Assembly: GCA_030704615.1 (NCBI GenBank)
Contig: CM060731.1
Location: forward strand, 40,424,001 to 40,488,000
DNA: 64,000 nucleotides
Direction of reading: 5' to 3'
Origin: Takakia lepidozioides
Taxonomy: Eukaryota; Plantae; Bryophyta
The stretch's first letter is position 1. The number at the start of each line of letters is the position of its first letter. The notes under the pieces are model-generated. The model was not told the DNA's origin. It did no database searches and saw nothing but the letters and a program-made list of their open reading frames with translations. Below, piece by piece: positions 1 through 64,000 of the stretch. The translations under genes were made by a program, and so were the position numbers.

Positions 1-225
1 ACAATTATCCTACTACCTCGCTGCACATATATGTTGACAAGGAAACACTCATATGACAACTCAGTACATTGCTCAACCAAAATCCGGCCTATTGGCCCCC
101 TTTCTTGCAAGGACTATGTTATATTGCAAAGCTCTTGGAAAGAAAATTTGTAGAAGTGAGTAAAATTCCATGGATGGCGAAAGGGAGAACTGTGGGTACT
201 CACTCATGATCTCTGTGATTTGCAG

Positions 226-1040
226 ATTCGATTGTTCCGCCGCCAGAGCTGCTACAGAAACTCCTTTCCGTTTTGCAGAGTGGTGATGACTTCGATTGTG
301 CAATCTGCCTGAACCCACCAATAAACGCTGTCATCACACCCTGCGCACATGTCTATTGCCATCGTTGTATTGAGAAATCACTGACCCAGAACAAGCAGCA
401 GTGCCCTATGTGCCGTTCAGCTCTTGCAAGCTCAGATCTCATGGCTGCCCCTAAGGAGGAAAACAGCCAAGATTCTGAGAAAACTGATGCTCAAGCAACC
501 ACAAAAACTAGTGCCAAAGTTGAAGCTCTTATGCAGCTTTTGTCTGAAGTGAGGACAAAGGACCCTTCTGAGAAATCAGTCATTTTCTCACAGTTTTCGC
601 AGATGTTAACGTGTTTGGAAGGACCCCTGAAGGATGCAGGCTTTGGCTATGTGCGGCTGGACGGCAGCATGACAGCCAAGAAGCGGAAGGCTGCCTTGGC
701 AGCCTTTCAGTCGAGTGACCCTGACAGCCCAACTGTTTTTTTGCTGAGCTTAAAAGCAGCAGGAGTGGGCCTGAATCTGGTGGCTGCATCACGTGTGTTT
801 ATGATAGATCCATGGTGGAACCCTGCTGTGGAAGAGCAAGCCATGGATCGTGTCCATCGGCTGGGCCAATCCAGAGATGTAGAAGTGGTGAGGCTGGTGG
901 TGTCTGACAGCATTGAGGAGCGCATTTTACAACTGCAAGAACGTAAGCGCCAGCTTGCAACATTTGCCTTTGAGAAGCGGTCAGCTGAGCAGCAGCGCTC
1001 GATACGGATTCAAGACGTGAAGCTTCTCATGCACATGTAG
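226..1040 (+). CDS. Terminal exon of RAD5/HLTF (SMARCA3)-like SNF2 helicase with RING finger and helicase C-terminal domain; gene starts upstream of the window
   Basis: Acceptor ttgcag ends at 225, then ...PPELLQKLLSVLQSGDDFDCAIC...PCAHVYCHRC...CPMCR (C3HC4 RING), followed by SVIFSQF, RLDGSM, SLKAAGVGLNL and DPWWNPAVEEQAMDRVHRLGQ (SNF2 motifs IV-VI). Stop at 1038-1040. Confidence 0.93.
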
Positions 1041-1839
1041 TCACAGTCAACGATGTCGTGGTTTGACTGAACCTGCTAACCCCTTGTTAGGAAGATGGGA
1101 CACACTCCCAGCATGTGGAGGCCAAGACACTCCTTATTCGTGAGTGGTAATATGACTCTAGTTCAAATGCAGGGCTGCATAGTGCTCAGACAGATCACAA
1201 TTTTGACATATGAGTGGGCCCCCATTATGCTGAAACCCCACTGCTCTTATGAGCTGTGGGGTCAGTGTCGTCGGATCACATTGATACCGAAGTATCAACT
1301 TGCTCCATCTTGCTCATACTCTGAAGCTACCCAACTCAGACATTGGTTAGTGAATCCCCCTTGAGTGACCTGTCCCCACTGAATTCTTGTACTTGTACAG
1401 AAGCAAGTAGTTTTGGAATCCAACTAGTTACGCTGTCATTTCACCTGTTTCCTCAAGACTGTAAAATGTTACTAAACAAAAAGCTCCACATTGCAGGGGC
1501 CTTTGAAAGTAAAGATGACAATCTCACAAAGCAAAATATACACAAGACAGTACCCAGAGACACCCTTCAAGAGTACTACAGACGACCTTGCCCCATCAAA
1601 CACTAGGTTGGTCTGAAATTGGTGAAGCAATCTAAACCCCTGAAATAAACAGGCCAAAGGGCCCACCTCTGACCTGCTTAGCTCAGTTTTAATGCCCCTG
1701 AAGAAAAGTGCAAACCTCCTCAGAGTTCTGAGTCATGCGAAAATATTATCCGGAAGGCATGATGTTCATCAAATTGAATAATCCTTCATTCCTAAAGCGT
1801 GATCCATGTTTTTGGCCCGCTAATATTGTAGAAGCATAT

Positions 1840-1886
1840 ATCCCATATCGTTTGCCCGTAACGAGGTTAACTTTTTTACTATATAA
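1840..1886 (+). promoter_or_regulatory. Plant snRNA promoter: USE (ATCCCATATCG) plus TATA box
   Basis: ATCCCATATCG at 1840-1850 matches the plant USE consensus RTCCCACATCG with one mismatch. TATATAA at 1880-1886 lies about 28 nt upstream of the U1-like start, which is Pol II-type spacing. Confidence 0.8.
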
Positions 1887-1907
1887 GGCCCCCGCAAGCT
1901 AGGAGGT

Positions 1908-2060
1908 GTACTTACCTGGGCGGGGTCTATCGGTGATCCGGAAGGTTGATGTCCTTGGGCGACCTGTCCCATTGCACTACGGCACGGGTAGCTCTAGCAT
2001 CTCCCTACGAGGGGGCATGCACTTGTGGCAGCGGGGGCTCGCGTTCCGAGGCTCTCGTTC
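1908..2060 (+). ncRNA. U1: U1 snRNA (divergent variant)
   Basis: 5' (G)TACTTACCTGG splice-site-recognition sequence, stem-loop I loop GATCCGGAAG, stem-loop II loop CATTGCAC, Sm-like site CACTTGTGG and a 3' GGGGG...GTTC hairpin. Preceded by USE and TATA. Confidence 0.85.
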
Positions 2061-5000
2061 TTATGAGGAGGTTTCGGAAGTGGTGTTACTCTGACATGGG
2101 AGACCTCTGTTTGTGACTATATTTTGAATGTTGCCAATAGTCCATCTACTTGATCCTTCCACTCTGATAATGTAGGGGTTAGAAATTGTGTTGATATTGC
2201 AGAAATGGGTTGTCTGCTCAACCTCTCTTTATAGACCTGTTCTTGCTTTGAAAAGTTGTGGACTTCGCTTTGTTGCAAGAGTCAAATCTGCGTAGGAAGG
2301 TAATCACAAATGCACATTCTAGTAGTTTCAAATGTCCACTGTTAGACTCCCTATGAACAGATGGCAACAGGAATCATGTTTTTGTCCTTGAAATTTTTTG
2401 TCCTTGAATAATGAATAAATTAGTTCTACCCTGTCTAGCAGTGTCTCTAAAGTTAGCCCTTAGCAGGGATTTTGACGGCTGCTCCACAGCACTTCACCCT
2501 CGAGTACCCTCCATCTTGTGCTGAATGAGAGGAGAATCCTCTGTTTTTTTTCTAACCAAAGAATATCTCTGCAGGAAAGAGGAAGTTCTTTTCGAGTTGC
2601 TACGTTATACGCTTCACCTGTTCTGCAAACAAAATTTGTGAAAACAGAACCAGCAAAAGGGTTTGCAAACAAAGCCCAAATCTCAAGGTGGCATTTGGGT
2701 TGTGCCTAGTCTGTTTCCTAATATTCTAAAGACCCTTTGATAATATTTTAAACTCCTTTAACTTGCGGAAGAGTGCCAAACCAGTTTGATCCTCATGTAG
2801 CTTGGGGATGGTCATGGTCCATGGGTTCCATTAGACTGGAACTACCTCGGTCCAATGAGGGCTTGCCACAATAGAGGCCTCAATTGACAGCCATTCTCCC
2901 TCTTTTCCCGCATCTCTCCCTCTGTCCCATCAGGATGTGGAGAGAGAGGGAGAGAGGGAGTGATGACCGAAAACACAAAAAAAAAACAGGTGGAGGGGGG
3001 GGGTGACTGAGCAGCTGCTGCTCAGTCAACCCCCCCCCCCATTTTTTATTTTTTTTCTTTCCCTCATCTCTCCCTCTCTCCCTCTTTTCCCTCATCTCTC
3101 TCTCCCTCTAGACACTGGGCTTATGGAATTGTTGTCCCGACTTCCATTTTTTTGAGGAAATTGGAAAAAAAACTGCAAATTTGGGTTGCAGGGAATTTTG
3201 GATGTTTTTTTATCCAAAATGATTTTTTTTTTAAAATCCTAGTGAAATATTTTCATTAAAAAACTTGTGAGTTGCAAAACTCCCGTCAGTTTCTACTTTT
3301 TCAATCCAACCTGGATGAAAAAAGGACTTCATCTGACAGGACCTAAATACAGGGCAAGATAGGTTTAAAAAAACCCCCCCCATGTTTTTCATCTAACCTA
3401 GATGAAATACGGACTACATCTGTTGAGTGCAAGACAGGTTGAAAGCACCTCGATGTCTTTCATCTTCCACGAATGAGAAACGGACAACGTCCGTCGGGCG
3501 GACAGACTGGCGGATGTTTTTCATCCTGAGAAGGATGAATGACGGGCCAAACAGGGGAAAACCCTGCGCAACCCTAATGTCTTTATTTTTGCGCTGCGAG
3601 AGCGCGCGCGATGGCGGCTTGTGAGGCGCGATGGTGCTCGTGCTGCAGATACCTTGAGCTGCCAATCCTTGAGTGTTTATGGCTCCTGTGAGCGACGCCT
3701 GGGCGGGCTCTTTAAGGCGATGGCGGTGGCTTAGAGATGAGGGAAGATTCCCTGTCTCAGTTGTCTGTTTTTTTGCTGCACAAGGAAACCGCGGCAGTGA
3801 TGGCGGAAGCACCACCTGCATGCCTATGACGTTTCCCTAGGAGCCCTCCTCTGGATCTTTGATGAATGGCGGCACAAGGAAGTCTCTCTCCCTCCCTTTA
3901 TAAACCCTACCTTTTGAAACCAAGCTTTTTTTCTTGTGTTTGGCAAGACCTTGCTTTGGTTAAGATAGCAGTGCCGTGGTGCTGGCGGAGTCCTCCCTGC
4001 ACGGTTAGGCTTGTGGAGAGATGACGACTCTCCCCCAAACAGTTAAAAAAGGTTTTTTTTTCCGTTGGTTTTGCTTCCTTGCTTGCTTTGGCATTCTCTA
4101 CGCTTAGATTGAAGTGTATTTGACCTCGATAGCAAGTATGGAAGCCTGCTACTCACCTCGTGCATCCTCACTAACTCACAATGCGTTGTGGTTGTTTTTG
4201 GGACGCTTCCACTTAATATTCTGATGTCTAGGTGTTGCTGGATACCAAGTGAGATTGCAGAGCAGGGGAAAGAATCGCTGGCCAGGGACTCATCTTAAAA
4301 TGTTGAAAACTAAACTACTCTATGGTTGTTCTTGATCCTACCTCTTTCCTTCCTTTATTTTTGAAGAACAAGTGTAATGCTTTCTACGATGGGCTATTTT
4401 CGGCCCAGCCAGTGGAAGACCTCTGCTTTGTTGTGACAGCCGGGTTTATGATGGCTTGTGTGAGAGACACCATCTGTTTTCCAGGCACTAGTTTGCTTTG
4501 CTTACCTTATGGTAGTTGGAAACAATTTGAGAGGCTGCAAGGAACTGTTTGTTGCAGCTATTCGGGTACCCATGTTGACCCCTGTTATGTTCCAACCCGG
4601 ATGGCGTTGTTAGCTAGATGCTTAGGCTAGGGTATGGTGAAGATTCTGTGGATATTCGGCTGACAATGAAATATGGCAGCAATATATAACTGGTAACTGG
4701 TTTTTGAGGCAGCCAGGGTGGTCAAGTGGAAATACCCCCTGGACATGGTGTAATGACATGGTCAAATGTGGAATAATGTGAAGGGTGTACTAACAGTATC
4801 ATATACCGTCACAGGATGTGTATGCAGTCCTTTATCTTTACCTTGTTGTGTCATGAACTTTGATTTTCAGCTCTAGCAAGAAATAAATGTATAGGGGTAG
4901 TCTGGAAAACTTACCAGACATATCCACCTCCCCTGTGGGGGCAAGCTGTGTTGCAGACTAGTCTAAACCAATATTGGCAGGGCAAGGTATTTAAAATCTG

Positions 5001-5149
5001 TGATGTCCAAGTGTTCTTTTTGTTCTTTCTGATTTCTTAAAAAAACCCTCCATGACACCCATGGGGTTTGAATAAGTATGCTTGGATTACAGCTTGCGGA
5101 CAGTAAATTTGTATGACCATTTGACATGCAACACATCAAGGCCAAAATA

Positions 5150-6090
5150 TGGCCAAGTACCCGCCATCCCACCCAGACCTCTGAATGTATATCCTGATCA
5201 TGACTAGTGGTCAATTAGCATCAGTGGCATATTCTTTGGGTTATGAATAATACTGACATGAATACATTACTGTGCATGGATGTAATTCTGGATTTTCTAA
5301 AGCTTGATGATTGATGGATGGTGCCACTGTTAAGTGGCTGATATGTCTGATTATTCTTCTTATTCATGACAACGACCCTAGGGGTCATGTCTTTGTCTTG
5401 ACATGACAAAAAGTATCTTCCCTCTCTCTCCATGAAATTGAAACTGGAGAACACTTCTTCTATTGTCCTATATACTATGAGATCCGTGGGGATTCCACTG
5501 TCTACTCCGTGGAACCCAAACTCTCACTGAAATCTCTCACTATGAAGATCAAAAATGCATGGTTGCTTACCTCCAGTTGGGCGCCTCACACAGCAGCTCC
5601 TTCACGCTGGCGCTCCACCACCAGGTCGCGTGGGCACACTCCCTCGCTCAAACAACAAAAAAGGGAGAAGAGGGAGAGAGATAAGGGCGAGAGGGAGAGT
5701 GAGGGCTAAGAGGGAGAATGAGAGAGAGAGAAGGAGAGGGAGGGCAGCTCCCTCACGCGGCAGCTCCTTCACGCTGGCAGTCCCTCCCGCGGTGCTGGCG
5801 TTCGGCTGGCGCTCCACCAGCAGGTCACGGGGGCGCGCTCCCAGTTCGCTCAAACAGCAACAAAAAACAAAACGACATAGAAGAGGGAGAGAGAAGATAT
5901 ACATGTCATGTCAAGACATGGACAAGACCACTAAGGTCATTGTCATTGAAAGACAAAGCAACCCTTTACAGGGCATCATCTAACAACCCCTTTTACCAAC
6001 TCATTTGAACATCTTATAACTTTTCAGGGTATCTGAAAAAACAGGGTGGGAGGGCGGGATTCCTGGTCATTCATATCCTGAAAGTCCCAT
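5150..6090. repeat. Degenerate long inverted repeat (foldback/MULE-TIR-like) with internal direct repeats
   Basis: CCGCCATCCCACCC (~5161) pairs with GGGTGGGAGGGCGG (~6044). GTCTTGACATGACA...TATCTTCCCTCTCT (~5395-5430) pairs with AGAGAGAAGATATACATGTCATGTCAAGAC (~5888-5917). Internal direct repeat CAGCTCCTTCACGCTGGC at ~5594 and ~5761. Confidence 0.45.
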
Positions 6091-8526
6091 AAGTTGACAT
6101 AAAGCATTCATTTTTTGTTGTTGACACGGGTCAAGCCTTACATACTCTAGTTCTTGAGCCATTCATCTTCCTAAAAAACATCCTGTGTAGGCGTGAAACT
6201 GATCTGTCAGTGCCAAGACATATGCAAGATTCATAAAGTAGAAGCGGGGCTAAGTTTTTTTCAGGTATATGTAAGCCTGGATAGTCATTCCAGGACTTCA
6301 AGATCAAAACTCTGCCATAGTATAAGGTAGGAAGCGCACAGCATCTACCAGCAAGCAGTTCTTGAAAACCAAAATACTGATGGGGTCAGGTCTGAAGGTG
6401 CTTCAGTGCCAAGTCATAAGCCAGATTTCTAACAAAACAAAACATAGGGCTGAGTACCCTCAAGTAGATATGGGCCTGGAGTGGTATTCCAGGGCCTCAT
6501 AACAAGCTATGCTAGTTAAAGAAATGAACTCAGAAACCATTGTCCCCTATCATGCAATGAAATAGTGGTGATATAAGAGCCTTGAAGAATGTTTGTTATC
6601 ACAAGGTCTATCTTCTGATCCATCAGAGCCAGGCCATGGTGTTTCATTTCAGAGCTTAGTTTCCATGCTGCCAATGCTATAGCCGCAGCCATGTACCTTT
6701 GTTGAAAACAGCCAGAGCTTTCAACAGAGATTTTGTTTTCTATGAAGTCCCTTGTGTGTCTTAACTCCAAAACGTATAGAAGTGGTTATCAAGAACCAAA
6801 AACAGGGATAAGGAGTAAGAAGGTGATCCTCATTAGAGCAGACTTGAAGCCGATTTGAGGCAGCAAGATGGCAGATTTGAAACAACAGTTGGTATCAGCA
6901 GCTTCAGGCGGTAGCAGCAATCCCTTATGCATGAATCAGCTGCAAGCTTCAATAATTCAAGACAAGTGAAGACCCTCACCTGTGCCCGTCCCAAAAACCA
7001 CCACATAGAGATGTGTGTTAGTGAGGATGCATCAGGTGAGTGGCAGGTTTTCACAGTTGCTATCCATGTCAGTGTTGAATTCTAAAGCATGTACAAATCG
7101 TAATCCAAGCAAGGGTACACTCAAAAAAACCTTGAGTGTTTGTGGTATGCCCTGCGCCATGGCGTCCAGTAGATGTCTCCAGCAGAACGCAATCAAAGTA
7201 GATAGAGAGCAGCTCATACAGAAAGAGAGCAACATGTAATATGTGGCTAAGTAGGGGTGGAGTACTTCCCAACGAGGAGTAAGAGCGCCGCTGCAAATTT
7301 AACAGAATCATAAATTTCTGAGCAGAGCGATCACTGCATTGTCGACTGCCAGAGAAGAATCTGTCTATCTGCCATTGCGCATCCCAAAAGCCAGCCATCA
7401 CGAGTACCATGTAGCCGCAAGGGAGCAGGTTTACACGGCGCATCATCAAGGATCATAGAAGCACGAGTTCTGTGCTGTGAAATATGTCGGCCCGTTTAGG
7501 GCACAACTTCCCGATTTTTCATCCAGGGTGGATGAAAAATCATATTTTAAAGAGATGCACTTTGTTAATGGATGATATCCCATAAAAATGTATCTTAGGG
7601 TTACGGTATAGGCTTAGGTTTAGTAACTGCCATCATTAATGATGGTACAAATTACTACCTCTTGGATTTTTAGAATAGGTCACCATTATTCATGTATTTC
7701 ATCCAGTTTAGATGAAAGAAGCAAATAGTAAATATCCAGGCCAAATGAAATCCAAAAAGTTATAGAGGGAGAGGGAGAGAGGGAGAGAGAGGGCGTGCGC
7801 GGGTTTGAACACCGTGGCGCGTCAGTGTTGCGTCACCGCCGCCGGAAAACGCTCCGGCATGCGGGGGTAGTTGCGCCCGGGAGAGCTCGAGAGCAAAAAA
7901 AAAACAAAGTAGGGATGGAGGGAGGGGAGGGAGGAAGAGTGAGAGGAGGAGGGTGAGGGAGAGAGAGATCAGATAGAGAGATTGAGAGGGGGAGTGAGAG
8001 GCGGTCGGTGCAGCCGCGGCGCGCCAGTGTGGCGACCCCACCGGAAAACCTCGGCGGCGATCAGGCGCCTTCGCAAAGGGGAGAGAGAAGGGCGGCCACC
8101 TTGGCAGGAGGAGGATCCGCTGCGACGTTGGGGAATCGCACGAGCGTCGCTGCCTCAGGGGGACGTCGCACGGCAGTCGCAGATCTAGCGCAGAGGTGAG
8201 TTGAAGAGGCCTCTCATTTTTTATTTTATTTTTTTGGTTTTTTGGGTTATGGGGTTTTGCAAGGATCATTTGGGTTTTTGGGTCTTTGGCTCTTAGGGTT
8301 TTAAGGGTTACATAGTTTAGTTTAGGGTTAGTTATAATATAGTTAGTTTAGGATTAGCTGCAATATAGTTTGGTTTTTAGGGTTTTGTTTTTTGGTGGGG
8401 TGGGGACATATGGCTTTACGTTTGTAGGGTTTTTTTTTCAAGTTTTTCCAAGGGTTGGGAGTGTAACTCCTCCGGAGGTTACAGTGGGTCACAATACGGT
8501 ACTCTACCTCTCTCTCGTGCTAGGTC

Positions 8527-10342
8527 ATGCCGCGTGTTTATCGACGTGTCACGCTTGAGGATTCGTTGTTGGCTGTGCCACAACCACCCGCTGAGGGCGA
8601 GACGGCACGTTCGCCTCGTCTACGAGTTAGGCGGCAATATCGCCATGTCCGCACAGCTTTGCCCCCACGGCCACCACCCCAAGGTCGTAGGCCGCCAAGT
8701 CCAGAGGCACAAGCCCCGGGGAGACCCCGTCAGGACCGCCTCCCCAAGATTGAGTGTTGGTGCAGTTGGTGTTGGGCACGACTACCGGTTGGGAGGACCA
8801 CACCGATGATGCGGCGACCCCATGTTGTGCAAAAACATTACGCCAAGTACGAGATTGCTGATGCAGCAAAGGTAAGTCGTCCATATATTATCTTCTCACG
8901 TACTCCTCAATTAAAAGTACTATATCTAATGAAACCTCGCGTTTGTGAATTGAGTATTGATGCATTTCATATCATGCATCTTGCAGCCCCGTCTTGATGT
9001 CCAAGCTCGCAATTTTTTTGCTGAAGAGGCATACCGATGCGGGTTTCTTCCTTCTTACGAGCCACACCCCGTTCCGGATGTGAACATTTTTTTCTCGCAA
9101 CATGATGTAGATGCAGTTTGTGAGGTAGCGGGGTACGATGCGTGTTTTTCTATTTTTGGGCACCGGGCTAGGTGCTTGTCACCTACGCACACACATTCGT
9201 TATCCTTGACATCGGCACCCCCATCCTCACCATCATCCGCATCGTCTGTTCCTCCTATTGTAGATGGTCTTTCCTCATCACCATTGCCATCTGAGGTCCC
9301 TCATACTGACCGGCTACGTGTCCCTTCCCCTCCATTGCCGAGACCACAGCCGCCACCGAGTCCAAGTTCGACATCCTCGACATCGGCACCCCCATCATCA
9401 CCATCATCCGCATCGTCCGTTCCTCCTATTGTACATGTTCTTTCCTCATCACCATCGCCATCCTGGCCATCTCGGCCAGTACTACCTCCACACGAGATCC
9501 CTCATACCAACCTACGTGTCCCTTCCCCTCCATTGCCGAAACCACAGCCGCCACCGAGTCTGTATCCAGGTCCTACGGCAGAACCCGGATGGATCCCACC
9601 ACCTTTGGGGACTGTGTATGACTGGGACCGATGGATCACTAGGTTCCCACTCCGGGAGAAGGGCCCCCGAAGTGATGGACGGGCGCCGCCCCCTAGGAGA
9701 GGTGGACCGAAGTTATTTCGCACGGTTGGTCCGCGCCTTCGCCGGCCTAATGACGGCACCATACGTCATTGTGGTGCTAGGGAGCTATTCACGATGGGAG
9801 TCCAACCCCATTTCTACCAATGTCTTGTGCCTTGTCCAGTTCCGATTCCCGAGGGTGAGCCCTTTCTTTTTTGGGGTCGCATGTATTGCATGATGGAGGC
9901 AATGGACCCTAGTATGGGTCGCGGACTTTTTTTGATGGAGGGTGTAGTTTTGGGGGGAGGAGAGGATTCTGTGGATTTGTTCCCCTATTTTGGGCCGAGG
10001 TACACCCACCGGGAGTGGCAATTATTGCAGACACACGGCCTTGGGTCCTTGATCCATCCTTACATCATTGTTGTGAACGACAATGATGTAAGGGCGAGAA
10101 AATTGGGCTGCAAAGCCCATATTTATTGTGACGGAAACCCCGATGTGTATGGCAACGTGGCTGGGCTCATCAACAGTTCAGTTACCTTACCGCCGGGCCA
10201 CACCGCCAACGTGTTTTGGGATGAGCGCCATGACGGGGATAGTAGATTGGACCCTAACATCACCACTTTTGTGATGACATGTGCAAGGAGGACTATTAGG
10301 GCTGGAGAGGAGTTGTTTGCGAAGTATGACTTTAGGCGTTAG
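8527..10342 (+). CDS. CACTA-associated SET-domain protein (exons 8527-8871 and 8987-10342, about 566 aa): CxCxxC..H zinc motif, Pro/Ser-rich linker, C-terminal SET domain
   Basis: Phase-0 donor AAG|gtaagt at 8871/8872 and phase-0 acceptor ttgcag|CCC at 8986/8987. SET motifs: MGRGLF...LFPYFG (I), YCDG...GNVAGLINSS...ANV (II/III), ARRTIRAGEELFAKY (IV). The ORF is uninterrupted. Confidence 0.75.
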
Positions 10343-10656
10343 CCGACTTTCATCATGTGTAGATGGACATAGGAAGACATTTTGTACATTGAGGTGGCTT
10401 CCTCCACCGTGTATATATACACATAGGCATTGATGTGTATTTGGATGCAGTTTTTCATGCTATATTCAAGGGAGTTTGGGTGGACGTTATATGTGAATTT
10501 GGGTATTTTGAATTATATAGTGTCTCCTTCATGCGGTGAAGCAATGTATGTATTTCCCTCGTGTATATAATGTGTACTTTGGGTTTTATCCTGTATGATA
10601 ATGAACAACGCCATGTATGGAAACTGATAATGACATGGTTGTTTTTGGCATCTTAG

Positions 10657-11247
10657 GATGCCGGCCACAACCCCACGACGTTAATTCATGACGTTCATGA
10701 TCTTGTCATGAACCGGGATTTTGTTCCTTCGGAGAAGGATGCGTATCAAAGGGACCCGACCCCGTCTGAAATGGCGGTCTCCGATGATGAGGACAACAAT
10801 GACAATAGAATTATGCATGAGGATGTGGCAGCAATGGAGGACCTCTTAATGCATCAGATGGTAGATGAGGACACAAACTCTTTGAATGACATGGAAAAAA
10901 AAACCAAAACTTCCTTATACAAAGGGGCCAAAGTGAGTAGACTTTCAACCATCTTGTTGTTGCTAAATTTGCAAATCCGATTTGGCATAAGCAATGTGGG
11001 TATGTCCGCCATAATGCGGACTATTGCGGACTACATCCTTGCCCCACATTTGAAGCCGAGAATGCCACGATCAAGAAAAGAGGCAAGAGCAGCCTTAGAT
11101 GCTTTGGGGATGGGCCATAAGATTTTTCATGCATGTCCATGTGATAAAACCCTGTACTACGGAGAGGATGCGAAACTCACCAAGTGTCCAAAGTGCAACA
11201 AAGACCGATATCGGGATGATGGTCAAGGGAAGAAAGCCCCGCGCAAG
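10657..11247 (+). mobile_element. CACTA/EnSpm TnpD-type (Tnp2/Transposase_21) transposase exon, 3'-truncated
   Basis: LY.GAKVSRLS.IL.LLNL..RFG.S...MP.S..EA...L..LGM.....HACPCD..LY...CPKC...RY...KKAPRK is the typical N-terminal region of plant CACTA transposases. In-frame acceptor at 10656, donor AAG|gtatac at 11247. The DDE core is absent downstream. Confidence 0.85.
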
Positions 11248-11889
11248 GTATACTGTCGAGCGGCTTTTACTCACCCATCCCTTCGCTATTCGAGGTGGAA
11301 ACTCCAAGATAGAAGAGTTGGATATTTCTAAGCACTCAGCCCGCTCAGTACAATCAGTCATGACCTACAGCTAGTGAATCATGGTTGTGCTTCCCATTTG
11401 TATTCCTTCTTGCCTTCATGTTATCAATTTACCTTATCTGATACTGAAGCATCAGATTGCTTCAGTATCTACTTAGTTCAAGTTTATCATGCATTCATTT
11501 CACAGCTTCACTCATGTCTCTCTACATAGTATGCTTGTATCGAATAAGTATCAGATTATGATTTATCAGGTACTAGGTCAATGTCAAGGTGACTCTATTC
11601 CGCCCTATAGTATCACTACAGCTCTGCATGTAATAAGCATCTATTGTTCATCTTTTCTCCTTCTTTTTGCTCTCATTCTTGTTCTCCGCCTGATCTCCTC
11701 TTCCCATGACCCAGAAGCGCTCCCCGTGAAGTGTCCCTTCTTTCCGTTGCCGCCCCCATTATCTGCCCGCAAGCTGTTCTAACCACCTAACTAATTAACC
11801 GTCATCCCTGTAGTAACACGTTCCTTCTGCAGATGTCGTTCCCTCACAGTCGTTCCCTGTCAATGATAACTGTTCCTCATGTACTGTGA

Positions 11890-12050
11890 AAGGCTGTGTC
11901 AAGCTGTGTCGAGCTGTGACTGGCTGTGTTAGGCTCTGTAAGACTGTGTCGGGCTGTGACTGGCTGTGACGGACTGTGTCGACTATGTCGGGCTGTGCGA
12001 AGCTGTGGCGGGCTGTGTCGGCTGTGTAACCCCCCTAAAGCCTGCTACTG
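11890..12050 (+). repeat. Tandem ~10-bp GCTGTGTCG-type repeats, possibly a degenerate subterminal region
   Basis: Many GCTGTG(T/A)C variants, followed by CCCCCTAAAGCCTGCTACTG, which loosely resembles the CACTA end at 17521-17540. Confidence 0.55.
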
Positions 12051-12352
12051 CCACCTCTAAGGCTCATGTTGATCTCAGTCTGCGCAAAAATTAAGGGTAC
12101 CCCACAGAACCCGTAAAAGCGTCTAAGTCTCAAGCAGCCCTCTAACATTTACCCCTCCCCCTCTCAAAAAGCCGTGTCCTCACGGTTTACTGTTTGGGAT
12201 GAGCAAACCTTTGTGAGCGAGCACCCTTCTGACGGTGAGAGTCTCGTGAAGGACTCCGTGTGCGAGCCCGCATCCTGTCACTGGTTGACGGAGATGATTG
12301 AGCACTACCTGGAAATGTCTGACCCTCCTTTGGCTGATAACGAGGTAACCTC

Positions 12353-12579
12353 CAGTGTTGGGCGGTTACCCGCCTGGGCCCCGGGTAACCGCCGGTTCCG
12401 GTTCCGGTTATGTGGAACTGGACCGGAACCGGACCCGCCTGCGCAGAACCGGAACCGGAATTGGAACCGGAAATCCAGGATTGTGTGGGAACCGGAACCG
12501 GCGGTTCCAGCTACGACCACATGTGTGGGAACCGGGTTTGGGGGTTAGGGTTCCGTTTCCGGTTCCGGTTCCACCCCTG
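12353..12579. mobile_element. hAT-like MITE with GGAACC/GGTTCC subterminal repeats
   Basis: Ends CAGTGTTGG... and ...CCACCCCTG form an imperfect TIR. The interior is packed with inverted GGAACCGG motifs. No clear TSD. Confidence 0.55.
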
Positions 12580-13407
12580 GGCTGTAGCCCTAAGTGTCTC
12601 TACGTGCGCGGTTCATGATGCGGCGAAGCGGAAGGTAATCGGCCACGCCGTAGTGCTGCAATAGTCCCAGAAGGCCACATCATTGGCTTGCCATCTCCAT
12701 CTCACTGTGAATTCGGGCTTTGTAGCATGCGTCTGCGTTGAAGGATCGGACAGGGGAGAGATGGAAGTGTGGGAGGGGCGTGTGATTTGTTTGGGTCACA
12801 ACGTTTCTACTTTGTTTCGGGAGAAACAAGGCAGGGAAGGGGAGAGCGGGAGTATGATATGTTTCACGCTGTATGCCTGATTACAGTAATGTGGATTCTG
12901 GTAGAAGCAGCTTAGGAGAGAATCCGTGTCGGACGCTTGTGTTGTGCAATACATTGGTGGGGTCGTGATTCAACTCGACCGGATTCAGGAAGAAGCAAAG
13001 GAAAACGGAACGAAGGCATGGCGGGGAGAGTGCCAGAACAGCGCCGGGTAATACTTTTGCTCAGACTGTCTCGAAGCGTATATAACTTGTCATTCAGTCT
13101 CTCTCCTCCATTTTCACGATGCATATATGTATGGAGTGAATGCAAGGGCAATTTCTTATGAGGATAAACGGATTCTTTACATGAGGTTTTCCGCACCCTA
13201 AGACACAAATGCACACACCAGTCTCTTTCCTCTCTCTCGTGAGCTCCTTGGCTCCCACACCCCCTAAAACAGTGCTGGTTTTGGTTCAAGTTCTACCGTA
13301 TCCTACAGGCCCTCTGGTGGTTGGCCTCCTTAGTTTCTCCCTCCTCTCTCGCAGCTTACCTTCTCTCTCTTCTCTTTTCTCTTGTTTCTCTCGGCTTGTT
13401 TCTCTCG

Positions 13408-14760
13408 GCTTTCGGCAAAACAGGGGCTGTGTGGATCATATCTTCACTCTAAGCCAGATTATTCAGGGAAGGAAAAAAGAAGGGAAACCCACTTATGTTT
13501 TTTTCCTGGATGTCAGCAAATGTGCAGTGGTAGCATTCAACGACAGAGGAGAGGGAGGAAGTGATCTTGTGGCAGTGGGGTAGCCAAGAGATCCCGGTCC
13601 TCCCTTCCTACACTTACCTGGGCGTTGAGTTTTCCTCCGTTTGTAGTTAGGATGCACATATCCGGAAAGTTGTTCAAACTGGCAAGGGCAAAGCTCTGGG
13701 GCTCACTAATTTTTTCCACTGCAGAGGGGTCATCTCTGAGGTTAAGAAAACCATGCTTTGTCGTGTTATTAGACCTGCCTTGGAGTACGGATCTGCTATA
13801 TGGGTTGATAACTCCAACCAGGCTAAGTCTCTAGAATCCATTCAAGTGGGGGTGCTTAAGGAGTGTATGTCAGCATGCTCCAAAACAGCCAATGTGGCTG
13901 TTCGGGATGAGTTTGGCATTCCATCCTTAAGCTCCCGACGAGATGAATTCAAGGTCAGATGGTGGGGTCAGCTGCAACATATGCCCAACACCAGATATCC
14001 TAAGTTCATCGACTCTATATCTTGGAAACAGGACCGCCCTGTCAAACAGGCTAAGTCCTGGCAGAAGAGAGTACAAAAGATTCTCAAGGACCTGGATCTG
14101 GATCCGCAAGTCTTGACCCTGTTGGATAAATCTGCCTTAGAGGCTGTAGTGTCTGAGGCCATGTCTGTTGCCATGAGATTGTCTGATGAAAATGAAGTTA
14201 GGCAGAGAACTTCCCTGAACTTGTTTCCAGTCAGTGACATGGGGGTGGACATCTTGGATGACCTCAAGGGTCTACCCACTCTCGGCACTAGACTGAAATT
14301 TAAACTCAGGGCAGGAAGCCTACCGTTGAACAACAAACAGAAGCAGAGAGGAAAGGGAGAGTGCAATTGTCCGTTCTGTGGGCAATCTGAAGACAGTATT
14401 CATTTTCTGATACGCTGTCCGGGGTTCTCTCACCAAAGAGAGGCTCTCTTCAATTTTATCAAGGGAATTGTGCTTGTACCCCTGTTTACCAACTTTGAAA
14501 GTCTCGAGGCTGAGCCAAAAGCCCAGGCCCTCCTAAGGCCTAGTTTTTGGGCAAATCACACACAGCAGATTGATGCTTGTGTGAAGGGTTTTCTAGAGGA
14601 TATCTGGAAAACCCGGATTAATTCCTTATACGATGGTAAGTCTTACTACCAACGTCAGCCCCTGACGGAGGTAGGTTCTGTTCCTTTTGTTCCCGCTCAA
14701 ACTGGGCGCGGGGTCAATGGCCACAAGGCTACGGCAAACAACGTCTTATGAGTACAATCT
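13408..14760 (+). mobile_element. 5'-truncated, internally deleted LINE (RT remnant plus C-terminal CxxC..H..C zinc finger)
   Basis: GFRQNRGCVDHIF...FFLDVSK, YTYLGV, IRPALEYGSAIW and CPFCGQSEDSIHFLIRC. Ends ...TTATGAGTACAATCT. Flanked by the TSD CTTGTTTCTCTCG (13395-13407, also 13381-13393, and 14761-14773). Confidence 0.9.
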
Positions 14761-15549
14761 CTTGTTTCTCTCGTGGCTTCACCAGCGTGAGGTACGCCCT
14801 CTCTGAGGGAAAGGCCCCCCTGCAGGCAGGGTCTGTGTCTGGCATGGCTAATCCTGGTTAATAGGCCAGTGCAAGTTGATGCTGCAGCTTAGCCTTCCAG
14901 AACCCCCTCCCTGTCCCTCTTCACCTTCCTGTTCTGATTAATCCCACCTCGGAGAGCATGCCCCTGCATCATAACACGAAAGATCAATGCGCTTACCCAT
15001 GTGCTGTTCAGAACGAGGGCCCTATGAGTAATTTGCTTATCTAGAGCGAGCAGCAAGACAAGTGTATTGACTCAGACAGCGCAAGTGCAGAATGGCCCAC
15101 ATCGAGTCACCTGGACAATATATTGGAGTAGCGAAGAAATAGACCAACAACTGCTGCTGCTCCCCGAAGATCAAATCGGTTGTACAGTGAGATAGATTCT
15201 GCAGGTTTGCACCTCGCGCTGTAGTTGGTCAACAAATTTGCCACTTCTTCGCTTCTGTGCTAGCTACATAATCTAGATGAATTCAGACCAACCGAGAAGA
15301 ATTAACCCAGAAAGAGGTCAGCTTCTGCCCCTCTCTTGTACGGTGCTTAGTTGTACAATCTGGATGACAGCCAGGCTAGCTTTGTATGACCAATCTGTAC
15401 TTTTGCAGCACATAATGGATAGCAAGTTGGTTGGGGCGTAATGACAGTAGGTTGCTTCCTTGCCTCAGTGTCTATTGCCATGATCAATGTTGTTCATCGT
15501 GCAACAGAGATTTATACAGAACCTCGGCGCCTGACTGTTCCTGTATATG

Positions 15550-15618
15550 TGGCAGGTGCACACATACTTTCGGGAAATGTGTTTGAACCACGGGCACTCA
15601 GTGAGCTCCTTCCAGATT
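15550..15618 (+). pseudogene. ETFQO: Captured exon fragment of ETF-ubiquinone oxidoreductase
   Basis: ggcag|GTGCACAC... translates to GAHILSGNVFEPRALSELLPD, the conserved ETF-QO motif. It is isolated, retains its intron acceptor, and lies upstream of a CACTA terminus. Confidence 0.75.
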
Positions 15619-16609
15619 TACCCAGGTTTTGCAGCGAGTGAGGTAACCCCCTTTTCTTTTGTTCACCATTCTGTGGGTTATTGTATTGGCAGAATTGATT
15701 TTCACCCTGTTGTGAGGGGTCTCCGCACTGTTCATTTCCAAGAAGTTGTATTGTGGGATGGTAGGATAGCTGCAGGTGGAGCTGAATAAGGTGCTTATGC
15801 AGGTTTTGTACGAGGGTGTTCCTCTTTTCGCTGTGTGTCAGGGAATCTTGAACAATGTTGACTGGCGAGAGGAGGTATGTGAGCAGCCATCCCCCCGTCT
15901 CTTCCATCCTCTCCTTCAGGGGCTCTCTCGTTCATAGTTTCTGGCTACTCCACGTGGCACTGCATTCTGGCTGTCTTCACTTGAAAGTCAACCTGGGTTC
16001 AAGTCGATTAGACACGTAATCAAAGCTACATAATAATTCTCGCACATAACTGTACCCATCTCTTCGATTGATTGTACATGTACATGCATGTAGCTTATTT
16101 CTATGATTGATTAATGAAAAATCCATTAAAAAAATCCTTTGTAGGTTTGGCGATCTAGGAATGATTTTAGTGAAGTTGTGACTCGAAAAGTGACTCTAGG
16201 ATTGTTGAGTTTTTGTACGAGGGCAAGAATGTTGGAAGACATGGTTCTTGTTCTACAAGTGCTGACCAAAGTCCCCTGGAAACCCTTCAATCGATTTGGT
16301 TACCATGATCTCGATGCAACAGAAAGAATTTTTGAAATTGGTGTGAAAGACAACAATGTTGCCAAAGCCATTGCCAAAGCAATCTACCCTCTAATCCCAT
16401 GGCCCTTCTCTTTTGCTTTCCTAGTGTCTCCACCCCCTCTTCTTGCCCTTTGTCTTTAACAATAAGGCCGCCCGGGTTGATCACGGTCTCCCACATGCAA
16501 GATAGACCTATTATATTGTAGCACAGAAGAAGGACTAAAAAGATTTGCAACAATGGATCCATTCAGCTTGGCCTCTGTCATGACCTTTGCAAAGACACAG
16601 AAAAGGCAA

Positions 16610-17540
16610 TATTGCGATTCCCCGCCGTCGCAGACCTGTTGGGGCATCGCAATACCGTCGCAAGGCGACCCATGGAGGTCGCAACCCCCTACATTTACAA
16701 TATCTATGATTGCGGATTTTTCCTACGCAATGATTTTTTTTTTAGCTCTATTTTGTTCTGTGAATGCAAACCCCAGACCACTACATCTATGGAAAAAATT
16801 GGACCAAACGAAAAAAAAAAAAAAAAAACAAAGAGTTTCCTTCACTCACTATTGCGGAACTCTATTTGGAGAGTGCATGAAGTTGAAAAGAATTCAACTT
16901 CGGAGTGCAAATGAGGGAAGAAAATATGGTTTTCAGTCCAAATGATTTTTGTTCACTCCCAAAATTTGCACACGCATTGCAAACGCTGTCATTAAGCATA
17001 TGGTCCAATAGTTTGCACGGATGTAGTGGTGCAAGGGTCGAATTCAGAGAACAAAACACAACAATTTTTTTTTTAATTACGTAGCAGCAATCCCCAATCC
17101 TAGACCCCCAGGCAAGAGGGCACTTGCGACGCCCCAGCAGGCTTGCGACTGCGGGGAATTGCAACGTCGCCATTGTGGCATTGCTGCAACGTTGGGATGT
17201 CGCAAACCCCAGCGCGAGCTGGCTCAGCCCTCCCCACGCGCCTAAGTGTGAGGGGGTGTTGTTGCGATTCCCGGGCGTCGCAGCCTTGCGGGAGCGTCGT
17301 AGAAGGCACGTGCGACGCCCGGGCGTCGCAACCCCCAGCTTGCTGGCGGGTCATGCCCTAACTGCAGCGACGTACCTGAATCGCAAGCTGGCGAAGCGTC
17401 ACCGGAGCGGCGCTGCGGCGACGCGCAGACGTCGCTATTTCCGGGCCGGGCGCCTACGCGGCGCAGCAGTCACAGGAGGGTCGTTGCGTCTGGCGCGCTC
17501 GGGGTCCCGGCGTCGCTAATCCCCCCTAAACGTAGTAGTG
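16610..17540. mobile_element. CACTA right end: subterminal GCGACG/GTCGCAACCCC repeats and terminal ...CGTAGTAGTG
   Basis: The reverse complement of 17521-17540 reads CACTACTACGTTTAGGGGGG. It is preceded by many direct and inverted TGCGAC/GTCGCA motifs. Confidence 0.8.
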
Positions 17541-19505
17541 TTGCTGCTTTCATTCTAGATATTAGGCCTGGTGTCACACCACTTCGGATGGACACGGTCA
17601 TTTTCATCAAACCCATAATCCAACTCAAGCAGATGTCTGATTCTCAAATGAGATATCATGATCAGCTTTAGGATACAATGTTCAGTTAACTGAAACTTTG
17701 ATCTATGGGTCGAATGATGATGTTCAAGCAAAGATGTTAAACTTCAAATGTTCTAGTGGGGTTTTAGTCGCAATCACTCTTCTGGAAAGAAACAGAAGAA
17801 CTTATCACTTCAACCATGTGATTTTGTAGGGAAGAATCAATAGTGGCTTATGTCGTCGACATCTCTCATGCTCCTCTCATGTTCTCTCATCCTTTAAGTC
17901 AACAATTCAGTGTGAGACTGGTCAATAATCCACCGTCTTCCAATGGAAAGTGATGCACATGGCTATTAAACGTCTCCTAAGCAACATTAATCCTCACACA
18001 CACCTCCCAGTCTCTCTCTCCCCATGGACGACAAGTCCAGAAAGTGGGGAGCCTGTAGTGGAAGCCTGTAGTTTTAAAAGTGATCTGTCATAAGAAAGAC
18101 CAATAAACAATGGGCGAGAATTAAGGAATCATTTGCAAATTTTGGTATGTTAGTTTGAGAAAACTATAACATCTCCTCCCGAACCCTCAAGAAGCACCAT
18201 ACCCAAAATCAAAGATGATCAATATCTGCTATCCGGGGTCTCCGCCTGCAATATGAAAGAGAAAATAATATGAAGATGCAAGGACCGTGGGTATTTATCC
18301 CAATGATATCCTCGCCTATGCAATTGAAGGATTGAAATTGTATGCATGAGAGAGAACATCAGTATCAAACATATTGGTTTATGGGGTAGTTGGACCATGA
18401 GATGCTCATGACATACGAATGTCCGGTCGTTGACGGTCAAAAAATGGTTTCTTCATATGATCTATTCAAGTGTAATCATAAGTTTGATGAAAATGTTAGT
18501 TGATTTTCAGTATTAGAGAGCAAGTCTCCAAATATAAAAACGATGCCCAATATTGGACAAAAAAGATTTGACACAATTGAAAGCTGAAGGTAATACCATA
18601 AAAAACATAAAAAAAATTGCATGTAGTGTTGTTACGGTGTAGTATAATACATAGCGACAAGAAGTCTCAATACATGTCAACACATGGACTACTACTTTAT
18701 GCTTCCACGTCTTACTCATCACATGTTTATAAGCCGACTATACTCATAAATCTTCCCACGAATTTAAGTGAAAATCGCAATGTGAATTTTTGCTATTTTA
18801 ATATTTAACATCATAACTACTTGAATGAAGATGAAATGGCAATAGCTCCTACATAAACCACTAAAAGACTCATAGCAAAGGAGTCATGACTTAAGAAAAC
18901 GAGTAAACATGAAATGCTCGGAGAAACAGAAAAAAATCTCGTGGTTATTTTATTAGATCCCTTTTATCATTTGCTATAACAATGAAAAAATGTCCTCTTC
19001 AGCTTCACCGGAATTTGACAAGACAGATATCAATTGGAAGCATATCGGGGCTTGCACGAAGACTACATTACACTATCATAGATAGAGCCTCAATTCATTA
19101 GCTATGCACTCCCTCTGGGTGTCACTCTGCATAGAACTTCCCGTCTCTATCTTCATTTTTATGAAACACCCCACTATTAGGGTTTTGATACATGTGCACT
19201 GTCTGCGACTGACTCCTCTTTCTACTCCCCTCTGGGCACTGGTTTCTTTCCCGAGGGCATTCGTTTGGTTACTGACCTTTGGTGTCTTCATCACGGTTCG
19301 CTGTGTGTCTAGGCCTCATGGTAACCTTCGAACATGTAAGGATTTCAAAAAATTTCCCTTCAATAATCTTTAATAAAGCTCTAAAGGGCTTCCTCCCCCT
19401 CTCCCCCCCCCCCCCCCAAAAAAAAGAAAAAAGAGTTCGGCTGTCGAAAAGAGTTGAATGCTACCAATAGAATATTTGTCTTTTCATACTAGAGAAATGG
19501 TCGAG

Positions 19506-19794
19506 CAGGGACGATTCTGCCCTGTAAGCAGCACTGGGTGAGCCCGCAGCCCTTTCACTGGCGTTAACAGTGTCTGTGGCATAATTCGGGGACGATTCTG
19601 CCTTGTAAGCGGCACTGGGTGAGCCCACGGCCCTTTCACTAGCGTTAGCCTGCGGTGTATTTGGACCGCAAGCATAATCGGCAATATTGGGCTGATTCTG
19701 CTTCACAATATTCCTCAAGATAGCGGTGTATTTGGACCGCAAGCACAATCGGCAATATTGGGCCGATTCTGCTTCACAATATTCCTCAAGATAG
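19506..19794. repeat. Two adjacent tandem duplications (about 82 bp x2 and about 71 bp x2)
   Basis: GGACGATTCTGCC...GCGTTA occurs twice. GCGGTGTATTTGGACCGCAAGCA...CCTCAAGATAG occurs twice. Confidence 0.8.
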
Positions 19795-20324
19795 GGCCCA
19801 GGGCATGGGCCGGAGGCATCTTGCAGGCAACGTGTCTGATCTCGCCCTTAGGGGAAGGGAGGGCACACTCCAATGCCAAAGAGATTCCTCCTATTACTGG
19901 GGTTTAACCTAAAAGAGTTTGGAGCTCTAGCAGATGAAAAACGTCTTGTTATTTATTATGGGCACCATCCTCTATCCTTTGTATGACATCAATTCCCAAA
20001 CATCCCGCCTCAATTACCAGTTATCTGCTTTACTCCAATTTCTCTAATTGTTTTGGGAAGGGCCCAAAAAAAGGGCCACACACTCAACACTGTGGCATTT
20101 CTCTGATTTTTGCCTGTTGGCGTGGAATTTCCAGGGTTCGCAAGGGGAAGTATGATCCTAATGTCCCGTCATTTTTATTTTTTTCTTTAATTTAAAAAGG
20201 GAAACACCTGGGAGCGACAGCTCACAAATCAGGCCCCTTAATAATAGTGAGGAGAAAATAACCTCTTTCATTTATGCGCCATGAGGCGTAGGAATGGGCA
20301 CCACCCAGGAACAATACCACACCC

Positions 20325-20396
20325 GTCAAGTAGCAGGATTTGACCCCAGAATCGTCTGGGTCGCACTCAGTGCACTTAACCAACTGAGCTACTGAC
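20325..20396 (-). mobile_element. tRNA-derived SINE head or tRNA pseudogene
   Basis: The minus strand has GTCAGTAGCTCAGTTGG (A box) and GGTCAAATCC (B box-like) with pairing ends. The anticodon arm is not canonical. Confidence 0.6.
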
Positions 20397-20952
20397 TGTT
20401 GGTAATTTTTCCAAATTCATTTTTTCCAGAAACAGATGAGGATTTTTGAGTCTCAGCTGGGGATCTGGGGTCAACATTTTTCGAAAAGTCACACTGGTCT
20501 CCGACATTTCCGTCCACACCGAGTAACTTAAAATTCATTAGGCTCAGCTGACTAACCCCCGCAATCCATCAAACAGAAGTGAATGGAATATTCTCTTTAC
20601 AGAGTTAGGGGTGCCCATGAAAGGAAGGAAGGATGAGGGTCTCATCTATCCATCCATCCCAGTCAGCAGCGTTGACGGGAGGGAGAGAGCGGAGGGTGGG
20701 TGGGAGAGCGCGGGTTTGGTTAGAGGGGGCGTTAAGACTGAAGACCGACAAGCCGCAGTACCGAACGTTTGTCTTGCCAAGCAGCCATGGCGGATTGCAC
20801 CGTGCACATGCCTTCTTCAGGAGACCCACAAGGTGCAAAGCTCGCAAAACAATTCTGGGAGTCTGGGGGATGGCAGGGACTGTCTATGATATTCTGGGAT
20901 TGGAGTGCAGGGAGGGGTAGGGCAGGAGGGTGGTGAAAGAGAGAGAGGAAGG

Positions 20953-22428
20953 ATGGTGCAGGTGAAATGTTGGGGGTTAGAGAAGGACAGGGGAGTTTGC
21001 TCAGACAGGATTGCGCCCGTGCATCCAGTGATGTTGCAGAATTTGACCAAGTCTGTGAGCAGCAGAACCAACAGGAGGGGGGCTCCGACCCGTGTTGATA
21101 CTTGGGATGAGGGGATGCAGTCTAGTGGTGAGGAGAGGAGCAATCCCGGGATGGAGGGAGAGGTAGTGTGTAGAGAGAGGGCTGGGGGTGTGCAGTGGAA
21201 GTATGTGAAGAGCGGAGGGCAGCGGGGGGGGATGCGGGTTGTGCATGCGCAGGAGCAGTGGGATCCGGTGGCTGAGTTGGTTACATTTGTGAAGTCTTAC
21301 ATGGTGCCGGAAGGGTATCCGGAGAGTGTGTCGCCAGCGTACACTCCATACATGCAGTGGCGTGCCGTGCAGTACTTCTTTGGAGGGGCGATGAGTGTGT
21401 TCACGACACGGTCTCTGCTGCATGCACTGGGGGTGTCTCGTGGGGGTGCCACATCTTCTGCGGTGGCTGTCAACTGGGTGATCAAGGATGGGGCGGGGCG
21501 GATTGGAAAGATGCTGTTTGCTCGGCATGGCAAGAAGTTTGATTGTGATCTGAAGCAGCTGCGGTTTGCTGGAGCTATGTTGATGCAGCTCGGCGCTGGG
21601 GTGGAACTGGCGACCATGGTGGTGCCGCACCTGTTCTTACCGCTAGCGTGTGCTGCGAACGTGGCCAAGAATGTGGCAGCAGTCACGTCGACGTCAACGC
21701 GTGCCCCTATATACAAAGCTTTTGCTCGACGGGAGAATATCGGAGATGTGACTGCGAAAGGGGAGTGTATCAGTAATATTGCTGATCTCATGGGTACAGG
21801 TCTTGGGATATTTATCTCGAAGCAAAATCCGTCGCTAGTGGCCACCTTCTGTGTTCTTTCTTGTGGGTATATAGTGTCTTCTTTCAATGAGGTCAAAGCA
21901 GTCCGAATGCCTACGTTGAACCGTGCCAGGTTTGAGGTGGCTGTGCATTCCTTCCTCGATACTGGGCAGGTGCCGTCGCTTGAAGAGGCAAATCAGAAAG
22001 AGGTCATTTTTTTTCCTCCTTGGGCACAAGAAAGACCAGTGGAGATCGGTGCTCGTGTGTCTCAGGCTTTCACGAACTCGCAAGAGTTCACGAAAGTCCA
22101 CGAAATTTTTCGGAAAGAGAAGTATTTGGTAACCTACCGCCCCACCCGGAGGCGTGCTTACGCTGTGATCAAGGACTCTGCCACATCCGATGATGTGCTC
22201 CGAGCTGCTTTTCAAGCGCATTTGGTGGTGCATCTTCTGAGGCGAGCACCCAAGGCAGGGCAACAGATGGATGCGGAAAGGAAGACAATTAAGGTAGAAA
22301 CATTGCTGGAGGAGAGCTGCCAACGCACTCATGCTTTGTACGAGGATTTCAAACTGCAAGCCATTTCCAAAGGCTGGCTTGTAGGAGAGTCGCTGCTGAA
22401 TCCAGGAGACGCAAGGCTGTCTGTATGA
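20953..22428 (+). CDS. RUS6: ROOT UVB SENSITIVE (DUF647) family protein, RUS6-like, single exon; start uncertain
   Basis: SYMVPEGYPESV...YMQWRAVQYFFGGAMSVFTT...NWVIKDGAGRIGKMLFARHGKKFDCDLKQLRF...ENIGDVTAKGE...LNRAR matches RUS6-type DUF647 proteins. Confidence 0.9.
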   Translation: MVQVKCWGLEKDRGVCSDRIAPVHPVMLQNLTKSVSSRTNRRGAPTRVDTWDEGMQSSGEERSNPGMEGEVVCRERAGGVQWKYVKSGGQRGGMRVVHAQEQWDPVAELVTFVKSYMVPEGYPESVSPAYTPYMQWRAVQYFFGGAMSVFTTRSLLHALGVSRGGATSSAVAVNWVIKDGAGRIGKMLFARHGKKFDCDLKQLRFAGAMLMQLGAGVELATMVVPHLFLPLACAANVAKNVAAVTSTSTRAPIYKAFARRENIGDVTAKGECISNIADLMGTGLGIFISKQNPSLVATFCVLSCGYIVSSFNEVKAVRMPTLNRARFEVAVHSFLDTGQVPSLEEANQKEVIFFPPWAQERPVEIGARVSQAFTNSQEFTKVHEIFRKEKYLVTYRPTRRRAYAVIKDSATSDDVLRAAFQAHLVVHLLRRAPKAGQQMDAERKTIKVETLLEESCQRTHALYEDFKLQAISKGWLVGESLLNPGDARLSV

Positions 22429-23946
22429 TACATTTTTGTAGGTTGAAACAGTTTTGTTTCCTTAGTTGATTACCTAGTGTGCTACATCTGTTCCTGTCAT
22501 TTCATTATGATGTTGCGGGAAGCCTCCAAAATAATGGAGGGTTCCAATTGTGCAGAAATCTTCTGTCTTGGGCCCCCAAAGAAAAGAGAAAAACTTCTCG
22601 TTTATTCCCTGAAGAGAAACATCATCGACATGGATATAAAAGCGTTATGCTTCATTGATCAATAAATGTTTGGCCAGAAAGGGCTACTCTGTACAAGATC
22701 TGCTATACCTCACTGGCTCAAGTGGCTTTTGAATTACAGAGGAACTGAAACATCTGAAGGTATGATGATAAGACTTGTTTCTTCTTTGTTCATAGGGGGT
22801 ATGCAGAAGAAACTCATACCTGCTGGACGATACGGAAGAGGGTTCCCCATAAGGTTTTCAAGTCTTAACTATAGCTAGCAATGGATTGTTGGCTGTATGG
22901 TTTGCCGATTCCATCTGTCTTTAATATCTGCAAAACTTGAATGTAGCGATCCAGAGCTATAAGACCCAGTATTCATGTAAGGTAGTCAGGATGCCTCACA
23001 TGGCCAAGCAACAAACCAAACAATATGTTGGTGATCCTGTGGAACTCCAAGCTTGTAGCATCCGAGAGTAAATCAATCTTAAGCAGAAGCAAAACATTTC
23101 GATGCCAAAAGGTAACCGGGCGAGTGCGCTCATTAGGAGGCAGATTCTCAGCAGAGGGGCAACTGTTTGCCATAAGTACCGATTCTTTGCCAGAGTATGG
23201 GTGAAAACTCTACCTTTTTTCAAAGTCCACGGAATCAAGTTTGGTATGGCTTAGAAGAGGGTTTAAAGTACAGTCCACTGAACAACAAATGCATTCTAGT
23301 TTCCAACTTGCAGCAAGGGAACGCATCTGTTCATCAAGAGCATTCTGTGATAGACACCAGTATAACTCAATTGCAGACGGTGGCAGCTTGACTTTTAGCA
23401 GCTGCATCAAAATGACAAAGTATTTTGGGTCCGAATGTTATTGAGATTCTAGAAAGCCACATTCAGTTACACCAAAAAGCTCAAAGAGCTACATTATTTT
23501 CTCTACAAATATCCCAATAACCCAGTTGTTGGCACCCCAGGTCTTCCAGGACCCAAAGTTGTGGAAGGAGAATGCCGCAACAGGCTGCCACAAACCACAC
23601 AGGTTATGTAATTGCCATTCTCCGAGGCCTTCAGAGTTGAGTGTCTAACTTGGTGTGTGCAAAGAAAGAGTGGGAAGGAAGGAGAGGGACAAAGGAAGAA
23701 AGGGGATGGCTATGATACAAGACGAGTGCACATTCTTATCTATTTTCTTTATTTCTTTATTGGCTCTTCTTTGTCCTAAAACTAAATTTATTGGCTTCTC
23801 TTTATTATGTAAGGGGATCTTTCCGTTTCTTTTTTCCCAAGGGAACACCAGCCCCAGCAAACTTGACCTTGAGGGAAACCTCCTTTTCGGGGCCATGAAG
23901 GCAAACAGAAAGCCTCAGCCAGAAGGAAGAGAGATACAGCATTACA

Positions 23947-24004
23947 GGGGTTTGAACACGTGACCCACAGGCTCGGACACAGGATCTAACACCACCAGGC
24001 CACA
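23947..24004 (-). mobile_element. tRNA-derived SINE remnant
   Basis: The minus strand has TGGCCTGGTGG (A box) and GTTCAAACCCC (B box) at tRNA-like spacing. Confidence 0.5.
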
Positions 24005-24235
24005 ACCCTGTTATTGCAATGGCGCAGGAAAAGCTAAGTTCAAGTACCAAAGAAAAAAACAAGAAAATTGCAATTAGAAGGATACATAAGTTACTTGCAA
24101 TTGTTTGTCTCACACCCTTCATCGTCTCTCTCTCTCTCAACTAACCTTGCTTGCTCACTACTTTCTGGTTGGTGGGTTTTGTTCCTCGGTAGTTTTGAAG
24201 CTAGGCCTGGGAGGGTTGATGCAGGGCTTGCTCTG

Positions 24236-27049
<2,814 letters not shown>

Positions 27050-27874
27050 GAAGCGTTTGAAAGGTCCCAAGGATCAAGACATGCTGGCACAGACGTGAAC
27101 TTTGTTGTTACTACCTCCATCTTTGTTGGGGGCATTGGGAAGTGATTCAGCTCCAAACTAATGCCTTTGCTGCCTGGAAATAAGTCCAGTTCATGGGCTT
27201 CACTTTGCCTAAGTATGGTCAGGTCAGGTCAGGTGATGTACAATAAAGACCTTGATTCTCCCAGGACAGCTCTCTTGAGTCATGAAAATAGCCAACCTAG
27301 CCTCATGCACGCCTTGGTTGTGTCTGAGTTGTCGCAATCACTGGGCAGGCATTCCCACAAGTAACAAATATGTGAAGCAAGCTGGCTAGAATATTGCTGC
27401 TGCAACTGACATACTGAGAACACCACCCGGGTGAGACATCAACCCACATTGGGATTCTATATTCCACATTGTGGTGTTATATGGACAGACCTTTTCAGTC
27501 AGGTGCCTGAGTGTACGATGGTAACATGTTTAGCCCTAGGCAACACCCAAAATGGTACCAAAAAAATGTAGAAGAGTAAGTACATTTGTATTGAAGTATA
27601 ATTCCATTCAAGGCAAGTTCGGGGCCGCCCCTCTTACAGCCAATCTTGTTACATGTTATTTTTGTCTAAGCATGGACACACACTAATTTTACATGGCTTC
27701 ACATAGAACCTGGCGACAAAGAATGTGTCTTTCTGTACATGCACGTAATGGTAAGTGGGAATATCACACATGGTGCACGTGGGCTTACCACCCCAGCGGT
27801 ACGCATATAGCTAGTGGTACACAGTTTGCCCATTTTCTACCCTGAATGCGAGAGATGCTCAGTTCTCCCAAAAG

Positions 27875-30800
27875 CTATGGCGGACTCAGAGCAGACAGGA
27901 TTGTGTACCATGGCTCATGCACTCGGCATGTCACACTTGCTAGTCTGTCTAATGCATCTGCCACAGCCATCACCTTGTCCATCAGAAAGCTCCCTCCAAT
28001 CCTTCGCAAAGCTGACTCGGCAACTGTGACACCCTCAGATACCTTGCCTACGACCAGCAGAGCGCGGACACTTGCTCCAATGGTGGCTGACACGCGTGCA
28101 AACACAGCATCGTCAGGTGACAGACTTTTGTTAAGAACTCTTGTCATCAGCTCCGTGTTGGCTGCCAGGTCGGCGCTAGCTTCAGCCTCCACGTTCCCAC
28201 TAGCGATTTGCGCCAACAACCCTCCAATCTGAGTGATCGTTACAGTTGGCTTGCTCAACAGCAGGTCGAGTCTTTGTCTGCCACTTTCCATCACCTTTTC
28301 CAACTCGGTTCCAACAATACCCTGGCCTGCCAGCCCTTGCCTTGCCACCAGCAACCTGCCACCACATCCCAACAATGTCATGAGTTGGTGGAATTGTGGT
28401 GTCACATCAAAGAACATTCACATTCACATCCAATGCCATTCTTGGCTCCAAAATACACGCACATTGGAGAATTCGGCAACCACACTTACACATCTGCAGT
28501 CATGGTCAAGTTCCAATTAGTGGCACACTCCTATACCTGATATTTTCAACAACGATCTGAATCTGACATACCCAATTGCAAGTTAAAGCAGTCATAACAG
28601 ACAAAGTAGTGTTACATATCATAAGAGCAATTGAGGGAGCTAGATGATACCCAGTGGCAATGACAAGGATTCGCTGAAATGCATTTTGGCAGTCTTGCAG
28701 CCGTGCAGCATTCAGCGTGAGAGTCTCAGGCACCCTTGCCTCTGTGGCTGCCTCACTACTACGGAGAATGGCCAAAAGGCCCAAGCGGACCATAGTATCA
28801 TTGCTCTTCCACACCACCTCCCTGTCCTGCCTTTCCCCACCTGTCTCCCCAACATCACCCACATTCATAAAACCTCTTCAGTTGCCAAGCTACAGCCTGC
28901 AAGTGAATCAAATCTAAAAAGGGACCAGAAACTATGACTTACCTTGATACAAACAATTAGTTCGGGCTTTCCAGATATCCTCTAGGAAGCCCTTCACACA
29001 AGCATCAATCTGCTGTGTGTGAGCAGCCCAAAAGTGAGACCCCAACAGGGCCAGGGCTTTAGGCTCAGCCTCAAGATTTTGAAAGTTGGTGAACAGAGGT
29101 GCGGAGACAATGTCCTTGATTGCCTGAAGAGGGACACTCTCTGGTGAGACTATCCCGGACAAATTATCAGAAAATGAATATTGTCTTCAGGTTGCTGGCA
29201 CATCGGGCAATCGCAATCTCCTCTTCCTCTCTGCATCTGTTTATTGTTCAAAGGTAGGCTTCCCGCCCTGAGTTTACATTTCAGTCTAATGCCAAGGGTA
29301 GAAATAGTGTGTGTGTGTGAGAGAGAGAGGGGGAGAGAAATTAAGTTAAACACCCAATAGAGCCCACCCCCGAAAGCCGGAACGTGAAGTGGCTCTTTTG
29401 TTACGCCGGCCTTGGCTGGAGTCATCTCTCTCTCTTAAACACCCATAGGGGGCCCTCAGGCCCATGGGATAAACGAAGAACCAACTTCAAAGTACACTAA
29501 ACGTCCCAAAGAGAGAGAAAGAGCCCCATCAAAGATGGTGAAGGAATGAACAAGTATTAGTAATAGGTGATTTTGTCATGGCGTCTTGGTTACAATGTTG
29601 GCTGGATGGGCTCAAGAGGGCTGTAAACTGTGCGTGGGGTCTATGGCCACAAGGCTACGGCAAACAACGTCTTAGAGTACATTCTCTCTCACTATGGACA
29701 CGACATAAAGACTGACAGGAGGAAAACCAACCTGCCAGGATAGGTGACCCTGCTATAGATGCACTGCCTGAGAGTCCTGTGGTGATAACGATGCGGCCAC
29801 CTGTACGCATAGACGAGGCAGGAGGCAGACCGGTAGTTGGGGAGCTCACTGGCAATCCTTGTGAACCTCCCCCCATTGCTGCCAATGAAGCTTCGATTTC
29901 GATTCGATCTTGTTCTAAACTGCCTGACACCTCAGCAAACCAGCTAGAAGTGCGTGGAAGGCGCTCTGCAATTTGAGCTGCTGAGACGGATGCAACAGCC
30001 ACCAGTTGAAAGCGTGTTGCAAATGCTTTGCGCATGTAGTCTACACCTGCCAAGCCACTAATCAGCGGGGCCAGGGCTCGCAGGCGGGTGGAGCTGATGT
30101 CTTGCTTCAGCACCTGCATCCATCAGCCCCGACACCCAGACATAAAAGATTCCCGATAAGCTTTCTCCTCTCCTTAGCTGTGAAGCTTTGTTGCACCACA
30201 AGTGCTGACCAAGTTAAGATCCAAATCTAGTTCTGAACCTGATCTAGAATCCAGACCTGGCTACTTGTTCGCTGCGTGATGAAGCCTCCAGCCTGGTTGC
30301 CTTAACCTTGCCAGTAACAGTGGGTCTCACATGTAGAGAGCACTTCTCATTCAGACAATTCCCAAACTTGACGCTATTTGTGAGGAGTGTATTTGTGTAT
30401 TTTGACCCTAGTAGCTTGCATGTGTGCAGGTGGGAGATGCATCTTGCCTAAGATCCACAACATGAATCCGATAAGGCGATCCAGCAAGATGTTCCAAAGA
30501 TTATGTCACTCATCATTCTTGTAAGACACTCCCGCCATTTCTGAAGTTGGAGCACGTGAATCACAATCTGATAAAACCAAAAGAAGAGGGACGAAGTGAG
30601 GATGCAGGCTGGTGAGGGAGGCCAACCTGAAGTTGTTCAAAGATGAAGCGTATCCCCCTCACCAGAGTGATTGCAAATGCACTTTGTGATTTCTCGTTGT
30701 CTGAAAGTGCCGCTGATAACTCATCAACCAGCACTTGGTGCGCAGCCTTTGCCTCATTGTCGCGGACTGGTGCACCCAGCTTTAGGATCAGACCAGATGC

Positions 30801-33800
30801 ATAGTCCAACAGCCGCCGTAGGTAGTCCATATCATTGCTACCTGATTCCAGTATCTACACAACCATATTTGCAATGAACTTCAGACAACATTGATGATCC
30901 AGGCCATTCGCAAGAAGACGGATACATATATTTCAGCCACAGGTCGGCCCAGGGGTTCCAATCAAACAGTAGAAGAGAACCCCTGACACAAAAACATATA
31001 AACCCAAAACGTTGCACGAAGGAGGAGTGCTTGCAGAGGAAAGGAGTTAAGAGAGTCTTTGAAAGAGAAATGAAATGAAATGTAGTTTATAACGTCCGAG
31101 GAAAGCAGGGGAGATTTGAAGTCCTTTTTTACCTGAGAAAATAGTTCTAAGTCCATACTTTCCCGAAGCTCCACTTTCCATTGTTCAGGAACAAGACCCT
31201 CAAGCTCCTCCCGCACCTCACCCACCAGGTTGACAACACGCTTGTACTCAATCGGCTCTTTCACAAGGCCCTCTGCAATGCTATCCCAGAAAGCATCCTC
31301 CATTGTTGATCGTATTTGTGCCTGCAGTACAACCACGGCGAGATATGATGACGAAGACATTCAGCTGACAATATTTAGCTACACATGAGCAAAATAGCAT
31401 GTAGCCATCTAAAATATGTTTTGCGAATTCCTTTGAAAACAATACCGGCAGCAGACTCTGTACTTCAGTCGTACATCCTATAACTAACTACTCCTGGCTG
31501 AATATATCGAGGTTGGCTATACTCATGCATTGCTAGCAACATGAATTCAACTAGCTCACCTGCATCTCAGATACTTTTGATGAAAGTGGGTTTGAAAGAG
31601 TGGCAGAATCCAAGGGGTTGTGTGGTTGTGGTTGTGCAGCATCTGGTGACAGCCAACTGTAGTCATGCAGCATCTCATTGACGATACGCTCATTGGTGAG
31701 ACCCTGGTCTTGAGACTCTGTTGCAGCATCTGAGACCAGCGAATGCACTTCCTGTGCTTCCTGCCGAATCAAGCTGTCAGAATTACTTGCTTTGAGAACG
31801 GGGTCCATAAAGAGAGAGCGAACAACTTTAGACCGGGAACCGCCACTGGTCTCTTCTCTGAGAGAGCTAGTCTCTTGTAAGCCCCTTCCAGGAGAAGCAA
31901 CAGCAGGCGAATTGGATGGTGCAGAGGAGGGTCTAGACAGAACTGGAGATGCAAATGGTGAAGGCAAGGGAAGTCCATTTTCAAGGGCTTCCACAAAGTT
32001 GGCACGCACGTCCACCAAGGCTTCTTCCATGCGCATTAAACCTGGACTGCCAGTCAGATGCACAATCCGATCCCGCAATAACTTCTGATCCTCCAGCACC
32101 TGCCATGTGAAATGCTTTAGTCATTCGTATATGCTTAGCAATCTACAACTCGACTTGGAATCAACATGTCGTTTGACATCTCTCACATGGATGCAACTAG
32201 GTATATTGCAGCTCCAGGGGCACATACTACCACAAAGACCAATAATAAAAATTAGCCTCCTCCAAGTGGACATTCTACGGACACATCCCTAACGAATAGG
32301 ATACCTGAGGAGGTGTCAGAGCTAACCTGCTTGCGAATTGCCTTGGCGTCATGGCTAAGATCAGAGGCATCCCCATCAGGAGAAACTTTGCATTTTTGCA
32401 ACATAGAGATTTCTAGTTGACATGCCATCCGTGTCAAATCTTCCTCCAGAACTTGGGCATCCTTCACTTTCCAGGCAACAAACTGGTACAGATATGAACA
32501 CCACGCTGCATCAAATGCAGCAAGCTGAGCAGCAAAAGGCCTTGGTGGAGGTGGTGGTGCAGGTAGAGCAGACAGGCCAGACTGACAATCAGACCTTTTC
32601 TCAGAAGCACCATTGGGAGAGGAAGGGCGCGGTGGGCTGGATGAAGGGCCATCAAGAATAGTTGTAGTCAATGCTTCAAATTCAGGCAAGAGTTTGGCTG
32701 CCGCTTCTGCAAGCGCAGTTTCACGCTTGCCTCGACTACTGAACACAGCATCCGGCTGCCCTTGAATCATATAAGCACAAAGAAACACTCGAGCCGGGTA
32801 TCTGTCCAGCTCCTTCTCATCAGATTTTTGACCATCCTTCCCCTTTGAAATCAAAGTGCCAGATGGAGACCAGCCAGCATCTTTAGCAACCCCTTTATTC
32901 CCTCCTTGTGGGGCAAACTTCTTAGCTGAGTTACTTGCATTCGACATTCCAGTTCTGCGGATTGCAGGTGGTGACAAGCGTTTGAGCAGATGATCAATGC
33001 GTGTGGCATTGCTGGCATGACCCGCTAACGAGAGCAGAAGGCGGCTCTCAATGCGTGTCAGGAGTGCCTTCACACTACGGAGTGTAGCAGGCGATGTGAT
33101 GCGTGCTGCCAGCTGCTCAAACGGAATGGATGTCACAGATGCCCCATTTATGGCACAAGCCACATACTCTTGTGCTAATGCATATGTGGTGCGCCTAGAC
33201 CGCCGAAACTGCCTCCAGCATCTGCAAATTCCACCCAGATGTCAATACAAAGCACACACCTCTTCCTTTCCCTTCCTCCCCCCTAACCGAATCGGACAAC
33301 TGCAATAGCCAAAGTCAATTGTCAAAGCTTCTGCACTGATAGAACGTATGCGGAAAATTTGATAAATTAAGCAAGCAATTACCACATTTTTAGTATATTG
33401 CACCATGTGAACTGGATGGGCCCGCGCAAAAAAAGAACACTCTTACAGAAAGGATCGACTTTATTACCTTTCCTTGTGTTCAAGACACAGGCTACCAGAA
33501 GCAGCAGAAGAAAAACACTGACCTGGTAAGCTTGCGGCAAAGGCGATCTCCGTGCTTGAACATCTTGTGACCGTGATTGTGGCACACACCCCTACACCCG
33601 CCCCTTTGTCTCAAAAATTCTGCCCGTTGTCTTCTTGCCTGTGGGTTCAAGGTCATTGTGATCAGGTCCACACTTATACAATCAAGAACAGCTTTACAGT
33701 GTGTGCCACAAGTGATTGGTATCTTACAAAAGATGAAATGCATATCTGTGACAAAATTTGAAGTAGCAAAGTATGACATGGAGCAGAAAGTTACTCGTTG

Positions 33801-35765
33801 CAGACGAGCTTCTAGCTTTTCCTTCTTTTTCCGCAATTCCAACTCGCGCTCCCGAATGACTGCTTTGGCGACCCTACGCGCCTGAAGGACACTGGCCTGC
33901 GCACGGCTCTTCTCTGCCTCCAACAGGCCAGCACGCTTCTCCTCAGCAGCAGCTATCTTTTGGCAGATAGCCAAGCGTAATGCTTCAATTCGCTCCCGAT
34001 CCTTTCCTTCCTGATGCGTGCGCTGAACTACAGACTGTGCCATTCGTTCATGGGCAGCAGCCCGCCGTTGCTTTTCAGCCTCCAGCAGAGCCATCCGGTT
34101 GGTCTCAGCTTGGAGCACTCGCAACTCCACCTTGAAGCCTAGCTCCTCACGCTCACGCTCTGACCGCAGCTGTGCTTCTGTTTTGGCTGCCACACGCAGT
34201 TCATGTAACTTTGCCAGCCGCATCTGCTCTTGTGCCAGTAACTCTGCCCTGCTCCACCCCCAACATCAGCACGTCAATGTCATTCTGAATTCCGAGAAGT
34301 GTGTTATGCAAACCATACAAAAGCAGTGGGAGGGTGGCGGATGAGAGCAGAGAGAAGTCGCCAAAAATGAAAGCCTTGAATGTTGCCAGAGGACCTTAGC
34401 TTGTCATCCCACCACCAGAGGGCCACTGCAGCCTTTTTGATGAGTTCAGTTCCACCCTTCCAAATTTCCAGAAGGTCTACACTTAGTATCTCGAAAGTTC
34501 AAGGAAGCTTTGGTTCCGGCCATTGGACCGACCATATATAAAATCAACAAAAGCATGGTCATGCATGTACTGTATGGTCCAAGGGTCTACCGCAAACCCA
34601 GTGCACTGCAACAGAAAGATTTTGCCATCCTACCAGTGTATATTACTGACATAATAAGTAGAGATCCTACTTAGTGCCCACAACTGTGAGGCAGGGAAGA
34701 GCCACATCTCAAGTTTTTCAAAGCAGCACAACAACGCAGACAGCCGTTAAAACATTCCTCGCAAGCTACTTTCTGTTGAAAACTTTGGCAGAATCTGAAA
34801 GCTGATTTGTGTAGCTGAAGTTGCTCACACGTCAGTCCTGTTTCACCTGGCATAGTTTTAAAACAAACTCTCTCACCTAAGCGAGAATCCAACCTTCAAA
34901 CCAAAAATCAGTTAAAAACAACTTGTACAACAGGTGTTTAGTGTCACTTGGACCAGTATCTACAAGGGCTCGTTGACTTTGAGCAGTCAGCCATGACCGT
35001 GGGTGAACCTGCCAAAGTAGTTTATGCTTAATGCAATGACCCTACCACATGTTGGAACAAGGTCACCCTGACACATTAATTGAACAACAAGCCCCTATAG
35101 TCAAGAGAAGATAACGCAGGCCAACTTTGCAATCAAGCACTGGACTAGTTGATCAGAGGAATATCACGTGAAGGGCTGTGGAGTCAAGTACAATCCACAC
35201 CTCTTTTGCTCAGCGGCAGAGAGTTTGGCTTCCAGGCGCTGTGCGAGGTCTTCATATTGTGGAGAGCGTGTTGGACTTGCTCTTGGCCTTGGACGTGCCT
35301 TGTTGGCCAGCCACTCATGAAATTGCTGTAGAGAGAATTCCCAAGGAATATTAGACAAGTCACAACTTCCCTCTATAATAACCGGTCAAGGATGGATTAT
35401 CTCATAAAGGTGGATGCTGGGTAAGCATGGAAAAAGGCCTCCAATACATTATGGACAATGGGACCTCTATGAGGGCAATTACGGAGTCAGATAATATTCT
35501 GTAACTAGTGGAAAGACGGGAAAAGTAATTTAACCTGGCGTCTCGAGTCGGCCTCCTTGAGTTTGGTTTCAATATCTTCAAGACTTGGAGGCACTTTGGA
35601 CTTGTTTTCTAGAGCTTCTTCGAGACGCCGCCGTACCCGCTTGGGGACAGGTGAATTGGAAGTGACACATTCGGATATCGCAATGTCAAAGGCAATGCCT
35701 ATCCCAGGGTTGAGCATCATTCTGCCATCCATACTGCCCAGGTCCATGCTTACTGATGCGGCCAT
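27875..35765 (-). CDS. T-complex protein 11 (TCP11) domain protein, plant type, about 11 exons
   Basis: Successive minus-strand exons: PKRVRRRL...EDIETKLKEADSRRQ, RLEAKLSAAEQKR, a coiled-coil block, RYPARVFLCAYMI, YLYQFVAWKVKD, NERIVNEMLH, MEDAFWD, LGAPVRD, PETLTLN..RL and RVHEPWY. Confidence 0.92.
28937..29690. mobile_element. Intronic LINE insertion: inverted C-terminal segment, unrelated filler, then a short plus-strand 3' tail
   Basis: 28937-~29300 is the minus-strand homolog of ~14280-14642. ~29631-29690 is the plus-strand homolog of 14705-14760. Flanked by ACTATG at 28931-28936 and 29691-29696. Confidence 0.75.
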
Positions 35766-38499
35766 GCCTCATCCACTTTGCGTTCCCTACACATCATTGA
35801 CACAAGCAACAAGCTGTTCAATAAGAAAAGTGTAGGAGGACAAGTGTCTCCTCCACAGTAATAACAGTGAAGTCCCTCCAGCTATTTGTTTCACACATGT
35901 AACTATTATTGTAGCTTCATTTCCCACTTGAAGATGTTTGTCAGTATTTTGGAGGTATGAAGTACATGAACTTGAACCAGCCAAAGACAGGCAGGTATAA
36001 AGTGAAGCCCCATATCAAAGCAAGTCATAAAACATGTATGATTTGGCACATATGCTCTTCAAGCACACATGAGGTCAAACCAAGTAAGCATGCGCGGGGC
36101 TAAAGAGGTGGAGACCAGCTGGTCTCTCGAAATCTTTGTAGCCCCAGGCCTTGCTCAATTGACAGTCTTTCCAGGCTTCATGAATTGATAGGGCAGTGGT
36201 AAGTAGATCAGCCAATGCAAAGTTTGACCATCCCATGCAGTCCACGTCACTTTGTTGGCTCTGTGAGTTAAATTGGAAAAGAGCAACTTCTGCCTTTTCT
36301 ATGATTGTCTGCATATCACACCGCCCATACATGAGAATTTCCCTAGACCATAAGCAGACAGCACCATATACAAAGCAGAAAGACTACTTCCTCTATGGTG
36401 CAGGATGTAATAGGTACTTATGCAGGGTCAAACGTTAGCCAGTAAGTTCGAATTAGGTCAGTGAAGTCTTTGAAAGATTAGATTGAAGCATTTCAGGATT
36501 TGCTGAAGGGAAAAATTGCATCAAGGAATGGAGCAAACTGGTGAAGAAAAACTGGGCTTAACTTTCCTTGTCAAGCCCAAACACCGCTAAGAAATATATC
36601 ATAAAAAATTCATAAGAAATCATATGAAATCGTACTTGTCTTAGCTAGCATGGCTAGAACCTCTACCTTGGCACAATTATTGTCCATTAGTAGGGTAGGC
36701 AGAAGGAAAAACAAATTACAGAGAGGTAGGAAGGATTCTGTAGAACAACAGATTGAATAACTACATAAGTTTGGGACAAGAGGAATCACTCAATTCCCTA
36801 ATACCATGTATAATTCTTCAATACAGTCAACGAGATCTGTGTACACCCTCCAATATGTCAAAAACCGCACAAAATGCATGGCAACGATACTCCTGTCACA
36901 GAAAGAAGCCAAAAATCCTGGCAGACAGAATTCTGAACCCTTCTAACTTCTCGTCACTAGTAAAATTACGCAGAGTGCGTTCAAGAGGAAATCAGGCCAG
37001 GGCATACAGTTTCTCTCAGTTAATGAGGCACACTCTTCTCCTTTATCCTCCCTTTCTTTTCTTGATTTTGTCACCTGCCAGACGGCAGGCTCTAGGTAAG
37101 ATTCATTGCACCGATTCCACGACGGAGGTCGCAGGGACACATGAAGTGCCAAGAATTGACGAGATTCCTCACTGAGTGCCCGCCTCCCCGCTCTGGGAAA
37201 TTGGATGAATACCGACAGAGAAAACAAAAACCAAGAAACAGAAGGGAGCCAACCACTGCCAACACACCATTAACAGCTTCTCCGCAATTCCTAAACCACG
37301 AAAATCTCACGAAACTACTTCGGTACAGAAACCTTTTCGCAATCCACGCCCTCTACCAAACTACACAGAAAGCAGGTCACGCACGCAGTAACAGGAACCA
37401 GCAAACCAATTCCTCTTCCCCTCCGCAGAAACAATCACTAACTCACTCAATCACACACACAATGACACAAACATCAATCTACCGCACAACTCACTCACAA
37501 TTGAAGCACAAATTGCAATCCAGATCCGGGGGCGCCCAAACGCCCCAAGTCCTCAACCAAATGCTTGCCGTTTTCCCCAAGAATCCTCCCACAGTTTCCA
37601 CACAACAATCTGGTGGCAGCCGATGCTTCAATTCTGTCAAATCCCTCAGTTGCCTGCCTCAAATCCACAGCGCGCTGCACAATTGCAGGTGCAGATCCGC
37701 ACGCTCTCGCAGACGACGACGTTGGTTATGACGCGGCCGGCGGGGCCCCTGCGCGCGACCCTTGCTTTCCAACCTCTCGCACGCCGCCACGTGGACAAGA
37801 GTTACCGTTAGCGTGCTTTCCTTTTCACACTTCCAGTCCTTGTCTTCTTTTATCTTTTTGTCGTTTCTTTATTAGACTCTGGTGTCGTCGTGTCGTCTCT
37901 GTGGGCCTTCCTATTTCTTTTCTTTTTCTTTTTCTTTTTCCTCTAGTAAAAACTACTGTAGTATCATTTTACGTCAACGCATTTTTTGCCAACCTGCCTG
38001 TAACTTTTATTCTACTCCATGCACGGCATGGAAAAAATAACAGTAAGTTTTGTTTGGCTCAAGTCAGTACTACTCCAGTGGGCTTTACTTTTTTTTTTCT
38101 TTTTTTCTTTCCTTTTTTTTTCCCTCTTTTCTCCAAAGACAGGCCAATTGCATTAATATTGTTTTCATTTAAATTTAAATTTGAAATAAAATGAATTTTC
38201 CCCTCTGACGCAAGGCCTTGTGGTGTTTGCTTGGAAACAAAAAAAAATTAAGAACCAAAAACAAAACTGGTCTCGACTTCCTTTCGGACATTGCAACACA
38301 ACTCAAAAAACGGAGCAAGAACGCTCGTCCACTTTTCTTGTCCAAATCGGAGGATAGACAACTGATTGGACTTCCACATACACTGGATTTTTTAAACTTT
38401 TTTTATTAAAAATTGGAATTCGAAGCACTCATATCTGAAAAATCTATTTTATTTCTAGTCATATTGTTTGGTTTTGATGAGTCTAGATTGAGAATTTAT

Positions 38500-38815
38500 C
38501 TGATTTTTCGTATTGTTTTGATCAGTGGTCGGCCCGTAAATCAAAAGTTTAGTTGATTCTTAATGGTATTGTTTGATCAGTGGTCGTCCCGTAGATCGAA
38601 AATTTAGTTGATTCTTAATCGTATTGTTTGATCAGTGGTCGTCCAGTAGATCGAAAATTTATTTGATTCTTTATCGTATTGTCTGATCAATGCTCGTCCC
38701 ATAGATAAAAAATTTAGTTGATTCTTAATCGTATTGTTTGATCAGTGGTCGTCCCGTAGATCGAAAATATATTTGATTCTTACTTAACCTTATGGTTTGA
38801 TGAGTGGTTGTCCGT
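38500..38815. repeat. Minisatellite, about 55-bp unit, 5-6 copies
   Basis: Unit TATTGTTTGATCAGTGGTCGTCCCGTAGATCGAAAATTTAGTTGATTCTTAATCG is repeated head to tail with no unique spacers. Confidence 0.9.
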
Positions 38816-41800
38816 GGATGTTGAAGTGTGTACATCGGCTATTCAGAACACAGACACAAAAAAATCATTTTTATCACGAATCGGTGATGATCGGTGTCAA
38901 TCATAACAGGTTCTACTAGAGTGGAGCTGCTTCCAGAAGCAACTTTGTCTTGAGAAAGCTATGGCACACACTCATTACCTCTCATAGGCTTGTTTTACAA
39001 AGTGAGAAAAGCGTCCAATACATATTTATTTTTCATGAAACTGGGAAAAACTAAAATATGATTGATTCGAAACGTAATATAATTAGAGATGTAAATCATT
39101 TATTCACCCACCGGAGGCCGAACCTTTAGGATACCGAAAATCAAAAGGAAAGAAAGAAAGAAAGAAAGGAAAGTCTTACAACACGTCACTTGTCAACAAG
39201 AACAAGAACATGCTGGACCACCAAAAAGTGAAGAAGCAAAGTAAGGGGATTAATTATTATTTTTCCAGATTTGTTTTTAAAAAATAAATAAAAGGGGAGC
39301 AATGCCCCTCAGGCTGGCCCGAACTTTACAACGTAGGGGGGTAGGCTGTCACTCGGACCTAAGGTATTATTATTATTTCAGAGGGCCCACACCCGAAAGG
39401 GGCAGTTAGTTACGCAAGCTTTGGCAGGAGTCCCCTCTCTCTCTTATTATAAAGATAAAGGTTCATGCCGCGCTCTTATGGAAGCATGGCTTGAATGCGC
39501 CCTTCCATTGGGCTGCTCCGTTAGCAGGTCGGTATATTATTCGGCGGGTAATTTTTTTCTGTAATTTGGGCGTTATGAGGATTTGTACCCACGATCGTTT
39601 GTGGCTAGTAGCAGGTAGGTGCCACATGGAAGTCTGTCCAAAAAGCAACCTTGTGCAGGGCCGTAGGTATTTTTTTAATGAGCATAAGAAATTTTACAAA
39701 AATAACTAAATAGTTGAAATTTATTTTATCCTATTTATCATATAGCTATTAATTTATAGAAAAAACTGGGTCCGATTAACAATATATTATTATTATTATT
39801 ATTATTATTTATTACTGAGAGGGGAAAATGGTAAACCCCGATATATGCTGCTGAGTAGTTTAGTATATCGGAAAAGAGCACCCAGTAATTGTACTGAAAT
39901 ATGTAGAATGTAAGAACAGAAAGATGACTAAATACGTTGAATATGGAATCCCGAATCCGATCGCGAGGTTTGAACTGCAGACCTTGGATTCCTTGGGCCT
40001 CGTTGAGTTCCCATCACCTGGCAAGCACAGTTGATCCAACGAGGGGATGAGGAGGGCGCGCTCACGAGGTCTAAGGTGAGGCACATTAATTGGCTTTCTA
40101 TTTATGCAGCTGCATGCAGCCTAGTCAGCGCAGTGGAAGGTGACGAGACGGGATGTGTTCACGCATGTTGTGCGGAGGACAAGTAGCGTGTGACCGGCGT
40201 CATTTCTCCTCTGGTAGGCCCCCCCAAATGAGCATTTTTCGGGGTGAGGATCTCACTCCACCATTGAATTGCAGCTAGAACTTCAAAGATGACATACACG
40301 TGCATCATGAAAATAGATTCTCTTCGCAATCTCTCGTGGATGAAGGGTAGATGACGACGACGACGAGAGAGTCCACAACAAAACCGTTGGAACGGTACTG
40401 GTGGGCCTCGCTGATCGTGCAAGCTCGCATGTAGGACAACAGTCACAGTACATGGCGTGCACACTGCTCTCCTGTTCAGCAAGGGACGTCCTTCCAAAGG
40501 ACTGCAGCTTAGCGATGGTGTGTCGTTTGGTGATCTGTAAAACCTGTGGTCTTTCCGTCAACGGAACAGATCTGAATGGGTTAGGCCCTAGGGACCCAAG
40601 GAATCTCTGGCAGATTCAAAAGCTCACTTTAACCTGGGACAAGGCCCGTGTTCCAAGGACATGGCCGATGGCCTAGGAGAATGGAGGTCCAAGGAAGAGA
40701 TTGACAAGAAGAGGCTCAAAAGCAAACCTTGAGAGCTAAAGGACAAGAAGAATTTGGAATCTGTCAAAGGATGTGGAGAGGACACAAGGATTCATTAAGG
40801 TAGACAGAAGACTCCGGCCAAAGCCAACGTAACTAAGAGCCACTTCGCGATGGGAGTGGAATAAGGTTAGGTAGCCGGTGCGGAGCCTGGTTACCTATAA
40901 CCTACCCGACATATCCGGTTTTAGGATGAGTTGAGCCCTTCTATTGTTTCCATCTGTGTTGCATGTCAGATCAATTGAGCCCTTTTTGACTTGACAGGCT
41001 AAAAAGGTCCCTCTACCTACCTATCTTTTAGACCTTGTTAAATAAGGATAAACAGTCACTTTATGGACTTGGTAGCCGCAACCGGCTACGGGCTGTAGCC
41101 GGACACAAGCAGTGCCTGGTGTCCCGCTACACCCGTAGCCGGTCAAGCCTCCCCGTATACCCGAACCGAGGTGGTGGGCTACGGCGGATGACAGGCCTGT
41201 CCAGGACAAATTAAACGTTGCCACGTAAGAAAAATGCCTCCAAACCTCGGTTATGAGGTCCGCTTCTTGTGGAGTCACGTAGTGGGAAATGTTTGAAGGG
41301 CAATGACTTCGAGCGTCCTTAGAGCGAATCAGTGAACAAGACGTTGGCAAGATGGTAAGTAGGAAAAATTGAAGGGCGAATATGGTTTATATCTTATATC
41401 CAGCATTTTCAAAGCCAATTAAACCATGACACGTCGGCAGAACTACTCCTAAAACCGGTTATGAACAGAACTTAATGATGCACTCGTGCCATCTGACGTT
41501 ACTTTCGCCGGTTCCTTCCGGCAGCCTGGGCTCCTTTTGCAGGGGGGGGGGGGCTGTCAAATCCTCCCCCACCCCTCTTAGGGCCAAACTTCCATGTCCC
41601 TGCCCTCGGCCAAGTTTGACAAAATTGACACCTTGCTTCCATGCGTTAATTTTCGCAGGCGCACAGCCCCAGACAATGGGGATTTGGCGCCATAGTTAAT
41701 GGTCGGTGATCGCTTTTGACCTGCTGTACTAGGTTACCATGTCTCTTCTACCTGCTGTGAAGGCCACCTTTGTGCACATTGCTAGCCAGCCGCCGCCCTC

Positions 41801-42662
41801 TTTGCTTGCGGGCAGCTTTCTTTCTAGTGGCAAATTTTCGCCAGATTTTGACCTCAAAAAATAAAATAAAATATTCTGTCGAAAATTCCCTGTTTTCTCA
41901 TGGATGAAAACGCCAAATTTCTCCAAATAAAAAATAAATTATGGATGAATTTGCCAAATAAGGATGATATAAATGGATTAAAATACAGAGGTGGATGAAT
42001 TTATGTGGATGAACAGAATGTACCACTATATTTTGCAGAACTCTATAGCCACTCCTGCTGGTTTCCAAATTTCTTAAAAAAAACACTGATTGCGGGGCCC
42101 ACCCTTTGCCTAACAACAGGCTCAATTGGTCCGGGTGCCTTGGACAGCGAGGCACACCTACTGCCCGATTGCTTTTGAACCCTGTGCACATAAAAGCAAC
42201 CATCCATCCCACAAGTTGGCCATGCTCCACCGATGATGTCGGTTAACTTTGGATAACTTGGCTTGGGACGGTGAAGACGTGGAAGTTGGCCCTTACCTGG
42301 GTTGTACTATTAAATTCTAGTGATTGAAGGTAGGAGGTAGAGCAGGAATAGGGTGCCATAGTGCCACATCATCTCCAGCGATGTTATCGCAGGGTCATTT
42401 GCTTAAAACTGCCCGGACTGCCCAAAAACATTATAAATAAATAAAATAAAATGTCATCTCCGCCACGTCATTGCCACGTTTCAGAGGCCAAATCATCAAT
42501 TTTCAGCTGCCATTTTTTGTCAAATCTGCTCTATATTTATTTATTTATTTGTTGTTTCTTTCATTATTCAAAGTAAATTATATGGCACTTCCAAATATTA
42601 CTTTGATTCCGTGGTAAGCACGTTTTAATTTACTAATATTTTGCGGTAGTACATATAGATAT

Positions 42663-43232
42663 TGTCGTGCACCTAAGCATCGTGCCACAACATACATCGC
42701 TGTCCACCACACAATCTAAGCACACAATCCTAGAATAGATAAGAGATGAGAAATGAGAGAAGTAGAATACAATGAAAGCTCTCAAAGCATGAAGCAATCA
42801 CATGAAGAACAAGCCCTAGTCCTTCCAAGTGAAATCCACTCTATCACATAAACTAAGTCAAGCCAAGGGCACCTTTGCTAAAGGAATCCACCCTACAAAG
42901 CCCTCAACACACTCCCTCTCAATACCTAGAGCTGTGGAGGTGAGAGAAGCTCGTGGAGGCTCAACTACAAGAAGATGAGCCTCCTCAACACTCACAAGGG
43001 GAAAACCTATCTCCATGTTTCAAGTGAGGCTCGACACCTCACTTGGCATGTGAGACCAAATGAAGTCCCAACACACAAAATATAAATATAAATATCTAAA
43101 ATGTCCTAGTTAACTAGAAGTAGGTAATTCTAGATAACCATGACAGTTGTCGTGCACCTAAGCATCGTGTCACAATATACATCGCTGTCCACCACACAAT
43201 CTAAGCACACAATCCTAGAAAGCTATACCACA
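42663..43232 (-). mobile_element. LTR structure: full ~483-bp LTR (42663-43145) joined to an 85-bp LTR-like unit (43148-43232) next to the PPT
   Basis: TGTCGTG...CATGACA inverted ends. The first ~73 bp are repeated at 43148-43220. A minus-strand polypurine tract AGGGGGGCGAT lies at 43233-43243, immediately before TG. Confidence 0.75.
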
Positions 43233-43489
43233 ATCGCCCCCCTAGCTGGTGGTTAGGTCTCTCTAACTCCAGATAGCTACAAGATGTAATAGCCACAGCC
43301 GTACTAAGTCCTCTATCACTGTCCCTATTGTACTCAAACTCTATAGACCAAGAGGCCGGGTACAAGAGCAACCCCATCGTTAGTCACCGTCTTGCAATCT
43401 GTGAACTTGAGTCAGGATCTCGTGTGTTGGTCTCCTAGTAGCTTGGCCTTGCATTTCTTGTTAGCCTTCCATGGTTGTATCCATTCCCA

Positions 43490-45043
43490 CTATCCAATGC
43501 AATACGGATATAACCAATCCCCATCAGGAACCATCTCAAGAGGTGGAGTCAAGCATCCCATATGCCAACCTCTAGAGCATCGATCGCACACCAGCATGGT
43601 GGCTGCCCCTCTAGCAGACCCACATTACATGCTTTTCAAACTTGCAAATACCACTGCCAGGTTTGGGTCAATCCTGCCATCGACATTCGGAAGGTGACAT
43701 GGCGCACAATCACGCACATGGTCCTTCCAAGTTATGCCATCCCGACCCTCCAAGACCAAGACGCCTGAGGGCAAAACCTCTCGAACCCTCAAAATAACAC
43801 GTCCTGCAGTCACATCCAATGTCATAGGAGCAGTCTGCTGCAGATAGACATAGTCACCAGGGTTGAATCTCCGAACCCCAGGACGATAGCCCCCACCACG
43901 TATGGTAGCATACCTCAACGTATCATGATGTTGTGCAATGGCAAGGTTCTCGAAAGCCATGGGCATGACTTTCTTGAACAACTTTGCACGCTGCTCACAT
44001 GCACGTGCCCACACGTCCGGATCGTCAAGATTAAGAACTGTAGCAGCTTCTCTGCGAATGGATGTAGGCAAATCCGGCTCTTGGCCAAAGAGAAAAAAGT
44101 ATGGTGAGAAGGAGGCAAGTGATGCTTGCTTGCTGAACCTGTAGCCCATGGCTAACCAGGGTAACTAAAGGTCCCAATCTCCTAGGTGTCCCTTCTGCAA
44201 GCCATACTTGCGCAAACCCCTCTTTACTGTCTGAACAACTCTCTCTGCCAAGCCATCGGCCTCAGGATGATCCCGAGAAGTGGTGCGGTGGTCTATCAAG
44301 GCCTTGTCACACAAAGCCTGAAACTCCCCCAAGAACTCTCTCCCTTGGTTCGTGAGTACCTCAGCTGGAGCACCAAATCAGCTAAGCACACAATCCAAGA
44401 ATGCATACGCAGCTCCCTCACTAGCCTTATCAGGCAATGGAACCAATTCAATCCACTTGGAGAAGTGCTCCACCATCACCAACACGTACTTGTTGTGGCG
44501 CATGGTCAGTGGCAATGGCCCTGCGAAGTCAAGACTCCACCTGTAGCCCAATCCCATGATCGGAAGAGGGTGCAATTGTGGAGTAGGGGCATTGAATGAA
44601 GCACGCACCCTGTCACACACCATGCACCTAGCCACAAATTGTTGCACCTCTGTGTGCATACCACGCCACCAATACTGCCCCTGCAATAGACTATGAGTGC
44701 GTCGCACCCCAAAATGCCCCAACTCCTCATGGGCATGCCGCACTAACCGTGCCCGCTGTGTTGGGTGAGGCACAATCCTCACTTGACCATCCTCCCACAC
44801 TCGGAGCAGGTGTGTCCCCTCCCACTTGAACCTCTTGGCTCGTTGTAGGATCCGATCCCTCTCCTTGGCAGTCACAGTGGCTGCAGTGTCTCCAGTGCGG
44901 AGGTAGTCCAACACAACTGAATCCTCATGTATATCTTTGGCGCTACCTTGCTCATTGCTGGCCTCAGGGTCCTCAAACACTTGATCTACAGTCATCCTTG
45001 TTGCAGGTCCAACCTGGCCTTCCGCTGCCAAGATACACAGAAG
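43490..45043 (-). mobile_element. Ty3/Gypsy integrase with C-terminal PHD finger (degenerate)
   Basis: HEELGHFG...YWW...CMVC (HHCC), WSLDFAGPLP, VEHFSKW and a GPY/F-like region, then M*CGSARGAATMLVCDRCSRGWHMGCLTPPLEMVPDGDWLYPYC (PHD pattern). Confidence 0.88.
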
Positions 45044-47362
45044 CCCACAGAACCCGAGAAGGGTGTCATCCCTAGCAATCCAACGTACCAATTGCTTCAC
45101 AACAGTTTCATCTTCGGCCACCATCACTGGGATGCTTCCCATTGGAATATTTGCGACCTCCTCTCAAGCTTGAATGGAACGGAGTTGACAAAAATAGTGG
45201 AGAAATGACGAGCAACAATCCAATCTACCATCACATCTCTGTAAATTCCAGCCACATGCTGAAATATATCATCTCTTTCTCCCGCTCTATACTTCAAACC
45301 TTTCCTCAAAGACCGTCTTGTAGTATCAATAGAAGGACCCCCCACATTTGAAGCCAAAAAATGATGCAATCTCGGACCCCCCCAAAGCTACACAGTCTCA
45401 AACATTGTTTTTGTGCTAGTACCATACCTCTTCCCTTGTTGAGACCTGTCAATATTCTTGCCCATATCAACAATAAAATCCCACAAACTTTCTTTTCCTT
45501 CAAAATCCCCCCTCCTATGTGCATCAACAATATCACGACAAAATTTGAGAACATCTCCTCTTTCAATTGCCTCAATCCCAGACTCCTTCAAACTCCTACA
45601 TCGCACAGACAAGGATGCCACTTTGGTCTTGGCCTCCCACAATTTGAACCTCAACTGCCTCAACTCCTGTCTGTTTTTGTAAACTTGTTTGACAATCTCG
45701 ACATTTCCAAGATATGACAACCTTCTTCCCTTGCCAGTATCTCTCTCCCCTCTATATTCCATGGCACCTCTCTCTCTATATACCCTCATTCTGAAGTCAT
45801 TTTCCAAGGGAATGGAAGAACATGTTGAACACCTCAAGTTTGGAAATGGCTCCCCATCCAATGACACTCTAAAACAATCCGTGTGCCAAAACGTACCAAC
45901 AACCTTATGCTCTTGATTGTTTAGAGTGATGGTTGCATGTGTCAACGGCTCGACATACCACTTCTTTCCTCCCTTGCTATCTTGAAGGAATGGTTTCAGA
46001 CTTATTCTCTTGTGGTTGTACTCCCACCATTCATCCCATAGGCCCCAACACAAACTGTCTCTTCCTTTGTTGCATTGGGACCTTCGCTGTAATTGTCAAT
46101 CCTCAATCAGATCTGCCTGTTGGGCAGCGTCAACACAAGTGTATGGAGTTTGTGACGAGGATGCTCCATTGTTGATGCCACAATTGGATTGTCAAGTGGT
46201 GGGGATGGCAACACAGGTTGACTGACCAAGAAAGAGCTTAGATCCCGTTTACATCTTTGGCAATCATAGGCTTTGGAGGCCTTCCTCTCTTTTTGCACAG
46301 TCCTTCACTACTTCCAACCTTCTGGCAAATCTCTGCATCGACACGAGTTTTTCCCTTCACATGCTCTGTCAAAGAAGATTGCAAAGAACCTGTCCTTGGA
46401 AACAAGAGTAGCCACTTTGAATCAAGTGCGCACTTAATCCTTATGGAACCCAACTGCAAATAGTCTTCAATTGTGGCTTCCACAATCTCAAATCTGTTTC
46501 CAGGATTGTCCTCACAAAACCGAGCGACTTCCTCTAATGCCTCCTTCACCCTGTTCTTCTTTGCATCTAATGCTTCATCTGCATTTACAGGGCTGATGAC
46601 ACATTGTGATGAACCCTTCCCATGACGCCTCTCATAGGCTATGCGATGCCCCTCACTCCTCAAATAAGATCTCATAAAGTTTGCACATGCATCATATGGT
46701 TTGTTTTTCCCAGACCGTGCATAAACATCCTCACACTCAACACACCATATGTGGAACATTGCTTGTCCTTGTTGATCCTTTGTCATGAGCTCAAACTTGT
46801 CACATCGTCCTTCTGCAGAGATTTTCCTTTCAACGGCTCTAATCTCTTTCTGCCATTTTTGAATATCGCTGGATGTAGCCAATGTGCTGCACAATCTACC
46901 ATATCTCTGTTGAAGTGCATGCTCATGTGCATGGTCTTCATTTCCACCATCGCCAGCAAAGGGTGTATCAGGGTCCATCCTCATCTTTTTAGACACTGGT
47001 GCCGGGTCCTCGCCTGGTCTGTCCTCATGCATGATCGTAGAACCACTGGAAGATAGAGGTCTTTTCAATCCTTGGTCCCCATCATTTTGGTCTGAAATCT
47101 TAATGTGTACAGTATCCCCTTTCAGAACCATCCTCTCTTCCTGCTTGGCTGAAAGGACATTACCCCCCATGGAAAGGAAATGAAATTTTCCTGAGACAAG
47201 CTCATCACCTAGAATTTCTGCTCGGATGCATTTGTATGTGACACCTTGCATAGTGAACACAGAACCAAGCCTGTTTGGTGGTGCATCTCCTCCAACGAGC
47301 AGGACTTTTACTTCCAACTCTTCTTCCATGATGAGTTCACCTGCAAAATGCAATGAAAACAT
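45044..47362 (-). mobile_element. 5' half of a P-element/THAP9-like DNA transposase gene (frameshifted)
   Basis: A chain of minus-strand ORFs with CxxC/H motifs ends at VMVAEDETVVK...DDTLLGFCG and continues logically at 52178 on the plus strand (VQDNHVC...). Confidence 0.6.
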
Positions 47363-47849
47363 TTCAAATCAGACCTTGATAGACCAATAACAAAGCACCC
47401 AGGTTGGAAGGTTCCAAAGTCCTGTTTTATGCAGCCCTATAGGCTGTCCAAGCAGGGACTACGTTGATAAGAGGATGAAATGTGTACAGAAGCAAGTACC
47501 TAATTGATGAGTTTGATGCTGCTAATTCTTGCTGCTGCTATTGACCAAGTGCTGCTACTTCCACTGCTGGTAGCCCTCTTGGGTGATCCTGAACCCACAG
47601 TCCATCCTTGCATCACCGGCTAGCCCTCCCTCCACACTAACATATTTAAATACAAAGTTATGTCAAACTCCCTACGATGTTGCATGAAGAAAGCTCACCT
47701 TGTTGACAATATTGTCCCACCGCTGTGGATCATATTTATAGAACTCCTGCCAGCGCTGTTCCTTGCTCCAAATCTGGCCCTCTTGGATGATTTTGCACCC
47801 ACGATCCTCTCCCTGCATCAACAGCTACCCCTCCCTCCACACTAACAAT

Positions 47850-48500
47850 GCGTACATCATGCCTCTGCAGCTGCTACAGTGGCTTCCAGTTGACCATCTA
47901 CCCATGCAGGTTTCTTGTAGCTATCCTTCCACATGGAATCATACGTACTCTGGAGCTTGGAATCCGGCCATCTGGAAATTTAGGGACGACTCTGATAACA
48001 GGGAAAAACAGGCTGAAATGTGTTGAAGAAGGTACCTTCATTAGCAGTCCCTTGTTCTATCAATTGCGCTGTTGCCGCTGCTATTTCCAGTTGACCATCT
48101 CCTACATTGTCCCACCACTGACTGGGGTCAGAAAAGTATTCATTCCTTGAAAGCTTCTCTCCATCTCTGTTATCTTTTTTTAGGTACTGTCATGCTGCCA
48201 CCTCGGCAGTAACTTGCAAAGTCACTCCAAAGCACCGCAGATCCACCCAACGAGCTAACTTACAGAATTCAATACATATGCTTCAGGGCTGAGTCTGATG
48301 AGAGGGAAAAACAGGCTGAAATAGGTCAAACCAGAAGGTGCCCTCAGGCTGAAATGTGTTGAAGAAGGTACCTTCATCAGCAGTGCCTTGCTCTATCAAT
48401 TGCGCTACTGCCGCTGCTGTTTCCAGTTGACCATCCACCCACATTGTCCCACCATTGACTGGGGTCAGAAAAGTGTCTCATTCCAAAGCTTCTCTTCATC
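47850..48500 (+). repeat. Locally duplicated repeat shared with 57990-58560
   Basis: CTGATAACAGGGAAAAACAGGCTGAAATGTGTTGAAGAA and AGATCCACC(C)AACGAGCTAACTT.CAGAATTCAA occur in both regions. Part of the unit occurs twice within this one. Confidence 0.75.
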
Positions 48501-48514
48501 TCTGTGGTGCTATT

Positions 48515-49755
48515 GCAGGGTGACTTCAATGCCCAAGTGGGCAAAGGGCTCCATCAGGACGATATCATTGGGTCTTCTGGTGAGGACGAGCTGAATTCTA
48601 ATGGCAGATGATTAATTAACTGTCTGGAAGAGCTTCAGCTTTTGACCTTGAATAACAAGACAAGAGGTGACCAAGTGCAGTGGACTCGTGAGAAATCCCA
48701 AACTGGGGAACGTTCCATTGTGGACTATATCATAATGGACAAAAATATGTTCCCCCAGTGTACCAATGTGTTGATCGACAGAACTGATATTGGTACCTCT
48801 GACCACTTCCTGGTTTGGACTGAGATCAAAAGGTGTTTTCCCAACACCAGAGTAGAAGAGATTCTCAAGGACCTGGACCTGGATCCGCAAGTCTTGACCC
48901 TGCTGGATAAATCCGACTTAGAGGCTGTAGTGTCCAAAGCCATGTCTGTTGCCATGAGATTGTCTGATGAAAATGAAGTTAGGCAGAAAACTTCCCTGAA
49001 CTTGTTTCTAGTCAGTGACATGGGGGAGGACATCTTGGATGACCTCAAGGGTCCACCCACTCTCGGCACTAGACTGAAATTTAAACTCAGGGAAGGAAGC
49101 CTACCTTTGAACAACAAACAAAAGCAGAGAGGAAAGGGGGAGTGCACTTCCCATTGTGTGGGCAATCTGAAGACAATATTCATTTTCTGATACACTGTCC
49201 GGGGTTCTCTCACCAAAGAGACGCTCTCTTCAAATCTATCAAGGGAATTGTGCATGAATTGTCCTCCAATTGTAATTGGGATGCACATATCCAGAAAGTT
49301 GTTCAAACTGGCAAGGGCAAAGCTCTGGGGCTCACTAAATTTTTCCACTGCAAGAGGGGTCAACTCTGAGGTTAAGAAAACCATGCTTTCTCGCGTTATT
49401 AGACCTGCCTTGGAGTACGGATCTGCTATATGGGTTGATAACTCCAACTAGGCTAAGTCTCTAGAATCCATTCAAGTGGGGGTGCTTTAGGAGTGTATGT
49501 CAGCATGCTCCAAAACAGCCAATGTGGCTGTTCGGGGTGAGTTTGGCATTCCATCCTTAAGCTCCTGACAAGATGAATTCAAGGTCAGATGGTGGGGTCA
49601 ACTGCAACATATGCCCAACACCAGATATCCTAAGTTAATCGACTCTATATCTTGGAAACAGGACCGCCCTCTCAAACAGGCGAAGCCCTGGCAGAAGAGA
49701 GTAGAAAAGATTCTCAAGGACCTGGACCTGGATCTGCAAGTCTTGACCCTGCTGG
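48515..49755 (+). mobile_element. Scrambled LINE fragments: AP endonuclease piece and two C-terminal pieces in swapped order
   Basis: GDFNA...NSNG...SIVDYII...TSDHFLVW (APE domain) at ~48515-48835. 48850-49253 matches 14068-14473. 49255-49755 matches ~13630-14125. Confidence 0.88.
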
Positions 49756-51188
49756 TTGCTCACACTCTATTATGGGGTACGAGCAAGGATTTGCAGCAGG
49801 CTGCTGATGGACGGGTACAACAAGCCTGGGTAGAGGCCTTCGTACCGTTAGGAGAAGAAGAGAGTGCGGTGATTGCACCAGGACCACCTCAGTTGTCGCC
49901 ATTGGACACCACACCTCTTGTGTGGCAGTGCCCGGATGAAGGCATATGCTTTCTGGACTTGTTTGGCAGGATCAGCACTGGATTGGCTGAAGTACTGCAG
50001 GCAGGTGTACGAGTTCGACGTTACCTGTATGTGGAGAGGGATGAGTCTGCACGACGTGTCTCACTGCGCCACGTTGCTCAGTTGGTACAGCAGTACCCTG
50101 ATTTGTTGCCAGTGTCTGCAGTTCGTGGATACCAACAAGCCTTGCCAACAGACATTTCGTTGCTGGGGGCGCAGGATTTGGAGCGGGTTGGCTCCATTGA
50201 TCTGGTAGTGGCAGGTTGGCCCTGCCAAGGGCATTCATCAGCCGGGCATGGCAGTGGATTGCGAGACTCGAGGACGGGTCTGTTTTGGGAGATGGTGCGG
50301 ATTTTGCGCCACTTGCAGCTTCATCAAGCTGTATCTCCAGCATACATCTTGGAGAATGTGCCACTGATGGGTGATTCTCGGGCCAGGGTGATGGCCAGTG
50401 TGCATCAAGTCCGGTCGTGGTTTGGGTCAGCAATGTTGCTGGATGCAGCTGCAGTGGGGTCATGGGCTCATCGTCCACGGCTATGGTGGACTAACTTGAT
50501 GCCACCCGCACTGCTCAAGCGTGCATTTGATGGGGTGCAGCGGCCAACACACCTCACAGTGGATAGCATTTTGGACCTAGGGAGGCAGTCTCAACGTGTG
50601 AGACACGATGACCGTTCGCCTTTGGCAGTGGTCAACAGTGTGGGTCAACCACGAGCAGCATTACCTACACTGCTCAGCTTCCCAGGATCCCATGCTTTTC
50701 GGGATGGTGGACCTGGCCTCTTGTGGGATAGCCAGTTGCAACAATTAGTGGAGCCCAATGCTGACGAGCGCAAGCGGGCGATGGGTTTTACCACAGGTAC
50801 CACGGCGGTGCCATCTCTTTCTGAGGCATCACGTCGTCAGGTGTTGGGGCAAACAATGGATCTCAATTGCTTGACCTGGATTATCAGCTTGGCTATGGCT
50901 GAGCAGCGCAGAGTACGGAGTACACTTCCCTTCATGGTCTCCCTGCCTACCGAGACGGTACAGGAGTGGGGCCGAGCAGGTAAGGACCACGAGGTGCAGG
51001 CCGCATCTATGGCACACGTGGGAGGTGCTCGAGGTTCAGAAGGAGTGGCAGCCAAGGCGGCGGTGATGGATCAGGTTGGGGATTTTTCTCGGATTGAGGA
51101 GGTCCTCAAGGATGGGATGATGGGGCAAGATGAGACATTGTCACTGACAGAGGAGGCAGTGGTCACTGCTCAAGAGGTTGCAACATAG
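49756..51188 (+). CDS. C5 cytosine DNA methyltransferase domain within a Gypsy pol
   Basis: Motif I FLDLFGRIS (~49950), II YVERD, III TDI, IV DLVVAGWPCQG (catalytic PC at 50220-50225), VI ILENV (50352), VIII HRPRLWW, IX ER.RAMGF..G.T, X RRQVLGQ. Confidence 0.88.
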
Positions 51189-52177
51189 CAACCACGGGAC
51201 GCGTCTTCTACCTCTAAGCCTGCTGGACTCAAGGTTGCAGTCACGGAGGACAACGGGGAGCCTGATGTTGGACCTATAGTCACCGGAGGAGAGAGACGAC
51301 GTATATGGCGGTTCTTGAGGGCTTACATGAACTGCTTTGCCTTCAGTTTGAAGGACTTAGGAGCACTGAAGGGTCAAGAGATTCGCATTGAATTGGCTAC
51401 TGACACGCCAATCTTTCGGAGACCCTATAGATACAGCGACATGGAGAGGTCCTTGATTCAGATGAGAACTCAGGACCTTTGGGAGGCTGGTTTGGTGGAG
51501 CTATCTGGGGGAGAGTATGCTTCAGCCACAGTGATGCCAGCCAAGAAGGATGTCTTTGGCAATTGGATGGAGAGACGTATGTGCGGTGATTACCGGCCTG
51601 TAAATCGTCAGACCAAGTCCGATAGGTATGCCATGCCAACACCAGATGAGATCTTTGATGCCATTGGGCATGCCAAGGTCTTTAGCACGTTGGATTTACA
51701 ATCCGGATATCACCAATTGCCGATCAAGGAGGCGGATAAGCAAAAGACGACATTCTCGGGGATCAATGAGCACGGGAAGGATTGCCTATACCAGTGGCGG
51801 TTCTTACCATTTGGGCTTAAGAACGCTCCGGCAAAGTTTCAGAGAGTCATGGACAGGATTCTAGCAGGGGTGGAGTTTGCTTGGTGCTACATAGATGACA
51901 TCATCATCTTTAGTGCTACGGTGGAAGAGCATGAGAGACACTTTCAGGGGGTATTTGAGCGCTTGAGGGCGCACGGATTGAAGTTACATCCGGGAAAGTG
52001 CAAGTTTTTCCACAACCAGATTGAGTATCTGGGTCACATGATATATCCTGGAGGATTGGGGGTACAGCAAACTAAGGTAGAGTCCATTGCACAGGTTCCA
52101 CAACCCACGGATGTGAGCCGAGTTTGAGCTTTCATGGGGTTAGCAAACTATTATAGACGGTTTGTTAAGGGTTTTAG
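51189..52177 (+). mobile_element. Ty3/Gypsy reverse transcriptase; RNase H missing
   Basis: PIFRRPYR, RMCGDYRPVN, FSTLDLQSGYHQ, PFGLKNAPAKFQR, YIDDIIIFS, KCKF...YLGH and FMGLANYYRRFVKGFS. Confidence 0.93.
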
Positions 52178-54369
52178 TGTTCAAGACAACCATGTATGTA
52201 TTTCAAATTTTGTGGTGCAAGTGGGAGAAGGGGAATCAGGGTACGAACATATTGTGGAGGCATTCAAAAACAATGTGGTTGCCCATTATGCCAGAGTGTT
52301 GATAACAAATCCTCTACATGTACGATTACCTCGATTGGTATTGGTAATCCAGCTCACTTGCAATAGATTTGACAACAATTTTGTGAGATCACAATGGGAA
52401 GTGGTGAGACAGTTGTGAGACAAATATGTGAGGGACGTGGTTGGGCCTATAATTGGGCATGCTTCAGACGGAGATAGTAGGAGGAGAAAAGTGATGTTAG
52501 AAGATTATGCCAATGGGGCTGGAAGTAGATTTTGCATCCCTTGGGAAGGATGGTTGTTTACAGGTCGAGTGTGCAACGGGGGAGATATATACGGACTCCA
52601 TGATCAGGACTTCATCCACAATGGGAAAAAATTGGTAAATCCCTTGGACAGTGCATCACGGACTTTGGTGTTAGGTGATGAGGTTCCTACATTGAATCAT
52701 GTGTTATTGGTCTACCATTCATTTTCAGTGGACAAGCATGGACTTCGGGAATGTGATATCAAAAGAGAAGATCGACAAAATTGGGCAGCAGCTCAACGAC
52801 TGGCATCTCGGAAGGTGCAAGCTTGTTTGAGGGAGTTACAATCAACTGTGAATCATCGAAGGGAGAGGACCAAAGGTACTGAATTTTACCTATACATCAT
52901 TTCATGCTACATCGACATTTTTTTGTCTCCTCACATGTCATTGTGTGAGAGGGTACAATCTGCTGCGAATGTATCGTTTTTTTTTCAGATTGTGGAAGTT
53001 GTGGTTATTCCACCACGAGGTGTATAATCTGAAATCCTTCTTCATTAGTAGGGAAGCATACTTGGATTTACAAATTTCATGCCACTACGTGGTTCTACTT
53101 ATCAAATTGTTCAAGGATAAGTTTAATCATGTGCAAGTTCCTTTGAGCCTTGTTGGTTTAGATGTGTGTGAAATATTCTTCAGCAAAGTGGGAGGTATGT
53201 TACGGAATGAGAGGACATATGACGGGTGTGATTTGATTGAGAGTGCGGGAGAATTAACATGCATATCCGAGTTCGAGGTGAATCCAAAAGGACCCAAGTT
53301 CTCAAGAGCTCATAAGAAACAAGAACACATTTGGTTTTCTTTGGAGAAGAAGCCAGGTATCCCCCTTGCTGATTTGTCCGACTTTTCTACTGTCCAATCG
53401 GATGATTGCATTGTGGAGGCTTTGAAAACTGGATTTCTAGAAGCGCAACTTTTATGCCATAAACTTGGGATGAAACCAAACAAAGCGACAAACTTGGATT
53501 GGTGGAATGAGCCATGGACAATTGAGAGACAAATGGAGGCCGAGCTATTCAAAAGCATGGAAGAAGAGGGTGATGATGTCGATGCCATAGATTCTATTTG
53601 TCCTCTTAATGCAGACACACATATTCAAAATGAGGTCGTGGAAGATGAATTGGTGTGCGGGCCTTCGAATTCAATGGAGGATGTTTTGAGCCAACCTTTG
53701 GATGATTATGCAGAAGAGGTACTTATTCAAAGTGAATTGAGACATACTCTGGATGCTGTCATTGATGAATTTGAACAAGAGAAAGATGGATCGAAGGTGG
53801 TGGTTCCATTTGTCAAAGTAGACGGGAAGACCATATTCAAAAGCACTTTGGTTAGCCAACTCAATGGCAACCCTACTCTATCCAAGGATAGATTGACACG
53901 AGTAAGAAGTGCATCGATGTTGTTTTGCCGAGAAAACAAACCAACTACCAGCAACAAAGCCACGAGCTCGGGATTGGGTTCGGATTGTGCTGTATTTTTT
54001 GTTGATGAGGAGACTGCGATCCAAACTACAAACAGAAAAGGCAGACCAAGGAAAACCTGCAGATGAGCAACCAAAGACACTTGGTATTTGGGCAGGGTTC
54101 AAAGAATGCGGAAGAAAATCAATAAGCGGTTTGTAGAATGTAGGGATTCTGTTGATTTATTGGAGCGTCCTTCTCATATGGAAATTGGGTTAGCATGGTA
54201 CCAAAAAATTCGAGGAGGGGTCTATACGTACGATTTGACGGATAACATGATGGTTGATTTGGATTCCATTATCGCGTTAGCATGTTTAAAGTACAATGTC
54301 AAGTCAAACACATATGTACTTGATGCAAATGACCGAAAAGTCTTTGACAACTTTATCAAAGACAAATAA
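52178..54369 (+). mobile_element. 3' half of a P-element/THAP9-like DDE transposase (pseudogenised)
   Basis: NPLH..LP, TCNRF, GHASDGDSRRR, QDFIHNGKKLVNPL (DxxH..K), DRQNW and DVCEIFFSKVGG (catalytic E-like motif). Contains stops and frameshifts. Confidence 0.62.
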
Positions 54370-54649
54370 TTTTTTTAATTAATTTGTTAGATTTTATTAT
54401 GTTTTAAGTGAATAAATTCGATATAATATAAAAACATACATATACATATTGGAGGGTTATTTTTAATGATGGAAAATAAGAATATACATACAGAAGGGGG
54501 TACTTTTTAAAAATTGTAAATTTTTGTATATTTACAGGAGGGGGTTTTATAATCTTCAAAAAATATGTACAGAGGGGGTATAAATTATCCAAGGACCCGT
54601 ATACAAGGGGTTTTTTTTATTAGGCGACGAACGCACGTGATACGCACAG

Positions 54650-57322
54650 TTTATAAAGAGTGCACCCCCCAGGGGCCACTTTCACCTTCAGTGTCTTCTG
54701 AGGAAGGTTTAGACTCGGAGTCATGAGGATTCTCGCCGAGGGTGCAAGTCATTTCCGTGCCATTGTTGTGGGACACGATGGAGGAGATGTATGGAGCTAC
54801 CAAGGGGCCACGTAGGTACTCTGGAGCTGTGGGCACCATCGAGCTTGATGACTTTATACAAGAGTTTGACAGTTGGTGTGATTTGCAGCAAATGCGCAAT
54901 CCACAACTGTTTACGCCCTTTATGGCGTGGAAGGGGCTATTCCAGCACCTTGAGGGGCCGCCCATGGATGATTATCATGAATTTAGGCGGGGACATGCGG
55001 TGGAGATTGAGGAGTGGCGAGAGTATTGGTCACCTAACTATGTCTCAATCACTAGAGGCACAAGGGCAGCGGTGACACCAGCAGCTACACAAACATCTCC
55101 AACTACAAGCACTAGTAGTGGAACAAGTAGTGCCGGCACTTCTGCAGGTGGTACCAGTTCAAAAGGTGCTACTACTCCTCCTGCCACAATTACAACACAT
55201 GTGCCTAGATTCAACCCGGTGGTGGAGTTCTTCCAGGAGTTGCGGAGGAACTACCAAGGTGTACGGACAGAGAAGCTGCGAAGTTTGCAAGACTTCCAGC
55301 GCAAATCCAGTGAGAGCTTGCGAGAGGCCTGCACTCGTATGAGGCGCTTGATAAGTGTGACCCAAGGGGTTACTGAAGCTCAGGCAGTCCAGTTCTGGTA
55401 TGGAATTTTGGACAAGGAGCTCAAGAGAAGGATGCGGGATGCAACCCTGTTACAAGCGGCCCAACCCACATTAGCGGATGTGTTTCTGCTGGCTGAGCGG
55501 ATTGAGCTCAACATGGTGGAGGAGCGAGTTGTTACCATTGGATTTGCCAAGGACATGCCTGCACGAGGTGCAGCTACCAGCCAACAGGTACAAGGGACTG
55601 CCCAATAGCGTGGTCAGGGGGGCAAGGTTGCCCAACCCAAGTTCCATGGAGCTTACAGGGGATCTCAGGTGCAGAGGCCCGTGACATCTTTTGCAGGCCA
55701 ACAACAACCAGGGGTGATATGTTGGACATGTGGAGGACCCCATGTCAAGAGAGATTGCCTAGAGAGTGGCAGAAGGCCGGCACAAGCACAGCCTGCATAG
55801 TTGCAGTGTGGGCATTGTGGCAAGTATGGGCATGGAGATGCCCAGTGTTATGACTTGCACCCTGAGTTGCGCCCAGGCCAGTTCTAAGGGAACAATGGTG
55901 GCCGGGGGCGAGGTGGACCAGCCCAGAGAGGACGAGGTGGTCGGGCACGAGGTGCAGGCCAAGGGCAAGCTCAACATGGCCAAGGACGCGGAGGTCAGGG
56001 TGTTGACCAAAACATGGCCAACCGGCTTCAGCATCTAGAGCAGAGGCTCGCTGCCATGGCTACAGCTCAGGTGGTACCGGCTCCCAGGCGGGATGGTCCA
56101 CCTCCTGCTCCTAAAGGAGGAGATATGGGAGGCATGGGATTCATGTGCGGAGCAGCACTACCACTAGTGCAGGTGGAGTCTGCTGCAGCCGTGACTCGAG
56201 GAGCAGCACGAGTTCCTGAGCCACGAGGTGTAGAGGTGGAATTGGATCCACAGCGTGGGGAGGCAAGCCGTTAGGCGAGGCTTCCTCAATCATTCACATT
56301 GGCGGAGACAGTGTCGACGCCATCCATGGCACCTAGTTCTCGCCCGACTGTTACCGAGGCGGAGGTTACTATGCCATTGGGGAGAGCTACACATGCAGCA
56401 CTGACACCTGCTACCAAGGCTAGTGCAGCCGGTGTGTTATTGGGGGCAGCCACCTCTGTGTGTCAAGCCCCACTGTTTTTCGGCAACCATGATTGCGATG
56501 CCGGGGGTAAGACCAGCTGCAGTGTTCAGACTAGCAGCAACACTCTGCGAGAGTGGGGAGGTCACTTCATCTTCTGCGGAGTTACTGGAAGGTGTAGTGG
56601 CAGAGGGATCCTCGGATTTGAGGGTCAAGACTGCCACGGCTGCGCCATGGCAAGCTGCAGCTGTCAAGTTGACGGAGCTGCCAGCTAGGCTAGCCTTTGA
56701 GCGCGCCATGGTGACACCTGGAGTTGTCTTGTTAGACAACCAGAGAGGCATTTTCACTTTGAGTGGACCCGCAGGCAAGAAGTACCGGCCACTGCGGGTC
56801 TTGTTGGACTCATGAGCTCAGCCACTGATGTTGGGTAGAGCTGCTATTGCAGGTTTGGGCCTCATAGAGGCGGATATGAAGCCTTCTCCTTTCCAAATAC
56901 AGACATCTTTGGGAGGATCAGAGTAGGCTCGGGGCATGACACGGCGTGAGTTGGCCATTGGACTATAACCAGATCATCCTGTAGATGGCTCAGTGATGTG
57001 AGCCAAGGCCATTGTGACAGACGTGGTCTCTTACGATGTCCTTGTTGGTGGGGCAGTGTTATATCCCATGGGCTTCACCCTGGACTTTTGGGAGGAGTCA
57101 GCATCCGACAGCCCTGGATGGCAGTCAGGGGATGGTCGTCGTGCACAGCTCCCTGTGACATTCATTGGGGGTATTGCGGCTGCCCAGCGGGGCAAGATGC
57201 CAACACTAGCCGCCTTTACAGCTGCAGTTAGTTGGCCTGGAGAGTTGCTGGAAGGCAATGCCCATGCAAAGGATGTGGCACCTCCAGCAGAGCAGGATGA
57301 CATGCATGGTACGGCGGAGTTG
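54650..57322 (+). mobile_element. Gypsy gag and aspartic protease region (degenerate)
   Basis: Retrotrans-gag-like ORF 54742-55608, zinc knuckles CWTCGGPHVKRDC (~55720) and CGHCGKYGHGDAQC (~55807), and protease RVLLDS*AQP...YDVLVG. Confidence 0.82.
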
Positions 57323-57517
57323 CAAATTGATGCTTGTGTGAAGGGATTTCTAGAGGATATCTAGAAAACCCGGATTAATTCTATATATGAAGGTAAGTCT
57401 TACTACCAACGTCAGCCCCTGACAGAGGTAGGTTCTGTCCCTTTTGTTCCCGCTCAAACTGGGCGCGGGGTCAAAGTCCACAAGGCTACGGCAAACAACG
57501 TCTTATGAGTACAATCT
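57323..57517 (+). mobile_element. LINE 3' terminal fragment
   Basis: Nearly identical to 14566-14760 and ends TTATGAGTACAATCT. Confidence 0.9.
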
Positions 57518-58579
57518 AACTACCTTCCCACTGGAAACCATCCTCCCTCTGCCCACATATCATTGAAGTACATCTCCAAAGGTAAGGATTGCAAAGGTAA
57601 GGATCTGAGATTGGATCAAACATAGGTCTGAAGGAAAACCGAACTGTTTATGTCTTTTCCTTCTCTCCTTTGCATGCTAAAGGAAGCCAACATATTTATA
57701 CGTTTTAATCCAAGGAGTGGCCCCACCTTTGCCCTGGTTGGTGACAGTGATGCACTTAAGCAAAAGACAAACATACATATCTGAATCTGCTAAAATGCCT
57801 CATTGGTTTAGAATCTGTAGAGCCTCTGTCAGGCTGTCTGCCGCACAAAGTATCTTCACATGCCCAGAAATGTCAGAAGAGGCATTGTGGACTCCCTCTC
57901 TTGATCCTCTTTCAGAAGCTATGGTCATGGTTGAGGTGCCTGATTTTATCATCTGTGCCGCAATAGCTGCCTTTAGTTTACCATCTACCCATGTAGGTTT
58001 CTTGTAGCTACTGACCCACATGGAATCAAGGTAATCTGGAGCTTGAAGTCCAACCCTCGTGGATGAATCTGGACCCACACTCTATCCCTGCTCCTTCAGG
58101 CAAAAACATGGAAAAACTCTGATAACAGGGAAAAACAGGCTGAAATGTGTTGAAGAATGTACCTTCATTAGCATCGCCTTGTTCTATCAATTGCACTACT
58201 GCCGCTGATGTTTCCAGTTGACCATCTACCCGCGCGATTGCTTGTAGCTATTGATCCACAGGGAAACAGAAAGAAATTTGTGTTTGAAATCCGGCCCTCT
58301 TGGATGAATCTGGATCTCTATCCCTGGTCCTCAGCTATCCCTGCCTGTGGACAAATCATGAATACATCCTCAGCCTTGCTACTAGCAGCTGACACTGATG
58401 GCATGAAGTTCTTCCAGCAAACACCCTAAACCCTAATGATGAGAGGGAAAAACAGACTGAAATAGGTTGAAGAATAAGGTACAGGGAGCACAAAATCACT
58501 CCAAAACCACCATAGATCCACCAACGAGCTAACTTGCAGAATTCAACATGAAAAAATAGGGACGACTCTACTACTTCCA

Positions 58580-60238
58580 ACAACTATCTCCGCATGGCAG
58601 TGGGGCAAGGCCACATCAAATTCATTCTTTCTATTATGGGTGCTGAACACAACACACTTCTCTTCAAATGTACTCCTCAGAGCCTCAACATGCCTGCATG
58701 CTGACACTGGTGCATATCAATGATTCCATGGTTCCTCCTTCACACAACACAAAGTAGGAATGCTTCTGATTGAGGAGCTTGCGACTTTGATTTCCTCTAC
58801 AGGAGACGGACAAAGAACAACAAAGGGCATCAAACAACAACAACAAATTGTGACTCTCTGCCAATCACCTTTGAATTAGTGAGAGGAGCCTATGTCCTTC
58901 ACTTGCCAGACACTGCACCACAAGAGGTTTTCCAAAGAGCTCTTTAAACCTGCGCAGTTCTCCCATCACCTGCACACAGCTGTCAGCACAACAAAACACA
59001 TACCATTTAAAAAGATGTGGTTGTGCAAGGATACACCGACCTCTTTATCTTCTTACTAGCCTTCATTTACCAAGGTTCCCCAACAGAGGGAAACTTTGCA
59101 TATAAAGTCAGTGCAATTGGGACATTCCTGAAAGCTAAAGAGAAATTTGCAAACACCAGATGGTCTAAGCAACGCATTATAACCAGAAGAAAAGAAGTTT
59201 GCCACCTGATGAGGCCGAGCCATAGCTGAAACAGAGTTGTTTGCATTTTCTCTGACAGATGCTGCAAAGGAAGGTAGGAGAGAAGAGCAAAAGAGTTCCC
59301 GCAGTTTTAAGGCTATCTTCCCCTCTATTGGAAGCATCTTTTCCTCATACTCCACCAAAGCAGCCTACATCAGACATACAACATGAATCTATCTGTAAAT
59401 ATTGGGTGTCCTAGAATGCTGCTCTGATGCCAAACCAAAATTATCGAACCCTTTGCATGCATCTTTCAACACATGTATCTGCTTTTAGGGTTTCACCTAT
59501 ACCTCGTTGAGAAAGCAGATAAAGATCTATATATTTTGTTAAATCGACTAGAATGAGAAAGTCTTTTCAGTCAATACCACTTGTTACCACTGAAACAAGA
59601 CTATGAGCCCTTAGAATGAACAGGTGGGAGAAAGCAACCTTCCACAGACTCTCAGCAGTCGACGTGCATTCAAAAGGTCTCACAGTAGAGAAAGGTTGGA
59701 ACACACGCTCAGCCAGTGAGCGCCATCTCATTTGCAGAGACCAGCATCAGCAGCCTTTCATGTACCTGCGCTAACATTGTTTGTAACAGATTGTTCATTT
59801 TGATTTTCCACCCTTTGTAGCAACAAGGCTCAAGCACTGAAGGAAGGACATGCTACGTAAGCCGCTGCAATCTAACTAAGATGAGGGCATGTCAGATGTC
59901 ACCATGTACTCTTCTGATGCAAAACCTAGCTCTAGTCAGCAAGAACAGGTCTGCATGAATGAGTTCTCATCTATTGTGTGCATAATGATATCTGACTGAA
60001 CAGAGAGTCAACCCCGACTTCGGTTTACTCCTAGATGCTAGTGTAACACGGTACTAACCTCTCGTATTTTGAGGATGTCATCAAGTCGAGTATGAAACAT
60101 CAACAGCATGTCATCCTTGAAGGGCTTCCCTACCCAAGTATGAAGCTCAAACATGGGCCAGGTCAACTGTGTCAAGTGCAGCGTAGCATGCTCCCACTTC
60201 TCAAGCAGCCTTAAGCCTTGTGTAAGTGCTACCTCTAC
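58580..60238 (-). pseudogene. DHC1b: Five-exon fragment of cytoplasmic dynein-2 (IFT dynein) heavy-chain N-terminal tail. Exons 60238-60059, 59765-59639, 59364-59206, 58969-58869, 58693-~58580
   Basis: Spliced translation VEVALTQGLRLLEKW..LT..TW...HTW...RLDDILKIRE / VHERLL...ERVFQPF...SLWK / AALVEYEEKMLPIEGKIALKLR..PHQ / VMGELRRFKELFGKP... aligns from memory with the DYNC2H1 tail. Borders are GT-AG. There is one frameshift in the second exon (127 nt). Confidence 0.75.
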
Positions 60239-60259
60239 CTGAAGACGAGGTTAGCTATT

Positions 60260-63200
60260 TCATGAGCATGAGCGGCATGAGCGGCATGAGCAGCATGGGC
60301 AAAGTAGCAAGACAATCGGTTTTCATGAGCAAAAGTACAAATTTCGAAAATAAAAAACATTATAAAACATTAATTTAATACAATGTGTCAGAAAAAACAA
60401 ATATATTATTCGGCACCTTGAAGGGGAAATTGTAGTTTTGAGAGTTGTGCTCATGATATTTCGTCTTCCGCTCATGCCAATTCCCAGGACATGTGCAAAA
60501 ATGGCGCCGAATTTCGCGGTAACGTCTGCGTTGTGGCGTGAGCAAATGTGGGAGTCAAAAATCTGCCGCTGAAACAAGGTGCAGGTACAACACCGTGTGG
60601 GTTCCTCCGAATCATCTCACCATAGCATGCTCTCGTATCCACCCGAATGGCGCAGCACTTCCCTCGAAATGCCGGCAATGTCCTTGCAATTCTCCACTGT
60701 GACTCCGACACTCTTGTCTCCACAATGGGTATGTTGTACTGCGTTACCACAGATGGCTTGTTATGTTCCTCGGGCACGTGCCCTGTGCTCAAAGGAGATG
60801 GCGCTCTTGAACGTGCAGGACTTGCGGTGCTCGACGAAACCTCCTCGGGCAACATCACGGGACCACGAGGGAGCGTGCGAATATTCTTGTCAGCTCGCCA
60901 TGAATCCTCTTCCCCGCCAGGTGCCTCGTCAAGTCTTCGTCTCACTGGACGGGTATGAACATCTCCTTCCAAACCAGATGCACTGCAGAGGAGGCACGCC
61001 AGGATGAATGCACTGATTCGGCCATGTTTGTCGTGGGCATGTCGGTGTCGGAGTCGAGACACAAGCACATGTTGAGGTTACAAGCAAGTTACAAATAATG
61101 CCAAGAATAATATTCAACGGGACGCGAATTCGTGCAACTCACCTCCCGCATATAGTCGCCGAACTGGAGGAAACGATAATGCCACCATGCTAGCCAACTG
61201 ACCATTGCTCCCTCGTCTGATTTCCTTACAGCACCTGACGATGTCCACCAAGCCCGTATACATGCAAACTGTGTCTCTGCATCATCCAAGGTGGGAGCGC
61301 GCTTCCACGCAAGACACATGGAACGGTGCTCATCTCTGAAATCTGGCGCCACGAACCTGGTTGTGTACTGCGAAAGGCTCTGTAGAAAATGGAACCCACA
61401 AGATCTCTCCTTGCCTTCCATGGGAACATTGGGGTCTTGCCCGTACACCCTTCGGATGGCAGCCCAATTTGCTTGTGCGTTGTCCGCCATGAAACCACAG
61501 AAATTGGGAGGGGCAATCCCGCCTTGGCCATCTGTTCGTTTATTCCCTGCCAAAGAAGCATCTCCGATTGTGTGTCCTCTCTTTTCATCTCACAAATAGC
61601 AATTGTCATTATTATCCTGCAGTGCGTGTCATAGACATGTGCACCCATTGTCACCCACTGGTGATTTGTAATTCGCTTGATATGGTCGAACATGACCCAA
61701 CTGTTTGACAAGTCCCCACTCGTCATCCTGTCGACCAGTTCGATGCCGCTGCCAGGTCCACACGTGGACATTTTGAATACGAAACAACGATCTGCCTCAG
61801 TCCCTTGTCCTGGAAACCTACTTCCATGAATGTAGTCATATCCACATCGTCGCTTCACCTCCAGAATGGAGTGCATATCCGAGCCACGCCCAATTTTCTG
61901 TTTGCATGAGACAATGTGGTTTCGGACATTCGGTGAACATACGTGGGACACTGACTCCAGCAATGCCTCCATTTCCTTCTCATCGAGAGGAACTCTATCG
62001 AAGCCGTCTTCCGACAGAATTGTGGCCAAGGCCATCTTATGGGCGGCTTGGAGCTGTATCTGTTTGGGTTTGGCACCCGGTCTCAACTTAACCTCCTCCT
62101 GAATGAGCTGCTCTGCCTCGTGGGCAGCCTCCCGCGAGTTCCCCCTCGCCAATTTGTGACAATGGGAACCAACGTGTATGCAAGCTCGGGTGAGGTCTGG
62201 GAAACGGTGCAACACATAGAACTGCTTGGCATTACAAACAGACATGCAGTGTGGTGGTTCTTTGCAATGCGCACACTTAAATGTGGAGTTCGGAACCTTC
62301 TCCTGAGCACGAAATGGTTGATGAGCTGTGCCTGTCCAATCGGTCTCGTTCCTGTGACCTCTGGATTTAAAATAGAAGCAAGTTGGGGAGAAACACCGCA
62401 ACGCGCCCGCACAAACAACGTAGCGCACCCGCACACCATCGAGCATCTTCATGCTGGTGGTTTTGGTGACGCACCAAGGATGACCGTCATGTTTTCTATC
62501 CATATCTGTCAACATTCCGGACGCCCTCGAGTAGTCCGTCCGAGGAGGGAACTCAAAGAAGATATTACCGTCGACGTCTGCGGGAAGGCATGTAACCGAT
62601 TTAATTGCGAACTTGCTGTAGTCCAGCCCGGCCAGCTCCGAGCGGTGTCCCTCCATGTGAAGCCCTCGCAAAATTTCAAGAATAGATCAAACTGCAGTGC
62701 TCGTGCTGGGAATATGACTCCCTCGTCCACTGACGTCCATTGGGGACTTGCCTGATCTCCAGGACGACCTCGGAACTTCCATGACCTCGTCTGAGTCGGA
62801 CAGGTTGTGAACAACCCGGTTCTCGCTCGTCTTCATGGATGGGTTCGGCTCTGGATTTACTTCGTTGCGGACTTCTCTCTTTGAGGTAGCCACTCTCTGA
62901 TTCGCGGATTGTTTCGTGGAAGGCGCCAGGATAGAAGGTGCATTTGGCGGGCAAATGAAGTCCCCAACAGCCCTATATATGACGTTGTCCGATGGTGGAA
63001 CTCGCCATTCCCTGCCATCGCCGAAATCATCGTGGAGCACAACAATACTCTCGACAACAACGCCGTTTGAGTCCTTCCTTTCCTCCTCCAAAAAAACCGA
63101 CCCCGGTTTCAGGTGGTATCGAACGCACACATATTTCTCCATCACCCGGCAGATGTCCCCTCTGCACGGAAATGAAGCTCTATGCTCGTGAGGAGGGCAG

Positions 63201-63350
63201 TACACTGTAGCGCTCGGGTTTTCCGCCATGGGAGATGTGCACACAAGACTCCCAGGATGGCGTGCGGGCAAGCTCCCTGGTAGAAGGGGGATGCAGCGAT
63301 GGGAAGGAATGCGGTGCCGATTTGTCCGAGCGACAAAGCCTGATCCAAAT
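60260..63350 (-). mobile_element. MULE-like (DxxH/CxxH group) DDE transposase, frameshifted
   Basis: Cys/His-rich N-terminal domain, then VMFDHIKR, FMADNAQANW, ERSCGFHF and, after an intron at ~61142, PTTNMAESVHSSW. CATGAGC(GG) repeats at 60261-60297 mark the probable end. Confidence 0.72.
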
Positions 63351-63499
63351 CCAGGGAGCCAACTATCTCAAAAATCCACAGTCAGAGTGTTAATAAACCT
63401 TGTCTCAGGAACGCGGCCCCTGGTCTTTGCGCAATAACTGCCAACGGTATGCAGTCAGAAAGTGGGGGGCCGTCCGGATGATGTCGGCTGAAGGGGAGA

Positions 63500-64000
63500 A
63501 GCCGGCACCGTGCCGTCACATTACTACCCCCGGATGAAAATTCGGCACCGAATATCCAGCAGGGGCCGCACGAATGAAGTCACCTCGGGCACGGAGGCCG
63601 GAACCTATCCGACACAGAACAACCCCCGGATGGAAATTCAGCGCCGAATTTCCATTCGGATCCCCCCAAAGGAAGTCGTGTCGGGGGGTTAGGCCGAAAA
63701 CTGGCCGTCATAAAAACCTCCCCGGATGGAAAAACGGCGCCGAATTTCCATCCGAGGCCGTTCAGATGCAGTCGGGGAGGGGGGAGAGGCCGGCACCTGG
63801 CCCTCACATTACAACCCCTGGACGGAAATTCGGCACCGAATATCCAACAGGGGAAGCCCGGATGAAGTCGCCTTGGGCGTAGAGGCCGGCGCTAATTCGA
63901 CAGAGAGCATCCCCTGGATGGAGATTCGGCGCCGAATTTCCATCCGGGCCCCACCAAACGAAGTCATGTCGGGGGGGCAGGCCGAAAACTGGCCGACATA
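63500..64000. repeat. GC-rich tandem array, about 96-bp monomer in an about 289-bp higher-order unit; runs off the window
   Basis: CCCC(C/T)GGA(T/C)G.AAATTCGGC(A/G)CCGAAT.TCC at ~63527, 63623, 63719, 63815 and 63912. GGCCGAAAACTGGCCG at 63692 and 63980. Confidence 0.85.

Follow-up and report, generated by a model that had tools for sequence, protein, structure and literature searches.

A truncated CACTA/EnSpm-type element of Takakia lepidozioides with a SET exon nested in its transposase gene

Results

The element copy

The DNA analysed here, hereafter the window, is a 64,000-nt stretch of the Takakia lepidozioides genome (contig CM060731.1), and it contains a truncated copy of a CACTA/EnSpm-type element that retains its 5' part. 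A candidate 5' end, unassigned to a strand, lies at 7491..7717, starts CCCGTTTAGG and encloses two subterminal palindromes (7513-7541 and 7694-7717); similar palindromes and a similar end are present on the minus strand at 3297-3556. This end is unproven and is not a CACTA terminus: it begins with CCC, position 7491 has no partner 3' end or target-site duplication (TSD) within the window, and no pair of terminal inverted repeats (TIRs) with a TSD surrounds the unit there, the 3' part having been lost. A CACTAC pair at 1975/12655 was rejected as the element ends for want of a TSD.

The gene features all lie on the plus strand. A non-coding 5' exon (8082..8195, start approximate) belongs to a region that a contig joins to 8522/8524, and the GT..AG intron of the 5'-UTR (8196..8523) has been removed by splicing in a contig of depth 15. 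Coding exon 1 (8527..8871) specifies 115 amino acids, is predicted to be common to two products and ends in a phase-0 donor (AAG/GTAAGT). Two phase-0 acceptors follow. The proximal one (8986/8987) closes the 115-nt intron of the SET isoform (8872..8986) and opens a SET exon (8987..10342) of 451 open codons and its own stop, which comprises a linker, a Pro/Ser-rich region and a SET domain and is located inside the transposase intron. The distal one (10656/10657) closes that 1785-nt intron (8872-10656). The 5'-UTR intron, exon 1 and both acceptors had been placed at the same coordinates in a preliminary description of the locus. The Pro/Ser-rich linker (9196..9560) carries internal duplications spaced 171 and 198 nt apart, both multiples of three, and a related transcript is without some 180 nt of it. 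Chance does not account for the SET exon: its open reading frame (ORF) is longer than every one of 1000 local-composition shuffles (maximum 338 codons), and an artefact is also rejected by the homologues and the predicted fold described below.

Transposase exon 2 (10657..11247; 197 codons, then a GT donor at 11248) encodes an acidic region and a Tnp2/TnpD-type N-terminal part. It matches loci of Riccia and of JGI data upstream of Transposase_21 (tblastn, E down to 6e-24), and the downstream exons of those loci match PF02992/PF13960 (Transposase_21, DUF4218). The catalytic Tnp2 core and any other further transposase are absent from the window. Continuous reading beyond 11247 was rejected because a contig exits at the donor there and a separate multi-copy repeat begins at 11254. 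This LTR-like repeat (11254..12200, no strand assigned) starts with TGT, has 10-nt tandem units and an unmapped right end, and truncates the element copy, as five contigs per run end at 11254.

Relatives and conserved architecture

Relatives that are 30-45% identical were found in Riccia and in metagenomes. They repeat one design: a zinc-motif exon with a phase-0 donor, an intron of 102-135 nt, a SET exon and then Tnp2 on the same strand. SET is linked to same-strand Tnp2 in 19 of the 24 loci, representing about eight lineages, and no other arrangement was seen. The phase-0 donor, the short intron and the phase-0 acceptors are conserved across these roughly eight lineages, compared with a 5.8% background of T-rich TAG stops. 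Many SET ORFs open exactly at the T-rich TAG acceptor and have their first methionine well inside.

The ends of the relatives, together with the Tnp2-type match of exon 2, support assignment of the element to the CACTA/Tnp2 type, as was originally proposed from the window sequence. One relative (L016, 5980-16234) is a complete element with CACTAC..GTAGTG termini and a 3-bp TSD, ACC; L027 and L030 have a common CACTAC 5' end with differing flanks; and the 5' ends of L001, L004 and L017 read CACTACTAC. Extensive subterminal repeat arrays occur in the Riccia relatives, and the window has the two palindromes within 7513-7717.

In complete relatives there is, in addition, a divergent TnpA-like gene of its own, marked by an HxLGxGG motif. 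This gene has no Pfam match, although an Atlas lead pointed to PF03004 at a score of 0.89, and no such gene was detected in the window. The idea that SET replaces TnpA is rejected for the relatives by the presence of this gene.

The putative zinc motif of exon 1 (CxCxxC...H, 8755..8838) resembles the transposase-associated domain, and is divergent with an 8-residue insertion. It matches the motif of the relatives weakly (hhalign probability 26%, E 7e-4), and neither a profile search with PF13963 nor a local HMM built from the relatives detected it in the window exon. The motifs of six of 11 relatives match PF13963 weakly (best E 0.008, below the cut-off). We count the divergence of the window motif against our explanation.

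Two products from one first exon

Contigs were drawn from probable RNA runs, the RNA nature of the runs being a guess. Both the 5'-UTR intron (8196-8523) and the 8871>10657 junction are spliced in these contigs, the latter once and in a contig that derives from a related copy; another contig leaves the window at 11247, at the donor. No contig of these runs reads across the 8871>8987 junction. One contig starts at the AG of the 8986/8987 acceptor, which suggests this splice: only 11 unaligned bases extend past the acceptor, and the contig is 88% identical with a 1-nt deletion at 9072. Of the two junctions that had been predicted, that of the transposase is hence found spliced and that of SET is suggested by the reads.

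Support for the SET product comes from the phase-0 architecture kept in about eight lineages and from four relatives (L001, L004 of the Riccia genome, L015 and L019) in which the zinc motif and SET form a single intronless ORF, so that a fusion protein exists. The proposal that one first exon feeds both the transposase and the SET products is supported in this form. It could be argued instead that SET has a promoter of its own, or is a piece of host sequence captured passively within the intron, with exon 1 serving the transposase alone. CACTA elements often capture host fragments, the transposase junction is the only one seen in reads, and transposase-free family members occur in Calypogeia, all of which would fit such an origin. 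We nevertheless regard it as very unlikely, given the constant position and phase in about eight lineages, the four single-ORF relatives, the ORFs that open at a T-rich TAG acceptor far upstream of their first methionine, and the purifying selection between subfamilies. For SET, subfamilies differ with a dN/dS of 0.12-0.3, which rises to as much as 0.38 where a pair includes decayed copies and is about 1 among dead copies. These ratios support the view that SET is a conserved component of the element under selection and not cargo acquired by chance.

SET and transposase trees were poorly resolved for co-phylogeny, except for the pairing of L016 with L017. A recent viral or bacterial origin of SET gained no support: no relative was found in viral contigs, and the bacterial side offers only an ordinary SET at 29% identity. 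Viral folds match the SET model no better than cellular folds.

The SET domain

The SET domain (9794..10339, plus strand) was delimited by profiles, fold and motifs and has no post-SET tail. It contains GxG (9917-9925), YxG..Y (9986-10003) and DG..N.AG.INS (10130-10177), followed on the C-terminal side by N (10208) and GEEL..Y (10304-10327). In Pfam and profile searches of the window model, run exon by exon, this domain alone fell below the cut-off for PF00856 (19.4 bits vs 22.4, E 0.0015), so it is confirmed through homologues and fold only; all 34 family members match PF00856 (best E 2.6e-9). The fold model has a pLDDT of 89.3 and matches SETD7 in Foldseek (E 1.5e-6); the VIA comparison gives a Z of 12.3 with an rmsd of 2.9 across 132 residues. 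A word-indexed homologue search and a single-sequence PDB search gave no matches and the single-sequence fold was poor (pLDDT 33); these reflect limits of sensitivity, because a full HMMER scan found 55 relatives. The SET assignment of the preliminary description is thereby confirmed at the level of sequence family and model.

The histidine of the canonical NHS motif is serine family-wide (NSS), and the protein stops four residues past the last tyrosine without a post-SET segment, both of which are points against a methyltransferase. The two-product design may be right and SET catalytically dead, acting as a reader, decoy or scaffold that binds host silencing methyltransferases or the tails of histones, or helping in the choice of insertion site; its structural neighbours include PR domains and SUVH9. 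This appears unlikely to us, since the GxG, the motif-II tyrosine, the conserved asparagines, GxEL and the terminal tyrosine are 90-100% conserved across sequences only about 30% identical, and since the closest solved profile match, LegAS4/RomA, likewise lacks the NHS histidine and yet is an active H3K14 methyltransferase (PMC10653858).

Discussion

We propose that a bryophyte CACTA/EnSpm unit makes two proteins from one exon 1, and that the SET protein is likely to be an active lysine methyltransferase that aids the element; taken as a whole, we consider this explanation somewhat probable. Splicing of exon 1 to the distal acceptor would skip the SET exon and yield transposase. Splicing to the proximal acceptor, which the conserved architecture and the intronless fusions point to, would yield a protein of zinc motif, Pro-rich linker and SET ending at its own stop, presumably from a transcript with its own 3' end inside the transposase intron. 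Selection on the element maintains this protein, which is most likely a SAM-dependent lysine methyltransferase that has its N-terminal module in common with the transposase. It may be recruited to element chromatin through the exon-1 module or the TnpA-like protein of the element, where methylation of histone lysines or of element proteins could keep copies transcribed or competent for movement. Precedents for transposon-encoded chromatin factors appear in three accounts (PMC12730594; 10.1101/2025.02.11.637652; 10.64898/2026.08.24.746577).

An active enzyme might instead damp the element, by a repressive mark or by methylation of the transposase, or act on a non-histone target, providing self-limiting control. 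The isoforms, as mutually exclusive products of one transcript, would suit such a switch, and SET7/9 and other methyltransferases of non-histone targets are found among the structural neighbours. We think this quite improbable, as the transposon-encoded chromatin factors that have been described, VANC and TnpA, oppose silencing (PMC12730594; 10.64898/2026.08.24.746577).

Among the closest known systems is En/Spm, in which maize Spm and Arabidopsis ATENSPM3 make TnpA and TnpD by alternative splicing (PMC13547354; 10.64898/2026.08.24.746577). The bryophyte element likewise has a Transposase_21 (Tnp2) and DUF4218 transposase, CACTA termini and a 3-bp TSD in its relatives, and one transcription unit with two predicted products. 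Its second product differs in having the fold of an enzyme and in being encoded within intron 1 of the transposase gene, in place of the DNA-binding TnpA. The TnpA analogy is loose because complete relatives bear their own divergent TnpA-like gene in addition, so that SET counts as a third product. VANDAL VANC and Spm TnpA offer a proposed functional analogy, as element-encoded factors for the chromatin state of the element itself; they are sequence-specific DNA binders without SET and of demonstrated function, whereas the function of the bryophyte SET is putative.

It had been supposed that no SET-bearing plant CACTA family was described. SET cargo is, however, known from HarbingerS, oomycete MuDR and Helitrons, which carry an accessory SET methyltransferase (PMC12730594; 10.1101/2025.02.11.637652), and from Plavaka of the EnSpm lineage in the red algae Bostrychia and Chondrus, where SET is reported in the accessory gene PAG2 (10.1101/2025.02.11.637652). 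The first three resemble the bryophyte element as DNA transposons with accessory SET and differ in superfamily and host; the available parts of their descriptions make no mention of a nested shared-exon design. Plavaka shares with it an EnSpm-superfamily element bearing SET. PAG2 is a separate gene with an N6-adenine DNA methylase fused to SET, on a Plavaka-type transposase, whereas the bryophyte SET is fused to the first exon of a plant Tnp2-type transposase; SET was the only domain detected in the window SET exon and its relatives, with no N6-adenine methylase. The bryophyte form, with SET nested in the transposase gene and a common first exon, was not encountered in the searchable literature.

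The fold and core motifs are those of SET7/9, SET8 and Legionella RomA/LegAS4 (Z 11-12, Foldseek E ~1e-6, profile E 1e-5), at identities of only 15-23% and without MORN, ankyrin, pre-SET or post-SET parts, so these matches do not assign a substrate. SETMAR/Metnase is a primate SET-mariner fusion and a single domesticated host gene. It too has SET joined by splicing to transposase-derived sequence. The bryophyte fusion, in contrast, belongs to an element that is mobile and present in many copies, in which SET is an alternative to the catalytic transposase.

This moss and liverwort transposon family, with its nested predicted SET methyltransferase, may place marks that help it to escape silencing. 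A bolder version appears doubtful at present: an ancient bryophyte CACTA clade would produce an active histone lysine methyltransferase as a splice product of the transposase gene, targeted by the zinc module and countering H3K9me/H3K27me3 silencing, and its transposase-free members in Calypogeia and Ginkgo would be host genes. The family occurs in lineages whose transposons are silenced, by H3K27me3 in Marchantia and by H3K9me2 in Physcomitrium (10.1101/2022.10.24.513474), and both plants can be transformed, so the question is directly testable.

The known counter-silencing factors of plant transposons, VANC and TnpA, act by binding DNA, and in other elements sequence is the only source of knowledge about SET cargo. 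With a conserved SET protein under selection in its transposase gene, this land-plant CACTA element is a concrete candidate for one that places marks of its own on histones or other proteins. The SET proteins also make up a plant family that annotation pipelines label hypothetical or count among host genes, and one that may have given host genes to Calypogeia and Ginkgo.

Gene structure and splicing

The 5' part of this CACTA/EnSpm-type element proved to have the structure, all on the plus strand, that the preliminary description had read from the DNA: an intron in the 5' UTR (8196–8523, GT..AG), a first coding exon and two phase-0 acceptors, each opening an uninterrupted exon. Exon 1 runs for 115 codons from the ATG at 8527 to AAG/GTAAGT at 8871/8872. 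The SET exon begins after the acceptor at 8987 and has 451 codons with a stop at 10340–10342, while the transposase exon follows the second acceptor at 10657 and has 197 codons up to the GT at 11248. The 451-codon ORF is longer than any in 1000 shuffles (maximum 338), and its Pro/Ser-rich linker contains two internal duplications with spacings of 171 and 198 nt, so that frame is kept in both.

Contigs of run X1, a run with the same species label as the window and presumed by guesswork to be RNA, have the UTR intron spliced out (depth 15), and one of them (depth 6, 92–96% identical to the window) joins exon 1 to 10657 at GT..AG, as had been predicted. Another departs from the window at the 11247 donor. 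Contigs with 88–97% identity to the window independently reveal further copies of the element. The element has one promoter region and one first exon, and makes its transposase by skipping the SET exon. For the other predicted junction, 8871 to 8987, one contig (with a 1-nt deletion at 9072) starts exactly at the AG of the acceptor, but with just 11 unaligned bases beyond this edge it is only suggestive of a SET isoform.

The copy in the window is a 5' fragment: no catalytic core, 3' end or TIR pair was found for it there, and contig alignments place the start of a different repeat at 11254, just 3' of the transposase exon. This repeat (11254–12600) is multi-copy, LTR-like, begins with TGT, is abundant in both runs, and contains 10-nt tandem units (11874–12022) and GGAACC inverted arrays (12387–12571).

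The window contains other repeats as well. A related element probably has its 5' end on the minus strand at 2900–3560, with TTTCATC..GATGAAA palindromes like those at the candidate 5' end of the element studied here, a CCCTGTTTGG end at ~3556 and a GA-rich tract. A possible MITE (5366–5946) consists of a GA-rich core between 43-nt inverted arms separated by ~495 nt. Ty3/Gypsy-like pieces interleaved with LINE-like fragments occupy 49569–55605, where a fragment of a C-5 cytosine DNA methylase (PF00145, E 1.8e-12) lies just before a reverse transcriptase ORF (RVT_1, E 3e-33); an ORF resembling gag (54727) and part of an integrase (44381–45163, minus strand) belong to the set. Pieces of one LINE-like element are scattered in both orientations at 80–95% identity (13626–14760, 28933–29299, 48849–49755, 57322–57517). 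Two ordinary host genes are present: a RAD5-like RING and helicase C-terminal exon (219–1037) and RUS6 (20890–22425), a long single ORF nearest to those of Ceratodon, Sphagnum and Physcomitrium, which marks the host as a moss.

The shared first exon in relatives

Comparison among relatives is stronger evidence for the SET isoform than the contigs. In the window and in loci L016, L017, L018, L020, L021, L027/L030 and L002, a phase-0 GT donor closes the exon that carries the putative zinc motif CxCxxC...H (incomplete in L002). After an intron of 102–135 nt (88 nt in L002) comes the phase-0 acceptor of the SET ORF, and intact regions have one more phase-0 acceptor, that of the transposase ORF. 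Many of these ORFs start immediately downstream of a T-rich TAG; just 5.8% of the stop codons in the sequences have that context. L001 and L004, both from Riccia genomic DNA, and L015 and L019 have motif and SET in one uninterrupted ORF, and thus a motif–SET protein exists without that intron; a weak phase-0 GTA at the homologous position in L001 and L004 could be the donor for a transposase isoform. We strongly infer that the exon 1–SET isoform is made. The motif weakly resembles the transposase-associated domain PF13963, as had been proposed for a check, in 6/11 relatives; the version in the window contains an insertion and is identified chiefly from where it lies.

Linkage to Tnp2 and selection

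The expectation that SET accompanies the Tnp2 transposase was borne out in 19 of the 24 loci with enough flank, all with SET upstream and none arranged otherwise; a single family accounts for 12 of these, leaving ~8 independent lineages. Both in Riccia sorocarpa (L001, L004, L016, L017) and in metagenome contigs L007, L018, L020 and L022–L039, Tnp2 sequence on the same strand lies 0.75–2 kb downstream of the SET ORF. L016 spans a complete element of 10.3 kb, bounded by CACTAC termini and a duplicated ACC target; L027 and L030 have a common CACTAC end and different flanks. Of the five exceptions, three are fragments and two are Calypogeia genes. Values of dN/dS for SET, a check proposed earlier, are 0.12–0.3 between subfamilies, reaching 0.38 where decayed copies are involved, and scatter around 1 among within-family copies, several of which have stops; this is the pattern expected of a gene selected in active lineages and decaying after insertion. 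Given the constraint between subfamilies, we consider it improbable that SET is a gene independent of the transposase or passively carried. This is a real feature, conserved and under selection.

The Calypogeia fissa genes (L005 and L006, 10001–11520) are single-exon, transposase-free members with a Cys/His-rich N-terminus; they lie on two scaffolds, each flanked by the same host genes, one mL59-like and the other FtsH, and are candidates for a domesticated gene or a host source. A seed-plant member, Ginkgo P0015 (Gb_21150), groups with L002, a locus whose exons are laid out as in the transposons. The trees have poor resolution and place the window sequence on a long branch, and our searches found no close viral or bacterial relative.

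Complete relatives also contain a second, divergently transcribed gene on the minus strand (L001 6039–8720; L004 7488–8987; L016 7265–9545; L017 5619–7753; L020 32–2475; L027/L030 4900–6900). It has an HxLGxGG motif and its Atlas lead is Transposase_24; it had no match in Pfam, and no such gene was detected within the window. These genes possibly encode bryophyte TnpA-like proteins, domains stated to occur only in flowering plants (PMC13547354). With this gene present, SET would be an added product and no substitute for TnpA.

The SET domain and its possible role

Alone, the window sequence fell under the Pfam cut-off for SET (PF00856; E 0.0015), but the domain predicted for it was matched by 34/34 aligned family members, which matched no other, and the fold agrees. 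A full HMMER scan recovered 55 relatives (30–58% identity, best E 1e-17), and the alignment-based model (pLDDT 89.3) resembles the SET domains of SETD7, SET8, COMPASS and PRC2 (Foldseek E 1.5e-6; VIA Z 12.3) and a Streptophyta-only Atlas cluster (TM 0.81). The exon is conserved and selected, and has a SET fold. The near-invariant GxG, YxG..Y, DG..N.AG.IN, second Asn, GxEL and terminal Tyr are all kept in the window; the two departures from canonical SET are NS in place of NHS and the absence of a post-SET tail. These departures could suit a catalytically dead reader or decoy, which we regard as unlikely. The domain looks catalytically plausible, because the motifs are kept and because LegAS4/RomA, the top profile match among solved structures (E 1e-5), likewise lacks the His and has H3K14 methyltransferase activity (PMC10653858). 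The matches give no reading of the substrate; a self-limiting or non-histone role seems to us slightly less likely still than a dead domain.

Alternative splicing to TnpA and TnpD is established in maize Spm and ATENSPM3 (PMC13547354; 10.64898/2026.08.24.746577). SET cargo is described in HarbingerS and oomycete MuDR (PMC12730594), in Helitrons, and in red-algal Plavaka of the EnSpm superfamily (10.1101/2025.02.11.637652). Plavaka carries it as an N6-methylase–SET gene, whereas in the bryophyte CACTA it lies inside a transposase intron with the first exon in common. The earlier remark that no SET-bearing plant CACTA family is known to be described needs narrowing in the light of these; neither a land-plant Tnp2-type CACTA with SET nor a SET within a transposase intron sharing its first exon was found in the literature covered, which excludes Repbase Reports and subscription journals. 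Transposon-borne SET is already known, and it is the nested two-product design of moss and liverwort CACTA that appears undescribed. On balance we favour, by a modest degree, a SET isoform that would act as a lysine methyltransferase, would be brought to element chromatin by the N-terminal zinc module that it shares with the transposase or by a TnpA-like protein, and may there deposit marks favouring expression or mobility of the element.
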